Shown: piece after piece, positions 1 through 64,000 of the stretch
How positions within the stretch are numbered: the stretch's first letter is position 1
Layout: each line of letters opens with the position of its first letter
DNA from: Amphiscolops sp. MND2022
Lineage: Eukaryota
Direction of reading: 5' to 3'
NCBI GenBank assembly: GCA_964187785.1
Contig: OZ076409.1
Span: forward strand, 38,502,001 to 38,566,000
DNA: 64,000 bases
Translations under genes and position numbers: made by a program
The notes under the pieces: model-generated
Seen by the model: the letters and a program-made list of their open reading frames with translations, nothing else
Database searches by the model: none
Told to the model about the DNA's origin: nothing

Positions 1-1725
1 GATGGTTCTAAACGTAATGTAGTCAGGTATAATAACTTTATTCAGGGGACTGGGGTTGTTTCAATTTTTAGGTTTGATGTTATAACTCTCAGGTCTCTGG
101 CGTCCTCTACTCAGGTCTATGTATAACAAAAGAAAATCAGGGGTTAAAATTTCAATTTATTTTGGGGGATGCTAAAAATTGTCTTGGCAGTAATGTTTTG
201 TACCACCAAGCTTGGTAACAACGTTTTTGGGCCGCTCTAAAAGCTTGGGAACAAACGCCTAAGGCTTCGCCCTCACCAATTTTGGTGTTTTGGGCCAAAA
301 TCGATTTTTTTAAACAAAAATCGCCAAATTTCTCAATGTTTTAGTAATTTAGACCAGCAAACTTTTCTGTTCCTGACTTAGCAGGTCTGATGGAACGTTT
401 TCATTGTAATCCCACTGGGCGTATTCCATTGTACAAAACTTTGGCTCTCAAAATTAGTAGAATCGAAGTTTGAGCTACATATAATGTTATTTTCAGGGTT
501 TTCGCGCTCAAATTCTTTCACAACCGGTCCAAACACCCTCTGGGTATTTTTTCCAGTTACCCTTCGTGAGAATAGGTTTGGGAAGATAGTTTTTGGGCTA
601 CTAATTTATGAAAATTGGTGATATCACCCGTTTGATGAGGGTATGCTGCAACTAAAACTCGATTTTTTTTGACAATTTCGTACAATTTTTGAGCAAAACT
701 GCGGCTAAGATTTCTCAATCACTAGTAAAGGTAGCGCTACGAAAATTACACCACTAACGTTCTGTTTTTGGCTAGTCCCACCAGGAGAGATTTCGATCTG
801 TCTCAGGAACACTACTCCAGTGTACCGATATTGTCACTGGAATAACACGTTTTTGGCTATTTCTCGGCAACCACTGGTTGGAATCACTCGCGGTTTTCTG
901 CGTTTGCAACGTTATACTCTAAACTAACAGAAAATAGGCAAGTAAAACCTGGCAGTTTCTAAATAAGGTCTCTCAAAATGAATTTCAAGTTACACCTTTT
1001 ACACTCTGGGAACAATATGAGAAACACGTATTTTCCCTAAGAACTTTTTATTTCTCGGTTCCCTGACGTTCGGGATGGTTCTAAACGTAATGTAGTCAGG
1101 TATAATAACTTTATTCAGGGGACTGGGGTTGTTTCGATTTTTAGGTTTGATGTTATAACTCTCAGGTCTCTGGCGTCCTCTACTCAGGTCTATGTATAAC
1201 AAAAGAAAATCAGGGGTTAAAATTTCAATTTATATTGGGGGATGCTAAAAGTTGTCTTGGCAGTAATGTTTTGTACCACCAAGCTTGGGAACAACGTTTT
1301 TGGGCTGCTCTAAAAGCTTGGGAACAAACGCTCAAGGCTTCGCCCTCACCAACTTTGGTGTTTTGGGCCAAAATCGATTTTTTTAAAACAAAAATCGCCA
1401 AATTTCTCAATGTTTTAGTAATTTAGACCAGCAAACTTTTCTGTTCCTGACTTAGCAGGTCTGATGGAACGTTTTCATTGTATTCCCACTGGGCGTATTC
1501 TATTCTACAAAACTTTGGCTCTCAAAATTAGTAAAATCGAAGTTTGAGCTACATATAAGGTTATTTTCAGGGTTTTTGCGCTCAAATTCTTTCACAACCG
1601 GTCCAAACACCCTCTGGGTATTTTTTCCAGTTAACCTTCGTAAGAATAGGCCTGGGAAGATGGTTTTTGGGCCACTAAATTATGAAAATTGGTGATATCA
1701 CAGGTTTGATGAGGGTATGCTGCAA
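1..1725. repeat. Tandem repeat, ~1073-bp unit (about 1.6 copies visible)
   Basis: gatggttctaaacgtaatgtagtcagg occurs at 1 and 1074. Similarity continues to ...gagggtatgctgcaa (651 / 1725) with scattered substitutions. Confidence 0.9.
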
Positions 1726-2149
1726 ACACAGGGGTACGGGAGGAGTGGTCGTGTAGGGCGTCACCACGTCATCACAGCTGGTGGAAACTTTCAGTGGTCG
1801 TCCTCTCGTTCCCCATACTTTGCAAGTTAGCTAAAATGAGACTACAGAACCCTTTAAAACAACATCCGGTGAAGCCGGATGTTTGATTTTACCAAGCTGA
1901 AACGCTATTTAAACGGTACTCTGTTATAAATCGGTTATTTCTCACTCCAGACCCCGGAAACATGCAGGAAACACAGAAAAAACACTAGTACAAAGCCTGT
2001 AAGGCTAGAAAAAGGCAATAAAAACAATCTAGGACTCTCCAAAAGGTTTTCCTAGATCCAGACCTAACAGGGCCGGAAAGCAGTGAAAACTCCTTTTTTA
2101 GCGAAAAATTGGAAAAATGTCCTTTGTGGGGCGCCATAAAAACTATCCT

Positions 2150-2451
2150 AGATGTAACGTCAAGCTAGTAGCTACGTTCTAGAAATGGGACAATACCCGG
2201 ATTGCTGCTTCAACAAGAGACCAGTGTCTATAAACAGCCTGGACATTAGTTTTTAGTCCCAAAAGGTCTCAGTAGGGACTTTTCCAAGACGCCGTGGAGA
2301 CTCCTCATTTTAGAGCTCCGTGGCGACGTGCCGGTACACTCAAGGTCCGGACACGTCCCACAAGCATGTAAAAACGTATCTTAAGGGTTCCTGGCGTTCT
2401 ACATACTTCCGAGGTCCGAAAACAGAGGTTCAGCTGAAATACATTCTAATT
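2150..2451 (+). repeat. Dispersed ~300-bp repeat, copy 1 (diverged direct copy at ~6054-6342)
   Basis: Shared blocks cgtcaagcta..gggacaat..ccggattg, tagggactttt, ccggacacgtcccacaagca and tccgaggtcc occur in the same order at both loci. Confidence 0.75.
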
Positions 2452-2939
2452 CCGAATATCAGCTCTAAAACAATCAACATTGGAATCTGCCAGATCCAAT
2501 ATCACCATAATCCTGCAAAAGTGTTCATTGGCACCAAAATCAATCAATATAATTTCTTTTAGCATGTTTATGTCGATTCTGAAGTTTTGGGCATCATCCA
2601 CGAACAGGGGATATTTGGATTCTGGGGCATTCTATTGTAACATCCCGTAATTCCGTGATTGGATGGCACAATCCTGGGTTTTCAGATGTCTTCAGTGTCT
2701 TGACATTGTCTCGTTCTCTCCTCTCGTCTGGGGTCTCTTTTTTGCCTTTGCTTCCTTTTCGATTTCAACGACCTGCCAGGTCGGCCATTTTGAATCGCAC
2801 CTTTTTTGGTTCTTGATCGAATTTTTGGTACTGACTGGTGGACGTTACAAAATAATCAGGTCTAAAAATCTCTTCTAATTTGATCTAATTTGAGAAAAAA
2901 ACAGTCAATTAGGATCTAAAACTAAAAAGTGATATAAAG

Positions 2940-3140
2940 TATAAAACGTGCCTCGGATATGTCCCCTTTTCGTCTAGTGCTCCGCGGCCCCTTGGGGCCG
3001 CTTATATTCCCATCTTGCTAAGCGAGGTCGAACAGGGGCAAAGACCTAGCGGAAAAGGACATCGCGAAGCGATCGTAGTGGGAACTGGTCTTTGCGACGG
3101 TGAGGGCGAGCGTGTATACATCGCTTATGCCCCACATTAT
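2940..3140 (-). repeat. ~190-bp GC-rich structured core repeat, copy 1 of 4
   Basis: cttgctaagcgaggtcgaacagg(g/a)(g/a)caaagacctagcg...ctggtctttgcga is shared with 13722-13862 (same orientation) and with 5276-5470 and 5826-5945 (inverted). Confidence 0.85.
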
Positions 3141-3263
3141 ATTTTCACTTTCAGAACACTCATTAGATCATAAAGGGGTTAGACCTGAGTATTTTAGATA
3201 AAATTAGATCTGAAAGTTAGACCTAACAGTTAGATCTACTTCCACTAGACCCAAGCAATTCGA

Positions 3264-5040
3264 TTAAAGGCGTACATTCCAAAAAATGTATCCATTGTGT
3301 ATTAATTCGCGATACTTCTCAGTTTTACGCGCTTCAGCCCCGGTGGCGGTGATTCCCGCGTTACACAGAGAGCCTTGATTCAGACGACTGGGTGCAAGGG
3401 CATCCACAACCGTGACATCCCTCACCAGCTGTTCACCCATTTCCCAAAGAGTCATGGTAACACCGTCTGGGCGTTTGCCATCGGATCGGTACAGTTCACG
3501 CGGCTCGAGCATTGAGAAGAGTCGACAGATCCCAACGTCTGCTTTATGAGAGAATTGAGAGTAGCATGACGTGAGAAGCGACCAGCACTCTTGGTGCAAG
3601 AAAGACCGTATAAACCGTCCCGTTAAACTCTTTTACCAAAATGGCACGTATGCGCAACACAGATGTTGGCTCCGAGACGTAAACCAATTGAAATTCGAAG
3701 GTGCTGATCATCAAGTTTCAAGCCTTGGTTCTTACAAGGAACGACGTTCAGCCATTGAGACCCGAATTTACCTTGATGAGCAATGAAAACTGTCGAACGT
3801 TTGTCATCCATTCTAGAAATCAAATCTTGGGTGGTTTTGACGAAGACAGGTTGTGTCCACTTTTTCTGGGTTCCATCGAGTGGACTTTCCTGTTCATTCG
3901 TCAAACTCAACCATTTCTCAAGCGCTTTTGTAAATGAAACATCTTCGAATGTCTCCAAGAAAATCGCCGTGAGAAAGTCACTCACACCAAAAGCTGAGGC
4001 CAAAAAGGCGGGAAGTGCTATAAATGATGCAGATGACAACCCAAGACCACCAATTTCAGCTGGCAGAGCCAGCTGAGTACTCGAAAAATTGTCAAAGTTC
4101 ACATTACACACTTTGGAAAGCCCGTTGCGTACGGCTTTGTCCTACCTTTCCAAGAGAGCTGGATGATTAAAACATGTACTGGTTCTCAGGAAGTTCAACA
4201 ACTTTGGCAGACCGAAGCAATTTTTCAACATTAAAAAGCCATAGTGCGCATCTAGTTTTTCAACTCAACAGTTCCATTAACATTTTCCAGTTCATTGATT
4301 TCTTTTTCAATAAATCTGCTTGTGATTTCGGGCCGAGCGGTGAACCACGAATAATAAGTTCATCTTTTTTTGATGTTTTGATCCCGGGGCAAAGTTTTTA
4401 GAAAGATGCTAAAATTGTCGATCGGCGTTTTTCAGGGATGTCCCCAAGGAAAAAATTTCGCATTTCGTGAGTTCAATTTTGAGTCTCAGCGTTTTTTTCC
4501 GCTTCAACTATTTTTTTGAGATCTTTCTGAACGGTTCTGTAACCATCACTTAGATTCCCATCGTCAAGGTACCATAAGTTTATTTTCGACTCCAAACTGT
4601 CAATCAGATCTTGAATGGAATTCGAAAATAAAGTTGGAGACCCAGGATCTCCTTGCTGGGTCCCTTCACAAGATTTGATAACTGAATCATCGTTAAAAAA
4701 ACTTGGTTGACTGTACGCCGCGTGTGAGTACTTATAAACTTCAGGGTGTATTTTAAAAGTTTTCTCTAGCATGAATTGTCAGTTTATCGAATTGAAAGCG
4801 TTTTCAAAGTCAATTGTCAAAATTACGTTTTTTTTGGCTGGGGGCTTTCTATCAAACAACGGAAAACATGTGAGGCCAATTCAGCGCCCCTTATCGTGCC
4901 TACACCTACTCAGAAAAGTAGCTTAATGAAATAACTGAAAAGCAGTTCAATGTCGAAAAGCATAATTTCATGCTAGTTTGTTCAAGGTTGACACAAATGT
5001 GGCGACACCTCTCCAAAAGATTCTGATTGCTTTGATTTCA
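3264..5040 (-). mobile_element. Decayed RLE-type (CRE-like) non-LTR retrotransposon fragment: RT plus restriction-like endonuclease
   Basis: Broken minus-strand ORFs contain the RT motifs EGTQQGDPGSPTLF and LWYLDDG (4473-4772), ICVAHTCH (3623-4111) and the RLE motif DGKRPDGVT...DVTVVDALAPS (3264-3599). Multiple frameshifts and stops. Confidence 0.85.
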
Positions 5041-5084
5041 CAAACGGTTAGTTACAGAAGCAGTCCGATATGCGGTAAAAATTA

Positions 5085-5650
5085 GGTCCAGTTTGTAGAA
5101 AACCAGTTTGTAGATATTCTACAAACGGGTCCTGGTGGTCCAGATTGTATATTTTTTTCTACAAACTGGATCATTAAATTTTTCAAACTGGTATTCAAAT
5201 TCTCCAGCTGGACATCCTTCACACAAGATCTTGAGAGCTCCACCGACTGAAGGAATAAGTTCTAAAAACTGATATGTGGGGCATATCCGGCGTATGCACA
5301 CCCGCCCTCACCGTCGCAAAGACCAGCTCCCAGTACGATCGCTTCGCGGTCTCCGTTCTCGCTAGGTCTTTGCTCCTGTTCGACCTCGCTTAGCAAGGTG
5401 GGAACATAAGCGGCCCCCGCGGGGCACTAGATGAAATGGTAACTATCAGAGGCACGTGTTATACTTAGTTCAAAATTCAAAAACAGTGATTCGAACTTAC
5501 AGACAACTCCAGAGTTCTACAAACTGTTATTCAACAAACTGGACCTAACCAGTTTGTAGAAAACCAGTTTGTAGAAACAAAATTCTACAAACTGGATCTC
5601 ACTTTTCTACAAGCTGGATTCTACAAACTGGTTTTCTACAAACTGGCTCC
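5085..5650. mobile_element. MITE-like element with ~28-bp terminal inverted repeats, subterminal CTACAAACTGG arrays and core repeat copy 2
   Basis: Left end ggtCCAGTTTGTAGAAAACCAGTTTGTAGA (5085-5114) is the reverse complement of the right end TCTACAAACTGGTTTTCTACAAACTGGctcc (5620-5650). Flanks are tta / ata. The core lies at 5276-5470. Confidence 0.65.
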
Positions 5651-5776
5651 ATACCTGCGGTAACTATGCGGTTTATATGCGGACTCTAAAATCTAGCAAA
5701 ATACGCATGAAATTATGCGGATTATGCGGAGCATATAATTGACATGCGTGCATCCAACTGTAACGTCAAGCTGGCC

Positions 5777-6053
5777 TCGGGCAATATGTTCGATTTACTA
5801 AGTTCGAATTTGAACTAGTACAATCTCCGTTCCCGATAGGTCTTTGCTCCTGTTCGACCTCGCTTAGCAACATGGGAACGAAAGCGGCCCCCGCGGGGCA
5901 CTAGATGAAATGGTAAATATCAGAGGCACGTGTTATACTCAGTTCAAAATTCGAAAACAGTGATTCGAACTTGTTCCGGTTTTTGGAAAATTCGAACTTA
6001 GTCCATTCGAAACTAAAAATCGAACTTATGCGTTCGAACTTATTACCGTGCCC
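5777..6053. mobile_element. MITE-like element with TTCGAA subterminal arrays and partial core repeat (copy 3)
   Basis: Imperfect inverted ends gggcaatatgttcga / tcgaacttattaccgtgccc, many (aag)ttcgaa(ctt) motifs, and a core fragment at 5826-5945. Confidence 0.5.
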
Positions 6054-6342
6054 CGTCAAGCTAACAGCTATATTCCAACAGTGGGACAATGTCCGGATTG
6101 TTTTGTCAAGAGACAAGTGCCTTAAGACATCCTGAACACTAGGTTTTTGTCCCAAAAACGTCTCAATAGGGACTTTTTCATTAGAATAGAGAAGCTCCTC
6201 AAATTAGAACTCCCTGGTGACATGCCGGCACACTCAAAGTCCGGACACGTCCCACAAGCACGTTGAAACGTTCCTAAAGGTTCCTGCGGTCCTACACACC
6301 TCCGAGGTCCAAAAAGAGGTGTTTAGCAAAGACACATTCTAT
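6054..6342 (+). repeat. Dispersed ~300-bp repeat, copy 2
   Basis: Collinear similarity to 2150-2451. Confidence 0.75.
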
Positions 6343-6415
6343 TGGATTGATAACGTCTAAAATTGAGACCAGCAAGGTTCGACATCAGGCATTGCAATTA
6401 AATGCAAAATGCGAT

Positions 6416-6615
6416 NNNNNNNNNNNNNNNNNNNNNNNNNNNNNNNNNNNNNNNNNNNNNNNNNNNNNNNNNNNNNNNNNNNNNNNNNNNNNNNNNNNNN
6501 NNNNNNNNNNNNNNNNNNNNNNNNNNNNNNNNNNNNNNNNNNNNNNNNNNNNNNNNNNNNNNNNNNNNNNNNNNNNNNNNNNNNNNNNNNNNNNNNNNNN
6601 NNNNNNNNNNNNNNN
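6416..6615. other. Assembly gap (200 N)
   Basis: Run of n characters. Confidence 1.
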
Positions 6616-9600
6616 GTTAGCAAGATACTTATCACAGTTCAATCGATACATCATTGTTGCGAAAGTAGACGAAGCGAACAAATTGGATTTGTTCATTCTT
6701 TGCTGTGGAGAGAAAATTGCAGCATACTATGATGAGTTCTCATGGCCTACATTAACCGACGCAGAGAAAGAAGCGGACATGACTGAATACAAACGGGCCG
6801 TCGAGTTTGTTGAAACCAAGCTGTCAGCAGGAAAAAACGTGTCACAGAAAGAGTCAAGTTGTAGTCGCACAAGCAGAAACAATGTCAATCAATCAACCAC
6901 TTCGTCAGTGATTTGCGATCGATAGCAAAATTTTGTAATTTTCCTGCTGAATTCGAAGACCAAGCAATAGGAGACGGATTTTGTCAGGGGTTTTGCTCAG
7001 AATGTGTGAAAAAGAGTATATCTAGCGTTCGCAAAGAATCAAATAGTTAAAAAGGAATCGCTTCTTTCCGAAGCAAACTCAGCTGCTGAAATTGAAGAAT
7101 CAGCAATGGAGAATATATCTTCAAGAAAATCCCACCAGCTCCGAAATAGATCCAGTTACTGCAGCTGTCACATTGGCAGAAGGCGAACAATTCATTACAG
7201 CAAGCGAAACATCTAAACACCAGATCGAAAAGAAGTGCTATTTGTGTGGGTCGTCCACAATTCATTGTCGAAATGAATAACCTGCAAGTGGAAAAACGTG
7301 TCTCAATTACGGAATCAATGGGCACGTCAAGTCAGTGTGCCACAAAAAGAGACCTGAAGTTTCAAGCCTAACTAAACCAAAAATTGCTACCGATCGTGCA
7401 ACAAAAATTAGGAAATGCATCAATCTACAAACAAACGGCCAAATTGTACCCTGGCTAGTTGACTCAGGCAGTAATCTATCAATCATAAACGAATCATTAG
7501 CCGATCATCTTGGTCCCGAACCATATCCTGTATATCCTCAGCAAGTACATGCAGTTAACAATTCTAGCTTCAAACTTGAACAAAAGTGTGACGTAACATT
7601 GCAACTTGATAGCGGTGACCTCAAAATTTCTCCATATATGTGCAAAAACATAGCTGAACCAGATGACGGGGCTTTCCCATCCTTGAGAATCGCGGTGCAA
7701 GATGAACTGCAAGATGAATATCAGCCTTTCTCCAATAATGACCGTCTCCGAAAATGCCATGCCAATACGCACCAAATCAAGGCCCAGAACAACAGCGGGC
7801 GAAATCTTCATTCGAGGTGAAATTCAAAAATTACTTCAAGAAGGTGTCATAGTAAAAAACCAATCTCCGTGGCGTTCACAAGTTGTCATCGTCACACGGA
7901 AAAAAACAATTATGCACAGATTATGTCGCAACTGTCAACCGTTTCACTGAAATTGACGCTTATCCATTGCCTGACATCCAAGAGCTCCTATCTGAAATCC
8001 AGGGCAACTGCGTTTTCTCAACAATTGATTCGAAGGATGCTTATCATGAAATATTGGTTTTGAACCATGAGCGGAAATACACAGCCTTCGAAGCTGAGGA
8101 AAAACTGTAAGAGTTCACAGTATTACCCTTTGGCGTCGCCAATGGAACTGCTGGGTTTAGCAGAGCAATGAGCCATGTTCTAGAAGGACTGAAAAAAGTA
8201 AAAAATTTTCTTAGATGACATGTTCATAGTTGGCAAAAGCAAAGAGGAACACAACTTTAACCTACGGTCATTCCTCCAGCGAGCGCGGAACTTCAATTTA
8301 TCCTTGAACTCGGAAACATGTGCCTTCAACCAACCTTCTCTAACTTTCCTCGGACATAAAGTTGAAGAGGGACAAGTGAAACCAGACCCAGAGCGCCTCG
8401 AGCCAGTCAGGTCATTTCCGATCCCTAAATGCAAGAAGGAGCTCGAGAGATTACTAGGTCTCTTAGTATACTATTCGGAATGGATAAACAATTTTGCTGG
8501 TTGGTCGCACCCCTTATTTGAAGCAAAACAGCTAGGTATTTTCCTTTTACCAGATGAATGCGTAAACGCAATCACAACATTGAAAAATCAAATTGCGGAC
8601 GCAACAGTTACCTTTCCGATCAGCAACGTGCCCTTAGACCTCGAGACAGACGCTTCCACAATGGCAATAGGGGCTGTTTTATCGCCAAATGGTCAACCAA
8701 AAGCGTTCTTTTCTCCCAAGTCAAACTCTGGATCGAGGAGCGCTGGCCTGCAGTTGAGCTGGAGGCTTATGCTATTGTCAAAACTGTCGAAAACTTCAAT
8801 CATTACCTCGTGGGCAGAACATTCAACTTGATCACAAATCAACGAGGTGTTTCATTTCTACTACAGGGAAATCACGCATCCCTGGCGAAAAACTCCGAAA
8901 TCAACCGATGGCGTTTAGAGCTGGCAGAATATTGCTATCATATCACATACAGGCCCGGCAAATTGAATTTAGCAGCGGATGCCATGAGCAGGATTTCGTC
9001 CGTCTCAATTGATGACATCAGGGGCGACACATTCGATATGACTCGGACGATTCACAACAGAGATGGGTCATCCGAGTACAAACAGATTGTACAACTTCTT
9101 ATCTTCGCGGGTTAGTGACAAGTCAAATTTACCTAGTCTAACCTTAGAAATAGTCAAAGAATGCGACTTTTGTGCACAATTGAAACCTCGACTTGTTGAA
9201 ATGCCATCGAAACAGCTCAAACTATCCAATAAGCCGTGGAGTCGCATCTCAGTAAATTTCGTAGGTCCCAAGACAACTTGCAAACATTACCTTTTCACAG
9301 TAGTTGACGAGTTTTCATGGTTCCCATTTGCTTTACCTCCCTCTTCACGAAATAACCACTGAGTCAGCCAATAAATGTCTATCTAGTCTCTTTTTACTTG
9401 TTCGGGCCACCCAGTTACGTCCATAGTTACCGTGGTTCTCAGTTCGAAAGTGAAAGTTTCAAGCAGTTCTTAGACAACTGGAATGTAGGAAAATCTAGAA
9501 CGACACCATGTCATCACTCTGGAAATGGGCAAATCGAGCGTTTCAATGATGTTATATGGAAAACAATTCTACATCACTTGGCTGAACGAAATTGCCACTT

Positions 9601-10280
9601 GAATGATGCGAGGATGAATTGGCGTTCCCTCTGTCCAATATTCGAGCGTTACCTTCACGTTCCTTGAAAAATTCTACGCCCCACGAGTCATATTTTTCGT
9701 TCAAAAGGCGATCTACGCTTGATGCTAAGCAAAGGTTGGTCAGTAATGAATTGTAATTAAGTGAACTTTCAAATTGGCTGAAAGAAGGACAGTAGGTTTA
9801 TATGAAAAGTCATAGGCGGGCACTGAAATCAGATCCCTTAGTCACAAAAGTTTTCATTAATGGATTTTCATCCCCTTATCGTGCGGAAGTAATCTTCCTT
9901 GACAGCGGTAAAAGTTCGACTGTGTCAACTCGTCCTTTATCGAGAGCGCCAGAAAAATCGAGAAGAACAGAAGACGTTACTCCCATGCTAACAAACAAGT
10001 CTATCTTGCCAACGGTTGAGCCGAAACTATCATCTGATGACGAATCTGTCATCTTAATGAAAAACGAATCGGAAGAACAAGAAATTATTTCTCTCCAGGA
10101 CTGACTTTGAAATGCATGGAAATTCGGAAGACATATCGACAAAAAAAGATAGAATGAACAATCAAACTCAAGACAACGTGGAAATCTATCAGGAACATGT
10201 TGTTGATACTGATACTTTAAGTAACAGGAGACCAGTACGTACGAGAAGACGACCAGAGATGTCTGGCGAGTGGGTGTACC
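6616..10280 (+). mobile_element. Decayed Ty3/gypsy LTR retrotransposon internal region (gag-PR-RT-RH-IN pseudogene)
   Basis: Fragmented ORFs in gypsy order: gag (YLSQFNRY...), Zn-knuckle remnant (CYLCG), protease WLVDSGSNLSII (7335-7820), RT SPWRSQVVIV / FSTIDSKDAYHEI / PFGVANG, RNase H LETDASTMAIGAVL...AADAMSR, and integrase PWSRISVNFVGP / GSQF / GNGQIERFN. Many stops and frameshifts; the 5' end is lost in the gap. Confidence 0.9.
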
Positions 10281-10929
10281 ATTAATAAAGTCAATGCGTG
10301 TATTTGAGGAATACACTATGCAGCTTTCATGTGTTGGGTGAATGTAGTGAACTTGATGGCTTGGTACTTGATTTTGTTTTTGTTGTTTCAGACAGTTGAA
10401 GTATAGTTTTTATTCGAAGCGTATCTGTTCACGACAGGTTGGATAGGAATGAAGACATGAATTGAAACTGATTAATTATGATCACACTTGGTTTTTGTAT
10501 CTACAATTGCAATTGATGAAGTGGTTCAGCATCGGGTATATATATCACCGCGACAGGTACCTGTCAGTCAACAAAAAATGTGCGGTATCAAGATTTGTCT
10601 GTTGTATCGCACAAACAGGTACATGAATGTGCGGCATCAAAAGCTGTGTGTGCAATTTCATCTGGTAGGTAATTGAACCTCAGGGGTCGTGGCTCACAGT
10701 TCGATCATTCTCGCCTTGCGAGGCGGATGGCAAACCTTGACGTTTTAGTTTTGCAATTCTTACTACCAACTATGAATAAACACAAAACTATGTTTTACAA
10801 GTTTTGAATTTTTCAGAACATTGGACAAAACAAATTTGACTGTTATTGCGCTGAATACTTATCTAACATAAAGAAGGTGAAATTATCAATCCTAGGCTTG
10901 TACTTTTTAAATGAAGGTGAGCATCGTAA

Positions 10930-13250
10930 CGTCTAGTGATGTTTAGGGCTACACAGGAGTGTGTAGAAAGCCTTCTAACGGAAGGAATAGATTTCCAGAC
11001 AATCGACGATGATTCATCATATGTTGTTACTGAAACAAGCAATACCAACTGCTTCAGAACAACATATTCCAGTGAAGAAGCTCTGCTGCTTTTGGAAAGC
11101 GTTTTGGTGCGAAGAACTCAGATGGAAAAACCGAGAGCTCCGTAAGGCACGGAGAAACTACCGATACCGTAGCTGGGCGCATAACTTCAAGCTTTTGAGA
11201 GAGCGCCACAATCCTTTCAAAAATTAGTAAATGATAAAGCAAACGAATACTTCAAAAGTTCCATCGAAGACGTTAACGATAGTCACTCAAAGGACTTTTG
11301 GAAGCGTGTCAATAAACTTTTGACGGACAAGGTAGATGCTGGAGTTTCGCCGTTGTTGAAAGCAAACGAATTCCACTTCGCTGAAAAAGACAAAGTTGAC
11401 AAATGTTTTGAAACTTTAATCACTGGAAAACATTTGGGTAACTCAGCTTCAACGAAGAATTCAAGCTACACGTAAAAAATATTTTACAACAATCCCTACT
11501 TTCCGGAAGAACCGAAATGAAAAATGACATGTGGTTTAACTTCGACTTCACCTCTGAAGAACTGGAATGCTTTCTGCGTTTGTTGAAATCATCGAGAAAG
11601 TCACTCGATAACGACAAAATTCATCCCAAAGTGATCAAGTACGCAGGATCCCGATATAAAGAAGTCCTTTTCCGCATTGCAAACAGAACACTGAAAGAAA
11701 ATCACATGCCGTGGAATCATTCTGGCCGTGGAATCATCCTGGCCGTGGAATCATTATACCAAAAGTGGTATTTCTGTGGAAGCAAGGTAAAGGAGACTAC
11801 ACGACACCGTCAGCGTATCGGCTGATAACAATCTCCATCTATTTTTGGGAAAAGTGAGGAAAGAATATTGGATGCCAGGTTGAGAAGCTTCTTCAAAAAA
11901 TTCAACCTGCTACGCGAAGAGCAGGAAGGCTTTCAGTCTCACAAGAGCACAGTAAGTTCGTTGTACAGGTGGAAATGTTAGGTCGAAAGTGAGTATCAGC
12001 AGGAAAAAGTGGTGCCTTGATACCCAATGATTTCGAGAAGGCCTTCGTTTCCGATGGATCAATGGCGTGTTCCAAAAACTCTATCAATCGGGAGTTAGAG
12101 GTAAATTCATTAAACCGATTGAAAATATGCTAGTAATTGAAAGTGACTGAAAGTAATTTAAAAAGCCGCCAACTCAGCATTGAAATCGGTAATCTCAGAA
12201 ACCAATACGTTGGAGCCAGAAATGGACTACCACAAAATTGTGTGTTACAACCAATTCAGTTCATTTTTTGTTTCCGACATTTTCAAAAACCTCAACTGTA
12301 AGAAGTGCAAATTCGCTGACCATGGAATTCTTCTAGTGACAAGAGACACTGAAACTCGAGTCTATCTGAACTGTCAAATTGTTCTCAAACAACTGGGATA
12401 GTGGTGCAAAAATTGGAGGATTGCAGTCAAAGGTGACAAAACGTCAATATTATACCTCAAGACTGAGAACACGCCCCGAAGTTTTTCGTCGAGACCTGCA
12501 AAGTTACCAGAAACACAAAAATCCTGGGTTTGATTGTGGACAACAAACTGAGTTTCAACGAACATCTACAGCAGTTAGAAGGGAAAATTACTTAGCAGTT
12601 GAGCATATTTAAAAACTTTTGCGGCTATAATTGGGGTCTGGAGAAAGCAACTCTCATAGAGCTTTACAGAACTTCAGTGCTCCCCCGGCTTCTGTACGTG
12701 GGCCTGGAAACACGTTCAAGCATTTAGACAATTCCAATGCATCGCGCTCAAACTTATCATAGGTACAAGTACGAAATTCAACCAACTGGCAGCAGAAATA
12801 CCGTGCAGTCTCCCGCCTATGCAATTACAAAATCACATATAAATTTGGAACCAAGCTTTCTAAACAGCAGGCCATTTTGAGGAAATTGTATTAGAAATGT
12901 CCAATGCCAGAAATGAAAAGTGACGTATTCTTCTCATTGATGATTTTTTTGAAGTCACAGGTGCAACAAATAAATTGTTACACGGAGTCAACTTCCCAGG
13001 AGAACCTGAGAAGTAGATGGAACAGAATAATCAAGAACGCGCTAACGACTACCCTACTGGATTGGTCAATCACTCAATTTGAGTTGGAAGAGATTGCCTA
13101 TCAAAAAACTACAAAGAGATATCTAGAAAGAACTATCAACAAGTTCTTTTGAATTGCAAAGTGGAACTGGCAAAAGATGCGTATATAGCTGCTTCCTTAA
13201 TACACTTTGAAAAACTTTCTTTTCCAATTATCAGATATCATGGATAATCC
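10930..13250 (+). mobile_element. Highly decayed APE-RT LINE (I/Jockey-like) ORF2 remnant
   Basis: Remnant motifs in order: DNDKIHPKVIK, EEQEGFQSHKST, DFEKAF, GLPQNCVLQP (degenerate GxPQGSVLSP), KFADH (FADD), and KILGLIVDNKLSFNEH at ~12520-12570. Confidence 0.7.
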
Positions 13251-13334
13251 TCATCCTTCGAGTGCCATGTGTGTCATGTAAAGGAGGGCGGGGAACGAAA
13301 GGAGGAAACACCATATCAGCCACTATCCCAGTAG

Positions 13335-13530
13335 CAACAAACAAGAAGGGAACGTCTCCAGTCGGCGCAGTATTTGAGGGTTAAATAAAATCGGAGGGGG
13401 CCCTTTGGAGACAAAAAAAGTCTCAGAAAAAAGTCACTCAGTGCCGGAAAAAACTCGAAAGGGAGGACCCTTCAGTCCCGTCCGGTTTTGTAGCTTACGG
13501 TAAAAAAAGTATGAAAAAGCAAAATGGTGA
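13335..13530 (-). repeat. Non-autonomous repeat fragment related to 51560-51920
   Basis: The reverse complement cctcaaatactgcgccgactggagacgttcc..cttgtt parallels ccttagatatggcgccgacttgggccgttgccggcttgtt at ~51880-51920. Both share A/T-run-rich bodies. Confidence 0.45.
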
Positions 13531-13721
13531 CACTTTAGAATAACTAAATGTGTTTCCCGGGCCGGTGGATGATTGGATCCAATAAATTTGCGCGATAATG
13601 CAATGTGTCACTGAGATCAAAGTGAAATGGTCGAAGAAATTGAGACCGAAACAATAACATTCAAACACCAAGCGTTTTCAAATAACAAAATTTTTGGCCA
13701 TCAGATAATCTCCCAATGCTT

Positions 13722-13862
13722 CCTTTAGTTCCCCTCTTGCTAAGCGAGGTCGAACAGGAACAAAGACCTAGCGGGAACAGAGATCGCGAACCGATCGTAG
13801 TGGGAGCTGGTCTTTGCGAGGTGAAGGCGGCGAGCGTCCATACACCGTATATGACCCCATAC
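13722..13862 (-). repeat. Structured core repeat, copy 4
   Basis: cttgctaagcgaggtcgaacaggaacaaagacctagcgggaac...ctggtctttgcgagg matches 3015-3135. Confidence 0.85.
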
Positions 13863-14479
13863 AAGTTGGAGAAAAAACAACCTAGAATACTTTAAACGCT
13901 TTTAAACGCTTTGCAGGAGCAAAAACCTAGCAAAAACAGAACAATTAGATCTCAAAACTTCGATCGATTTGCGATCTCGCCTTTCAAGTACAAAAAGTTA
14001 GATCTCAAAATACCCCACCGTTTCCCGGATATTCGTTTGGTTTACTTTAGTTGAACAAAAAGAACAAAAATTTTGTCGCTTCGAGTCAGTCTTTATCAAA
14101 GAGAGAAAACGAGTGACTGTAATAGTCGGGGTCTCCCACTAATAAAAGCGCCGACTACAAACAACCAACAATTTACCCAGACCAGGCATTTTCCCAGTGG
14201 ACCGGTAGAAACAAGTTTCAAAACAATAAGTTGCAATGATATACCGGTTTGAAAAAATAAGACTATCTGTTTGTAATGACCCTCTTTAAGCGCATCTCTG
14301 TCGCTCACAGTTCCTAGAACGGAGTGGCATTACCAATCTGACTTTTGATATCCCTTGCTTCAAAGAGCTGCCTTGTCGTTGATTGTCTTGCGAACGACAG
14401 AGAATTTCCCAGATACGCGTTATGGATATTTCACTGTATGTACTTCCATGGCCAGTGGTTGAAAACCGTATCCATTGTA

Positions 14480-16400
14480 TATCAATTAGCAATATTTCTC
14501 AATTTTACGTGCTTCAGCTTTGGTGGCGGTGGTTCCCTGGTTGCAAAAAGAGCCTTGATTCAGCCGACTTGGTGCAAGATCATCCAGAACTGTGACATCC
14601 CACACCAGCTGTTTACCCATTTCCCACGGAAACATGGTAAAACTGTCTGGGCGTTTGCCATCAGTTTCGTACAGTCCACGCGGCTTGAGCAAAGGAGGTA
14701 AGTCGAGAGATCCCAACATCTGCTTTATGAGTGAATTGGGAGTAGCATGACATGAGAAGCGACCGGCACACTTGGTACAAGAAAGACCGTGTAAACCACC
14801 CTGTTCAACATATGTTGGCTCCGAGACGTAAACCAATCCAAATCCGAAGCTGCTTAAGCAAATCAAGATTCAGGCTGAGGATCTTACAAGGAACCACGTT
14901 CAGACACTGAGATCCGAATATGCCTTGATGAGCGTTGAAAACTTTTGACCATTTGGCATCCTCTCCAGAAATGGAGTATTGGCCAGTTTTGACGTGAACG
15001 GGTTGACTTCAATTTTTTTGGGTTCCATCGAGAGGATTCTTTTGTTCAGTCGTCAAACTCAACGATTTCTCAAACGCTTTTATGAACCAAACATCTTTGA
15101 AGGTTTCAGTGAAAATTGTCGTGAGAAAGTCTCTTGCACCAGAAGCAGAGGCCAAAATTGCGGGAAGTGTTGATAACGGTGAGGATAAAACCCCAAGACA
15201 AATCATCGCAACGGAAAAGGCCAGCTGAGTTCTGGAAACATCGTCAAAATTCGTTTCATATTTTGGAAAAACTGTCGCGTACGGTTTTATCATACTTTTC
15301 AAGGGGGCTGAAATATTAAAGCATGTAGTGGTTCTCAACAGAAAGACCATAAGACGCCTCCGGATTTCCAATAACTTCAATAACGTTTTCCAGTTTATTA
15401 CTTTTCTTTTCGAACATGTCTGCCAGCGATTTCCGGCCGAGCGCTGAACCGAGAAGGATAAGTACATCTTCCGTTAGTCTTTTGATTCAAGAACGGATTT
15501 TCTGGAAAAACTCCGTAACTGTTGATCGTCGTTTTGCAGTGATGTAACAGAGGAAAAAACTCCCATTTCATGGCCCTAATTTCCAATGTTTTTTCTGCTT
15601 AAATATTTTTGAGATCTTTCAAATAGTTTCTGTAATCATCACATAAATGTCCATCATCGAGGTACCATGTGTTTGTTTTCGACTGCAATTGGGATCCTGA
15701 CTAGAATCCAAAAACAAAGCACACAGGAGACTCGGGATCTTCTTGCCGGGCCCCTTCAAAATGTTTGATTACCAAATCATCGTTAAAAAAGAAAACTTTA
15801 CTGACTGTACATCGAGTGTGAGTACTTATAAACTTCTGAGTGTGTTTCAAAAATTTTCTGGAGCATGAGTTGTCGGTTTATTGGAATGAAAGCGTTTTAA
15901 AAGTCAACTTTCAACAACAGAACATTTAGTGCCACTTTTGATGCCTACACCTACTTGTCGACTTCCGTATATTGCTTGCCGTGATTTGGAGACATGGTAT
16001 CCGGCACATTTTGCGGAGAACGGGCGGAAAATTTTGCCAACAACAATCGGACAAAGTTCTCCTTCGGGCTTCTCAGCGCAATTCATTCCGCACCGAAGAA
16101 GTAGGATCAAAGTTCGAACGATACTTTTCTTCCGATAATCACAATCACAAGACTCTGAGAAAAGTCAGTCCAGTTTGCGCATTCGAAAAGGCAGGCAAAG
16201 TTCTCGAAATTTAATGCAAAATGTCATCCAAAGCTACAATAGATCCGTTGGGAAAGTACATGTGAGCCATGTGGACAACGAACTCCGAGGTTGAAAACAT
16301 TCAAAAGCTGTGGTGTTAGGAACAGATCAAAGTTCCCTATGCGGATGTTTCAGCTAGAGGCCCGCGTAGTTGTTGATTGTGAAATCGGCAATCTTATAGT
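14480..16400 (-). mobile_element. Decayed RLE-type (CRE-like) non-LTR retrotransposon, copy 2
   Basis: RLE motif TDGKRPDSFTMFPWEMGKQLVWDVTVLDDLAPS (14486-14866), RT WYLDDG near 15650-15670, and LCPIVVGKIFRPFSAKC...QVGVG (15904-16110). Collinear with 3264-4900. Confidence 0.85.
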
Positions 16401-17704
16401 CGCCCACAGCCAATCGGGTTCCTGCCATTTTATTACTTATTATTACTTACGTCTGTTTTAGTGCAAATTGAACGTAGTCGTCGATCTAATTCGCTTCTCT
16501 GTTGCGGTTCCCTGACAAGTTTCGTTTTTTTTCTCTGGAAAACACCGCCCTCAACACGCTTGTTGATTATTGCACCGAGTGATAACCTCTGACGTTTACC
16601 TCATCGAGGTGGTTTTTCCAAAAAGGAAAACAGCTCATAGAGGATAGCAATAAGCACCAAGTGGAGAATATTTGGCGGGGTTTCACGAAAATCATTAATT
16701 TTGGGTATCATGGTTTCAGCTGGGGCGAAGCGTGAATTTTTAGAAATTCTCTTCAAGTGAACAACCCCTCAATTAAAAAGGGTGTCTGGTCCAAGGGATA
16801 GTTTCCACTTGAACACTTAAAACATTACCCCACCCAAATCGAAGACTTCTGACCCCCCATTACACTGATATTGACCAAACCTTCCCTCTCAACCCACTGA
16901 CTTCTGACTGAGAGCAGAACGAGTTGAACGAGTTGGAACTGATACGAGATCGAATGAATACACATAGTAATAAATGAGAAAACAGAAACGCAAAATGCAA
17001 AATTCAGATGAAATAAATACTTGAACAAAGATGAGAAATTGTCACTCAATTGATTTTCGAAATCCGATTACCCAGCCCTTCGAGGATGGTCTCAAGTCTT
17101 GGACCATTTCATTAGAAATGTGCATTTGTTTCTGTTGAGTCGAAGCCAAGTTCCTTAGTCAACGCAATCCTATTGGCAAATTCCCTTTCCTGTTGCTTCT
17201 GAAATCGAAGTGCACTCAGGAAATTTGGAGAAATCCGTGGAACTTTCAGGTTCCCTCTATTATTCAACTTTTACAGAAGTTAGTTGCACGAAGTCTGGTG
17301 GGGAGATCAAAAAAATTCCCTAGGTTTAGTGGTTCGATCCAGGTTCGATAGAAAGATTGATAAACTTGTAACAAATCGGGAAACTACCTTTTTAGCTCCA
17401 CAACTTTTGACTCTCTCAAGGGTTGACTCTCGCGATTGCCTTGCACACTTCATCTTCAGGGAGGTATGCTGATGCCATGAAAAGCCGAACAAATTTTTGA
17501 CAACATCATTGTCATCGTACGGTCTTTTTGAAGCCATATTCAACAACGTGTCCAAAAACAGACTAAGTGAAATGGAAGTAACAACCAATGTGCTCAACCT
17601 CCAAAAATTCGTCTCCATTGCTGTTGTTACGCCTCTTTCGTAATCAGTAACAATCGCTCCCGATATCCACCGTCGCCCTGTTACTCTTCCCCCCTGGTCA
17701 CAAG

Positions 17705-20181
17705 TGTTACGACATATCATCGGGTCGTTTTGAGTAGAACTTATTCTCACTGATTTTGTGGGAGTGTAAAAACTCCTAGTTTCCTCCTCTACTTCTTCAG
17801 TGTTTTCTCTAATAACCCCTTTTGTTTCAGGCTTAAGGAGTTTCAACATCTCCTTCTGAGATTCAATAAGAAGATTCTTAATTTCTGACGTTATTTCTTC
17901 CTTCAATGAAGCCCTCAAACTTTCAAGAAGACTATTTTCAATCCGAGGGGACTTGGGTCTAGAAGGCCCAGCTACTTCATCATCCTGATTCAAAGGACAA
18001 GAATCCCTTACTACTATAGGTGAAATCAAGCCTTCACTTACGTTCTCATCGGTGCTTTGCTGATCGTTCTTTCTTTTTTGGCTTCTTGTTGTTGACATTT
18101 TGTAGAAAAGTTTGATCTCGAAGAATTGAATTTCTTTCGAAGGATTTTCTGACAAAGTAGAACAAGTTGAGAGAGTAGAATTGAAAATTCAACTGAATTA
18201 TGCAATTACAAAAGACTGAGTCCCTTAATCATCAAATCCTATCATATTTATACCCTCCCAGCATCATTTGATCACGAACAAAGCCCTAATTTTCTTTGAA
18301 CAATTAGTCATTTCCTGTATTTTCGATGAAAAAATCATTTTGTTCCCAATTTTACGTCGACTTTTCGTCAATTTTTGAGACACGATGTTCTTCATTCAGT
18401 ATTAGTCATCAAGTTTGATCATATCATTTCATCTCGGCGTCCTTTTGCTTCCTCCCAAGCAGGAAGTAGATATTACTTCAGTCTGTCAAACCGGAAATGA
18501 TTCCCTGTTTTACTGCTTTGGTTCGCGGGAAATTGACGCTGAGATGACGCTGACGTGAACAAAAAATACCTGATTTTGAATTTTGCTTTGACAAAAATGC
18601 TATGACTAATTCCAAAATGGGAATATTTGAACGATGCTAGGACGATATTTTATGAATTTGGACCCAAGCTTTTGCTGAAAGTGAGAATAAAATTGTGATA
18701 TAAAAATAATATTTGTTAGCAACATTGTCGAGTCGTGTCAAATGCGACAAGATTTATAAAATTAACAGCAACGTTTGTTAAATAGCAACATCAACACAAC
18801 GCGTATAACTGGGCAGCAACTGGTCGCACTGGTATAAGAAAACATGAACACAATCACAAATACAGCGCTCAATGTTGTGGAGTACAAAAATGCAAAGTAT
18901 ATGAAAAATACATTTCTGGTACATAATAAGCTTCTAGCTGGGGAGAATAAACTGTGACTTCCTAATTAATCTACTGTGGAATCTTGTAATAAGATGGTTT
19001 ATGCACGGAGATTCCTTTATTGTTAAGAGCACATGATAGTTGCTTAACATGAGGTTAAATTATTCTGCTTGTATCAAAATGCATTCTAAATTAAGACCTT
19101 GAACCATGTAAAAAATCAGCAATACGTTCATTATACGATTTGCAACAGGCTGCAATTTCCCTTCCTTAAAAAATAACGGCACTTATGCGATGAAAACTTG
19201 ACTAAATTCAGCAAATTCATCCATTTTATTCAATTTCATAAACTTGTCAACGTCATGTTGACGAGTTTTCTTGGCAGAGTTGAATTTCATAAACTTGTCA
19301 ACGTCATGTTGACGAGTTTTCTTGGCAGAATAGAGATTTTGACTAGTTTGACGCAATGCTGACGAGTATTTTAGAAATGAGTCTCTCGCTAGTTACCGGA
19401 GCAGTGACGTCACACTGGCGGTAAATTGGAATGATTTCTAGCAATGCTATCAGTATAGGCGGATAATTGGAATGATTTTCTGGTACGCGTATGCGAGGCA
19501 GTGACGTCAATTGGTATGCTTTCAAACTTGTCTGCGTCTTACTGACGACAAATATACATGTACTCCCGTTTCTTTCGCCGCATTGTTTACTCAGCGCAGT
19601 ATTGACGTCCTAAATCGCTTTAATTGCTGTTCAAAAGAGTAATTAAGCTGTCTTTCTAAGAAAAGGCTTAGCTACCACGGTGTGCTGTCTCACTGTAATT
19701 TCCCGTTTTAGGTCCAAATGAAATGTAACTTTTCGGGATTAGTTTTGATGTAATTCCATTTAGATTAGCTTATGGTCTCTTTAATCTTGAGGTAGTTTTA
19801 TTCTAATTTTCAGGTTGTGAATGTTTCATTTGTCGTGGTTGACTCGTCCAGACAAACATGCGTGAAATCATTTTTGGATTATTTTGCCTCCTTATTTCAT
19901 TTCCGCTCAAATTTGCGCGCGGTAAACGTGTATTTTACATTTCCTTTGTTATTTCATCCAATTTTGCGAGAGCATAAAAATCTAGAACGCGTTCATTAGT
20001 TTTATTTGGGATTTTTGCTAGACAAACTATTATTGCGTTTCGAGTCACAGTTTATTTAAATTTAGTTAGAGTTCGAGTTAATAGCCGAAATACCTTTTCG
20101 TGAGTCTTGCGGTGCACCCATGTCCGCGCCCAAAACCAACTCTCCTGCATCCGCAATCCAGTCCGGGAGCGGACTGTGACA
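17705..20181 (-). repeat. 3' LTR (2477 bp)
   Basis: Matches 31585-34061 at offset 13880. I found four substitutions by eye (18732, 18781, 19101, 19126). Confidence 0.98.
19232..19329. promoter_or_regulatory. 51-bp-period tandem duplication in the LTR, each unit with the palindrome GTCAACgtcatGTTGAC (also at 33112-33209)
   Basis: aatttcataaacttgtcaacgtcatgttgacgagttttcttggcaga at 19232-19278 and 19283-19329. Perfect TGACGTCA sites lie nearby at 19405 and 19502. The regulatory role is inferred. Confidence 0.6.
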
Positions 20182-20809
20182 GGGCCACTGTCATGGGGCG
20201 AACGGCTTTACCGGGTTGATAGAAGTCGAACGCCTGTCGCAGGTGATTTTCGCGGGTGTAGTTTTCCTTGGCGACGTCTAGCGCTGATTTTGGCTCCTCC
20301 AGATCGTTTAGAGGACTAGTTGTCAGCAGATTTATTCTTCTCAGTGGGCCAGGGGGCGTGACAAAGTATGAAGAGGCGTCTTCTTGCTGCACCTTCTCCA
20401 GATATTCGGCTACTTTGCTACTTGTTACTGATTCGGTTTGTACAGCTGGGGCTTCTACTATGAATATGTCCGAAGACAAGCTTTCATCGGGGCTTTCCGG
20501 GGAGTCAGCAATAACTTCTTCGGTCGACTCAGAGTGGGGGTATTGTCCCGATTCTACAGTTTCAAAACTAGAGAACGACTCGCTCAGTTTCATTTTCTTG
20601 CATTCTGTTTCTAGTGAATTTACCGATAAGTCGAGGCATTCCTCTTCATCTGCGTTCGCCTCTGCTGATGAATTCAGAATTTCGATGACCAATCCCGGAT
20701 AGGCCCTGCTGTCACTAGGTATTGGGGTAGACGATCTTGTTATTTCGCCCTCCTCCTCGCTTGATGATGAGATGTCAATCAGTTCGTAGATGTCTAACAA
20801 GTTGTTCAT
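20078..20809 (-). CDS. Accessory ORF3 (243 aa): acidic Ser/Glu-rich protein with several SIM-like motifs and a Cys/His basic tail; overlaps the 3' LTR by 104 nt
   Basis: Intact ATG-started ORF in the gag-pol sense. Motifs include LIDISSSSEEE, LVIEIL, CLDLS and DIFIVE; the C-terminus is CGCRRVGFGRGHGC. No signal peptide or TM segment, so not env-like. Confidence 0.7.
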   Translation of the reverse strand: MNNLLDIYELIDISSSSEEEGEITRSSTPIPSDSRAYPGLVIEILNSSAEANADEEECLDLSVNSLETECKKMKLSESFSSFETVESGQYPHSESTEEVIADSPESPDESLSSDIFIVEAPAVQTESVTSSKVAEYLEKVQQEDASSYFVTPPGPLRRINLLTTSPLNDLEEPKSALDVAKENYTRENHLRQAFDFYQPGKAVRPMTVALSQSAPGLDCGCRRVGFGRGHGCTARLTKRYFGY

Positions 20810-20958
20810 TCTGCGGCGAAATTTCTTGGCTGCTGTTTTTCGAGTTTGATTGTTTCACAATGAATTTCCTCGGATAATTGGGATTGCTGAGAATGTTGGG
20901 ATAAATCCCTTCATTCTGATTGGTTAATCAATCTTTTTAATCCTTTTGATCTGCAGTT

Positions 20959-21214
20959 GTTGACGTTATGTCGACAGCTCTTTTTATTGGCCAAGAAATT
21001 GAAGTAATTCCTTTAACCAAACTTGTCAACGTTATGCTGACGTCATTTTCGCTAGCTTAGCTAACTTTTGTAATTTGTCACCGTTATGATGACGTCATTT
21101 TAGATTACAGGATTAATCTCTTAATCTCTATAACCTTTTTGTCGACGTTATGCCGACGTCAATTTCGTTGGTAATTAGCCAACTTTAATTTTTGTCACCG
21201 TTTTGGTGACGTCA
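20959..21214. promoter_or_regulatory. Array of five 17-bp imperfect palindromes (GTYRMCGTTWTGNYGAC) with abutting CRE-like TGACGTCA sites; putative divergent promoter
   Basis: Motifs at 20959, 21025, 21077, 21141 and 21194 (spacing 66/52/64/53). TGACGTCA at 21038, 21090 and 21207. Lies between the ORF3 ATG (20809, -) and the antisense gene ATG (21266, +). Confidence 0.65.
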
Positions 21215-21265
21215 ATTATGGGTGTTTTCATCTGTAGTTTTACTTTCAGATTCTCTGCTGTTTTG

Positions 21266-24200
21266 ATGGATTCTCGTTCCAGAAAACTTCCTGCCAACGA
21301 TCCTGGTGCCCAGAGTGGTCAAGAAACACAGTTTCTCTTTTCGGAGGGAGATGTGCGAGATAGTGAGACCGATCTCGTCAGCCAGCGTGTTCTTGGTGAG
21401 AATTTCCTCTTTATCCCCGCTTTCCATTAAGTCTTTGTGAAAATATACTTTTAGCAGTTAGGCCTTTCCTGCTTTAGTATTTCCACGACTTAGATTTTCT
21501 TGACGCGTCGAAGTTGGGGTTATTGTTTTTAGCGGCTGGTTCAGCTGTCTCCGCTGCTATCTCTTCGCATGACCCTGGGACTTCTTGTCTCCCTGCTGAT
21601 CTTGCCACCGTTCCAGTTGAGCCTCTTGGAGAGCCCTCTGAGGGAGCGACTGCTGCGCTGGTCGATACTTCTGTTCCAATTGCTGTTATTGCCTCTGCGG
21701 GTCCTAGTGCGGAACTTCTTCCTGTTTCTGCTGGGCCCTTGCGTGGTACTCACGGAGGTGAGGACTCTCCCCCCTCTTCTGAAGACGAAAGGACTTTGCA
21801 GAGCTTCAAGGCGGTCAGTAGCCAGGCTGTGACTTCGCCTCGATTCAGTTCATATTTGTCCGGCGTTGCGTCAGCCTTCGGGACCAAGACTTCTTCTCCT
21901 ACCGTCAAACGTGGTAAGTAGATGGAATGTTGTTGTTATTGATTTGTTGTTAATGTTTCTCTCTTTTCCGTGAATGGGTCGTGTTGTTCAGTATCTGTTA
22001 TGTAATTTTGTGTTGACAGTTCGTATGGCATCTCCCGAGAAGCAAGATGTTTGTGTGCCGACGACTTCAAGTCAGCCTCATGTCCTGGCGTCTAGTAGCC
22101 CGAAAAGACCTAGGGGGTTCGAGTTTCTCAGTACTGATGAGGAAACTGTTGTGCCCCCACCGGCTCCTCGAGAAGCTTCACAAGGTACCCGATTGAGAGA
22201 CGTACTCGGCTCGGATGTGGAGGGCTGGTCTTTGGAACCCTTTGTGGCAAGTACGTAATTTCTTTTCCAGAGTTTTTGTGTCGATGCGTGTGTCGCATTT
22301 TGCGTCTGTGTCGGCTTGGCCTAATCGAGGGTTTTCCTGGTGGCGTATGGTTTGTTTGACGCCTGCGTTGTAGCTAAGTCTGTGTTCTAAATTTTTGTTG
22401 TGCTCCTGTTGCATCAGTATTTCATCTAATTAGATGGCTATTTGTGTCAAAATCCATATGTATCTTGTTGGCATCGCCTTCATGTCGAGTTAGCAGTGTT
22501 TTGTTGTTGTAGAATTCGAAGAGTTGGTGAGCAGAGTCGAGACTACCCTCGAGAATGTTTCCCCTAGTCGGAAACGGGTGTACAGCCCGCGTAATCGACT
22601 CCGACGAGATATGGTAGCCAACCATCCAGTTTTCGAGTTGTTTGTGAGTGGCTCCAGCACTGGTTCAAACAAATTGTTCCATTGCATGATTTGCCAACGC
22701 GACGTCTCAATGGAATCACGGGGGGCTGCTGAATTTGCTCGCCATTTCTTCGGGAAGCGCCATTGGGAGCTGGACGTGACCTACCGAGTGCAGAACAATC
22801 TGCCTGTCTTTAACCGGCTGATGGACCCAATGGAGTTGTCCGAGGCTCAGTTGGAGGCGTATGCGAATCGTCCTTCTAAAGGGAAATCTGAAGGCTTCAG
22901 CTTTCCTGAGGATCTTTTGCCCACTTGTACCCGAGTAGATTCGTCTGTGCCCCTGTTGACGATGGTTAATTGTCTGCTCGAACTATGTCGTTGTGGCGGC
23001 AGTTATACCCTACTGCGGCGATTGTGGGGAAGCTTCCGGGCGACTTTGGGCCAGGAGAACCCGTTGTATAAACTGAGTTGGGATCGAGCTGAATCGTTGG
23101 TTAGTTTTTTTTTTCTTTCTTTTGATATCGATGTGTTTGTGCTATTTGTTGAGCTTTCTTTTTGTTGTCGAGATCCGTTACGTCTCATTGACGGCATACA
23201 CTTGTGATGTTGTTTGTCTTGTTTTAGTCTCTGCTTTGTCGTGCCATATTTCCACGTGTGTTGCGATCCCTGTTTGCCCGAGTGACTGCTTTCAAGGATT
23301 ACAGTCTTGTGTACGAGGAACGGGTTGACGGCTTGTACTGTTTCGTGCGTACTTGGGACGACACTAATCTGCAAGAAGTCTGCGTCCGTGTTGAGCCTCT
23401 TGGACAGCGGGTCCCAATTGCCGAGTTATCTTGCATGTCGCGCGTTGTCGATAGTCTCGTTTCATGCCGGTGGCCAATAGCTATACAAGGTGGGAGTCCT
23501 ACCTTGCATCGTGTGCTAAGTGACAATCGGGTGGATGGGCGTCGCTTCATTGTCTGTCGCGAGTTCACAGAAGATGTTTTCCTGCAAAGCTACCGAGAGG
23601 CGCATCACGAGATTTTTGGCATGTTGGAAATGACGTCTATGGTCGACTTTCTGATGCTTCGTCTACGTGGTGCCTTACAGGAGCCTTGGATGGAAGACGT
23701 AGTGGATCTTCGTCGTTGCGTTGTTGCTGGGCGTGTTGCCTTCGCTGAACTTTGTGGAGTAGTTACTGACCTAATCTCAATCTGGGAGTCAGTTCGAGAA
23801 TACGTGCGGTATACTGGTCCTGTTGAGCTGCAGACCCAACCTGAGAGGGTAAGTTCCTTTATATGTTTTTAATTGCATCGGCGGGGTGTCAACTTTGTGT
23901 AGTTGGGTGGGTCTTTCGGGGGTTTCTGTAGCGTATTATGCTTTCATCTTTGTGATTTGGTTTGTTTGTGTTGCAGATGCGCGGAATCGACTGGCTTGTA
24001 TTCTCAGAGAATACGAATGAGCTGCGCCTGGGTCTGTTTCTTCACATTTTGGAGCTGCGTTAGTTATATTTGTGTGGTATAGTGGTGTTCCTTTTGACAT
24101 GGGGGTGGGTTATTTTTGGTATTTAGATTCCTGTACTTTCAAAAAACAGCGGGCTAGACGAGGAGATTACACTTTTCACTGCTATAGTGAGTTGTGCCAG

Positions 24201-25358
24201 TTCGTCTATTGTCTGTTGACCCGAAGCCGAAAAGTGTCGTCTCTGCCAGAAATGAATTCATGGGAAGATTACATGGATTCAGAGAAGATTGCCAGCTTCC
24301 CCAAGACCAGTGATGCTACTTTTCTCTGCAATTTTGAGTTTGGTGAGGTTCTCCGGCAGAGAAATACAAGTGAAGTCAAGGATTTCCGTACTCGATGTCG
24401 CCGTTTTATCGATCGTCTTGTGGACGTCATTTTGTCGAAATTGTTGGTATCCTCTGATTTCTTGCAGGGCGTGTACTGCTTCTGTCCTGAGTTGCTTCTG
24501 GGTGGAGATGATCACTGTGTTTTCGCTCTGTTCAGCCGATTGATGCGCGTTCTCGAGAAGAGCGGGGTTGTATCCAGTGCAGAGTCAAGGAGTGCAGTTG
24601 AGGAGTTCGCCACGTTTGTTGTGGACATTCGTGCTCGCCATTTGTCTAGCGGACAGCAGTCCGAAGATATCGCTGATGTGATTTCTTATCTTCTAGCTGA
24701 TTATGGCTTTTTGGCACGCAAGTCTTTGTGTCACGTCTTTAAATTGTGCTGCCTCATGATTCGGAGGCCTTTGCCTCATTATCCTCAAGTGGATATCAGC
24801 TTAAATGGGTGTGATGTTCCCTCCAGTATTGTGACATCGTGTATTCGGGGCATCCAAAGTTATGTTTCCACTTCTCATTACCAGCAGGGATCTTTCTTCA
24901 CAAAGCATACCATGGAGTGTGTTCGTTCTGCTATCTCGGGGTCGCAAGATTTCATGGTACAGGCTGATTTTGATCCTTGGAATAGAGTGTGCAGTGATGG
25001 TCATGCAGTTTTTATGGAACGCTTCCAGAATTTGTTTAAAGATCATCTTGCACGTCGTAAGGAGGGAGCTCATGATCGTCTGTATCGTGCTAATCGCTCA
25101 AAACCTGCTAGAGATAGTGATACTTCGTGTGCTGTTGGAAGTGGTGGAAGCCCTACTTCGTCTGTTGTCTCTGCTCCTGCAACTAGTACTTCAAGTAGTG
25201 CTGTATCTTTTCGTCAGAGTAAGACTCGGGTTCATAGCAGTTTGGCTTCCTTGCTTGGGCGGAAGAAAGAGTGCAAAGTGAGTGGGACTAGTTGTTCCAA
25301 GGAGAAAGTGACGAAACGAGGTCAGAAAAGTCAGAAATCTGGGGGAGGATCCAAGTAA
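21266..25358 (+). CDS. Seven-exon antisense gene inside the retrotransposon; ~1087-aa protein with a C-x2-C-x16-H-x5-H zinc finger and hAT-transposase-like core
   Basis: Exons 21266-21395, 21533-21913, 22020-22250, 22513-23099, 23228-23848, 23977-24058 and 24127-25358. All six introns are GT...AG (donors GTGAGA, GTAAGT, GTACGT, GTTAGT, GTAAGT, GTTAGT) with T-rich acceptors. Phases 1,1,1,0,0,1 match on both sides, giving 3264 nt with no internal stop. Confidence 0.85.
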
Positions 25359-25607
25359 CATTACGTTATCAGTAACTTGCATTAGTCTGATTTATTGTTG
25401 TAGTTAGTTTGTTGTTTCCGTTTTAATGTATTGTTTTGAATTTGCAATGAGTCGTCGCTATGATGACCATTATAATTGATGTTGTAGTGGTAAAAGGATA
25501 TGTACAGGAGTAGTTAGTAAAAAGAAAAAGAAGAGGGTAGTTGTGTACCCTAATTGAAATTTGTCAAATCGGTTCGATTTGGACTCCTGTCGTTATCTTT
25601 TCTCTTT

Positions 25608-28600
25608 TTAGTGAGTCGTAGTTATAGCGTCAAGTCGTCTGAAGTCAGGGTTAGCATTAGGTTTAGGATTAGGTCTCAGATTATACTTTGCTGTTTTCCT
25701 TGGGTTATACCCGACAACTGTAGGCGGTGATCTTGGGGGAATAGGTGGGCTTTCAAGGGGTGGGGGGCGGCGTATGTATGGGTTATCCCCCACGTCTGTA
25801 GTAAGGTTTGAAAAATCCGGAGACGGCGGCGCCTCGTCATTCAGGTCATTAGTTCGGTTTCTTGGCATTTGTGTCGTCGTGTTTTCGTCATTCGTGTTTG
25901 TCACTTCTTGTATTTCTGCGTGTTGGTTATGTTTTGTATCAATTGATGTTTCGTGTTCGTCAATTTGTTTGCCGAAATCCATTTCCCACGATACCGCATA
26001 CCACTCATTGTGTGACACTTTGACTTCTGGATCGGGAAGATACTCGTTTGCTCGTACTGTGACGTCAGGCACGCGTTGTTCTGGCGTGTAAGGTCGTATA
26101 CGAATTCTGTGTAGTGTTTGTGTGTATCGCGTGCCAGTTTTTCGTATTGTGTAATTGTTATTTGAGAGTACTTTGATTACTATGTACGGTCCCGTCCAGA
26201 TACAATCTTGAAATGCAAACTTTGTCGATTGATTGTCAGCTTTCGGATTGAGGATGTAGCAGTAATCGTTGATCTTCAGTGGAGCAGCAGACGCTTTGCG
26301 GTCGTAATATTTTTTATATTTGAGGTAGGATAGCATTATATTGTCCTTTGTTGTCGCCCGTACCTCGTCTATTTGTTTTTGTATTTGCTCTGCTATGTCC
26401 GAGTTGGGCGTTGTTTTCCACTTTGGCTTGATTCCTAATTTTAGGTCGAGGACATTGTAAGGTATTCGTCCGTGGAATACTGTAGATGGTTCACAGCCCA
26501 GAGTCTCGTGGTATGTTGTATTGTAGTTCATTACAGCTATTTGGACATACTTGTGCCACATTGAACGTCGTTCGCCCGTCGAAATTTTTAGTGCGGTTTT
26601 GATTGACGCGTGTGTTCTTTCTAAAATTCCGATCGTCTGTGCATGTTTTGTAGACGCATGGCTGATTTGAATCTCGAGTATTTGGGCTATTTCTGTGACG
26701 ACTTCTGATCGAAATTGTGAGCCCTTGTCTGATAGGATTAGTGTTGGCAAGTATGCATGTCTTGTCATGACGTCGACAATGCATCGTCCGATTGTCTTTG
26801 CTGTGGTATTCTGTGTTGGGTAGGCGAATAGGTATCGTGAAAATACGTCAATCATCGTAACGATGTTTTGGTATCCTGCAGAGTTGGGTAGATTCGGTAG
26901 TATGTCAATTTCGAGAATGTCTTCCGGGCCCAGAACGTGTTCTGTGTTGTTAATCATCTTTGGTCTGATTTGACTATTGCTGATTCGTTTGTATTTGATG
27001 CAGTCTTCACATTGCATTACCCACTGTCTGATTTTCTTCGCCAAGCCAGGGTAATAATACTTTGATCGGCATTCTTGGATCATTTTTGTGATCCCTGGGT
27101 GTTTTCCCATTTGTCCATGAATTGCTTTTAGGAGTTCTGTGATCAAATGGTCGGGGATTAGTATTTGGTTATGTGTGACCTGGCCGCATTCTCCATAGTA
27201 TTTGCGCATTAGTACTCCATCTTTGACTATAAGTCTGTTTTCGTGTACTAGTAGACGTTTTGCTGTCGGGTCAGTTTGTAAGAGATGTTTATCATATTCT
27301 TCACATATCAGTTTTCTTTTGATTGCTTTGAATACTTGGTTTGAGTCTTGTTCGACCCTGATGCGTGCGTCTTCCTTGATTGTCCCGAATGTATATGCGG
27401 CTTTGTTTATTGGTATCGGTAGTGTTTCGGTTATAGATAGTTTGATTTTTGTCGTTTCTTCGTCGCGGGCGTTCTGTCTAGCTTGTTCTTTCTGGGCGAG
27501 AATTTCCTCCTCAGTTTCGATTGTTTCATCAGGAAGGAAGAAAAGTTGTTCCTCGTCCGCTACGTCTGTGGATTGTAGGTTCACTTGTATTGGTCTGATT
27601 GTAATGTCGTTTCTGATCTTTAGTTCGACTCTTTCCTTGGGGTTGAGATCGATTCTTGACAGAAAGTCGGCTGCCGTATTTTGCGTACCAGCTACGTGCA
27701 TTATATGAAAATTGAATTGTAGCACATAGTCACACGCATTCCATAGCGTAGGTGGTATGGCTTTTGTTTGAAAGAACCTTGTTACTGATCTGTTGTCTGT
27801 CATTACGAGAGTTGGTAGGGTTGTTTCCCATAATATGTGGCTGTATTCTAGGAAGGCGTGGTAGATTGCCAGAAATTCTTTGCAATAGATTGACATCTTG
27901 AATTGTGCTGGTGAGAATACTTTTGATCCAAATGCTACAGGCGCGAAGGTTTTCTTCTTGGAATTGAGTTTTTTGTCGTTTTCTTCTTCGATCATTAGGG
28001 CGTATCCTGAGGCACGAAAACTAGCGTCTGTCATTAGGACGTATTGTCGTCCTGTAATTGGTTGTTTGAGGGCTAGTCCACATGCTTCCGCTAATGCTGT
28101 GTTGATCGCTTTGTATTGATCTAATAGTTCTTCTGTGATTTTGATTTGTTTGTCAGCTTTCAGTAGTTGGTAGAAACCGAGTAGCTTTTCGGACAACCTC
28201 GGGATATAGTTGCGGTAGTAGTTGACAAAGCCTATGTATCTCTGTACTTGTTTCTTTGATTTCGGGAATCGTACGTTTGCTAAGAATTTCTGGATTTTGT
28301 GGTCTTGGGGGGCGATTCCTTGTGGGGTGATCGTTCTTCCAAGGAATTCGACCTTGGTCACTCCAAAGTGGCATTTGTCGATGGATAGTTTGAGTCCTGC
28401 TTGTCTGATGCATTCGAAGACGGCTCGGATGTTTCGTATCAGCTGCGTCACGGAGTTGGCGGCTATGCCGATGTCGTCCACATATTGTGCACATTGGTCA
28501 GCTTTGATTACTTTATCCAAATATTCCCTCATGAAACTAGAGAATGCTGATAAAGCTCTGCTCAGTCCTTGTGCTAGTCGTTTGTAGGCGAACGTTCTGC

Positions 28601-30554
28601 TTGCGAAGTTGAACGCTAGCATTTCGATTGATCTCTGGTCTGCCATCTGTAGACAGTGGTATGCTTGGGAGCAATCTAATTTGCAGAACAACTTTTTCCC
28701 TGCTAAGTGTTGGGCTGCGTCCGACAGGGTGCTGACTGGGTGGTTGTTGTTGATGTAATCATCTGAAATTAGGGCGTTTATTTTCCGTAGGTCAACGAGT
28801 AATCGCAGCTTGCCATTCGGTTTGCGTTGTGCAAAAATTGGGCTCGCATATTTTGAGAATGGTAGGGTCGTTATTATGCCGTACCTATGCATTAGTGCTA
28901 ATTCGACTGTTAGATCTTCTTTCAGGTTAATTGGTACCGGCAAGCTTTGCGTGTAAATTGGGCGCTCGTCCTTCGGAGTTAGTTTGACTTTGAAGCTATT
29001 GTTGATTCCGATGTCAAGGCGATGTCGGGCAAAGATATCGTTGTATTCCACTATTGTTTGCTCGAGTTGCTTCCTGTCATTGCCTTCGATTTGAGAACCC
29101 TCCCACTGGAACATGTCGAGGAACTTTTGTCTTGAGTCCTGGTCTTTGGTTGGGTCTAATTTTTCTTTCTGGATTAGTTCACGGATTTCCTTCAGGATCC
29201 GTCGTTGGATTGGCGTATGTTCTTCTTCGTTTCCCGGATTCTCAGGTGTGGGAAACCAGAAATTTTCATCACCCTGTTCAGTTTCGTTGGCCTTCATGAG
29301 TTCATTGACGTACATGTGGGTGTCATCAGGATCGTCTAGCAATTTGAGTGCTGCGGCGTCAACTGGTCGTATTTGTTTCGTGTCTTCAGGTTTGAGGATT
29401 TGTAGTTCTGCCAGCTTTGTATGATTCTTTATTGTATGTGGAAAATCCGTTAGGTTGGCGATTCTGATGTTGAGCCTTTTGTTATGGGCTGTCGCCAGAG
29501 CTGGTGCAACAATGATTGTTGCGGTTTCATCAAATTGTGGTAGTGGTTGTACCGCACCAGTGACGTTATGCAAGTTTGTGGTTATTACTATTGCGTTCAC
29601 TGTTGTGGTTTGTTGGGGTGGTAGGGTTTGATTTCCTTCTGCCATTATTTGGAGCGGTTTCGGGTTGCACTTTTTCATCTCGTCCGTCATGGCTAGCGTC
29701 ATTTCTACGTGCGGGAAATTAATGGTCCCGTTGGCAGTGTCTATTACTGCTTGGTGATTTCTCATGAAGTTCAATCCTATGATGGGAAATGACGTTTTCG
29801 ATAGGATGACGAAGGTGTCCGTGAAGGTATATGTTCCGATGTTGAACTGGATGTCCGCTGTGGCTATTGGTTGCTCTAGTTGTGCGTTTGCGCATTCAAT
29901 CTTGAAAGGAGGTTGAGGGTACTCTTTTATGACGCAACTATCACTGTTCATTTTGATTGCGTTGTAGTCTGACCAGGACATGGCATTGATGAACGCACCG
30001 GAGTCGACAAGTCCATCCATTGTTATTTCACCGAATTCTAGTGGCAAGTACAGCATTCTCCTTCTGTTTTTGAGGATTATAGTGGAGTGGAGAGGTATAT
30101 ATGTTTCTCCATCCTTTTCGGCTACGTACTCCTTGATTGAGTTGAGTGATGTGGGGAAATCGTCTGGGGGCGGAAATGTCTTGGTGAAGCTGTGATTATC
30201 TCCTTCATTTTGTTGTGACGATAGGTGATCGTCGGAGGCGCTTTCATTTTGTTCTACCTGGTTTATAGCGGAGAGTTCTCTGTTGATGGGGGTTAAGTTG
30301 GTAGGACGATTTGCTTGTTGTTTAGGATTGTCCCTGTAGTCTTTGTCGTGAGTGTAGGTGTCTGCTTGTTCGGTTGGTGGATATGGCCTTTTTATAGAAG
30401 CGAGTGCTTGTCGTCTTAGCCAATCTACCGTTGGTGTGCCATCGCACCCTACTGTTGAGTCGTTTGTATAGGTGATGGGGGGATCTGTTGATGAGTACGC
30501 CCTCGCGGCTACGGTTTCCCCGAAACGCAGGCGCGGCGTATCTAGTTTTTTGAT
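25608..30554 (-). CDS. pol: pol polyprotein (PR-RT-RNase H-IN), expressed by -1 frameshift from gag
   Basis: LVDSGA (protease), LDCSQAY and YVDD (RT), TDAS...DNR...ADFLSR (RNase H), H-x5-HPG...CEDC with DILP/SDKG/ERTH (integrase), WTGPY (GPY/F) and YNLRP. Manual translation shows the frame stays open upstream of the 30056 Met back to 30554. Confidence 0.97.
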   Translation of the reverse strand: MKKLDTPRLRFGETVAARAYSSTDPPITYTNDSTVGCDGTPTVDWLRRQALASIKRPYPPTEQADTYTHDKDYRDNPKQQANRPTNLTPINRELSAINQVEQNESASDDHLSSQQNEGDNHSFTKTFPPPDDFPTSLNSIKEYVAEKDGETYIPLHSTIILKNRRRMLYLPLEFGEITMDGLVDSGAFINAMSWSDYNAIKMNSDSCVIKEYPQPPFKIECANAQLEQPIATADIQFNIGTYTFTDTFVILSKTSFPIIGLNFMRNHQAVIDTANGTINFPHVEMTLAMTDEMKKCNPKPLQIMAEGNQTLPPQQTTTVNAIVITTNLHNVTGAVQPLPQFDETATIIVAPALATAHNKRLNIRIANLTDFPHTIKNHTKLAELQILKPEDTKQIRPVDAAALKLLDDPDDTHMYVNELMKANETEQGDENFWFPTPENPGNEEEHTPIQRRILKEIRELIQKEKLDPTKDQDSRQKFLDMFQWEGSQIEGNDRKQLEQTIVEYNDIFARHRLDIGINNSFKVKLTPKDERPIYTQSLPVPINLKEDLTVELALMHRYGIITTLPFSKYASPIFAQRKPNGKLRLLVDLRKINALISDDYINNNHPVSTLSDAAQHLAGKKLFCKLDCSQAYHCLQMADQRSIEMLAFNFASRTFAYKRLAQGLSRALSAFSSFMREYLDKVIKADQCAQYVDDIGIAANSVTQLIRNIRAVFECIRQAGLKLSIDKCHFGVTKVEFLGRTITPQGIAPQDHKIQKFLANVRFPKSKKQVQRYIGFVNYYRNYIPRLSEKLLGFYQLLKADKQIKITEELLDQYKAINTALAEACGLALKQPITGRQYVLMTDASFRASGYALMIEEENDKKLNSKKKTFAPVAFGSKVFSPAQFKMSIYCKEFLAIYHAFLEYSHILWETTLPTLVMTDNRSVTRFFQTKAIPPTLWNACDYVLQFNFHIMHVAGTQNTAADFLSRIDLNPKERVELKIRNDITIRPIQVNLQSTDVADEEQLFFLPDETIETEEEILAQKEQARQNARDEETTKIKLSITETLPIPINKAAYTFGTIKEDARIRVEQDSNQVFKAIKRKLICEEYDKHLLQTDPTAKRLLVHENRLIVKDGVLMRKYYGECGQVTHNQILIPDHLITELLKAIHGQMGKHPGITKMIQECRSKYYYPGLAKKIRQWVMQCEDCIKYKRISNSQIRPKMINNTEHVLGPEDILEIDILPNLPNSAGYQNIVTMIDVFSRYLFAYPTQNTTAKTIGRCIVDVMTRHAYLPTLILSDKGSQFRSEVVTEIAQILEIQISHASTKHAQTIGILERTHASIKTALKISTGERRSMWHKYVQIAVMNYNTTYHETLGCEPSTVFHGRIPYNVLDLKLGIKPKWKTTPNSDIAEQIQKQIDEVRATTKDNIMLSYLKYKKYYDRKASAAPLKINDYCYILNPKADNQSTKFAFQDCIWTGPYIVIKVLSNNNYTIRKTGTRYTQTLHRIRIRPYTPEQRVPDVTVRANEYLPDPEVKVSHNEWYAVSWEMDFGKQIDEHETSIDTKHNQHAEIQEVTNTNDENTTTQMPRNRTNDLNDEAPPSPDFSNLTTDVGDNPYIRRPPPLESPPIPPRSPPTVVGYNPRKTAKYNLRPNPKPNANPDFRRLDAITTTH
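30496..30551 (-). promoter_or_regulatory. -1 programmed ribosomal frameshift signal: slippery A AAA AAC plus downstream GC-rich stem-loop
   Basis: Minus strand TCA AAA AAC TAG ends gag, and pol is in the -1 frame (ATC AAA AAA CTA). TACGCC...GGCGTA encloses a TTTC-GGG-GAAA inner hairpin. Confidence 0.85.
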
Positions 30555-31978
30555 TCATCTGCGGCTTGATTTGTCTGTTGTTGTGCAGAGTTATCTTGTT
30601 TTCTTTCTTGTTGGAAATGTCGTTTAGGTCTCGGGTCGTTTGCCGAGTTAGCTCCGTTCCAACAGTTTTCTGTTTTGTGGGGTTTTCCACAGGTATCGCA
30701 TTTGGAGGTAATCCCGGTGGTGTTTCTGGTATGGCCATTATGTTTTCTTGTTTGTTGCCATTTGTCTCTCCGCAGTTTGCGGCATTCAGCCTTGAAATGG
30801 CCAAATTTATTGCAATAAAAGCAGTACCCTTTTTTAGTGTTTTGGGTAGTGTTTTCGGCTTGTTTGGGCTCAGTTTTTGTTGGGGCTGGTTCTGCTTTAT
30901 TGAGGGGTACCAGAGTTACATCGTCTGGTGCTCCAAGTCCGTTAAGTCGCATTTCTCTCTCTAGGTGTAGGACAATGTCGTTATAGGGCTTGTCTTCGAG
31001 GTATGCCCTATTTAATATTTTCTGCACGTGATCTGGCATTTTCGCGTAGATTGCTTTGTCGATAAATTGCTGAGCTTGTGAACCGAACGCCTCTTTTGCT
31101 GTTTTTTGAAGGACGTCCAGGAATTCGTGGAGTTTCTGTGTCGAGGGATCGAATTTAAGTGCGTCCCATTCACATCTGGCTTTTGCCATCGACAAGTAAT
31201 CTCCGAAGCGTCGTTTGAAAATCGTCATGATCTCATCAAGTGAATCCTTTTTCGTATCTTCGATATTACAAAATGCTTGTAAGGCGTCTCCCCTGAGGAG
31301 GGAGTGGAAGTAGTTTATTTTTTGGATTTCAGTAAGGTGCGGGTACATTTTTATGTTATTCCGAAAAAGGTCTTCGAATAGTTCGAATTTTTCCGACTTC
31401 CCGTCGAAGGTCGGGAGTGACGCCGTGAGTGCTTTTGGCATGGGTAGAGTAGTGCTATCATTTTTATCTGTTGCGAATAAAGTCCTTGCCGCCACTGGAC
31501 GTTCCTTTGACGGCGGCTGGCTCTGAGACCTGGCTTTTGTTCTTTTTGGCTGGTTTGTGGAATCGGTTAGGACTCCTGTCACCATGTTACGACATATCAT
31601 CGGGTCGTTTTGAGTAGAACTTATTCTCACTGATTTTGTGGGAGTGTAAAAACTCCTAGTTTCCTCCTCTACTTCTTCAGTGTTTTCTCTAATAACCCCT
31701 TTTGTTTCAGGCTTAAGGAGTTTCAACATCTCCTTCTGAGATTCAATAAGAAGATTCTTAATTTCTGACGTTATTTCTTCCTTCAATGAAGCCCTCAAAC
31801 TTTCAAGAAGACTATTTTCAATCCGAGGGGACTTGGGTCTAGAAGGCCCAGCTACTTCATCATCCTGATTCAAAGGACAAGAATCCCTTACTACTATAGG
31901 TGAAATCAAGCCTTCACTTACGTTCTCATCGGTGCTTTGCTGATCGTTCTTTCTTTTTTGGCTTCTTGTTGTTGACAT
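30542..31978 (-). CDS. gag: gag (478 aa from first ATG), with a capsid-like region and two zinc knuckles
   Basis: ATG at 31978 (MSTTRSQKRK); LPTFDGKSEKFELFE; CFYCNKFGHFKAEC (CX2CX4HX4C) and CDTCGKPHKTENC. The start lies inside the 5' LTR. Confidence 0.93.
   Translation of the reverse strand: MSTTRSQKRKNDQQSTDENVSEGLISPIVVRDSCPLNQDDEVAGPSRPKSPRIENSLLESLRASLKEEITSEIKNLLIESQKEMLKLLKPETKGVIRENTEEVEEETRSFYTPTKSVRISSTQNDPMICRNMVTGVLTDSTNQPKRTKARSQSQPPSKERPVAARTLFATDKNDSTTLPMPKALTASLPTFDGKSEKFELFEDLFRNNIKMYPHLTEIQKINYFHSLLRGDALQAFCNIEDTKKDSLDEIMTIFKRRFGDYLSMAKARCEWDALKFDPSTQKLHEFLDVLQKTAKEAFGSQAQQFIDKAIYAKMPDHVQKILNRAYLEDKPYNDIVLHLEREMRLNGLGAPDDVTLVPLNKAEPAPTKTEPKQAENTTQNTKKGYCFYCNKFGHFKAECRKLRRDKWQQTRKHNGHTRNTTGITSKCDTCGKPHKTENCWNGANSANDPRPKRHFQQERKQDNSAQQQTNQAADESKN
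31571..31584 (-). promoter_or_regulatory. Primer-binding site (TGGTGACAGGAGTC), probably tRNA-Leu-type
   Basis: Begins TGG immediately after the 5' LTR. The plus strand ACTCCTGTCACCA differs at one base from the metazoan tRNA-Leu(CAG) 3' end ACTCCTGACACCA as I recall it. Confidence 0.75.
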
Positions 31979-34061
31979 TTTGTAGAAAAGTTTGATCTCG
32001 AAGAATTGAATTTCTTTCGAAGGATTTTCTGACAAAGTAGAACAAGTTGAGAGAGTAGAATTGAAAATTCAACTGAATTATGCAATTACAAAAGACTGAG
32101 TCCCTTAATCATCAAATCCTATCATATTTATACCCTCCCAGCATCATTTGATCACGAACAAAGCCCTAATTTTCTTTGAACAATTAGTCATTTCCTGTAT
32201 TTTCGATGAAAAAATCATTTTGTTCCCAATTTTACGTCGACTTTTCGTCAATTTTTGAGACACGATGTTCTTCATTCAGTATTAGTCATCAAGTTTGATC
32301 ATATCATTTCATCTCGGCGTCCTTTTGCTTCCTCCCAAGCAGGAAGTAGATATTACTTCAGTCTGTCAAACCGGAAATGATTCCCTGTTTTACTGCTTTG
32401 GTTCGCGGGAAATTGACGCTGAGATGACGCTGACGTGAACAAAAAATACCTGATTTTGAATTTTGCTTTGACAAAAATGCTATGACTAATTCCAAAATGG
32501 GAATATTTGAACGATGCTAGGACGATATTTTATGAATTTGGACCCAAGCTTTTGCTGAAAGTGAGAATAAAATTGTGATATAAAAATAATATTTGTTAGC
32601 AACATTGTCGAATCGTGTCAAATGCGACAAGATTTATAAAATTAACAGCAACGTTTGTTATATAGCAACATCAACACAACGCGTATAACTGGGCAGCAAC
32701 TGGTCGCACTGGTATAAGAAAACATGAACACAATCACAAATACAGCGCTCAATGTTGTGGAGTACAAAAATGCAAAGTATATGAAAAATACATTTCTGGT
32801 ACATAATAAGCTTCTAGCTGGGGAGAATAAACTGTGACTTCCTAATTAATCTACTGTGGAATCTTGTAATAAGATGGTTTATGCACGGAGATTCCTTTAT
32901 TGTTAAGAGCACATGATAGTTGCTTAACATGAGGTTAAATTATTCTGCTTGTATCAAAATGCATTCTAAATTAAGACCTTAAACCATGTAAAAAATCAGC
33001 AATACATTCATTATACGATTTGCAACAGGCTGCAATTTCCCTTCCTTAAAAAATAACGGCACTTATGCGATGAAAACTTGACTAAATTCAGCAAATTCAT
33101 CCATTTTATTCAATTTCATAAACTTGTCAACGTCATGTTGACGAGTTTTCTTGGCAGAGTTGAATTTCATAAACTTGTCAACGTCATGTTGACGAGTTTT
33201 CTTGGCAGAATAGAGATTTTGACTAGTTTGACGCAATGCTGACGAGTATTTTAGAAATGAGTCTCTCGCTAGTTACCGGAGCAGTGACGTCACACTGGCG
33301 GTAAATTGGAATGATTTCTAGCAATGCTATCAGTATAGGCGGATAATTGGAATGATTTTCTGGTACGCGTATGCGAGGCAGTGACGTCAATTGGTATGCT
33401 TTCAAACTTGTCTGCGTCTTACTGACGACAAATATACATGTACTCCCGTTTCTTTCGCCGCATTGTTTACTCAGCGCAGTATTGACGTCCTAAATCGCTT
33501 TAATTGCTGTTCAAAAGAGTAATTAAGCTGTCTTTCTAAGAAAAGGCTTAGCTACCACGGTGTGCTGTCTCACTGTAATTTCCCGTTTTAGGTCCAAATG
33601 AAATGTAACTTTTCGGGATTAGTTTTGATGTAATTCCATTTAGATTAGCTTATGGTCTCTTTAATCTTGAGGTAGTTTTATTCTAATTTTCAGGTTGTGA
33701 ATGTTTCATTTGTCGTGGTTGACTCGTCCAGACAAACATGCGTGAAATCATTTTTGGATTATTTTGCCTCCTTATTTCATTTCCGCTCAAATTTGCGCGC
33801 GGTAAACGTGTATTTTACATTTCCTTTGTTATTTCATCCAATTTTGCGAGAGCATAAAAATCTAGAACGCGTTCATTAGTTTTATTTGGGATTTTTGCTA
33901 GACAAACTATTATTGCGTTTCGAGTCACAGTTTATTTAAATTTAGTTAGAGTTCGAGTTAATAGCCGAAATACCTTTTCGTGAGTCTTGCGGTGCACCCA
34001 TGTCCGCGCCCAAAACCAACTCTCCTGCATCCGCAATCCAGTCCGGGAGCGGACTGTGACA
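31585..34061 (-). repeat. 5' LTR (2477 bp)
   Basis: Direct repeat of 17705-20181, adjacent to the PBS. Confidence 0.98.
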
Positions 34062-34721
34062 ACAAGTTACTTGGCTTAAAGTCAATTTGCTTAAGTTTTT
34101 CGTCGAGTCATTTAGCTTAAAAGTATCAAGCCAAATGACCATAAAAATAGACCAAATGCATTCAAACTCAAGCAATGGCTAAAAGCAACCTTTCAAAGAC
34201 CAAACGAAATTGAATTAACTAGATGTTCAAGAGACGAAAAACAAATGTTTTAGCATGTTTGTTGATTGCCTCGGCCGTTTTCCTCCTTTCGTCAAGTAGC
34301 AGCCTGTTGAGCGGGGACATATGGCACGTCGCTGCGCTTTGCTTCGCTCCTGCATTTATGGCATTAGGGGTTTGTGAACATAGCGGATTGCGTAATTATA
34401 GAATTTCGACAAAATCTCTCACGCGTTTCAGTTTGGTGATTGTTAGCCGAACAACTCTAAGCCAAGTTAAAATTACCTATGACATTTGCCTCAAAAAAAA
34501 ACTAAGTGATCAAATGCTTTACGCCACATGTTTCAAGCCAAATGATTTTAGGCCAGGTGATTTTAAGCCAAATGGCCAATTACCTCTCTTTCTTGAGCAG
34601 ATAACCTGAAATAAATTTCGGTAGTGATAAGTAGTGTAACCAAAAAAAGCAAAAAAAAACTAGCGTCAAGAACTGGTTTTCCCATGACCCAACGAGGACA
34701 TTGAACTGATAATACTTGTTT

Positions 34722-35337
34722 ACCAAATCATCGTTAAAAAAGAAAACTTTACTGACTGTACGTCGAGTGTGAGTACTTATAAACTTCTGAGTGTGTTTCA
34801 AAAATTTTCTGGAGCATGAGTTGTCGGTTTATCGGAATGAAAGCGTTTTAAAAGTCAACTTTCAACAACAGAACATTTAGCGGCACTTTTGATGCCTACA
34901 CCTACTTGTCGACTTCCGTATCTTGCTTGCCGTGATTTGAAGACATGGTATCCGGCACATTTTGCGGAGAACGGGCGGAAAATTTTGCCAACAACAATCG
35001 GACAAAGTTCTCCTTCGGGCTTCTCAGCGCAATTAATTCCGCACCGAAGAAGTAGGATCGAAGTTCGAACAATACTTTTCTTCCGACAATCACAGTCACA
35101 AGACTCTGAGAAAAGTCAGTCCAGTTTGCGCATTCGAAAAGGCAGGCAAAATTCTCGAAATTTAATGCAAAATGTCATCCAAAGCTACAATAGATCCGTT
35201 GGGAAAGTACATGTGAGCCATGTGGACAACGAACTCCGAGGTTGAAAACATTCAAAATCTGTGGTGTCAGGAACAGATCAAAGTTCCCTATGCGGATGTT
35301 TCAGCTGGCGGTCCCACGTAGTTGTTGATTGTGAAAT
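34722..35337 (-). mobile_element. CRE-like non-LTR retrotransposon RT fragment, copy 3
   Basis: Near-identical to 15769-16386; truncated on the right by the palindromic element. Confidence 0.85.
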
Positions 35338-36622
35338 TGGCTACCACTTGTAGTCAAATCTGTCAAACTTGTTCTGAGATGATAGTAACGTTGAATTGAG
35401 ATTTAGTTACCTCTGGTTGTTAAATTATCGTACAAGAGAATGTTAGGAGAGAATAACTAAAATATTCTGAAATGAACAGTCTTTCAGATGAATTATGATC
35501 AGTTAAAAGCTTTTGAAACACTTACCGAAGAAGTTCTCCTCTTTGTGCAGACCAACCAGCAAAACAATGTGCTAGATATCTTCAATAAGTACGAAATGAA
35601 ACTATTTCCAAAATCCAGTGAAAAAAATTCGCGTGAAAGGAAATGGAAGTGGATGAAATTGAAGTAGAGCCTGAAAATAAAGTTGAGACGAAACGCATGG
35701 AATTTTACAAATCCCACATGCTCTGTAGGCGCTCAGATTCAGAGGAAATTCCAACAATTCCTGTCATGGCCTCATTTAACTCCTTTAAGGACTTGGTGGA
35801 AGAAATGGCAGCTGTGAAGAAACAACTAGACAAGAACTGTGAAGGCATAACCTGAAAAAATATTGAAATGGGTAAGTTAATTTGGATCTCGAAAAAGTTC
35901 AACAGGTTCAAGGTGGCCCTCTCTCACTGTGGATGTTGAAAGTCGTGCGCAAACTCCCTGATACACTTATACAAGCTCTATCTCAGACACCCAAACATTA
36001 GGAAGTCATCCCTATTCCTCCATGCTCTACGTCCTATAATCAACTTTCTAAATGACATCGTAGAATGTTTACCCGAATTCGATGATTTTAATTGATATTT
36101 AATTTGAAAAAAAAACCTTATCAGTGTATTGTCGGTAAAGGAATTGTACCATTGTTTTTCACTCTTTTTCTACCTATTAAACGTCTCTTCATGCCACAGG
36201 CGCGTTGCATAAAGTTATTCTAATGAACAGCTAAAATTGAGGGAATATCAGGACCTAAAAGATATGATAAAAAGTCAAGGAATTTTATCCCGAATAATCC
36301 TTTCCAAGTTAGAAGATTTTGAAAATGAATTAGATTCCTTATCAGAAGATACATTTTTATCAGGAAAAGTTTTTGTATCTTGAACCCAGCAATCAGCAGT
36401 TGCCAAAACAGGTGTAAAAATTGCATTTTAACAATAGTTAAAAATTGAAATCGATTAGACATATGCATGGAAAAATAACTAATACACGCAAGCGCCTTCG
36501 GTAAGCAAAGCTTAGAAAAAAAGTTCAACAATTTTTTTTCTTAAAGGAGAGTTTAGAAATAAGTTTCAAGAAAATTTTTTCTTGAATGAAACTTTTATCA
36601 CTCAAAGAATTTGGTTAAAAAT

Positions 36623-36984
36623 ATGGATTACAAAATGAAGCAACTTCTAATGTACAAATAAAAGAAATACTTAATGAACTAGACACACCGTGTGGAGTGT
36701 ACTTGAGAGACGATAAGTTTACAACTACGGCAGGAATAGTTAACTTACATCCAACTAAAGGAACACACTGGATTATGTTTACAAATCAAAATTACTTTGA
36801 TTCAAATGGCTGTTCTTCACCAATAAACCTAATAAAACAAATTATTGGAGGTGTATATTCAAAATATCAAATGAAGAAAAATGATGGTTACTGTGCTGCG
36901 TATTGTTTGTATGTGTTATATCTCACAAATATAATAGGCTTTAAAATGCAGTACTTAATTTATACTACCAAATTTTATGAATAA
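36623..36984 (+). pseudogene. Adenain-like (Polinton) cysteine protease remnant; mirror copy ~43960-44310 (-)
   Basis: GIVNLHPTKGTHW...YFDSNG...YQ...GYCAAYCLY gives the His/Asp/Gln/Cys order of adenovirus-type proteases. Frameshifted. Confidence 0.75.
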
Positions 36985-37174
36985 TAAATGAAGAAAGTTA
37001 TTACTTATTCAGCTGAATTAAAACTTATACAAAATCCGGTACAAAATTATCCGGATGAGATTGAAAATAATAAGAATAATAATCCGAATGATATCAAAAA
37101 ATATATCAAAACAATACCAAGAAATTATAAACAAGATATCTGCTAGTAGATTTAAACCATTTTTTCTTTAATAA

Positions 37175-38176
37175 ATGGATCTATCAAATTTTGTTACTTA
37201 TGATAAAGAAGAATCGCCTTTGTTGGGTATTGCATAATCTGATTTGGGTATTGTCGAAAATACCTTCTCCAAACCTCAAAAAACTCTCAAATTTAAAATG
37301 ACTAAACAATGGATGATGGGAGAAACAGGTTTAGAAGTTTACAACACTGTATAAAATCTTACTGAAAAGAATAAAAAACTTAAAACTCTTCTAAAAGACG
37401 AACAACTCAAATCAATGAACATTGAAACTCAATTAGAAAAGAATGTTGAGTATTTATATAATACTTCCGGTAAAATAGAAAAAACTAATGAACTTATAGC
37501 TGATAGGTATTCTGAAAATAAGAAACTTACTAAAACGATTTTGGTTATATAAAGAAAATAATTGGTCGATTTAAATTCGATACCGAAGGCGCTTCACGTA
37601 AGGAATGTATCGATACCGAAGGCGCTTCACGTAAAGATAATATAAATTTTCCTGAATTTGAATTGAAAATGATTTCTTTGAAATTGAGTTGACACCAGGA
37701 GTATATGAATTATTTGATATAAATGATACCATCAAGCAAATACTTTCTGATTCTGATTTTGGACTCAACATATAAGCAGATACAAAATCATTGAAATCGG
37801 TTCTTACAACTTCTAATAACAAACATTTTTTTCTGAACTTAACACCCTTTTAGGATTTACAAACACCAACTACTCAGAAGGAACTCATAAATCAGAAAAA
37901 CCAGTTATGATATCAACCACAGACAAAGTTCATCTTAAGTGTGATTGGGTTGATGGTTCAATTGTTAATGGTATGCGAGAACAAATATTATTTAGTTTTA
38001 ATCTTAGTGCCCCTCCAGGATATGGAATTATAGAAGAACCTAATAGTGTTTTGTACAAAAAGATAAACAAAACACGACTGGATAACGTCCAATTTTCCCT
38101 TGAAGTCTCCAATCATAACCCAGATGATTTCAACTCCGAAACATTGACATTTACAATTCTAAATATCAAGATTTAA
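37175..38176 (+). pseudogene. Minor capsid (penton)-like remnant; mirror copy 42690-43739 (-)
   Basis: C-terminal VHLKCDWVDGSIVNG..QILFSFNLSAPPGY.IIEEP...DFNSETLTFT and internal IELTPGVYEI resemble Polinton single-jelly-roll minor capsid proteins (by recall). Confidence 0.6.
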
Positions 38177-38189
38177 GTCAAATAAATAA

Positions 38190-38590
38190 ATGAGCTTCAA
38201 TAAATTCAAAACATTGCATATTGTGTTGGTGAAAAACATTAATCCGCTGCCACAAAAACTCGTGGAGATATTACTCAAAATAAAAAAAACTGGCATGTCA
38301 GTTAAACTATTTAGAGGTACTTGTTCAACTTGTGAAAGAAATTAGTCACTTGTAGTATCAGATCAAACTGTACAAGCGGAAGGATTGGGTAACTTCGTTC
38401 TTCGCTTGGGAAAGCCGCCAAGAATGTTGGAAAGAAAATACTCAAAAAGCCTGGAAGAGCACTCGAAATATTGGCAAATATTGGAACTGCAGCAGCAAGT
38501 AAAAATTCAAAACTTATTGCCGCAACTTCACCTGATTCTATAAAATTTGTTCATCAACAAAAGGGTTTATATTTGGGTGAAATTAAATAA
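38190..38590 (+). pseudogene. Small basic Polinton-associated protein remnant (CxxC plus amphipathic EGLG..LGK segment); mirror copy ~42290-42680 (-)
   Basis: Reads ...FRGTCSTCERN...QAEGLGNF..LGKAAKNVGKKILKKPGRALEILANIG with frameshifts. Confidence 0.45.
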
Positions 38591-38619
38591 TTAAATTAAA
38601 ATTCAAAATTCTTATGAAT

Positions 38620-39532
38620 AATAAAGGTATTCAATTCATAACCGAGATGATTTAGAGAAAAAAAATTTGCGAGAAACTAAATCCTTACTCCGCAAAGAAA
38701 GAATAAAAGAGAAACTTGGAAAGCAAAACTTTCATTATGATATGGAAGAAGTTTTTGAACCCGTTACTGCAAAACAGGCGGAAGCTACTGAAAACCAGAA
38801 ACAATTATCTGAAAAACAAATACACGCGCTACGTACAGAGTGAAGCAATACAACAAAGTTGTGATATAATAAATAAAAATGAACAAAAATCTATTAATTA
38901 ATTAGATGAAATTACTAACCGTAACAATCAACTTGGTACAGATCTTGTTTATTTAAACCAACTTGATTCTAGTATTGTTAAAATAGTTTCTAACCTCCTC
39001 AACATCCAAAGTCAATTCAGATTACAACCCGTGGAAGGTAATCCACAATTACTCACAGTTAACCACACTAATCCTCGACTAGTACAAATCAATGGTTCAA
39101 CGATGACTTTCGAGAATGATAACACATATAATTTAAATGATTCGGGTCTTGGTATTTTACAACTAATACACAAATAGAAGAAGAAATACATAATGAGAAC
39201 CTAATTTATATTTTTTTAGAAGATATATCTTATAATTTAAATTATGGAGCTAAAAAATCAACGAGATGTTATATCATTAATGATTTGATTAATCAATATA
39301 AGTACAATTTGGGAGTGGATTCAATTCGTATATGTTTCTTCCATCTGATCCAGGTGAGCTTGTAGTTCAACTTAAACTAATCGTGTTAGAAAAAATAGGA
39401 ATTACTGATAATCCTATGCTTAGTGAACAAATCATTGCAATTACAGACAAGCTCCTGGAGTATGAATGTATTGCAACAAGTCAACATCAAAAGATGCAAA
39501 GCACCTTCGGTATTACGAGCTCCTTCAGTTAG
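38620..39532 (+). pseudogene. Polinton-associated ORF remnant ending in the FLPSDPxELV motif; mirror copy ~41330-42260 (-)
   Basis: MFLPSDPGELVVQLKLIVLEK...ITDKLLE (39332-39532) resembles a motif common in Polinton accessory proteins. The mirror ORF 41519-41818 is collinear. Confidence 0.5.
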
Positions 39533-40661
39533 ATTGCTCAAAAACGGATCAGTTTGTGGATTTAAGATTTTGTACTCCGGTATATGTTCATTACAAATCT
39601 TATGTTTTTAACCATTTTCACCTTCTAACCTGTTTATCACTAAACAATTATATTTTTCTTTCCATGCTTCTCTGCATAAACTTTTGAATTCATCATAAGA
39701 CATATCAAAACCAGCTGTGTCACTGTATATATAATCTACATCTTTCAATGTTTGTTGAAAAAAGTTATTATATTCGAATTGTTTCTAATTGTTTTTTTAG
39801 GTAAATCAAAGTATGACTGTGATAAACAATAAACATCTAAATCATCATGCCTCACCCTAGTAAAAATTGATTTAATAATTTCTGATTACTATCCAACATA
39901 TCATCAACTACAACACAGCAATTTTGAAAAGCTTGTATTGTTCTATCTTCTAGATCTCTCACTGAAACATCTAATTGTATGTTCTCGTATTGTTCCGGAA
40001 ATCTAGGTATTTTTTTATTTTTTGTTCAGGGTTATTTAGGCGAATTAATTGTAATTTGTTTAAATCAAATCGGTCTTACAACAAAATGATGCACCAACAA
40101 TTAATACTCTATTTTTTTCATTTTTATTATTTATAATACATTCATTATTGATAATTTAAATATTACTTTCATCATTTTTATTTATAATATTATAGCTCTG
40201 CTTATCATCATTTATATATTGCTCTTGTGAAGTGAATCACTAAAAATCACTAAGAGCATTATTTGAGCACTGAGCCTATAGGGCTACACTTAAACCATCA
40301 TGCATTTAGTGAAATTGCTTAGTGACTTAGTGATTTTTTACTGAATAACTGAAGTGTTTAATTTGTTATAAAAACAGTGAAAACTCTTTTTGTGCCGAAT
40401 GTGGTAATAAAAAGAAATGCAAGGATTGTAATATAATGAAGACAGACTCTTATTCGTACAAAAACGGTAAAATGTATAGTATGAACGTTTCAATAAAAAT
40501 GAATGTTTCAATAAAAAGTAGATGTGTGAATACTGTAATCGTGAATTAAATAGGACATATTTATCAAAACATATCGAGAGATGCTTTATCAAGATTCATA
40601 AGTCTGCTTATCATAATATAAATATTTTGATATAAATGAAGATAAGCAGAGCTAAATTATT

Positions 40662-41310
40662 ATGAATGACAATGATGAAAGTAATATTAAAAATAATATT
40701 GATGAAAATATTATTATGAATAATATTGATGAAAATGATAGAACATTAATAGTTGGTTCATCATTTTGTGGTACGACCCACTTGTTATTAAACAAATTAC
40801 AATTATTTCGCTTGGACAACCCTGAACAAAAAATAAAAATAATAACTAGATCTCCGGAACAATACGAGAACATACAACTAGATGTTTCAGTGGAAGAAGA
40901 TCTAGAAGATAGAACAAAACAAGATTTTCATAATTGTTGTGTTGTATTTAATCATATGTTGGATAGTAATCAGAAGTTAATAGATTTTTTACTAGGGGAA
41001 GACATGATGATATGGATGTTTATTATTTATCACAGTCATACTTTGATTTACCTGAAAGAACAATTAGAAACAATTCGATTAAAATAATTTTCAGTGAACA
41101 AACATTGAAAGATGTAGAACATATATAAATAGACATAGCTGGTTTTGACATGTTTTATGATGAATTCGAAAAGCTATGCAGAGAAGCATGGAAAGAAAAA
41201 AATAATTGTTTTTTAAGAAACTGGTTAGAAGATATAAATGGGAAAAACATTTGTAATGAATCTAATCCGGAGAACAAAATCTTTATTCCACAAACTGATC
41301 CGTTTTAGAA
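40662..41310 (+). pseudogene. A32-like DNA packaging ATPase remnant; mirror copy ~39690-40110 (-)
   Basis: Degenerate Walker A LIVGSSFCGTT and Walker B CVVFNH. After a frameshift it reads RGRHDDMDVYYLSQSYFDLPERTIRNNS. Confidence 0.75.
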
Positions 41311-44300
41311 CAAGCTAACTATAGGAGCTTGTAATACCGAAGATGCTTTTTATCTTTTCATGTTGACGTGTTGTAATACATTCATATTCCAGTAGCTTAT
41401 CTGTAATTGCAGTGATTTTTTCGCCAAGCATAGGATTATCATTACCTAAAATTTTTTCCAACACGATTAATTTAGGTTGAACTACAAGCTCATCTGGATC
41501 AGATGGAATAAAAGTTTACTAATTAAATGCACTCCTCAAATGATACTCATAGTGGATAACCAAATCTTTAATTATATAATATCTCGTTGATTTTTTATCT
41601 CCGTAATTTAAATTAAAATTCATATCTTTTAAAAATTGATGAATTAGATTCTCATTATGTATTTCTTCTTCTATTTGTGTGTTAGTTATAAAATACCAAA
41701 GACCCGAATCATTTAAATTATATGTGTTACCATTCTCGAAAGTCATCGTTGAACCATTGATTTGTACTAGTTGAGGATTAGTGTGGGTAACTGTGAGTAA
41801 TTGTAGATTACCTTCCACGGGTTGTAATCTGAATTGACTTTGGATGTTGAGGAGGTTAGAAACTAATTCAACAATACTAGAATCAACTTGGTTTGAATTA
41901 ACCAGATCTGTAACAAGTTATTACGGTTAGTAACTTGATCATATTCATTATTAGATTTTTGTATATTTTTTATTTATTATACCACTACTCTGTTTTATTG
42001 TTTTAGTCGGATTTTCGATTGGTTGTGTTGTTGTTTGAGAAGAATCACGTAGCGCTTGTATTTGTTTTTCAGATAATTGTTTCTAGTTTCCAGTAGCTTC
42101 CGCCTGCTTTGCAGTAATGGGTTCAAACATTTCTTCTGTGTCATAATGAAAGTTTTGATTCCCAAGTTTCACTTTCAATCTTTTTTTGCGCAGTATGGAT
42201 TTAGTTTCTCGCAATTTTGTTAAGCTTTCTAAATCTTCTCGAATATACATTGAATACATTTAATATTCATAATCGTTTCGAACTTTAAATTACATATTTA
42301 GTTTACCCAAATGAAAACCCTTTCCTTGATGAACAAAGTTTATAATATCAGGTGAAGTTGCGGCAATAAGTTTTGGATTTTTACTTTCTGCTGCAAATCC
42401 AATATTTGCCAAACTTTCTAGTGCTCTTCCATGATTGTTGAGTATTTTTTTCCAACATTCTTGGTGGCTTTCCCAAGCGAAGAAAAGAAGTTACCCAATC
42501 TTTCTGCTTGTTTGATCTGATACTATAAGTGACTTTTTTTCACAAGTTGAACAAATACCTCTTGATAGTTTGACTGACATACCAGTTTTTTTATTTTTAG
42601 TATTGGCTCCACGAATATTTGTGGTAGCGGAATAATGTTTTTCACCAACACATCATCAAATTTTTTAAAATTTCTTGAAGCTCAATTATTTATTTAACTT
42701 GAATGTTGATAATTTGTATTGTAAATGTCAATGTTCCGGAAATGAAATCAACTGGGTTATGGTTGGAGTCTTCAAGGAAAAATTGGGCATTATCCAGTTG
42801 TGTTTTGTTTATCTTTTTATACAAAACGTTTTTAGCTTCTTATATAACTCCATATCCAGGAGGGGCACTAAGATTAAAACTAAATAAAATTTGTCCTCGC
42901 ATACCATTAACAATTGAACCATCTACTTAATCACACTTAAGATGAACTTTGTCTGTGGTTGTTATCATATTTAGTTTTTCTGATTTATGAGTTCCTTCTG
43001 AGTAGTTTGTAAATCCTAAAAGGGTGTTAAGTTCAGAAATAAAGTGTACGTTATTAGAAGTTGTTAAAACTGATTTCATTGATAATGTATCTGCTTGTAT
43101 GTTGAGTTCAAAATCAGAATCAGAAAGTATTTACTTGATAGTAATATTTATATCAACTATTTCATATACTCCTGGTGTTAACTCAATTTCAAAGAAATCA
43201 TTTTCAATTCCAAATTCAGGAACATTTATATTTTCTTTACGTGAAGCGCCTTCGGTATCGATAGATTCCTTACGTGAAGCGCCTTCGGTATCGAGTTTAA
43301 TTCGATCACGTATTTTTTTTGAGGAATTAAAATAGTTTCTAATAAGTTTCTTGTTTTTATAAGAACTATCAGCTATAAATTTATTAGCTTTTTCTAAATT
43401 ACCGGAGGTATGATATAAAACATCAACATTCATTGCAAGTTGAGTATCAATGTTTAATTTGAGTCGTTCGTCTTTTAGAAGAATTTTAAGTTTAGTATTC
43501 TTTTCAGTATTGTTATATACAGTGTTGTATTCTTCTAAACTTGTTTCTCCCATCTTCCATTGTCCTGGCAGCTCCAATGGAACACGGAATGAAAAAGATT
43601 CTTTTTGTTTAGTCATTTTAAATTCGAGATTTTCCTGAGGTTTGGATAAGGTATTTTCAACAATACCCAAACTAGATTTTGCAATACTCAACAAAAAAGA
43701 TTCTTCTTTATCATAAGTTGCAGAATATGATAGATCCATTCATTGTAGATTAAATTGCTTATATCCACTAGCAGATATCATGTTTATAAATTCTTGGTTT
43801 TGTTTTGATAGTTTTTTTTCTTGAAATCATTCGGATTATTATTCTTATTATTTTCAATCTCAATCGGATAATTTTTAACGGATTTTGTATAATTTTGAAA
43901 TGAGCTGAATAAGAAATTATTTTCTTCATTTTCTATTCATACAATTTGGTAGTATAAATTTAGTACTGCTTTTTTAAAGCCTTTTATATTTTTTATGGCC
44001 TATGAGATATAACACATACAATCAGTACGCTGCACAATATCTATCATTTTTCTAAATTTGAGATTCTGAATAAACACCTCCAGTAATTTGTTTTATTAGG
44101 TTTATTGGTGGAGGGCAGCCATATGAACCAAAATAAAATTGATTTGTAAACATAACCCAGTGTGTTCCTTTAGTTGGATGTAAATTAACTATTCTTGCCG
44201 TAGTTGTAAAATTATCATCTCTCATGTACACTCCTAAGGGTGTGTCTAGTTCATTGGGTATTTCTTTTATTTTTACATTAGGAGTTGCTTCATTTTGTAA

Positions 44301-45610
44301 TCCATATTTTCAAACAAATTGTTGGAAAGATAAATATTTCATTTAAGAAAAAAAATAGTTGAAGTTTATTTCTAAGCTTTGCTTTAAGAAAAGATTTTTG
44401 TTGAAATTGTTTTTCTAAGCTTTGCTTACCGAAGGCGCTTTGCGTGTAAAAGTTATTTCTCCATGAATGTGTCTCATCGATTTCATTTTTTTAATATTGT
44501 TAAAATGGACTTTTTACACCTGTTTTGGCAAGTGCTGAATGGGTTCAAGATACAGAAAACTTTGTTTTTGATAAAAATGTACCTTCTGATAAGGAATCTA
44601 ATTCATCTTCAAAATCTTCTAATTTGGAATGAATTATTTGGGCAAATTTTCCTTGATTTTTTATCAGTTCTTTTAATCCCGACATTTCCTCAATTTTAGC
44701 TGTTCACAAGAATAAACTTTTTGCAACGCGCCTGTTGCATGAAGCGACATTTATTAGGTAGAAAAAGAGTGAAAATTATTGGTACAATTCCTTTATCATC
44801 AATACATTGAAGAGGTTTTTTTTCAAATTATTTATCAGTTAAAATTATCGAGTTTGGGTAAACATTCTACGATGTCATTTAGAACGTTGATATTAGAACG
44901 TAGAGCATGGAGAGGTAGTGATGACTTGCTAATGTTTGGTGGTCTGAGATAGAGCTTTTTATAAGTGTATCAGGAAGTTTGCCTACAACTTTGAATTTTC
45001 ACAGTGAGAGAGGGCTTCCTTGAACCTTTTGAACCTTTTCGAGATGCAATTTAATTTACCAATTTCAATACTTATTCGGATTATGCCTACACAGTCTTGT
45101 CTAGTTGTTCCTTCACAGCTGCCATTGCTTCCAGCAAGTCCTTAAAAGAGTTATATGAGGCCATGATAGGAATTGTTGGAATTCTCCCTGAATCTGAGCG
45201 CAGAGAGAGCATGAGGGGTGTGTAAAAATCCATGCGTTTCTTTTCAACTTTTATTCTCAGGCTCTACTTCAATTTCTTCCACTTCCATTTTGCTTTCAGG
45301 GGAAAATTGTTCACTAGATTTTGGAAATAGTTTTATTTTGTACTTATTGAAGATATCTAGCACATTGTTTTGCTGGTTGGACTGCACAAAGAGACGAACT
45401 TCTTCGGTAAGTGTTTCAAAAGCTTTTAACTGATCACAATTCATCTAAAAGACCGTTCATTTCAGCATATTTTAGTGATTCTCTCCTAATCCTCTCTTGC
45501 GCCATAACTTAGCTACCAGTGGTACCTAATTCCCAATTCAACGTTACTATCATCTCATACCATGTTTGACAGATTTGGCTGCCAGTGGTAGTCAATTTTA
45601 CCGAATATGG

Positions 45611-45641
45611 TAGATTTGGCTACCACTGGTAGCCAAATCTA
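45611..45641. repeat. Perfect 14-bp-stem hairpin at the right terminus of the palindromic element
   Basis: TAGATTTGGCTACC-ACT-GGTAGCCAAATCTA. Degenerate versions at 45571-45595, 45511-45527 and 35337-35361. Confidence 0.9.
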
Positions 45642-46550
45642 AAAAACATATGGTGCACAGCCAAATAAAAAATTAAACTCAATGCTACTTACTGTGCACC
45701 GTTAATTCCATAAACTGCATCAAAAATATAAAAACAAAATAAACTCACAAAACCAAAATTTGGTGATTTTCTTCTTCTTTCTTCCTGATGCAGCAATAAT
45801 TGTACGCCCAGGAAGAGCCAGGAATAATTGTACGCCCAAGAATATCCAGAATGAAGATCCGGGATTATTTGTACGTCCAAGAAAACACCAGAGGGAATAA
45901 TCGTAATTGAATTTCATTCAGGCACTGAAAAAGAAAGAAAAATTGGTATCTGTTTTCTAGACGTATTTTTTATTTATGCGTTGAAAATTTGCATGGTGGT
46001 TTTAATATCGACCACTTGTGTTACCAATTTGATGCACATGGCGTGACTTCGAAAAAAATTTTCTCGTCAAGTTTGTCTGGATGTCTATTTGTGTTATCGC
46101 ATTCTTATCATCCATACCAAATTTTTTAGTTGCAAAGAAAGCTAATTTTTGATGATTTGCCTTGAAACTTTGCCTAATTTTGATGATTCGACTGGTATGT
46201 TGTGAAAAATGCTTAATTTTTGATAATTGCCTTGAAAATATGCTTAATTTGTAACTGCTTACCTTAAAAATATGTTTAATTTTGATCATTTGACAGATAT
46301 TTTGTAAAAATGACTAATTTTAAAGATTCTTTTGAAAATATACCTATTTTTAAATGTTTGCTGTATCAGGATCAGGATTTCGAATACTACTTTTTTGCAT
46401 TAATGTCAGCGATTAACTTTGTTCAGTAGCTTTGCTCATGAGAGGCATTAAGCTTTTAATGTTCTTCAGTGCTTCAAGACCACATCAGCTCAAAAAGAAA
46501 TCCGTGACTTGGCAATCGTTTTCCCGTCCGCTTGTCGGATCAACTTCAAT

Positions 46551-47262
46551 CTTCTTCTTCTGTTTTATCGCCTTGCGGCATCAGTATCGGTTCCGTTTGT
46601 CTTCTTCAGTAAACTGAGGGTTTTGCATTTGTTCGTTGCTTGGTGTCTTGACATGTTTGTAAGCGCTATCAGGGAATCGCATCTCAGGCAGACTCCTTTC
46701 TTCGGGACATATTTTCGAGCTGAAGGCAAGTTTTTCTGTGATGTTTCGAGGCACTTTTTCATGTGGTTCTTCAGTGTGGCTTCTTGTGTGAAAGTCTTGC
46801 CGCATTTCTCGCATTGAGTTTCTTTTTGTTGCGAGTCGTGAAGCCTTTTCCTGTGTATAGCTAGGCCTGCTTTGCTTCTGCACACTTTGTCACAAATCTC
46901 GCATTGAAGGGTGTTTTCGGTTGGTGTTTTCGTCGATTCCCTCCTGTCTCTGATGATTTCATCGGGTTGGATTACGTGGTTGTGGCCTTGCTGTCTCTCA
47001 TATTCTTCGAGGTGTTTTACTCTGTTCCGTACGAGCGCTCTCCACTTGGTTCGATCGGTTATCAGGTGTTCAATATTGTTGGGATCCTCGCCGGCTTCAT
47101 TGATAAGTTTGCGCCAGTATGTTATGGTGTTGCTGTGTGGGAGTTTTTTCGTCTTATTCTCTTCTTCTAGTTTGCTGTACCATCCTAGCACTGCCTGTTT
47201 CACCAACCTGTCATCGTTCATTCTCAGAACGTGGCCCATTCAAGTTCAATCAACTTCATTTA
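46551..47262 (-). mobile_element. 5'-truncated RTE-clade LINE 3' end (ORF 46565-47239) with C-terminal zinc fingers
   Basis: GHVLRMNDDRLVKQ and DRTKWR are typical of RTE ORF2 C-termini; CEICDKVCRSKAGLAIHRKRLH. Short (GAA)n tail. Candidate TSD GATCAACTTCAAT at 46538-46550 and 47263-47275. Confidence 0.8.
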
Positions 47263-48754
47263 GATCAACTTCAATATCCAGGGTTTTTCAACCTTCGTCA
47301 CTGCTTTGAAACAAGTAAGCCACATCAAGCGATCTTACTATACTTGAAAATCAACAGGATGCGCTCCATTGTGTTCCTTTTTTCGGTGGGCGTTTTTTTC
47401 CACTTCCAACTTGACAAAAAATTCCCTTTCCGCGTTGACATTGCTTGTTTACGTGTATTATAATACTTCCTGTATAATTCGGCTGATAAAAGATCTTTTC
47501 ACTTCCTTTGCGTTGACGGTACACAATCGCAGCAATTTTTTGCTTTAACGTTCTGATTATTTCAACTTACTGCTTCATGGTCGAAGTCTTCAAGTTCTTC
47601 GATATGTGTTGGGAAATTCTATTTCTATTTATGTCATGTCAAAGCAGGAGCTTTTTGTTCTTGAGCACACCGTGATTGATGTTCTGGATTATTTTGCTTT
47701 ACTGTTCGAAATTAGACTAGACATTCATCACCATTGAGACCAAATTTTGAGAGCTGCAGCGTGGATAAGATGCTAAGGTCAGCTGAGATCATCGACAGTT
47801 ATCTGTATACTCATATGCTTTTGACTTTGGAGGCTCCATATATCGCCAAGAGGAGGCCGGCCCTCAACCAGGGGAATACCGTCATAGACAACCGCCACAA
47901 CAATTTTTAGGTCGTCATGGCTCTGGAAGTCATCTCTTTCTATCATGTTTATTTTTATAGACTTTATATATTTCTACCTTGAATCCGTGGAATCGGTTCT
48001 TTTACTCATAGATTTTTTCAAAAATTGCTGATGATGTTTCAGCTTGAACCGAAAACGTTTCAAAGGATATCGTTTCCAAAGAATATAGTTTTTAAAGAAT
48101 ATAGTTTCAAACTCTGATGTCATGTTTTTTCCAATTGCCTCCTAAGATCGTTTCAAAAATCATTTTAAAAAGCAACTCAGAAGACACGATGATTTGAAGT
48201 AACGTCTCTGTGATTGAATGCATTGCTATGCTAGCATATCACCCTAGCATTCGCCGTTAAAAAGACCTCCTTCACTCCTCTGGATTTGGAGAAACGTTGC
48301 TGACGGCTTTGCGACTTGAAACGCAATGACTCCTGTTGTTTATAATTGACGCGACTCAAACCGAGCAAAGCCGACGACTCCTAAATTCTAGGTTTGTACA
48401 GATTTTTGTGGTTGAGCGTAGTTTACAAGCTTACCGGATATGGAACAAAATCGGAGAAATATTGAGGTTGGAATTACTTCTAACCATTCCTGTAATGTTA
48501 GCAAGAGAATGTGTAGGACTAGTTTTTATCAGAATTAAAGTTGCTTTGAGCGTAATGTTTTTCTCAAATAACCGCACATATACAGCATATTTGATTAAAT
48601 TGATTGTAACTGACTGTTCCTGAGAAATTCTGATGTAATTTTGGGTTTTAGCCGGATATCACAATCAGACTACTCTGACAGGGTTGAACAACTTTCAAAA
48701 GGTTGAGAAAATTTCCATTGCGTACCATTCACGCGAAATGATGTTTTTCGGGAA

Positions 48755-48970
48755 GCATGGTGTAGTAATTAGAGCATTCGTCCTGTACTGGGGCGGTAAC
48801 AGGTTCGAATCTCTCTCAACTAGCCATTGTTGGTCCTTAAGCAAGTCTTTCATCCCTAGCCTAGTGGTATGGTCAGTGACAAAAAATGATGCACTTGGCG
48901 CAGAAAAGCAAAAATAAAAAGAGCAACGGTGAGTAGTCAGACTTTTGTGACCTTGAGCAAGTCATTTTGA
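48755..48970 (+). mobile_element. tRNA-derived SINE remnant
   Basis: A-box-like TGGTGTAGTAATTAG (48758), B-box GGTTCGAATC (48802), then gtccttaagcaagtc and gtgaccttgagcaagtcattt (48947), resembling conserved SINE core segments. Confidence 0.5.
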
Positions 48971-50279
48971 AACCATAGCTTCAAGTCTACCATTACCTGA
49001 CTACTTGACTGCAAATATGGTACGATAGCTTGCTATGGGGAGATAGTATCCGGAAGGGTGCCGACTTAGAAAAGCAACACGGATTGGGGAAATAAACTTT
49101 CTTGTTTTCAAGTATCTTTTGTGAACTATCGAAAATTGCAGCGGATGTTCTGCTGTCCTGGGCTCAATTTACATGTTCCAGAAAATGTTTCAGATAGAGT
49201 ATTTCGGAACTGGTCTTTGAATTGTGTTTTGATGACTACGAACTCCAGAGGTCTCTGGCGGTCATCATGAGCTATCTATATGATCGCGTAAAAGTTCTTC
49301 GATTACTGCACGCAACCATTTTAAACTTTTTGCTCTCTCTGAGTGATCAATTTTCGAAAGTACAGCTTCAATTTGTAACGTTTCAACTTAATAACCGGAA
49401 GCCCCTCGACAACAAAAATTAAACGACGAGCGTAGACAAAAACAGGATTCCTGTTAAACTTTGGTATCGAGGACAAACTTTGCTTCATTAGTCAGATTGA
49501 CCGAAAATACTTTCAAGCGTTGCTGTAAAGCCCCAGGCTACCTTGTTTTCAGAAAACTATGTTCGTCTTCAACATTGCTCCCATTCCGACAGTCTTTATG
49601 TTTCCAGTTGTGTAGATTCCCCGGTTTTGAGCGGGCTTCACAGTGTAGAAGGGTTCTCTGAAAAGCCAAGCCACTCTCGAAATTCAATATCCTGTATTGT
49701 TGCCAATAGAAAAAAAGAAGAAAAGTTTGTTTGATTAGAAAAGAGAATTACAACTTTTACGTTAAAAGGAAATAACAATCCAATCTGGACGGGAAAAGAG
49801 TTATCAAAACTCTTCGAGTACTCGCCCGAAGAGAACCAGTCAGGGATAATGAAAGATGTACTAATCCAATACGTAACATTCGTCGTCCAATATTCATAAC
49901 TATAATGATAAAGATTATTAAACTTATTTCAACAAAAGGTTTCAGTTTTATCGAAATAAAGCGAAAATAGATGCTTATTATCAGCAATGAAAACGTTAGG
50001 TTCTTTTGATATCAAACCTTCAATTTGGAATCAACTTTGTTCTTTCAAGTTGCAGGGCAGGAAAATGGCTTCTGTTGGCCATTTGGAAGTTTTCTTTAAA
50101 AAATTACAAAAAGACTTCCGTTGGATAGTTGTTCCACTAAACGCAGTTGCGAAGAGACTTTTCTGTGACACATGGTACAATACGCATTTTGAGAAGGCAA
50201 AACCGTTTTTTTTGTATATCGCCATTTTGCCGTAGTTGTCGGAAAAAAACTCTAACGTTCTCTACAATGATGAGTTCGA

Positions 50280-51400
50280 ACAGTTAGATTTCTGTTACGT
50301 TCGAAAGCCTCTTACAAAAAAAACAATTCTTCGGAAAAGAATACTCGAATAAATCTCCGTTGAGCAGATTAGATTTGTTTTAAGTTCGATTTAGTTGCTG
50401 ATCCATAAATCAGAAGACCGCAACTTATTACAGACTTTGCAAATGAGTTATAATACATCAATAAACACTTCTGCATGCACAAATGCCATGTTCTTCGATT
50501 AGGACCCCAAATTTTATTTAGTTTCTTCACAATATACTTGATATGTTCTCAGGATCTTAAGTATAGGTCTCAAAGACATCAAAATGTTTGCATGCACTTT
50601 TAAAGGTCAAAATTATGTCTAAATTACGGAGTTTACTGGGGTGTTCCCTTCCAAAAGTTCTTGATTCACGATTGTCGTTTCTAATACTCAGCCAATTTGC
50701 AGAAAAACATTCAGAATATTGACAAGTTTTTTGTGAATTGTGCAACATCTTACACGGTTGGCTTTGATGATTATAGTGTCATCAGCGAAGATGGCTAATT
50801 TACAGTCACTCTGTCATAAGTTTACGTGAAGCAAAACTGCAAAAGGGCCTAAGATTGAACCCTGCGGTACACCAATTTCGACGATCAGGAACGGCGTGTT
50901 TGTTACATTGTAAACGACACATTATCTTTCCTATATGAGAGATAACTACCAAAAAGATTGCGGATCGTCACCCTAAAGCCGTTACTGTCAAGCTTTGACA
51001 TCAGTATTTTGAGATCGAAGGTATCAAAGCCTTCTTGTGTATTGCCGAAAAATGCTTGTCATTGAATTTATTGTCAAAATCAGAGGGCATGTGAGTGGGA
51101 AAAACGTGTTTTCCTAATTAAAAGAAGCTGGTGCTTCATAGGTTTGTCTTCGTAAACTGGACGATAGAGATTTTAAAAACATTTACGAAGAATGTATTCA
51201 AGTTTCCTATTGGAAACGTATTTTTGGGTTGTGTTGTTGGCATTTTGAGAGTCTTGTGTATCTCGCTGATGGACTTTTGCCAAGTTTATTGAACATATCT
51301 GTTTTCTTTCTCGACTTCATGAGTCATGGCACTAACACGATTTTTGAAACTTTGTGGAGTGTTTATAAAACAAGTGGTTTAGCCTCTTCATGGCGTTTTT
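50280..51400 (-). mobile_element. Decayed CR1/L2-like LINE reverse-transcriptase fragment
   Basis: Minus-strand remnants: YRPV, KAFDT, GVPQGSILGP (~50840-50875), AIFADDT (~50775-50795), HIKYIVKKLNK and YYNSFAKSVISCGLLIYG. Confidence 0.75.
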
Positions 51401-51559
51401 AGTCGGTGTTTTCGAAGAAACTCCCGACTATTACAGTGGCTAGTTTTTTTCGTCAGTTGAACGCGTAACGTTCACGTTTTGTGCATTAACGCACATTTAA
51501 CAACTTTTACCATATGTACTTAGTACTTCATTTTCAACGCATCCAAAGCCTCTAACATG

Positions 51560-51920
51560 AGATAAAAAGCCATTCCAAAGCAGAAGGGTCCACTTTTTTT
51601 GACACTACGAGACTCTCCTTCTTTTTTTTCGGTACTTTGAGACTGATTTTTTCCGAAATTTTTTTACTGTTCCTCCCATCAATTTTTGATATTTTGCAAC
51701 TGAATGGATGCTCAAAAAAGCCCAAAGCGTCCCCCCTTTTACATTTTTTGGCACTATGCGACTTCCCGGAAACTTCAAAAAAATTCCGAGAAAAAATTCG
51801 GATTTTTTTTCTCAATTTTTAGTTCTTTGATAGCTTTTGTTGTCTCCAGTTGTAGAAAAGTGGTTTTCGTCTTTTTGAGCCTTAGATATGGCGCCGACTT
51901 GGGCCGTTGCCGGCTTGTTG
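51560..51920 (+). repeat. Non-autonomous repeat with a Helitron-like 3' end (GC hairpin then CTTGT)
   Basis: Ends gatatggcgccgacttgggccgttgccggcttgtt; related inverted fragment at 13335-13530. Confidence 0.35.
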
Positions 51921-52264
51921 TTTTATTCGTTGTCCACAAGTTTGATTTACTCTGCAATGTTAATTCCTTCTCAGTCGCGATTCAAATCTAATCAGACAAT
52001 CCATTACGCTGTTCGTTTAAACAACTACATGCTCTTGTGCAGAGATATCTATTGGTGTTTTCTTCCGCTTTCGATCGAACATAAAACGAAAGCACGTAGC
52101 TTCATGTCCCTATAAAGTTTTCTCTTTCCTTGAAATAGTGGGAATCGAACCGTATATTGGCAGAAAAGATACTTTTTTGGAATATCGAGCAATGCCGTAT
52201 AATGATCGCTATTGGTTGTTTCCATAGTTTTAGTACTCGATGGGGTTTCATCAAACGTGATCCA

Positions 52265-55200
52265 GACAAGGTTGACCTTAACTTGACCACTGTGACGACT
52301 TCAGCACGTTTTGTTTCTGCAAGTTCAAAACACAGCAGCTAATTTGATGGTAAATAAAACGCTTGAATGGACTTTTCAGACAACCAATCAGAGACACGAC
52401 GCGTGCAAAGTTTTGGCGCAAAGTCCGGAGCCAGTGAGGCGACGCCTAATGTCAGCGGAGGCCTTCGTGCAAACAAATTTGCGCGCAAGAGCCCGCGCTA
52501 GCATTTTGAAAATTGATTTGAAAGCCTTGATGCTCTTTTTTTGAAAGCTGAATGAATCGTTCGTTGGACTTAATAAGCTTGGGAGATATTGCGGTTTAAA
52601 GTTTAAGCACCCGATATTTGGATGGATCCATAGTTTTCCTGGTCTCCTTAAGGCTAACAAGAATAATGCTAAAACTTTGATATAGTCCTGGGGCTAAGAT
52701 TTTTAGTTGTTTTGAGTCCTAAAATATATTGTAGCATCTTTTAGGCCAAGTTTCGAGCTTTTCATTTTTATCACGATGACTTTAATTTGACCACTGTCAC
52801 GAATTCGGCACATTTAGTTTCTGCAAACTCCAAACGCATCAGCTGGTTGTAAAGTACACGAGAACTCTTGAATAGGATCTTAGGACAACATTGCATAGCG
52901 CTTGGCATCTTTTCACGGAATATTGACATGAGGTCTCCGAAATCCTGAAAAAGGGACCAAAAACCAAAAAAAATGAGTGCAGAGTTTCCGTTCTTCCAGT
53001 TTTCTTTTGTGGCCCTTTCATGCCACTTGTTTCAACATTGGGTCCAAGCAACCCCTGCGAATCTAGAAACATGCTGAAAAGCAATCAGAGCCACGACGCG
53101 TGCAAAGTTTTGGCGCAAAGTCCGGAGCCAGTGTGGCGGCGCCACATACAAGCAGAGGACTTCGTGCAAAACCATTTGCGCGCAAGATCCCGCGCTAGAG
53201 GGTTCCCAGCCCAGCCCAGCAATTTCAAAATGATATGAAAACCTTAATGCTTTTCTTTTGAAAGCTGTATAAATCGTTTGTCGGATTAAATAACATTAAG
53301 AGATATTACGGCTTATAGTTCAAGCACCCGATTTTTGGTTGGACCCAGAATTATCCTGGTCAATTTAAATTTAACAAGAAAAATACTAAAAGTTTCAAAT
53401 TGTGCTGAGGATATGATTTTTGTTAGTTTGAGTCCTAAGATAAGTTTTTACTTCATTTAGGCTAAGTTTTGAGCTTTTCATTTTCTTCATAATAACCTTG
53501 ACTTGACCTCTGTGACGAATTCAGCACATTTAGTTCCTGCAAATTCTAAACGCATCAGCTGATTGAATGGTAAAAAAGACGCTTGAATAGGATTTTCAGA
53601 CAATGTTGCATAGCATTTGATGTCTTTTCACGGAATATTATCATTCTTTCTCCGAAATCCAAAAAATGGGGCCAAAAAATCCAAAAAAAAACGGAGTGCA
53701 GATTTTCCGTTTTTCCAGTTCTCGTTTGTGGCCCAATTATCCCACTGGTAACAACTTTGGGTCAAAGCGGCCCCAGCATAATTGGAAACATGCTGAAAAG
53801 CATTCAGAGACAAGTGCAAAATTTTTGGAGCAAATTCCGGAGCCAGTGGGGCGACGCCACATATCAGCAGAGGACTTCGTGCAAAACCATTTGCGCGCAA
53901 GAGCCTGCGCTGGCGGGTTCCCAGCCCAGCCCAGCAATTTGAGATTTGATTCGAAAGCCCTGATGTTTTTCTTTTGAAAGCTATATAAATCGTTTGTCGG
54001 ACTGAAATGGATTAGGAGATATTACGGTTTAACGTTTAAGCACACGATTTTTGGATTGATCCAGAATTTTCCTAGTCAAGTTAAGTTTAACAAGAAAAAT
54101 ACTAAAAGTTTCAAAGTGTGCTGAGGCTATGATTTTTAGTTGTTTTGAGTCCTAATATAAGTTGTTGCATCATTTAGGACAAGTTTCGAGCTTTTCATTT
54201 TTGTCACGATAACTCTAACTTGACCCATGTGACGAATTCGGCACATTTCGTTTCTGCAAATTCTAAACACATCAGCTAGTTGAATGGTAAAGAAAACGCT
54301 TGAATAGGATTTTCAGACAATATTGCATAGCATTTGGCGTCTTTTCACGGAACATTGACATAATCACTCCAAAATCCAGGAAATGGGACCAAAAAATCAA
54401 AAAAATTTGTGTACGGATTTTCCGTTTTTCCAGTTTTCGTTTGTGGCTCTTTTATCTCACTGGTATCAACATTGGGTGAAAGCGGCCCCAGCAGATTTGG
54501 AAACATGCTGAAAGGCATTCAGAGACAGGACGCGTGCAAAATTTTTGGAGCAAATTCCGGAGCCAGTGGGGCGACGCCACATATCAGCAGAGGACTTCGT
54601 GCAAAAGCATTTGCGCGCAAGAGCCTGCGCTGGCGGGTTCCCAGCCCAGCCCAGCAATTTGAGAACTGATTCAAAAGCCCTGATGTTTTTCTTTTGAAAG
54701 CTATTAAAATCGTTTGTCGGACTAAAATGGTTTAGGAGATATTACGGTTTAACGTTTAAGCACACGATTTTTGGATGGATCCAGAATTTTCCTAGTCAAG
54801 TTAGGTTTAATAAGAAAAATACTAAAAGTTTCAAAGTGTGCTGAGGCTATGATTTTTAGTTGTTTTGAGTCCTAATATAAGTTGTTGCATCATATAGGCC
54901 AAGTTTCGAGCTTTTCATTTTTGTCACGATAACTTTAACTTGACCCATGTGACGAATTAGGCACAGTTCGTTTCTGCAAATTCTAAACACATCAGCTTGT
55001 TGAATGGTAAAGAAAACGCTTGAATATGATTTTCAGACACTTTTGCATAGCATTTGGCGTCTTTTCACGGAACATTGACATAATCACTCCAAAATCCAGG
55101 AAATGGGACCAAAAAATCAAAAAAAATTGTGTACGGATTTTCCGTTTTTCCAGTTTTCGTTTGTGGCTCTTTTATCTCACTGGTATCAACATTGGGTCTA

Positions 55201-56945
55201 AGCGGCCCCAGCATATTTTGAAACATGCTGAAAAACAATCAGAGACACTACGCGTGCAAAGTTTTGGCGGAAAGTCCGGAGCGAGTGGGGTGACGCCACA
55301 TGTCAGCAGAGGACTTCGTGCAAAACAATTTGCGCGCAAGAGATCGCGCTAGCGGGTTCCCAGCCCAGCCCAGCATATTTTGATAATTGATTTGAAAGCC
55401 CTGATGTTCTTCTTTTGAAAGCTATATAAATCGTTTGTCGGACTAAAATGGTTTAGGAGATCTTACGGTTTAACATTTAAGCACCTGATTTTTGGATGGA
55501 CCCAGAATTTTCCTAGTCAACTTAAGTTTAACAAGAAAAATACTAAAAGTTTCAAATATGCTGAGGCTATGATTTTTAGTTGTTTTGAGTCCTAATATAA
55601 GTTGTTGCATCGTTTAGGCCAAGTTTCGAGCTTTTCATTTTTGTCACGATAACTTTAACTTGACCCATGTGACGAATTCGACATGTTTCGTTTCTGCAAA
55701 TTCTAAATGCATCAGCTAGTTGAATGGTAAAGAAAACGCTTGAATATGATTTTCAGACACTTTTGCATAGCATTTGGCGTCTTTTCACGGAACATTGACA
55801 TAATCACTCCAAAATCCAGAAAATCAAAAAAATTGTGTACGGATTTTCCGTTTTTCCAGTTTTCGTTTGTGGCTCTTTTATATCACTGGTATCAACATTG
55901 GGCGAAAGCGGCCCCAGTATATTTTGAAACATGCTGAAAAACAATCAGAGACACTACGCGTGCAAAGTTTTGGCGCAAAGTCCGGAGCCAGTGGGGTGAC
56001 GCCACATGTCAGCAGAGGACTTCGTGCAAAACAAATTCCGACTACATTGCATAGCATTTGGCGTCTTTTCACGGAACATTAACACAAACACTCCAAAATC
56101 CAGAAAATGGGACCAAAAATTTTAAAAAATGTGTACGGATTCTCTGTTTTTCCACTTATCGTTTGTGGCTCTTTTATCTCAGTGGTATCATCATTGGGTC
56201 AAAGCGGCCCCAGCATAATTTGAAACATGCTGAAAAACAATCAGAGACACTACGCATGCAATGTTTTGGCGCAAAGTCCGGAGCCAGTGGAGTGACGCCA
56301 CATGTCAGCAGAGGACTTCGTGCAAAACAATTTGCGCGCAAGAGCCCGCGCTAGCGGGTTCCCAGCCCAGCCAGCAATTCGAGAATTGATTTGAAAGCCC
56401 TGATGTTCTTCTTTTGAAAGCTATATAAATCGTTTGCCGGACAAAATAAGTCTAGGATATATTACGGTTTAACGTTTAAGCCCCCGATTTTTGGATGGAT
56501 CCAGAACTTTCCTAGTCAACTTAAGTTTAACAAGACAAACACTAAAAGTTTGAAAGTGTGCTGATGCTATGATTTTTAGTTGTTCTGAGTTCCAAAATAA
56601 GTTGTTGCATCATTTAGGCCAAGTTTCGAGCTTTTCATTTTTGTCACAATAACTTTAACTTGACCCATGTGACGAATTCGGCACATTTCGTTTCTGCAAA
56701 TTCTAAACGCATCAGCTAGTTGAATGGTAAAGAAATCCCTTGAATAGGATTTCCAGACAGTATTGCATAGCATTTGGTGTCTTTCCACGGATCATCATCA
56801 TGATCTCTCCAAAACCCAGAAAATGGGACCAAAAAATCAAAAAAACTGAGTGCAGATTTTCCGTTTTTCCGGATTTCGTTTGTGGCCCTTTTATACCACT
56901 GGTATCAACATTGGGTCAAAGCGGCCCCGAATTGATTTGAAAGTA
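52265..56945. repeat. Tandem array, ~720-bp unit, about 6.4 copies
   Basis: The tgacccatgtgacgaatt marker is at 54221, 54941 and 55661 (period 720), and at 56661 after a ~280-bp internal re-duplication. Diverged copies at ~52790 and ~53505. Confidence 0.95.
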
Positions 56946-59900
56946 CTTTTTCATCATTATAAACTTTTCGAAAATCGATGCAGAAATCACCAAAAAGAAT
57001 TGTTTGGCCTTTCAAGGTTTTCAGATAACCATGGGTTACTTCGAAGTACAATAAGACAGAATTGAGTCGCTTGGTTTCAGTTCGGTATATTCCTCAAACA
57101 TTGATGTCATTTCCATCATCGCTGGGAATGTTAAGGATCAAACAATCAATTTAACTAGTGTAGGTTGTTCGATGGTAACTAGTTTCTTTCTTCATGTAAA
57201 AGGCGACACCTCCTGAACATTACTTTGCAATTTCTTAGCTCGGTTTCAATGGGTTGATAGCCATCGATATCATTTTGTCCAATGGAGTTTTGTTTGGTCA
57301 GCCAGGAGGTTCCATGAGTGTCGACAATGTCGGCTTTTCCTCAAAAACATTTGAAGTAATCCGAAATTCATTAATGTGAAATCCTTAAGACCTTGTGTTT
57401 ATGGCTATAATTGACAAAGTTTCCTTGTGATGTAAACCTGGAGCACGTTTAGTTACACCTTTAGGTAGTTCACCAGTTGATGGTTTTTGCATCCTTATCG
57501 ACTGGGGTTCTCTGAAGTATTCATTTCAAACAAACTGAAACAAGATTTCTTTGGGTTGTTAGTTTGTTTTGGAGATTTGAGTGAATGAGCCTTACTCTGA
57601 GTTGAAGATTAAGGAACCGATTAGCCCGTAGCGCGAAACAATAGTTTTGACAAGAAAAAACATATCATCAACAGTTCAGCTAATGTGAACCAAAAATATA
57701 AGTTTCATCATCACGAAAACTCAAAATTCCTGTGGTCCTTTTTATGCACGCTGCCGTGTAGCATTACATTATCACAGTTTACTTTTTTAGCAGTACAACG
57801 CTCAAGAATTGTCCTTTGTTGATGAATATTTTTCGTCATTGTTTCGTTTTGCGGGTTTTCAATTGTTGAATTAGGCTGGTTTCGTTTTGTTGTGACTGCT
57901 TTTGATGATTTCTTCTAAGTCTTGTGTACTATATCATCAACTATTTTGATAGAAGTAACTTTCCGTCGACAAGTTGTCCCATTGTTATCTTTTAGAAAGA
58001 CCTTCACATCACAATCAAAGTAATTGTAAGGATAAGCTCTTTATCGTGCGCAAAGTTTGATTTGTATTTGTTTTTTAGGCAGCCTCTGGTTGATGTATAT
58101 ACTTTCCTTGTTGATTGAGTTCTGGTTACCACGTTTTCCCGACATTGATCTTCGAATATACATATATACATATCTTTGTTTTTTTATGACAATATACAAA
58201 CTTTACAAGTGTGCGCGGTGGTCGTCTAATCTCCATGCACTTACCCAGAAAATGACAAGCTCTGAGACGCTTTCTCAAAAATTGCACGTCCAAAAAGTGT
58301 TTGAACAGATAAAAAGTGAACTTACCAAATATTCGGTTTCAAGAAGGGTAAAAATTAATCATGATTGTGTCTTTGGAGTTTTTACGTCAGCAAGGTAAAC
58401 TAACAAACTAATCTACCAAACTTTACGACAGCCTGGTTAACAACTTCTGACACTTCTAAAACTGATTTGTCCAAGAAATTCACATGCAAAATCCACTACG
58501 CACAATAACTTTGAGATGTCTTTTCTTTTTAATTTCTGGACAATATCTCTTGTAAAGTATCTTGCTCTTCAGAATACAGATGATTCGACTCATGGCGTTG
58601 GAATTCAAATGAACGTTACCCTTCTTTAAGTGCTTATTACTAAACACTTGCATGGGAATTCCTCTAAATTTTCAGCCGCCTTGACGTGATGCCATTGAAA
58701 AATTACCTTCCTTAGCGCGATGAGGTTGAGAGTGGCGTAAAAGTATACCAAGTACAAAAACCTTTTAGCTTTATTTAACAATAGAATTGCAAGGTCAGTT
58801 ATCTGTTGAACTAGTTCTTCTGACGTTACAGCAAGTAAGTTGTTACCTCCTATAAAGCGGCCAATGATATCATGGAGGTCTTTCTTAGGAACAAAATTGT
58901 AGACGTGTTCTACTTTAGCTCCTGGCAGTGATAAAATGTTGAAGTTGGCTTTTTTGAGCCCTTATCCTCAGATTATATCGCATCTAATTCTTACCGTAAT
59001 AATAGCTATCGTGACTTTACACAAGTTTCCGAGGTCGGTGAAGCAATTACTGCATCTGTTACCACTTTTGGACTTGTTTACAAAAATTACAAAAAACAGT
59101 CTTGAAGAGTTTCCTCATAAAACTAACTAGACTGTTGAATCGTCGATGACAATGGGGTGTAACAAACCGAAGTTGAACAACTTTACACAAAAGATCGAAA
59201 ATCTTCTGTATCAAAATCCGTTGAAGCTAAAAATTGCCAGAAATGCATTATTAATATATTATTGTTGGAATCTCGAATACAGTATAGAAACAAGAACAAC
59301 TTCGAAACAACTCTCTATTAGCCCATGTTAACTTGAAAGCCCAAACGATAAATTCCGGACAATTACTTTCTTAGTTGCTTGAATGATTAATTTCAACTGT
59401 TTTCAATCTAACTTTTTGGGTCTCTGGTGCAAAAGGGAGTTACATTATGTTGTTTCACACTTCAGAAAAATACTGGCACCAAAAAAACGTTTAGATATAG
59501 CACAATTAACGAACTGCTCAGCTTCAAGGCGATATAATAAAAAAAGATTTTTTTATAGCAACATCTGAAGCATACATTTACATAAATTTCTGGTTCATGA
59601 TTGTATGTTATTTGCCCTCAAAGCCTCTATCAGGTCACAAAAGCTCTATCGGCTTCCGCCTGGATTAGATATAACCAAACAAGCCCTACTTGAAAGATTA
59701 AAAACAATAAACAAGGACTAAAGTCCAAATAAACATTGATTTTTAATAAAGGCGATTGGGTAAAAACTAGCGCTCGAATACACCTCCACACAATTTTACA
59801 GCACTATTAGTTAGGCTACTTTGACTTTTTTTCGCTAAGTTTTTTAATCTCGTTGAGGCGTCAACAAGATGAAAACTTCTCTTGCTCTAACATCCTCTCC

Positions 59901-61572
59901 TCCGAGTCTGTGACTTCATTCTCAAGCTCGTTAATTTGAGCTGATGGTTGCTTGATAGTTTCAGTTTTTGTAATGAGATCTTTTATCAAAAGAAGTAACA
60001 TTGCTTTCGAAGGTTGGTTGTCAATTGCATCAATATGTTTTGAATAGCTTTCCGTTGTCATCGCGAAGTTTTTTTGCAAGCGCGTTGAGCGTGAGATTTT
60101 TCAGATGAGCATGCACGACTGTTTACCGTCAGTAGCGTTCATCGTCAATCGGTATTTTGATCACTGCCCCATGCATACCGTCATTTTTTCCGACCAGACC
60201 TCAAACACTTGTCCATTATCCTTATTTTCGTACTTTCGGAATATTTCTGCCTCAGAAAATTGATAAATCTCAGCTGATTTCAGGCTTTTGGATTTTGTTT
60301 AACAGTTCAGACTGCAAGACCGTCACCTAAGATGCTGCACAGAAACCAAACGAGAAAGAACTTTCATTATTCGATTGTAAATGGTATTAGGTCTCATTTG
60401 AAGACTTCTGTATCACAACAGTCGAGCTTGACAGTCGATAAATAGTCAATTACAACAACAGTCAATTTTACTCCAAATTTCTAATGGGTGTTTTCTGAGA
60501 GCAATTTCAAAAATCGTATATCCAAAATGGAAAGTTTTCAAAAACTGAAAACATCATAAAATTGGGATTTTGCAAAATATGTTTTAAGAACTAGAAAAGC
60601 TGCACATAAGGGAACCTTTGGTTTCGTTAAGTTTCGTTCAAATAACGCTCTAAAATCACGTACGGTGTGTTTGCACCCTTTTGTGCCTCTTTCGTCCTAT
60701 GATCCTTTAATCCTTTAATCCTTTGATCCTTTTAATCTCGTTATTATTTACCAAATCGAGCAATGACACGAAAAAATCAAGTAACTCTACTCCTTCGAAG
60801 GAAGATATTTTCTCACATCGTGAGATGATGCTTCTTTTCGTTTCCATCAAAATGTATTCAAGAGCATCACATCTCTCATTGTTCAACTATCCATGTTAGT
60901 AGGGAGAAACAATAAAGATGCTGGCTCCTCCCTTTTATCCAAGCTTCAGCCATCAGGGAATTTTTCAAATGCAGCCAAGTATACGGTGTTTTCATGCTGA
61001 CCTCAGCCAACATCGTCTCTCAGAACTAGGAATGGTACTCTAGACACTTTCTCCTTGGTAGTGATTAAAACCAACCCCCGATAGCGCGTTCTGGTATGCT
61101 TTCTTGGTGACATTGATTACGAGACGAGATTGAGATTATTCGCGATACTCATAAAAAAGGAATGAAAGCAAAAGAAAAAAAAAGAAAAAAGGAAGCTGTT
61201 CCGACAAAAAAGCTTTTTGAAGCGGTTATACTAGGTGACTCTATTCAAATTTTCAAGTCAGAAATGCATCGTCCATTTTTCATCAGACGTTTTCTATGCG
61301 CGGTGGTTTTTTACAATTCATGCACGTTTTGCTAAACGCGCTGGCATAAACTTTGGTCTTTGAATCAAATACAAAGCACCATTGAAACGTGCACCACAAT
61401 CCGTGAAGCATTCTGTCATCTCTATAAATTATTTGCTTTAATTTACAACTGTTCTTCATTTAATACATAATATATCTTCAGAAGGTCCTTCGAAAACGTC
61501 ATCTAAGGATTTTTCCTTGTTTTATTTCCTTTTGCTTGCGTTGAAATAATTGCGCAATAGACGGATTAGAAA

Positions 61573-63527
61573 ATGAGCAACCCATCCAAACCCATAGTAG
61601 CTGTTTTCACGGCCAGCAATGAAATAGGTTTCAGAGTGGCCAAAGGTCTCAGTCAAGATTACAAGTGAGTTACCTTTTATTACTCTTCATAATTCTTTTT
61701 AAAAAAACAACGGTGTTCGTTTAGCCTATGTTGACAGTTTTTTTGGCTATTCAACCCAGCTATACTAAAGAACTCATAGAAACCACTTCATGTACCACTG
61801 AAGTTTATCTGTGATTTGCATGTAGCTCCCTTCCATTTTCTTTGCAACACCAAGAAGACAGATAAAACTGATACCAAGGCGTTAAAAACGCTTTGATTAG
61901 ACAGTGCCCCTTCTGACACTCCGGTGGACTGAAGCCTTTAACAGACTGTTATTTGAAGTTGCTTTCGGGGCGTAGCCATTTTCCACTCTTGTTTATTGAA
62001 AAGTGTCTCCAATTACCTCGAAAATTACCTCGTTAAAAAATTAATATAAAAGCGTTTAAAAATTGAACCTTTTCCAAATATTTTTGGAACAGTTTCCGAT
62101 AGAACGTCCATTTTTAAAAACTTTAGTCCAATTTTGTAATCATTTTCAACGTTTCGACTTTACCGAAGAACCGATTTCAAAGACGAAGCAAACACCTGTT
62201 ACGCTTTCATTGCGAGCAGTTTAGATGTAACGTTATCTATCTCGTTCTCTCTGTTCTTGCCGGTCCGCTTTCGTCCTCGTTCTGCATGCCAAATGGCGGA
62301 AGCAGCGATAAGAGCAGTCAAAAACCCAATGCCAACGTCAAGCATCGAAATACAACTTTTACAACATGCTCCAATTGCATATTTGAGAGTGCCGTTGCAA
62401 AAACTAATAGTGGGAAAGCGCCAAAAACTGACACAAAAACTAACAATAATTTCCAATTTTTAAACACTATAGCGTCGTTAGTGACTTCGTCCTCAATTTT
62501 TTTTCACAAACAAAAAAAATTATGAAACGCAAAAGAGCATATAGGGAAACGAAAGTTCGTCTTTTTTATCAGCAATCTATTAGACTATTTGGGATGAGTT
62601 GTTATTTGTGTCAAAATAGTTTGTTTTTCGAACCACCGGCAAAAAAGTAAGTGGAAAAAAGTGAAAATTTGCAAAAAATAGCCTTTTCAGAAAAATAGCT
62701 TTTTCTCAATAACACAGCAACTGTTTGCCAAAATATCCATAGAAGCCAACGTTTCACCAATTTCAAACGTTTTAATCAATTCTTGTACTTTGTTTGAACT
62801 TTTAGGCGGGTATGAAAAGCCACAGCGTTCGAAGGCACAAGAATAGCTGCTTTAGTGTTTTTTTTTTTCAAAATGAAAAGATGGATGATATTTTTCACAC
62901 AAAATTACATACAATTCATATTCAAGAGGTAAAAAAACTGTCTACTTTCGAACAGTTTTTCCTTTTTCAATGATCGTCATTTTTTTCAGTATGAATTTCC
63001 ATGGATTTAGATGACAGAAGGTTGACTACTAAACATCCGTGGGTAATTCGATGCAAGTGTTCAATATAATTGAACAAATGAGTATGAGCTTCAGCAAGAT
63101 GACTTAAATGCAGTAAATTTTGTAAGATTGTTGAGGGAATGGGGTTGAATTATATGAATCTGGAATAGTAGCATGCATCATACATCCATGATTCAAACCG
63201 TAAAAAGTTTTGTCTTTCTACACTGTGTGTAACAATATGAGTGAAGCAAAAAAACGTGCAAAAACTGGTCAAAGACTGAAGTTTTCAGGTGAAAATCAAA
63301 ACTTTGATGTAGAGAAACTTATGGCTTTTCACGTGTTTAGAGTGCGCGCCATCTTGCGGGAGGATGAGGGCAGTGACGTCGTGCAAGAACTGAGGAGCTG
63401 TGGGGTGGAGGTCTGTCAATTGAGGGAATACAACGAGGGAATCATCAGATATGTTCTGGAGGACTGTCATGGCTGCTTCCTCGCAACTAAGACTGCCTTC
63501 ACAGAGCCAAATTTTCAACACAACGAG
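61573..63527 (+). CDS. Host NmrA-like (NMRAL1/HSCARG-family) Rossmann-fold protein, exons 1-2 (partial; continues downstream)
   Basis: Exon 61573-61664 (MSNPSKPIVAVFTASNEIGFRVAKGLSQDY, donor GTGAGT, phase 2) splices in frame to 63341-63527 (KVRAILREDEGSDVVQELRSCGVEV...GCFLATK...NE). This follows the NmrA pattern VRxxTR...L...GxEVV...FxxT. Confidence 0.75.
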
Positions 63528-64000
63528 GTCTGTCAATGCTATAGCTTATAACCACCCAAATAATTTTCACTCCGTTGATAGCATGGAGAAACTCCAAATT
63601 TGTATGATGTTACATCGACAGTGTACTAAGTCTTTTCTCTTTTCAATCCCTTTGTCCGTGTTTCATGTAACTGTTTTTCTTATTACCAGCTATTTCGGCG
63701 TTTAAAAATTTTGGGTTCAATAAACTAAGGTTGGGTACTTTGGCATTTTCTTCTGCACAACGAATTTAATGTTTTATTTTTTAAAGAACAGATATGATTG
63801 TTGTTTCCAATATTTTCATTGAAAAAGGATGCATTTCTGTGGGCTTGAACAAACTGATTGGTTTCGAAATCAGTTTCATTTGAGTTACAAGTTTGAGAAT
63901 TATCTAGCTCAAGTGAAAGTTCGATAGCACGGTCATACACGCATTCGCGTCAAGAAAGAACGACAAGAACAGTATTTGCTGATGAAAAAACTTCACCGAG

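What the first reader, a model, noticed from the sequence alone, without database searches (positions are those of the whole stretch)
20078..20809. ORF3: poly-SIM acidic protein overlapping the 3' LTR (nef-like position)
Seen: an intact 243-aa ORF with repeated hydrophobic cores next to Ser/acidic runs (ELIDISSSSEEEGE, LVIEILNSS, ECLDLSV, DIFIVEA, EVIADSPES) and a terminal CxC-x8-HxC basic segment encoded within the LTR. Known: the V/I-x-D/E-L/I plus acidic/Ser pattern defines SUMO-interacting motifs (PIAS, RNF4), and SUMO is central to transcriptional silencing of transposons. Inference: a candidate SUMO decoy or anti-silencing factor.
Basis: partly seen in the sequence, partly recalled or inferred. 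Interest (0 to 1): 0.7.

Follow-up and report, generated by a model that had tools for sequence, protein, structure and literature searches.

The report
Retrotransposon two-gene regulatory cassette
A young, intact jumping gene carries two extra back-to-back genes, a small floppy protein with a well-kept SUMO-binding-type motif and a large spliced gene on the other strand, which may together keep the element switched on against host silencing.

Summary
The ORF is real: 243 aa at 20078-20809 (-) in an intact Ty3/Gypsy element. Only its last 34 codons lie in the 3' LTR. It has 153 homologue clusters (listed ones 44-98% identical, two more at about 30%), 76 of 120 full length, with conserved motif islands in a disordered chain. 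'Poly-SIM' is overstated. One motif (L-I-D-I plus Ser/acidic run) is a classic, conserved phospho-SIM. Two are loose, one is aromatic and LIR-like in the family, and EVIADSPES is not a SIM (0 of 76). A basic NLS-type motif and the Cys/His tail are conserved. The 456-bp spacer holds five copies of a 17-bp dyad found otherwise only in the LTRs. Best reading: an accessory regulatory cassette that keeps the element's own promoters active, ORF3 acting through SUMO contacts (0.4). Binding, expression and function are all inferred. No family match was found. The 'nef-like' label is positional only.

The parts
20078..20809 (-). ORF3, 243-aa acidic, mostly disordered accessory protein
   Evidence: homologues; model
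20750..20782 (-). Site 1 (aa 10-20): canonical parallel phospho-SIM-type motif, hydrophobic core then Ser and acidic run
   Evidence: 61 of 76 full-length homologues, 24 of 31 after 80% redundancy filter; 20 of 20 high-member clusters; coordinates
20678..20689 (-). Site 2 (aa 41-44): loose hydrophobic core, variable
   Evidence: loose core 42 of 76; strict pattern 5 of 76
20624..20638 (-). Site 3 (aa 58-62): acidic run then F/Y-x-D-hydrophobic-S in the family (Cys in this copy); fits LIR or acidic activation motif as well as SIM
   Evidence: aromatic form 57 of 76, LIR-like 55 of 76, strict SIM 2 of 76
20588..20599 (-). Monopartite NLS-type motif K-[KR]-x-[KR] (aa 71-74)
   Evidence: 72 of 76; pattern recalled
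20453..20467 (-). Site 4 (aa 115-119): conserved beta-type hydrophobic core with central Phe; possible second SIM
   Evidence: 68 of 76, 29 of 31
20378..20422 (-). Only predicted helix (aa 130-144), amphipathic pattern
20078..20181 (-). LTR-encoded C-terminal 34 codons: basic tail with C-x-C-x8-H(-x-C)
   Evidence: C-x-C-x8-H 62 of 76, last Cys 48 of 76
20810..21265 (.). Head-to-head spacer, putative divergent internal promoter: five 17-bp dyads (20959, 21025, 21077, 21141, 21194), four CRE-like octamers, three CCAAT boxes facing ORF3
21266..25358 (+). Antisense seven-exon gene model, 1083 aa; exons 21266-21395, 21545-21913, 22020-22250, 22513-23099, 23228-23848, 23977-24058, 24127-25358
   Evidence: six GT-AG introns give an open frame; 83 homologue clusters of the last exon; intron 6 backed by homologues
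22683..22763 (+). C-x2-C-x16-H-x5-H zinc finger in exon 4 of the antisense gene
   Evidence: only sub-threshold Pfam hints, E 0.06-0.27
17705..20181 (-). 3' LTR, 2477 bp, TG...CA; two dyads at 19246 and 19297, CRE-like octamers at 19405 and 19502
31585..34061 (-). 5' LTR, 2477 bp; dyads at 33126 and 33177; holds the first 131 codons of gag
30542..31978 (-). gag, intact, with zinc knuckle
25608..30554 (-). pol, intact, order protease-RT-RNase H-integrase; -1 overlap with gag at a slippery heptamer (30545-30551)
   Evidence: slippery-site pattern recalled
17700..17704 (.). 5-bp target site duplication (second copy 34062-34066)

Best explanation
ORF3 is a true accessory gene of a Ty3/Gypsy family and one half of a two-gene regulatory cassette. 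Shown: conserved ORF, motif islands in a disordered chain, head-to-head layout with a spliced antisense zinc-finger gene, and a dyad shared by the spacer and the LTR U3. Inferred mechanism: (1) the spacer is a divergent internal promoter, so both genes are made apart from the genomic RNA; (2) the antisense protein, or a host dimeric factor, binds the dyad at the LTR and internal promoters and gives family specificity; (3) ORF3 enters the nucleus, is phosphorylated on the Ser run, binds SUMO on silencing proteins at those loci through site 1 (site 4 may help), and displaces or inactivates them or bridges to co-activators, so the element keeps its own copies expressed. Odds by step: real selected gene 0.93; nuclear regulator 0.75; site 1 binds SUMO or UBC9 0.6; whole pro-expression, locus-directed model 0.4.
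For: Homologues: 153 clusters, 76 of the 120 listed full length, median identity 56%, 32 different lengths with both ends in frame. All 20 clusters with 10 or more members cover 98% or more of the query, against 44 of 100 smaller ones. Identity among those 20 alternates between motif blocks (0.57-0.73) and linkers (0.16-0.39). Site 1 fits the SIM definition in PMC12751080 (passages): four-residue V/L/I core, then acidic and CK2-type Ser residues, in a disordered chain. P0172, 32% identical, keeps V-I-D-L-V-S, close to the E1A motif EVIDLT that binds UBC9 (PMC5030357, passages). NLS-type motif 72 of 76. Dyad: 9 matches in 64 kb, 5 in the spacer and 2 in each LTR, 0 in 100 shuffles. ORF3 and antisense homologues share 19 contig lengths, one of them 19,383 bp. 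SUMO is needed for piRNA-guided transposon silencing in flies (PMC10363806, passages). VANC acts through short motifs repeated in its own element (PMC6719617, passages).
Against: SIM-like cores are not enriched over shuffles by recalled ELM patterns (P=0.13), and SIM is a loose motif. Only one site is canonical. Hydrophobic-plus-acidic islands also describe acidic activation domains and LIRs. ORF3 has no RING, no SUMO-acceptor consensus (0 in the query, 1 of 76) and no folded domain. The dyad pattern was drawn from these same copies, and four of the five spacer dyads overlap CRE-like octamers, so a host bZIP factor could be the binder. The full-length versus member-count link is biased because large clusters tend to have long representatives. 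Contig-length matches are a proxy without positions. The mean BLOSUM of mismatches (-0.27) is only slightly above the single-base neutral value (-0.43). No homologue DNA was held, so no dN/dS. The LTR-coded tail may be conserved partly as DNA.
Confidence: 0.4

Rival explanations
1. ORF3 is a plain acidic transactivator or co-activator (works like foamy virus Tas, HTLV Tax or E1A). It is recruited to the dyad/CRE sites by the antisense protein or a host bZIP factor, and the hydrophobic-acidic islands contact Mediator, p300 or TFIIH rather than SUMO.
For: Net acidic N-terminal 150 aa (34 D/E against 7 K/R), conserved aromatic residues at sites 3 and 4, one amphipathic helix; CRE-like octamers 4 against 0.015 expected in the spacer; BFV Tas activates both the LTR and an internal promoter (PMC6950176, passages); nearest ESM Atlas clusters are E1A, score 0.82, a lead only.
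Against: The best-kept motif is the aliphatic L-I-D-I plus Ser run at the extreme N-terminus, which is more SIM-like than activation-domain-like, and it stays aliphatic at 32% identity. No sequence link to Tas, Tax or E1A.
Confidence: 0.22
2. RNA-level helper (works like Rev or C. elegans CERV): the basic Cys/His tail binds genomic RNA and the motifs recruit export or 3'-processing factors, for example to carry the genomic RNA past the AATAAA signals in U3.
For: Conserved basic Cys/His tail, 6 K/R against 1 D/E; Ser/Thr-Pro sites conserved; CERV is a phospho-regulated nuclear accessory protein of a Gypsy element needed for RNA export (PMC10309623, abstract).
Against: No RNA-binding family match; the five AATAAA in the LTR are about what a 34% A sequence gives by chance; it does not explain the shared dyad.
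Confidence: 0.13
3. Free poly-SIM SUMO sponge that weakens silencing genome-wide.
For: Up to three or four hydrophobic-acidic islands within 120 disordered residues; multiple SIMs favour poly-SUMO binding (PMC12751080, passages).
Against: Only one canonical site; site 2 is variable, site 3 aromatic, EVIADSPES fails. Known transposon anti-silencers act narrowly, and a broad block would cost host fertility (PMC6719617, passages).
Confidence: 0.1
4. Self-restraint: the cassette represses the element; ORF3's SIM recruits SUMO-dependent co-repressors to the dyad (HBZ-like or copy-number control).
For: SIM-bearing proteins are often repressors (recalled); self-control strategies are common among transposons (section heading and passages of PMC6719617); antisense transcription can itself damp an element (PMC7264820).
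Against: The family is large and young (997 member sequences in 120 clusters; LTRs 99.8% identical), and the most amplified clusters keep the ORF.
Confidence: 0.07
5. Cytoplasmic ATG8/LIR adaptor that protects or routes the particles.
For: Site 3 is acidic-[F/Y]-x-x-[L/I/V] in 55 of 76 homologues; LIR and SIM binding modes are alike.
Against: This copy has Cys at the aromatic position; the NLS-type motif is better conserved (72 of 76).
Confidence: 0.04
6. Non-coding by-product: an open frame kept by DNA-level constraint or by the + strand frame at 20262-20702.
For: The tail overlaps the constrained LTR end; no dN/dS could be computed.
Against: The start Met is invariant in 93 of 93 rows that reach it; in-frame indels throughout; two full-length homologues at about 30% identity; a stop-free path over 85-110 replacements has neutral odds under 0.01 per lineage.
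Confidence: 0.04

Closest known systems
Additional ORFs between pol and 3' LTR: maize Grande gene23, RIRE2, Retand TRP28, Botrytis Boty brtn
   Same: Extra antisense gene at this position, kept across a family; gene23 is nuclear and has its own promoter (PMC7264820, parts 1-2 of 3 read; PMC11963269, passages; brtn only named in bioRxiv 10.1101/2021.04.13.439636, passages).
   Different: Here a sense and an antisense gene lie head to head around one spacer; the antisense gene has six introns; neither protein matches TRP28 or any Pfam family.
VANC of Arabidopsis VANDAL elements; TnpA of Spm
   Same: Element-encoded accessory protein plus a short motif repeated in the element's non-coding regions and rare outside (PMC6719617, passages); catalytically dead transposase derivatives as regulators (bioRxiv 10.64898/2026.08.24.746577, abstract and passages).
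   Different: Those are plant DNA transposons acting on DNA methylation; that preprint has 0 mentions of LTR, retrotransposon or SUMO. No homology shown here.
Foamy virus tas/bet with internal promoter; HTLV Tax/HBZ
   Same: Accessory gene next to the 3' LTR with a transactivator acting on LTR and internal promoter (PMC6950176, passages); sense plus antisense regulators around CRE-like repeats (HTLV layout recalled; HBZ noted).
   Different: No env, no sequence similarity, and the antisense gene starts inside the element rather than in the LTR.
Adenovirus E1A and other viral SIM-bearing hubs (ICP0, K-Rta)
   Same: About 250-aa disordered acidic protein with short motifs; E1A EVIDLT binds UBC9 (PMC5030357, passages); ICP0 and K-Rta seen as search listings only.
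   Different: No RING, no L-x-C-x-E, no P-x-D-L-S; Atlas score 0.82 is within the range that shuffled proteins reach.
C. elegans Cer1 CERV; bdelloid and Oikopleura Tor third ORFs
   Same: Animal Gypsy-type elements with a separately expressed extra gene (PMC10309623, abstract; PMC5408684, passages; PMC4402516, passages, internal promoter for env).
   Different: Those are an export factor, enzymes or Env; ORF3 has no transmembrane stretch or enzyme domain.
HIV/SIV Nef
   Same: Last sense ORF, running into U3 of the 3' LTR (Nef layout recalled).
   Different: No Gly2 myristoylation signal, no homology, overlap only 34 codons, and no polypurine tract in the ORF.

Membership tests
Ty3/Gypsy LTR retrotransposon (host element) | Two TG...CA LTRs with a target site duplication | tested here: met
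   2477 bp each, 4 substitutions, 5-bp duplication
Ty3/Gypsy LTR retrotransposon (host element) | gag then pol in order PR-RT-RH-IN | tested here: met
   Pfam RVT_1, RT_RNaseH, Integrase_H2C2, rve; protease weak at E 0.013
Ty3/Gypsy LTR retrotransposon (host element) | Primer binding site after the 5' LTR | tested here: inconclusive
   TGG start directly after the LTR; tRNA not identified
Ty3/Gypsy LTR retrotransposon (host element) | Polypurine tract before the 3' LTR | tested here: not met
   7 of 15 bases are purines; no run of 9 or more within 450 nt. An anomaly; the other features fix the assignment.
Phospho-SIM | Four-residue core with three or more V/L/I, then acidic and Ser residues | tested here: met
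   site 1; definition from PMC12751080
Phospho-SIM | Exposed, disordered context and conservation | tested here: met
Phospho-SIM | Binds the SUMO groove, more strongly when phosphorylated | not testable with these tools
   needs a binding assay
Poly-SIM protein / STUbL (RNF4 type) | Several tandem canonical SIMs | tested here: inconclusive
   one canonical, two loose, one aromatic, one absent
Poly-SIM protein / STUbL (RNF4 type) | RING domain | tested here: not met
   no Pfam family in 27 members beyond single chance hits; only a three-to-four-ligand Cys/His tail
Env | Signal peptide, transmembrane helix, furin site | tested here: not met
   highest 19-residue hydropathy 0.65; no R-x-[KR]-R
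Nef | ORF overlapping U3 | tested here: met
   104 nt
Nef | Gly2 myristoylation and Nef core homology | tested here: not met
   starts M-N-N; no Pfam or PDB sequence match
VANC-like family-specific anti-silencer | Short motif repeated in the element's non-coding regions, rare elsewhere | tested here: met
   9 of 9 matches in 64 kb lie in the spacer or LTRs; pattern post hoc; rest of genome not available
VANC-like family-specific anti-silencer | Protein binds the motif and lifts silencing of cognate copies only | not testable with these tools
   needs ChIP and knock-down
Tas-like transactivator from an internal promoter | Transcript starting inside the element | not testable with these tools
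   promoter-like motifs only
hAT transposase derivative (antisense gene) | N-terminal finger, RNase H-type core, C-terminal dimerisation region | tested here: inconclusive
   finger present; the core resemblance is recalled and comes from no call; no hAT Pfam hit for single exons or 50 aligned members
Antisense additional ORF (Grande/Retand/Boty kind) | Antisense gene between pol and 3' LTR, kept across the family | tested here: met
Antisense additional ORF (Grande/Retand/Boty kind) | TRP28 (PF04195) or other described domain | tested here: not met

The most novel reading that the evidence does not exclude
An LTR retrotransposon, probably of an animal, has built a two-component, family-specific anti-silencing switch: a captured, catalytically dead DNA transposase (the spliced antisense gene) reads a dyad at both of the element's promoters, and a SIM-bearing disordered partner (ORF3) disarms SUMO-dependent heterochromatin there. 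It would be a retrotransposon counterpart of VANC and a transposon-encoded antagonist of a SUMO-dependent silencing pathway.
Probability: 0.2. Interest if true: 0.85.

Novelty: new variant of a known kind. Interest (0 to 1): 0.62.

Why it matters
[quoted passage not shown] SUMO is a core part of piRNA-guided silencing (PMC10363806, passages). A conserved phospho-SIM protein in an amplified Gypsy family, with a candidate DNA-binding partner and a candidate target motif, makes that open question testable with a peptide binding assay, a DNA binding assay and a knock-down. Even if SUMO is not involved, this is a Gypsy family with the layout of a complex retrovirus: two regulators, an internal promoter, and no polypurine tract.

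Tried and rejected
No whole genome is held, so copy number and DNA-level selection could not be measured. No RNA holder was listed; that says nothing on expression, and no reads were laid. The complex job (ORF3 aa 1-70 with SUMO2) gave no verdict, score 0.01, alignment not used; it is not evidence either way. Names and sources of cluster members could not be looked up. No related locus in viral or metagenome contigs. No longer relative of the antisense last exon among 7991 candidates of 813-2320 aa (weak). Pfam and PDB sequence searches for ORF3 and antisense exons found nothing significant. The last-exon model (mean pLDDT 65, helical) had no match with E up to 0.001 in PDB or BFVD, and best Z 4.7 among 48,161 chains; this excludes no family. 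Atlas hits for that exon were mixed helical-repeat families with few shared features. The ORF3 model (pLDDT 52, pTM 0.14) was not used for a fold search. Rejected: env role; EVIADSPES as a SIM; AATAAA 22 nt after the stop as evidence (chance level in this LTR); the + strand frame 20262-20702 as a gene (Ser-rich frame lying opposite ORF3; not searched); my first donor for intron 6 (24032), replaced by 24059 after homologue evidence. A spliced env-like route for ORF3 is not excluded (an AG precedes the ATG by one base), but relatives have Lys/Glu/Arg codons before the Met rather than a pyrimidine tract. Literature: 0 papers held all of transposon-encoded, SUMO-interacting motif, silencing, retrotransposon; searches listed no such protein in titles or abstract starts; 0 papers for the atypical-PPT query. 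The library omits most subscription papers. Earlier scan notes: none near this place or like this sequence.
Full report
The element. The finding lies in a 16.4-kb Ty3/Gypsy element on the minus strand. The LTRs are 31585-34061 and 17705-20181, 2477 bp each, TG...CA, 4 substitutions apart, with a 5-bp target duplication. gag (30542-31978) starts inside the LTR; pol (25608-30554) is intact with protease, RT, RNase H and integrase in Gypsy order. The insertion is young. The host is a eukaryote with GT-AG introns; an invertebrate animal is my recalled guess and was not tested.

The observation. ORF3 is as described: 243 aa, all quoted peptides present. No shuffle of 3000 gave an ATG ORF this long. 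Only codons 210-243 are in the LTR. The protein is 14% Ser and 17% Asp+Glu, has no hydrophobic stretch, and is predicted disordered except for one helix at 130-144.

Is it a gene? The search found 153 clusters among 594 candidates; the 120 listed are 44-98% identical and all from one source label. Of these, 76 reach both ends, with median identity 56% and 32 different lengths. The start Met is invariant in the 93 rows that reach it. All 20 clusters with 10 or more members are full length, against 44 of 100 smaller ones; this is biased by how representatives are chosen. A profile of 27 sequences found 122 hits among 1.84 billion proteins, mostly fragments; two full-length ones (P0170, P0172) are 30-32% identical. 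Among the 20 large clusters, identity alternates between motif blocks (0.57-0.73) and linkers (0.16-0.39); I chose the blocks after seeing the profile. Four hits that I read (P0196, P0203, P0236, P0237) join unrelated sequence to the tail at L-S-Q, as expected if the LTR starts there in other copies too. No homologue DNA was held, so there is no dN/dS. I put 0.93 on a selected gene.

The motifs. Patterns are recalled ELM-style expressions; counts are of 76 full-length homologues. Site 1 (L-I-D-I, Ser run, acidic run): 61 of 76, and 20 of 20 large clusters (19 L-I-D-I, 1 L-M-D-I). It fits the SIM definition and CK2 context given in PMC12751080 (passages). P0172 keeps V-I-D-L-V-S; P0170 has Lys in the third place. 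Site 2: loose core 42, strict 5. Site 3: aromatic form 57, LIR-like 55, strict SIM 2. Site 4: 68, with a central Phe. EVIADSPES: 0; what is conserved there is S-P-E-S-P (65). Also conserved: K-[KR]-x-[KR] (72), several Ser/Thr-Pro motifs (56-66), L-N-D-L (62), C-x-C-x8-H (62; with the last Cys 48). The tail survives at 30% overall identity, but it overlaps the LTR end, so DNA constraint cannot be separated out.

Between pol and ORF3, on the + strand, lies a seven-exon gene. Six GT-AG introns chosen by eye gave an open frame of 1074 aa; exons 1-6 are 51-56% GC and introns 34-42%. The last exon has 83 homologue clusters, 43-99% identical. Their conservation starts at the predicted acceptor. Nine of the 83 carry an exon-6-like peptide. 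Two join it to the last exon with the same four-residue spacing as my spliced model, four have 28-48 unrelated residues there, and three could not be measured; this moved the donor to 24059 and gives 1083 aa. Introns 1-5 have no comparative support. Exon 4 holds a C-x2-C-x16-H-x5-H finger. From memory, exons 4-7 follow the layout of a hAT-type transposase without its catalytic acids; no call confirms this. Nineteen contig lengths are shared between 118 ORF3 and 81 antisense values, one only 19,383 bp; this is a proxy for linkage, without positions.

The spacer. The two start codons are 456 bp apart, head to head. A 17-bp dyad occurs five times there, twice in each LTR, and nowhere else in 64 kb at one mismatch (pattern drawn from these copies). 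Four dyads overlap CRE-like octamers (4 against 0.015 expected), and three CCAAT boxes face ORF3 (3 against 0.65, P=0.03). The simplest reading is a divergent internal promoter regulated together with the LTR.

Mechanism. Shown: conservation, layout, motifs, dyad. Inferred: the cassette is transcribed from the spacer; the finger protein or a host dimer binds the dyad; nuclear ORF3 uses site 1 to engage SUMO-modified silencing proteins at those promoters and keeps the family expressed (0.4). Rivals: plain acidic transactivator (0.22), RNA export or processing helper (0.13), free SUMO sponge (0.10), self-repressor (0.07), ATG8 adaptor (0.04), non-coding (0.04). A targeted action is preferred to a sponge because known transposon anti-silencers are narrow (PMC6719617, passages).

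Comparison. Extra sense and antisense ORFs between pol and the 3' LTR are known (PMC7264820, parts 1-2 of 3; PMC11963269, passages; PMC5408684, passages), as are internal promoters (PMC4402516, passages; PMC6950176, passages) and a nuclear accessory factor in a nematode Gypsy (PMC10309623, abstract). Unchecked scan notes report spliced antisense genes in fungal Gypsy elements. ORF3 is not Env, Nef or a STUbL by the features tested. It works most like E1A-type motif hubs (PMC5030357, passages) in a VANC-like setting. My searches found no description of a SIM-bearing retrotransposon accessory protein or of this head-to-head cassette; the library is incomplete and no supplements were read.

Unexplained. 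There is no polypurine tract before the 3' LTR. All 20 large clusters have Ala-Leu at the junction, which forces pyrimidines there, so the lack may be family-wide.

Verdict. Observation confirmed; interpretation partly supported. New protein family and a new layout within a known kind. Interest 0.62.

Noticed in passing
20182-20200: No polypurine tract before the 3' LTR (7 of 15 purines); a 6-bp inverted repeat spans the LTR boundary. Plus-strand priming is unexplained.
   Followed up: partly
25519-25537 (+) and 25596-25609 (-): Purine runs of 19 and 14 nt sit between the converging ends of pol and the antisense gene, 5 kb from the LTR; a degenerate dyad lies at 25451.
   Followed up: no
31585-31978: gag starts inside the LTR (position 2084 of 2477) and the primer binding site lies within the gag frame; a TATA-like box is at LTR position 1930.
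   Followed up: partly
30545-30551: Slippery heptamer just before the gag stop, pol in the -1 frame.
   Followed up: no
15765-16389 and 34716-35341: 626-bp direct repeats, 96.8% identical, bracket the element; it may have inserted into a small older repeat-bounded element of about 3 kb.
   Followed up: no
35331-45601: Inverted repeat with arms of about 5 kb, 80-95% complementary, AT-rich; no Pfam hit of note in the ORFs scanned.
   Followed up: no
52379-56984: Tandem array of about seven 706-721-bp units.
   Followed up: no
7281-9664: Decayed second Gypsy-type element on the + strand (protease, RT, RNase H, integrase fragments).
   Followed up: partly
3282-4820 and 14462-15914: Two copies of a 1.5-kb segment, 73% identical; no Pfam hit in their ORFs.
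   Followed up: no
46568-47239 (-) and 63204-63548 (+): C2H2 zinc-finger exon and NmrA-like exon, probably host genes.
   Followed up: no
P0314: Database protein that joins an antisense-exon-like stretch to an RT fragment; probably a rearranged copy of the element.
   Followed up: no
P0247, P0265: Homologues that read through the intron 6 position with spliced spacing, suggesting intron gain or loss within the family.
   Followed up: partly

Follow-up and report, generated by a model that had tools for sequence, protein, structure and literature searches.

The window analysed here, a stretch of 64,000 nt, contains a 16.4-kb Ty3/Gypsy-like retrotransposon whose antisense strand carries a gene of seven exons and six GT..AG introns. 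Judged from the comparison of copies, this gene is a selected, family-wide accessory gene, neither a chance join nor a passenger, a conclusion that follows from the selection on its codons, the conservation of its splice sites, its presence in all the sampled elements and the existence of an intron-free sister lineage. It is very probably real and translated. The exon and intron coordinates first proposed for it, the GT-AG borders, the matching phases and the 3264-nt coding sequence were all recomputed and all hold. The spliced sequence encodes 1087 aa and has a single stop codon, the terminal one. All the exons lie on the plus strand. Exon 1 (21266..21395), present in 20/20 elements, carries the ATG and is followed by intron 1 (21396..21532, 137 nt), exon 2 (21533..21913), intron 2 (21914..22019, 106 nt), exon 3 (22020..22250) and intron 3 (22251..22512, 262 nt), these three introns being in phase 1. 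Exon 4 (22513..23099) contains a C2H2 finger and the best-conserved domain, and exon 5 (23228..23848) a strand/helix core followed by helices, as predicted by a structure model. Introns 4 (23100..23227) and 5 (23849..23976), both of 128 nt and in phase 0, flank exon 5; the 82-nt exon 6 (23977..24058) and intron 6 (24059..24126, 68 nt, phase 1) precede exon 7 (24127..25358), which encodes a predicted helical domain and an S/K-rich tail and ends in a TAA stop. The GC content of the introns is 0.34-0.42 versus 0.46-0.56 in the exons, and the introns are richer in T.

The 5′ part of the gene has features of its own. A TT(T/C)CAG-AT site (21244..21252, plus strand), 16 nt upstream of the ATG, is conserved in 32/34 clade-A copies, and a TTYAG-AT form of it was found in 6/9 copies of clade B, the sister lineage. 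The site is a candidate splice acceptor, trans-splice acceptor or initiator, and there may be an extra untranslated 5′ exon or a trans-splice site upstream of exon 1. Intron 1 is unusually conserved and contains an ACGCGT motif 29 nt ahead of the acceptor end. Exon 2 is rich in S, P and A, shows the weakest constraint of all the exons and has a net frameshift in 4/4 copies of the subfamily that is 80% identical. When the 5′ exons were predicted de novo at seven of ten loci, the phases 1,1,1 were recovered in L061 and L065; the models for the window, L071 and L075 skipped exon 3, and those for L069 and L073 were different again.

The comparison of copies provided the evidence of selection. In 29 other copies, the splice dinucleotides were conserved at 342/345 positions, and dN/dS of the gene's frame was 0.12-0.28 in 29/29, with values of ~0.8-1.9 in 4/5 other frames. 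Among four copies at 80%, codons 291-990 gave a dN/dS of 0.07-0.08 and dN was lower than dS in each of the seven exons (in exon 3, dN 0.16-0.19 and dS 0.58-0.71). Projection onto ten far elements found GT/AG at 65/70 splice sites, and intron lengths drift between lineages while the splice sites stay. A weak point is intron 1, which is less variable than the adjoining exons when close copies are compared.

The carrier element is flanked by a 5-bp target duplication (17700..17704 and 34062-34066) and all its own frames run on the minus strand. Its two LTRs, the 3′ LTR at 17705..20181 (2477 bp, TG...CA) and the 5′ LTR at 31585..34061, are 99.7% identical and, on these sequence grounds, the element is young. 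The gag frame (30542..32068; DUF1759 and a weak zinc knuckle) starts within the 5′ LTR, and the 3′ LTR repeats the 5′ portion of gag and also holds the end of ORF3. A PBS-like site (TGG..., 31570..31584, minus strand) adjoins the 5′ LTR inside gag, and its first 13 nt are identical in 6/6 elements; no tRNA genes were found in the window. The pol frame (25608..30554, 1648 aa) is convergent with the antisense gene and matches the Pfam families Asp_protease (166-272, weak, E 0.013), RVT_1 (577-742), RT_RNaseH (807-942) and Integrase_H2C2 plus rve (1133-1302). This protease-RT-RNase H-integrase order, the paired TG...CA LTRs with a short target duplication and the PBS-like site beside the 5′ LTR are Ty3/Gypsy marks. 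Because no polypurine tract was found by the 3′ LTR (no long purine run in the preceding 30 nt, 6/6 elements), the carrier is classed as Gypsy-like and not as canonical. Head-to-head with the antisense gene lies ORF3 (20078..20809, 243 aa), which is in element sense and terminates within the 3′ LTR. ORF3 has no match in Pfam, is present in 20/20 elements picked by reverse transcriptase (RT) and shows a dN/dS of 0-0.32 in the seven copies that yielded a value. The stretch between ORF3 and exon 1 (20810..21265) has repeated GACGTCA-type motifs, with 3-7 matches each in 7/7 elements, and is likely to be an internal two-way promoter.

The antisense gene was found in 20/20 elements chosen by RT similarity alone, its place and orientation being constant, and it is antisense to pol at 10/10 far clade-A loci and 10/10 clade-B loci. 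First-look candidates in the genome numbered 7,633 and 11,115, figures that are not copy numbers. The original prediction had spoken of a spliced cargo gene; the splicing stands, and 'cargo' is better replaced by 'family-wide accessory gene', given its presence in all the RT-picked elements. The reading of it as a spliced protein-coding gene, lying opposite in strand to the genomic RNA of an LTR retrotransposon, is upheld by selection, by splice-site conservation and by the intron-free sister lineage. In this lineage, clade B, whose pol is ~53% identical to that of clade A, exons 4-7 form a single intron-free frame, introns 4, 5 and 6 being missing, and 27 intron-free relatives align uninterrupted over junctions 4, 5 and 6. 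This alignment is therefore an independent check of splicing at these three junctions; exons 1-3 are without such an intron-free control. Clade B also has an acceptor at the position matching that of intron 3, ahead of the long ORF. Subfamilies of clade A without intron 6 alone were considered and rejected, since intron-sized gaps were kept in 30/30 sampled. The tree of the relatives has no outgroup, so that intron gain and loss are not separable on it; three of its long branches are probably frameshift artefacts. The gene, ORF3 and pol have been shuffled among families. The gene's protein has a dN of 0.32-0.39 versus 0.03-0.05 for pol, and near-identical RTs are paired with many divergent versions of the gene. 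Because the clades differ by precisely the three 3′-most introns and the modules are shuffled, the family offers a dated natural series for the study of intron loss or gain and of accessory-gene arms races. In genome annotation, copies of the gene would be mistaken for multi-exon host genes.

The protein is probably of hAT transposase origin, a conclusion that rests on weak but concordant modelling evidence. Exon 4 encodes a C2H2 finger (C305, C308, H325, H331) that is conserved in both clades and has no zf-BED match in Pfam; of the 91 positions conserved in both clades, 40 fall within residues 277-441, which span the finger and the next domain. The protein has several basic clusters, its tail is basic, and no strong membrane segment was found (maximum hydropathy 1.62 over 19 aa). 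The hAT link was set out as an expectation before the fold and neighbour tests were run. The model of exon 5 (pLDDT 59.8, poor) has a three-strand/helix/strand/helix/strand core and then helices, an order fitting an RNase H-like core. Hermes transposase ranked 1 of 48,161 chains against this model, with a Z of 4.4 that equals those of unrelated rows and falls within the range that the tool calls commonplace (rmsd 15.4, 139 aligned). Residues 1-201 of the model aligned on Hermes 148-350, the part of Hermes that had been expected, and a second fold search returned four Hermes entries among 50 rows. Among the Atlas language-model neighbours of the intron-free relative P0296, hAT-type Pfam families occurred in 5/6 family-bearing rows at scores of 0.79-0.82, which count as leads only, as all scores below 0.9 do. 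For the exon-7 model (pLDDT 74.1), Foldseek and wide VIA fold searches gave no clear match, and in the Atlas it neighboured RabGAP-TBC clusters (0.80-0.82). When the catalytic register was set by eye on the Hermes alignment, the first position was acidic in 1/30 rows, the second was G in 23/30 and D in 4/30, and the third was not placeable. Because this by-eye register did not recover the catalytic D-D-E triad, the protein is not classed as a transposase; it is likely to be a hAT derivative whose catalytic acids have been lost. At the level of sequence, Pfam returned no family above noise for the protein or its relatives, sequence and profile searches of the PDB gave no solved structure, and PF05699 (the hAT C-terminal dimerisation family) matched none of 53 exon-7 relatives. 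Profile and profile-profile tests against hAT frames taken from the genome (150 PF05699 matches, 70 loci used) were negative, with scores that did not exceed those of reversed or shuffled controls. A DUF4371 search of the genome found 0/7 candidates, its control being likewise silent, and a metagenome scan with the exon-5 alignment gave 20 pattern matches, none of them confirmed.

The explanation that we tentatively favour, at somewhat under even confidence, is that this conserved, intron-split antisense gene encodes a catalytically dead hAT transposase that acts as a nuclear DNA-binding regulator favouring expression of the element; once a real gene and a hAT origin are granted, the regulatory role is fairly probable. 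An ancestral element would have acquired a hAT element in the region separating pol from the 3′ LTR, and the captured hAT would have lost its catalytic acids while keeping the finger and the DNA-binding part. A two-way promoter inside the element, in the stretch separating exon 1 from ORF3, would produce a pre-mRNA from which the host spliceosome removes the introns, and these would come through reverse transcription intact, since it is the opposite strand that is packaged as RNA. In the least sure step, the protein would bind within the element itself, at its LTR or internal promoter, and either counter host silencing or activate the element. In its broadest form, in which a retrotransposon lineage domesticated a DNA transposon whose dead transposase became a required spliced antisense gene, with introns gained or lost in transit, swapped between families as a fast-evolving anti-silencing cassette, the proposal is evenly balanced. 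If the hAT origin is true, this would be a transposon-on-transposon domestication, in which one mobile element likely tamed another.

Other readings of the same data were weighed. A protein of the same dead-transposase origin might act in the particle or pre-integration complex, binding cDNA ends or target DNA, aiding nuclear entry or steering integration, a role likewise proposed for plant antisense ORFs (PMC7264820). The strong conservation of the finger and the neighbouring domain, the basic tail and the constant presence of the gene would suit it, but the protein diverges far more than pol and divergent versions sit on near-identical RTs; from this fast drift and mixed pairing we infer that a host-facing role fits better than a tight integrase partner, and a particle role is unlikely. 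Antisense RNA control of retrotransposons has been discussed (PMC7264820), the transcript here is complementary to ~4 kb of the genomic RNA, and HBZ of HTLV is a nuclear antisense product (PMC11963269), so the protein could be a self-limiting repressor, or the RNA itself could dampen the element with the protein secondary. Selection at the codon level demands a role for the protein, however, and the family is very numerous by its first-look candidates, which makes this reading improbable.

The gene might also be a genuine accessory gene without hAT ancestry, either captured from a host or virus or belonging to a family without described relatives, as the negative sequence-level tests and weak fold scores would allow. 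Against this, two unrelated methods single out hAT, at the part of Hermes expected beforehand, and no other family recurs, so that we hold such an origin to be quite unlikely. That the frames belong to a passenger DNA transposon or host gene, or are joined by chance, is very improbable and already largely refuted. The spliced frame is not fully open in 15/28 other full-length copies, but dN/dS is far below 1 between lineages, the splice sites are kept despite drifting intron lengths and the gene is shared by two lineages that are ~47% apart in pol. Broken copies are expected after insertion, and pol frames are likewise broken in many copies.

Some of these features have precedents and others do not. 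The original prediction stated that introns can persist in a retroelement only when they are antisense to the packaged RNA. The antisense case is supported here, but 'only' is too strong, since spliced sense-strand env messages exist in Tor3a (PMC4402516) and Bagy2 (PMC7264820); sense-strand introns are tolerated because unspliced RNA is packaged. With all six introns in antisense position, the conflict does not arise for any of them. The origin and function of the antisense accessory ORFs of LTR retrotransposons are so far not known, and a 2020 review found no likeness of the plant ORFs to other elements (PMC7264820). For the gene described here there is an origin open to test, namely a hAT transposase, and its division into exons and introns resembles that of host genes; its candidate places number in the thousands in one genome. 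Our literature search found antisense ORFs of plant Gypsy elements but no multi-intron or hAT-derived antisense accessory ORF. The plant aORF-3R (maize Grande gene23, rice RIRE2, Retand TRP28) likewise runs antisense in the interval from pol to the 3′ LTR and is present in most copies (PMC7264820; PMC11963269). The product of Grande gene23 is nuclear, and the gene has a promoter to itself (PMC7264820); the word 'intron' is absent from the main text of the Retand paper (PMC11963269). The gene here differs from these in its six introns, its ~1090 aa and its likely hAT origin; the TRP28 domain (PF04195) gave no Pfam match, and it is not a Retand-type ORF.

HBZ of HTLV-1 encodes a small bZIP protein and is transcribed from the 3′ LTR. 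An LTR promoter is also described in PMC7264820. HBZ and related retroviral genes likewise have antisense-encoded nuclear accessory products in an LTR retroelement (PMC11963269); no sequence relation is expected. In the Oikopleura Tor elements, which are LTR elements of animals, an extra gene after pol has an internal promoter and is spliced in Tor3a, but it is an env on the sense strand with a membrane product (PMC4402516), whereas the gene here is antisense, multi-exon and not membrane-like. In hAT transposases such as Hermes, and in their dead derivatives (ZBED, FAM200 and DUF4371 types), a C2H2 finger precedes an RNase H-like core and then helices, an order that is also predicted for the protein here, which shows a weak fold and language-model likeness to them. 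It differs from the hAT systems in having no hAT Pfam match, in the apparent loss of the catalytic acids and in being housed in a retrotransposon, where the hAT genes have a transposon of their own or a fixed place in the host genome. The VANC anti-silencing proteins of the Arabidopsis VANDAL transposons are encoded by the element, diverge fast and protect their own family. By analogy, VANC may serve as the model for the role proposed here, VANDAL being a DNA transposon and its protein a different family.

Recomputation from the window sequence confirmed the positions of the seven exons and six introns that the original prediction had assigned to the antisense gene (21266-25358, + strand). The six introns all run from GT to AG, and the spliced-frame reconstruction measures 3264 nt, encodes 1087 aa and has its sole stop at the terminus. 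Within the window, the exons are less T-rich and higher in GC than the introns. A DNA search gave 35 matches, 30 of which were fetched (the window and 29 others, one truncated), and across these copies 342 of 345 splice dinucleotides are kept. The dN/dS ratio was 0.12-0.28 in 29/29 copies and 0.13-0.14 in the four copies of the 80% identity subfamily. In six control copies, four other frames gave about 0.8-1.9 and the opposite-strand frame sharing third positions gave 0.19-0.33; this opposite-strand frame has gained 11-14 stops in the far copies, whereas the spliced frame has gained 1-3. The indels widely shared by the 94-99% identical copies are +9 in exon 2 and 1, 7 or 8 nt in introns, and 13 of the 29 full-length copies, the window counted, keep the spliced frame fully open. 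The expectation that introns vary more than exons held only in part: intron divergence (0.27-0.28) exceeds that of replacement sites (0.09) but lies below that of synonymous sites (0.65-0.69), and among close copies intron 1 is less variable than its flanking exons. A further counterpoint is the net frameshift of exon 2 in all four 80% copies, despite which dN remains lower than dS in their exons 1-3. The antisense gene is real, selected, spliced and family-wide, and it is very probably translated.

The same arrangement was found further away. In ten elements selected from far matches, with exon 7 mostly 51-65% identical to the window, exons 1, 4, 5, 6 and 7 lie in order, antisense to pol and between LTRs (10/10), and the projected splice sites have GT or AG with unchanged phase in 65/70 cases. 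A gene-independent sample was drawn from rows 16-150 of an RT search by taking every seventh (n=20). All 20 elements carry exons 1, 4, 5 and 7 in antisense, together with ORF3, and exon 6 was detected in 13; the sample consists of close RT relatives (98-100%), so that the result covers these and not distant Gypsy families. In eight of the 20 (within L191-L210), ORF3 is 93-97% identical to that of the window and exon 7 only about 50%, and at two other loci, L020 and L025, dS is 0.12 for the antisense gene versus 0.56-0.58 for pol. These are mosaic elements, with modules swapped between families. Matches spaced ~13.6-14 kb apart (G000:C10:2575926-2603866, G000:C13:16515582-16554205 and locus L077) suggest head-to-tail element arrays; L077/L078 has an internal deletion in pol.

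Searching 1.84 billion proteins with a profile (E 0.001) gave 771 matches, including an 890-aa protein; the 150 matches listed were all unnamed. The 890-aa protein led to 27 relatives and 51 scored places in the Amphiscolops genome. Junctions 4, 5 and 6 are spanned by 27 proteins at 26-33% identity, and in the alignment of P0296, an intron-free relative, the only gaps at junctions are of 7 aa (junction 5) and 2 aa (junction 6). Ten loci of this kind proved to be LTR elements too, in which the gene again lies opposite pol, here ~53% identical to the window-type pol. Intron 4 measures 99-145 nt in 30/30 elements of the window type (clade A) and 0 in 9/9 of this sister lineage (clade B; L171, cut off, is excluded), and introns 5 and 6 taken together give the same split. 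Visual reading of a single clade-B copy suggests that about four introns remain in the 5′ part, the final one coinciding in position with intron 3. cDNA-mediated intron loss has an established 3′ bias, and the difference would fit such a loss of the three 3′-most introns; gain is the other possible direction. For P0296, P0313, P0333 and P0338 the best match in the Amphiscolops genome is 36-53%, with no close copy, which makes it likely that the family extends to other genomes. An apparent interruption inside the exon-7 region of P0299 and P0333 hints at a third intron pattern.

At the 5′ end of the gene, both clades share further features. A conserved CAG-AT site just before the ATG reads as a splice acceptor or initiator; 32 of 34 clade-A copies have it, as do six of nine clade-B copies in the form YAG-AT. 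The motif ACGCGT in intron 1 (window 21503-21508), which 27 of 34 clade-A copies have, and 9/9 of clade B at a similar place, is a candidate branch-point region or cis element.

The carrier, in a 1.07-Gb assembly, is a 16,357-bp LTR element (17705-34061, - strand) with 2477-bp LTRs 99.7% identical and a 5-bp target duplication. The domains of pol follow the Gypsy order (protease, RT, RNase H, integrase), and gag matches DUF1759 (Pfam). The gag start lies inside the LTR, which places the primer site within gag; the first gag ATG is near 31978, each LTR holds ~130 gag codons (31585-32068 and 17705-18188), and far elements share this arrangement. ORF3 (243 aa, 20078-20809, - strand) is a sense frame head-to-head with the antisense gene that terminates in the 3′ LTR. 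It is conserved, occupies the env position and has zero Pfam matches; clade B also has a frame at its place (locus L181, 5247-6044). Upstream of the 3′ LTR (window 20182-20211) no polypurine tract was found in 6/6 elements. ORF3 runs into the LTR at this site. Elsewhere in the window are a 97% identical repeat pair flanking the element on both sides (15760-16059 and 34711-35010), an AT-rich inverted duplication (35331-45601; arms ~5 kb with 80-95% complementarity, centred near 40400), a tandem array of 6-7 ~720-bp units (52379-56984), a 1073-bp tandem duplication (1-1661) and a gap of 200 N (6416-6615).

The protein begins with about 250 low-complexity residues, followed by a C2H2 finger, a core that is conserved and finally a tail rich in S and K. 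The two clades (7 and 23 rows) share 91 conserved positions, of which 40 fall within 277-441. Pfam, PDB sequence and PDB profile searches did not name it. A likeness to hAT transposases, seen by eye, was put down before any test. The exon-5 model shows three strands, helix, strand, helix, strand and then helices, and Hermes ranked first of 48,161 chains against it, with a weak score (Z 4.4, rmsd 15.4, 139 aligned). Hermes was the sole top row covering both halves, and it recurred in a second look. Of the rows that Atlas gives as neighbours of P0296 and that carry a family, 5/6 are hAT types, also with weak scores. Profile comparisons with the hATs of the Amphiscolops genome gave no match, nor did exon 7 yield a clear one in Atlas or in Foldseek and wide structure searches with its model. 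A hAT origin is probable. The two N-terminal catalytic aspartates are replaced, in a by-eye register on the Hermes alignment, and the protein is not classed as a transposase.

About 450 nt separate ORF3 from exon 1, with repeated GACGTCA motifs in 7/7 elements, and we infer that this stretch is a likely two-way promoter. The antisense message, once spliced, would give a nuclear DNA-binding protein, and its introns would ride safely because the opposite strand gets packaged. Replacement-site divergence in 19 elements is 0.32-0.39 for the protein core versus 0.03-0.05 for pol, about tenfold faster, and the antisense gene is reshuffled relative to pol and ORF3. Both the fast drift of the core and the reshuffling would suit a host-facing regulator, for example an anti-silencing factor; the rival readings are a particle cofactor and a self-repressor.

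Searches of the open literature, at the level of listings and abstract openings, found no LTR element with an antisense gene that has several introns or derives from a hAT; supplements, subscription papers or repeat libraries may hold one. A term search for 'antisense' in PMC13524379 gave no match. Antisense ORFs downstream of pol are a known class in plants and one fungus (PMC7264820, PMC11963269), and their origin and function are described as not known (PMC7264820). The antisense gene extends this post-pol class, with an origin that is both likely and striking.

Follow-up and report, generated by a model that had tools for sequence, protein, structure and literature searches.

Linear DNA viruses generate snap-back defective genomes that mirror one end region and lose the rest of the genome, non-autonomous elements of the Helitron2/Helentron type have two ends that match each other in their subterminal repeats and hairpins, and CT is a generic Polinton end. 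Fold-back inverted duplications, as characterized in the relevant sections of PMC3907307, possess a single-copy spacer with short inverted sequences at the spacer edge; secondary widening of the spacer is known in inverted duplications (in the part of PMC10766186 that treats it), and ODIRA involves hairpin-capped intermediates (as outlined in PMC10766186 and PMC10766183). Like the animal Polintons or Mavericks (polintoviruses and adintoviruses) and their fossils, at least as these are presented in the pertinent sections of PMC4028283, PMC8097293, PMC8502044, and PMC10748475, the locus analyzed here encodes a single jelly-roll penton and an A32/FtsK-like ATPase convergent on the structural block, along with a protease-like gene, all in intronless, AT-rich genes, and it is decayed by stops and frameshifts, as are 96% of the vertebrate Maverick loci covered there. 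Unlike Polintons, it yielded no pPolB, integrase, or major capsid gene, no target-site duplication, and no (AGT)2 end, its ATPase has an N-terminal zinc-finger region, and its arms are gene-bearing 4.9-kb copies as opposed to the terminal repeats of 100-1,500 bp given for Polintons in those sections.

Here, we describe a 10.3-kb locus, ~95% of which is palindrome, within a window of 64,000 nucleotides (the whole stretch of DNA analyzed) from Amphiscolops sp. MND2022. The reading that we cautiously favor is that hairpin-directed snap-back copying duplicated the morphogenesis end of a Polinton-type element in inverted orientation, as a one-off event, and that the product is now dead. The features of the locus are the following.

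34716-35341, reverse strand: left flank, a decayed retrotransposon piece, presumably non-LTR judging from sequence motifs, overlapping the arm start by ~8 bases
35330-40217, forward strand: left arm, inverted copy of 40630-45602, whose two ends correspond to the hairpin loops of the right copy
35488-36095, forward strand: broken end ORF, in the higher-GC end segment; right counterpart 44835-45444 (reverse)
36619-36984, forward strand: protease-like ORF; right counterpart 44052-44309 (reverse)
36988-37146, forward strand: 52-aa Asn/Lys-rich ORF between the protease-like gene and the penton; right counterpart broken
37175-38176, forward strand: broken penton, left copy; frameshifts, 3 stops, 45-bp deletion
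38190-38590, forward strand: broken basic ORF after the penton; right counterpart ~42290-42690 (reverse)
38625-39532, forward strand: broken gene with a C-terminal FLPSDP motif; right counterpart ~41315-42259 (reverse)
38984-39183, no strand: near-identical tract, 200 bp
39542-40190, reverse strand: broken ATPase, left copy, without the zinc-finger part; several frameshifts
40218-40629, forward strand: single-copy spacer, 412 bp; native sequence upstream of, and continuous with, the right copy
40218-40348, no strand: 130 bp with no gene assigned, containing a 13-bp inverted repeat (40242-40254 / 40326-40338)
40349-41308, forward strand: broken A32-like packaging ATPase, right copy; N-terminal zinc-finger region (40349-40614) in the spacer; frameshifts and stops
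40603-40650, no strand: hairpin A, inner boundary; 21-bp stem (17/21 paired), 6-nt loop 40624-40629
40630-45602, reverse strand: right arm, 4,973 bp; here the duplicated block has its native context
42699-43739, reverse strand: broken penton (minor capsid), right copy; one frame, 3 stops
45562-45649, no strand: hairpin B, outer boundary; 41-bp stem (34/41 paired), 6-nt loop 45603-45608

The mirror-image arms of ~4.9 kb reported in the first-pass annotation were borne out by both alignment methods. A blastn search of the window returned a single inverted match (40630-45601 versus 40217-35331, 84.6% identity), and global alignment of the arms gave 4225 identical positions among 4847 aligned bases (87.2%), with 622 substitutions and 41 gap events. 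The arm boundaries were placed by change-point analysis at 40217/40630 (posterior 0.57, range 40629-40632) on the inner side and at 35330-35335 / 45602-45597 on the outer side. Because the arms are only 87% identical, the palindrome is real and not an assembly echo. The spacer, previously put at ~430 bp and taken to be unique, is indeed single-copy, but it is not an independent unique center, because residues 1-84 of intact ATPases of the family map to 40349-40614, in line with the right-arm ATPase; most of the spacer is the zinc-finger front half of that gene. The layout is one native copy accompanied by an inverted partial copy, the spacer being the native upstream part of the former, and the remaining 40218-40348 probably represents sequence upstream of the ATPase. 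An origin by nesting, with one copy inserted inside the other, was rejected, since a reverse copy of the spacer is absent beyond the right end, as was the notion of ordinary terminal repeats around a unique center, since the center belongs to an arm gene. The initial description had missed that each arm ends, on its outer side, in a 1.2-kb segment with an ORF, and had also missed the two bounding hairpins. Rfam gave no match anywhere in the window.

The duplicated block spans the DNA from loop A to loop B. In hairpin B, each stem arm is palindromic in turn (folding z=-9.4), and hairpins of the A/B class number only 6 in the 64-kb window, 3 of these in the right copy, compared with 1 hairpin in 30 composition-preserving shuffles of the right-copy region. 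A hairpin-directed snap-back origin is argued for because both block boundaries sit on such rare hairpin loops; together with neutral divergence from near-identical copies (see below), this places the snap-back proposal on firmer ground than when it was first advanced. The coincidence at the inner boundary is weak when taken alone, because hairpin A lies within an AT-rich, Asn-coding ATPase linker in which another hairpin lies at a distance of 77 bp. The hairpin-encoded peptides were not found in 119 ATPase relatives, in which this linker is very variable, and the hairpin-B pattern had 0 matches in the viral contig collection. Scans with short patterns gave 2 and 6 loci, with no related gene or DNA there, and these were dropped as chance. 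A palindromic 15-mer has 6 matches in the window (0.38 expected in all), 4 of them near the outer ends.

The gene order proposed at first sight, namely protease-like gene, penton, basic ORF, FLPSDP ORF, and, on the opposite strand, ATPase, was found in both arms. The genes are of the Polinton type, with the penton identified by fold, the ATPase by Pox_A32 matches, and the protease by motifs only. Pox_A32 matched 10 of 33 ATPase relatives (best E 1.9e-6), and the ATPase relatives map onto both arms. The penton relative P0246, which fits the family profile with an E of 2e-74, produced a structure model with a pLDDT of 90.5 that matches the pentons of mavirus, Sputnik, and adenovirus (for mavirus, Foldseek E 7e-12; Z 13.3, rmsd 6.4, 236 aligned); the model of another penton relative, P0008, was poor (pLDDT 55.5) and uninformative, with generic helical matches only. 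The protease-like ORF shows His-Trp, Asp, and Cys motifs, which we take to be of the adenain type, and had no match in Pfam, PHROGs, NCBIfam, or PDB sequences. There was no library match for the FLPSDP-motif gene, and the basic ORF likewise follows the penton in a 1,555-bp JGI contig (L001). Pfam offered nothing useful for the arm ORF pieces, the penton, or the end segment, PDB sequence searches were blank or gave chance-level matches, and in Atlas the penton led to unnamed virus-rich clusters and the end ORF only to sub-0.9 leads. The end segment has a GC content of 37%, versus 29% in the gene block, and lower CpG; its ORF has one relative, P0391 (70-84% identical), among 20 candidates retrieved with a 66-aa query, for which a blank is weak evidence.

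That the arms carry independent indels and stops, as had been noted, was confirmed: the five virus-like genes, compared over 971 aligned codons, have 4 stops that are left-only, 9 that are right-only, and 0 that are common, with stops undercounted because the frames were partly drawn from open stretches. The differences between the arms are distributed over codon positions as 114/111/123 (p=0.71), and dN/dS between the arms is 0.75 (bootstrap 0.58-1.00), with shifted-frame controls at 0.75 and 0.94. Because the differences are even across codon positions and there are no common stops, the arms started out nearly the same and mostly intact, and decayed neutrally thereafter. Between the two arms, the pentons are 77% identical, whereas identity to the 52 full-length relatives does not exceed 71% for one and 68% for the other. 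Neutral divergence alone is no proof of local duplication, because P0391 is about equidistant from the arms (70-84% identical to each, where the arms are mutually 79% identical), and thus near-identical copies existed elsewhere. The tract at 38984-39183, with 6 differences between the arms (0/300 shuffles as low), was probably homogenized by gene conversion between them.

In agreement with the earlier reading, no pPolB, integrase, or major capsid match was detected in the parts without an assigned gene or in the near flanks. In each arm, that space is only ~1.2 kb, with a further 130 bp in the spacer, and there is no room for pPolB, an integrase, or a whole major capsid gene. For pPolB, neither the six-frame translation of the left end segment nor the near flanks gave a Pfam match; for the rve integrase, there was none in the end segment or near flanks by a scan that detects rve in the neighboring LTR element; and for the double jelly-roll major capsid protein, there was no match in Pfam, which also missed the penton and which a remnant could escape. 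No identical 6-8-mer that could represent a target-site duplication occurs among the candidate ends of this old locus with its damaged left end, and the (AGT)2 end motif is absent. A CT at 45641 may mark the close of the right end. On the left, the palindrome lacks the outer hairpin half, and its end was replaced by the retrotransposon insertion, which is younger than the arms because it is 96.8% identical to 15765-16389.

The locus makes no working protein and most likely does nothing. Of the earlier proposal of a fossil defective Polinton-like inverted dimer, the fossil, defective, inverted duplicate stands, and integration or mobilization as one dimer is hypothetical, no target-site duplication having been found and the left end adjoining the younger retrotransposon piece. 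Under hairpin-directed snap-back copying, the parent would already have carried the two interrupted palindromes, which would have folded when displaced as single-stranded DNA. The block might have been released as a hairpin-capped copy and then joined in reverse ~400 bp upstream; alternatively, a perfect snap-back could have been primed at loop A, its unstable tip later being patched with 412 bp from a parental copy and its left end arising by breakage at loop B. Homogenization of the 200-bp tract between the arms would be a later step.

The family is large, with 491 penton and 271 ATPase relatives, many in intact frames, and of 52 full-length pentons, 46 retain both an intact start and an intact end; searches of the viral contig collection with penton, ATPase, and protease queries, and of the genome contig collection, confirmed no relatives. 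Among three putative same-contig protein pairs, the two penton pairs are mutual nearest neighbors (96.4% and 98.2%; SH-aLRT 99 and 98), and the third, an ATPase pair, consists of non-sisters. The "one-off" component of our reading is challenged because the putatively same-contig penton pairs are sisters, and two such pairs out of three hint that duplication of this kind recurs. The locus could accordingly be an old member of a mobile palindromic, helper-dependent Polinton family, an extrachromosomal snap-back that was integrated whole by a helper integrase, with sister palindromes elsewhere in the genome. Apart from the penton pairs, this scenario is favored by a mirror that ends at the strongest hairpin and does not extend into flanking DNA, by the existence of a third end-ORF copy, and by the legible CT end, but we consider it unlikely, if a serious contender, given the ATPase pair, a palindrome known from one locus, the lack of a 6-8 bp target-site duplication among the candidate ends, the absence of the (AGT)2 motif (as defined in the relevant part of PMC8097293), and the missing outer hairpin half at the left end. 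It is quite unlikely that the locus represents an old member of a spreading family of Polinton-like-virus satellites, palindromic and bounded by hairpins, in which the penton, protease, and packaging ATPase are kept and the major capsid protein, polymerase, and integrase are not; such satellites would be morphogenesis-helper- or segment-like, arising again and again through snap-back at internal hairpins of fixed position, and younger members would supply part of the intact pentons and the sister pairs.

The size of the family, the star-like divergence shown by P0391, and the clustered Polinton insertions at one C. elegans locus (described in the pertinent section of PMC11414722) are compatible with two near-identical members of the same burst that inserted close by in opposite orientation, after which deletions removed the DNA between and outside them; this is improbable, however, with both left-arm boundaries coinciding with the hairpin loops of the right copy, host DNA between the arms limited to at most 130 bp, and no separate target-site duplications seen. 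Highly improbable is a composite origin, with a Polinton gene block taken up by a non-autonomous element that ends in hairpins and belongs to a different class (Helentron- or foldback-like); hairpin B and the 1.2-kb end segment would then derive from this carrier and not from a Polinton. The GC and CpG shift of the end segment, the single relative of the end ORF against 491 for the penton, and the palindromic 15-mers near the outer ends point that way; yet no Rep-helicase or transposase remnant is present in the end segment or near flanks, no matching second terminus or partner repeat was found at the spacer end, the short query makes the scarcity of end-ORF relatives weak evidence, and Polinton accessory regions are themselves variable (in the section of PMC8097293 devoted to them). 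A hairpin-RNA locus retained by the host as a source of small RNAs against the Polinton family, as the first-pass annotation had suggested with long dsRNA, is scarcely credible: the structural genes of both arms point inward, so that a read-through transcript would fold back, one tract is homogenized, and the intact pentons would be possible targets, but the divergence looks neutral, changes compatible with G:U pairing show no bias toward either strand (154 vs 135, p=0.29), perfect 21-nt pairing is available in only 326 of 4992 windows between arms that are 87% identical, and at ~70% identity to intact relatives at the protein level, the arms are poor for guide pairing. An assembly artefact, whether a fold-back chimeric read or a collapsed haplotype, is practically inconceivable because a chimeric fold-back read would yield near-identical arms, not the substitutions, gap events, and private stops and frameshifts observed.

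Decayed Polinton fragments are common, and the genes themselves are therefore ordinary. What the locus adds is a mechanistic clue, a duplicated block consisting of the DNA exactly between two hairpin loops, which makes for a testable route to wholly palindromic Polinton derivatives. No description of such derivatives was found in the titles and abstracts retrieved by literature searches; supplementary gene-content tables (e.g., Table S1 of PMC4028283) might include elements that possess penton, ATPase, and protease but lack the major capsid protein. If sister palindromes with intact genes exist, they would represent a helper-dependent element retaining part of the capsid toolkit, which would bear on the way in which viruses, satellites, and transposons separated within the Polintons; a locus without such sisters would amount to a minor fossil rearrangement.

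Compared with Helitron2/Helentron elements, the locus has a strong hairpin at one end, and the partner repeat was not found at the spacer end. It differs from viral snap-back genomes in being integrated and decayed and in having a 412-bp spacer instead of a perfect axis, but resembles them in that one end region is mirrored and the remaining genome is lost. With fold-back duplications, as far as the relevant sections of PMC3907307 describe them, it shares an inverted copy, a native single-copy spacer, and a hairpin (A, 17/21 pairs) at the spacer edge; unlike the fold-back and ODIRA cases presented in these sources, the duplication is on a 5-kb scale and confined to a mobile element. The window contains only two copies, unlike the inverted triplication ascribed to ODIRA, and the loops of 6 nt and stems of 21 and 41 bp contrast with the loops of 40-80 nt and stems of 5-6 bp reported for yeast in the corresponding part of PMC10766186. 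As in ODIRA so described, the block is bounded by two interrupted palindromes. Both junctions lie at hairpin loops, which under ODIRA would have to be palindromes already present in the parent.

The block is one large inverted repeat, as the first-pass annotation had proposed: self-blastn of the window gave a single long inverted match, in which 40630-45601 aligns with 40217-35331 (84.6% identity), and in a global alignment of the arms 4225 of 4847 aligned bases were identical (87.2%). A fold-back read artefact is ruled out by the 622 substitutions and 41 gap events between the arms, a divergence far too high for such an origin. The locus is a real, dead, mirror-duplicated block of Polinton morphogenesis genes with an informative boundary that runs from hairpin to hairpin, and comprises the following features:

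35330..40217, left arm
40218..40629, spacer between the arms
40630..45602, right arm
40624-40629, 6-nt loop of hairpin A, inner boundary of the block; 17/21 pairs
45603-45608, 6-nt loop of hairpin B, outer boundary; 34/41 pairs, folding z=-9.4
Each arm, from the outer end inward: unknown ORF (in the ~1.2-kb end segment), protease-like ORF, 52-aa ORF, penton, basic ORF, gene ending in FLPSDP, ATPase on the opposite strand

The Polinton-type structural genes claimed earlier are confirmed by the penton and the ATPase. Searches with the longest penton piece (43131-43739) recovered 491 relatives among 657 candidates; all of those listed besides the window's own (119/119) came from ENA assemblies, with a median contig size of 206 kb, and 52 of the 120 listed were at least 330 aa long, with starts and ends intact in 46 of the 52. 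A profile search added 3010 more distant representatives. The first penton model was poor (pLDDT 55.5); a second, of the relative P0246 from a 76-sequence alignment (pLDDT 90.5), matched the mavirus penton (E 7e-12; Z 13.3, rmsd 6.4, 236 aligned), as well as Sputnik and adenovirus pentons and minor capsids of Polinton-like viruses and adomaviruses. The ATPase query found 271 relatives among 285 candidates, and Pox_A32 was matched by 10 of the 33 aligned. The penton and ATPase of the originally described gene order stand; the protease is presumed from its sequence motifs, the ORF having no match in Pfam, PHROGs, NCBIfam or PDB sequences. The order penton to basic ORF is also present in a 1,555-bp JGI contig (L001). 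Both penton copies contain a short tandem duplication coding for 'DTEGASRK' (37584-37636 and 43238-43291), and pentons and ATPases of the family have patches like 'TEGAL/TEGAS' in their variable linkers, which suggests a small recurring insert.

Genes of this kind are treated as defining Polinton genes (PMC4028283, PMC8097293, PMC8502044), and the element is derived from a Polinton-type virus, although it is not a complete Polinton. The block has no room for pPolB or integrase and, in agreement with the first reading, neither was matched in its unassigned DNA or near flanks; a major-capsid remnant could have escaped detection, given that Pfam misses the penton itself. Degraded copies are usual, accounting for 96% of vertebrate Maverick loci (PMC8097293), and polB-less derivatives carrying cargo are described from insects (10.1101/2025.02.07.637071). 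Polinton terminal repeats are typically 100-1,500 bp, with target duplications of 5-8 bp (PMC10748475); no target-site duplication was found at the candidate ends of the palindrome.

When the five virus-like genes were compared over 971 codons, differences between the arms were spread evenly over codon positions (114/111/123, p=0.71), dN/dS was 0.75 (bootstrap 0.58-1.00), no different from shifted-frame controls (0.75, 0.94), and the private stops noted at the outset, like the indels, proved real (4 left, 9 right, 0 common). The arms were therefore near-identical and largely intact at the start, and then drifted by ~7% each. Their pentons are 77% identical to one another, and at most 71% and 68% identical to any of the 52 full-length relatives. 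Divergence along the arms is uneven (p=0.01), and 38984-39183, with 6 differences per 200, a value as low as in none of 300 shuffles, suggests gene conversion between the arms. The proposal that transcripts feed small-RNA defence gained nothing from the sequence: G:U-compatible changes did not differ by strand (154 vs 135, p=0.29), and 326 of 4992 21-nt windows were perfect between arms, with no sign of RNA-duplex selection.

The genes lie in DNA of 29% GC, compared with 37% for the outer end segment. The surrounding DNA is full of LTR and non-LTR retrotransposons, which points to a repeat-rich eukaryotic host, probably an invertebrate. A younger 626-bp retrotransposon piece, 96.8% identical to 15765-16389, overlaps the left-arm start by ~8 bases, so this end was modified later than the duplication. 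Other features of the window are:

1-651 and 1074-1725, direct repeat, 652 bp, 96% identity
3282-4820, 14462-16389 and 34716-35341, remnants of a single non-LTR retrotransposon family, all decayed; the last two have 626 bp in common at 96.8%
5515-5646, two overlapping hairpins (stems of 28 and 47 bp) composed of a 15-bp unit, in a MITE-like setting where short repeats occur in both inverted and direct orientation
6416-6615, N gap, 200 bases
17697-34061, minus strand, young LTR retrotransposon; 2,485-bp direct repeats (99.8% identical) containing the gag start, and an intact 1648-aa pol
22494-23207, 23228-23872 and 24021-25358, additional ORFs of that element on the opposite strand, with no convincing Pfam match; the first has a Cys/His zinc-finger-like motif
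45784-45905 and 46157-46359, short tandem repeats (28-32 bp) within right-flank DNA that is AT-rich
46565-47239, minus strand, 224-aa ORF with two C2H2 fingers, presumably a non-LTR retrotransposon tail
52275-56942, tandem array of ~720-bp units, 80-89% identical, one irregular (~55763-56330)

The spacer, previously taken as unique, encodes at 40349-40614 the front of the right-arm ATPase: residues 1-84 of the intact relatives P0160 and P0139 map there, immediately ahead of that gene, so that the spacer is native sequence of the right copy, of which the left arm is a partial copy in inverse orientation. Of the ATPases listed, 103 match Walker A, and in 33 of these a zinc-finger region precedes the ATPase. 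Only 40218-40348 lacks an assignment.

Both boundaries estimated by change-point analysis fall at hairpin loop edges: 40217/40630 for the inner one (posterior 0.57, range 40629-40632) and 35330-35335/45602-45597 for the outer. Snap-back copying, as first suggested, and here directed by hairpins, is the best reading. Six hairpins in the 64-kb window have a stem of ≥20 bp with ≥80% pairing and a loop of 3-10 nt; three lie in the right copy and none in the left, and 30 shuffles preserving local composition yielded one in total against the three observed. Against a hairpin boundary, the linker that holds hairpin A is AT-rich and has a further hairpin 77 bp off, and the peptides encoded by the hairpins were not found in 119 ATPase relatives, among which this linker varies greatly. 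Snap-back copying may have followed either of two routes, indistinguishable here. A hairpin-capped copy of the block could have been set free and then joined back, inverted, a short way upstream, like the hairpin-capped intermediates of the ODIRA model (PMC10766183; PMC10766186); alternatively, a perfect snap-back at loop A would have had its tip later patched from a parental copy and its left side broken at loop B.

Local duplication, in whichever orientation, probably recurs, because equally sized contigs hold sister penton pairs and mutual-best pairs number 27 among ~7,000 possible. Three pairs of listed proteins lie on such contigs, the size match being a fingerprint only: in both penton pairs each member is the other's nearest neighbour (96.4%, 98.2%) and its sister in a quick tree of 78 rows (SH-aLRT 99, 98); the ATPase pair is not a sister pair. 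The ORF of the end segment has one relative (P0391) among 20 candidates, which, being 70-84% identical to both arms, represents a third copy of similar age; the segment may be absent from the main family. The boldest reading, a satellite family retaining penton, protease and ATPase, seems unlikely.

Palindromic or foldback non-autonomous Polintons are described in none of the literature titles and abstracts searched, a set that mostly does not cover subscription papers. ODIRA, as presented in the sources cited, is a partial match: this locus has no triplication, and stem and loop sizes differ. The fold-back duplications described in PMC3907307 are alike in their single-copy native spacer and the short inverted sequence at its edge.
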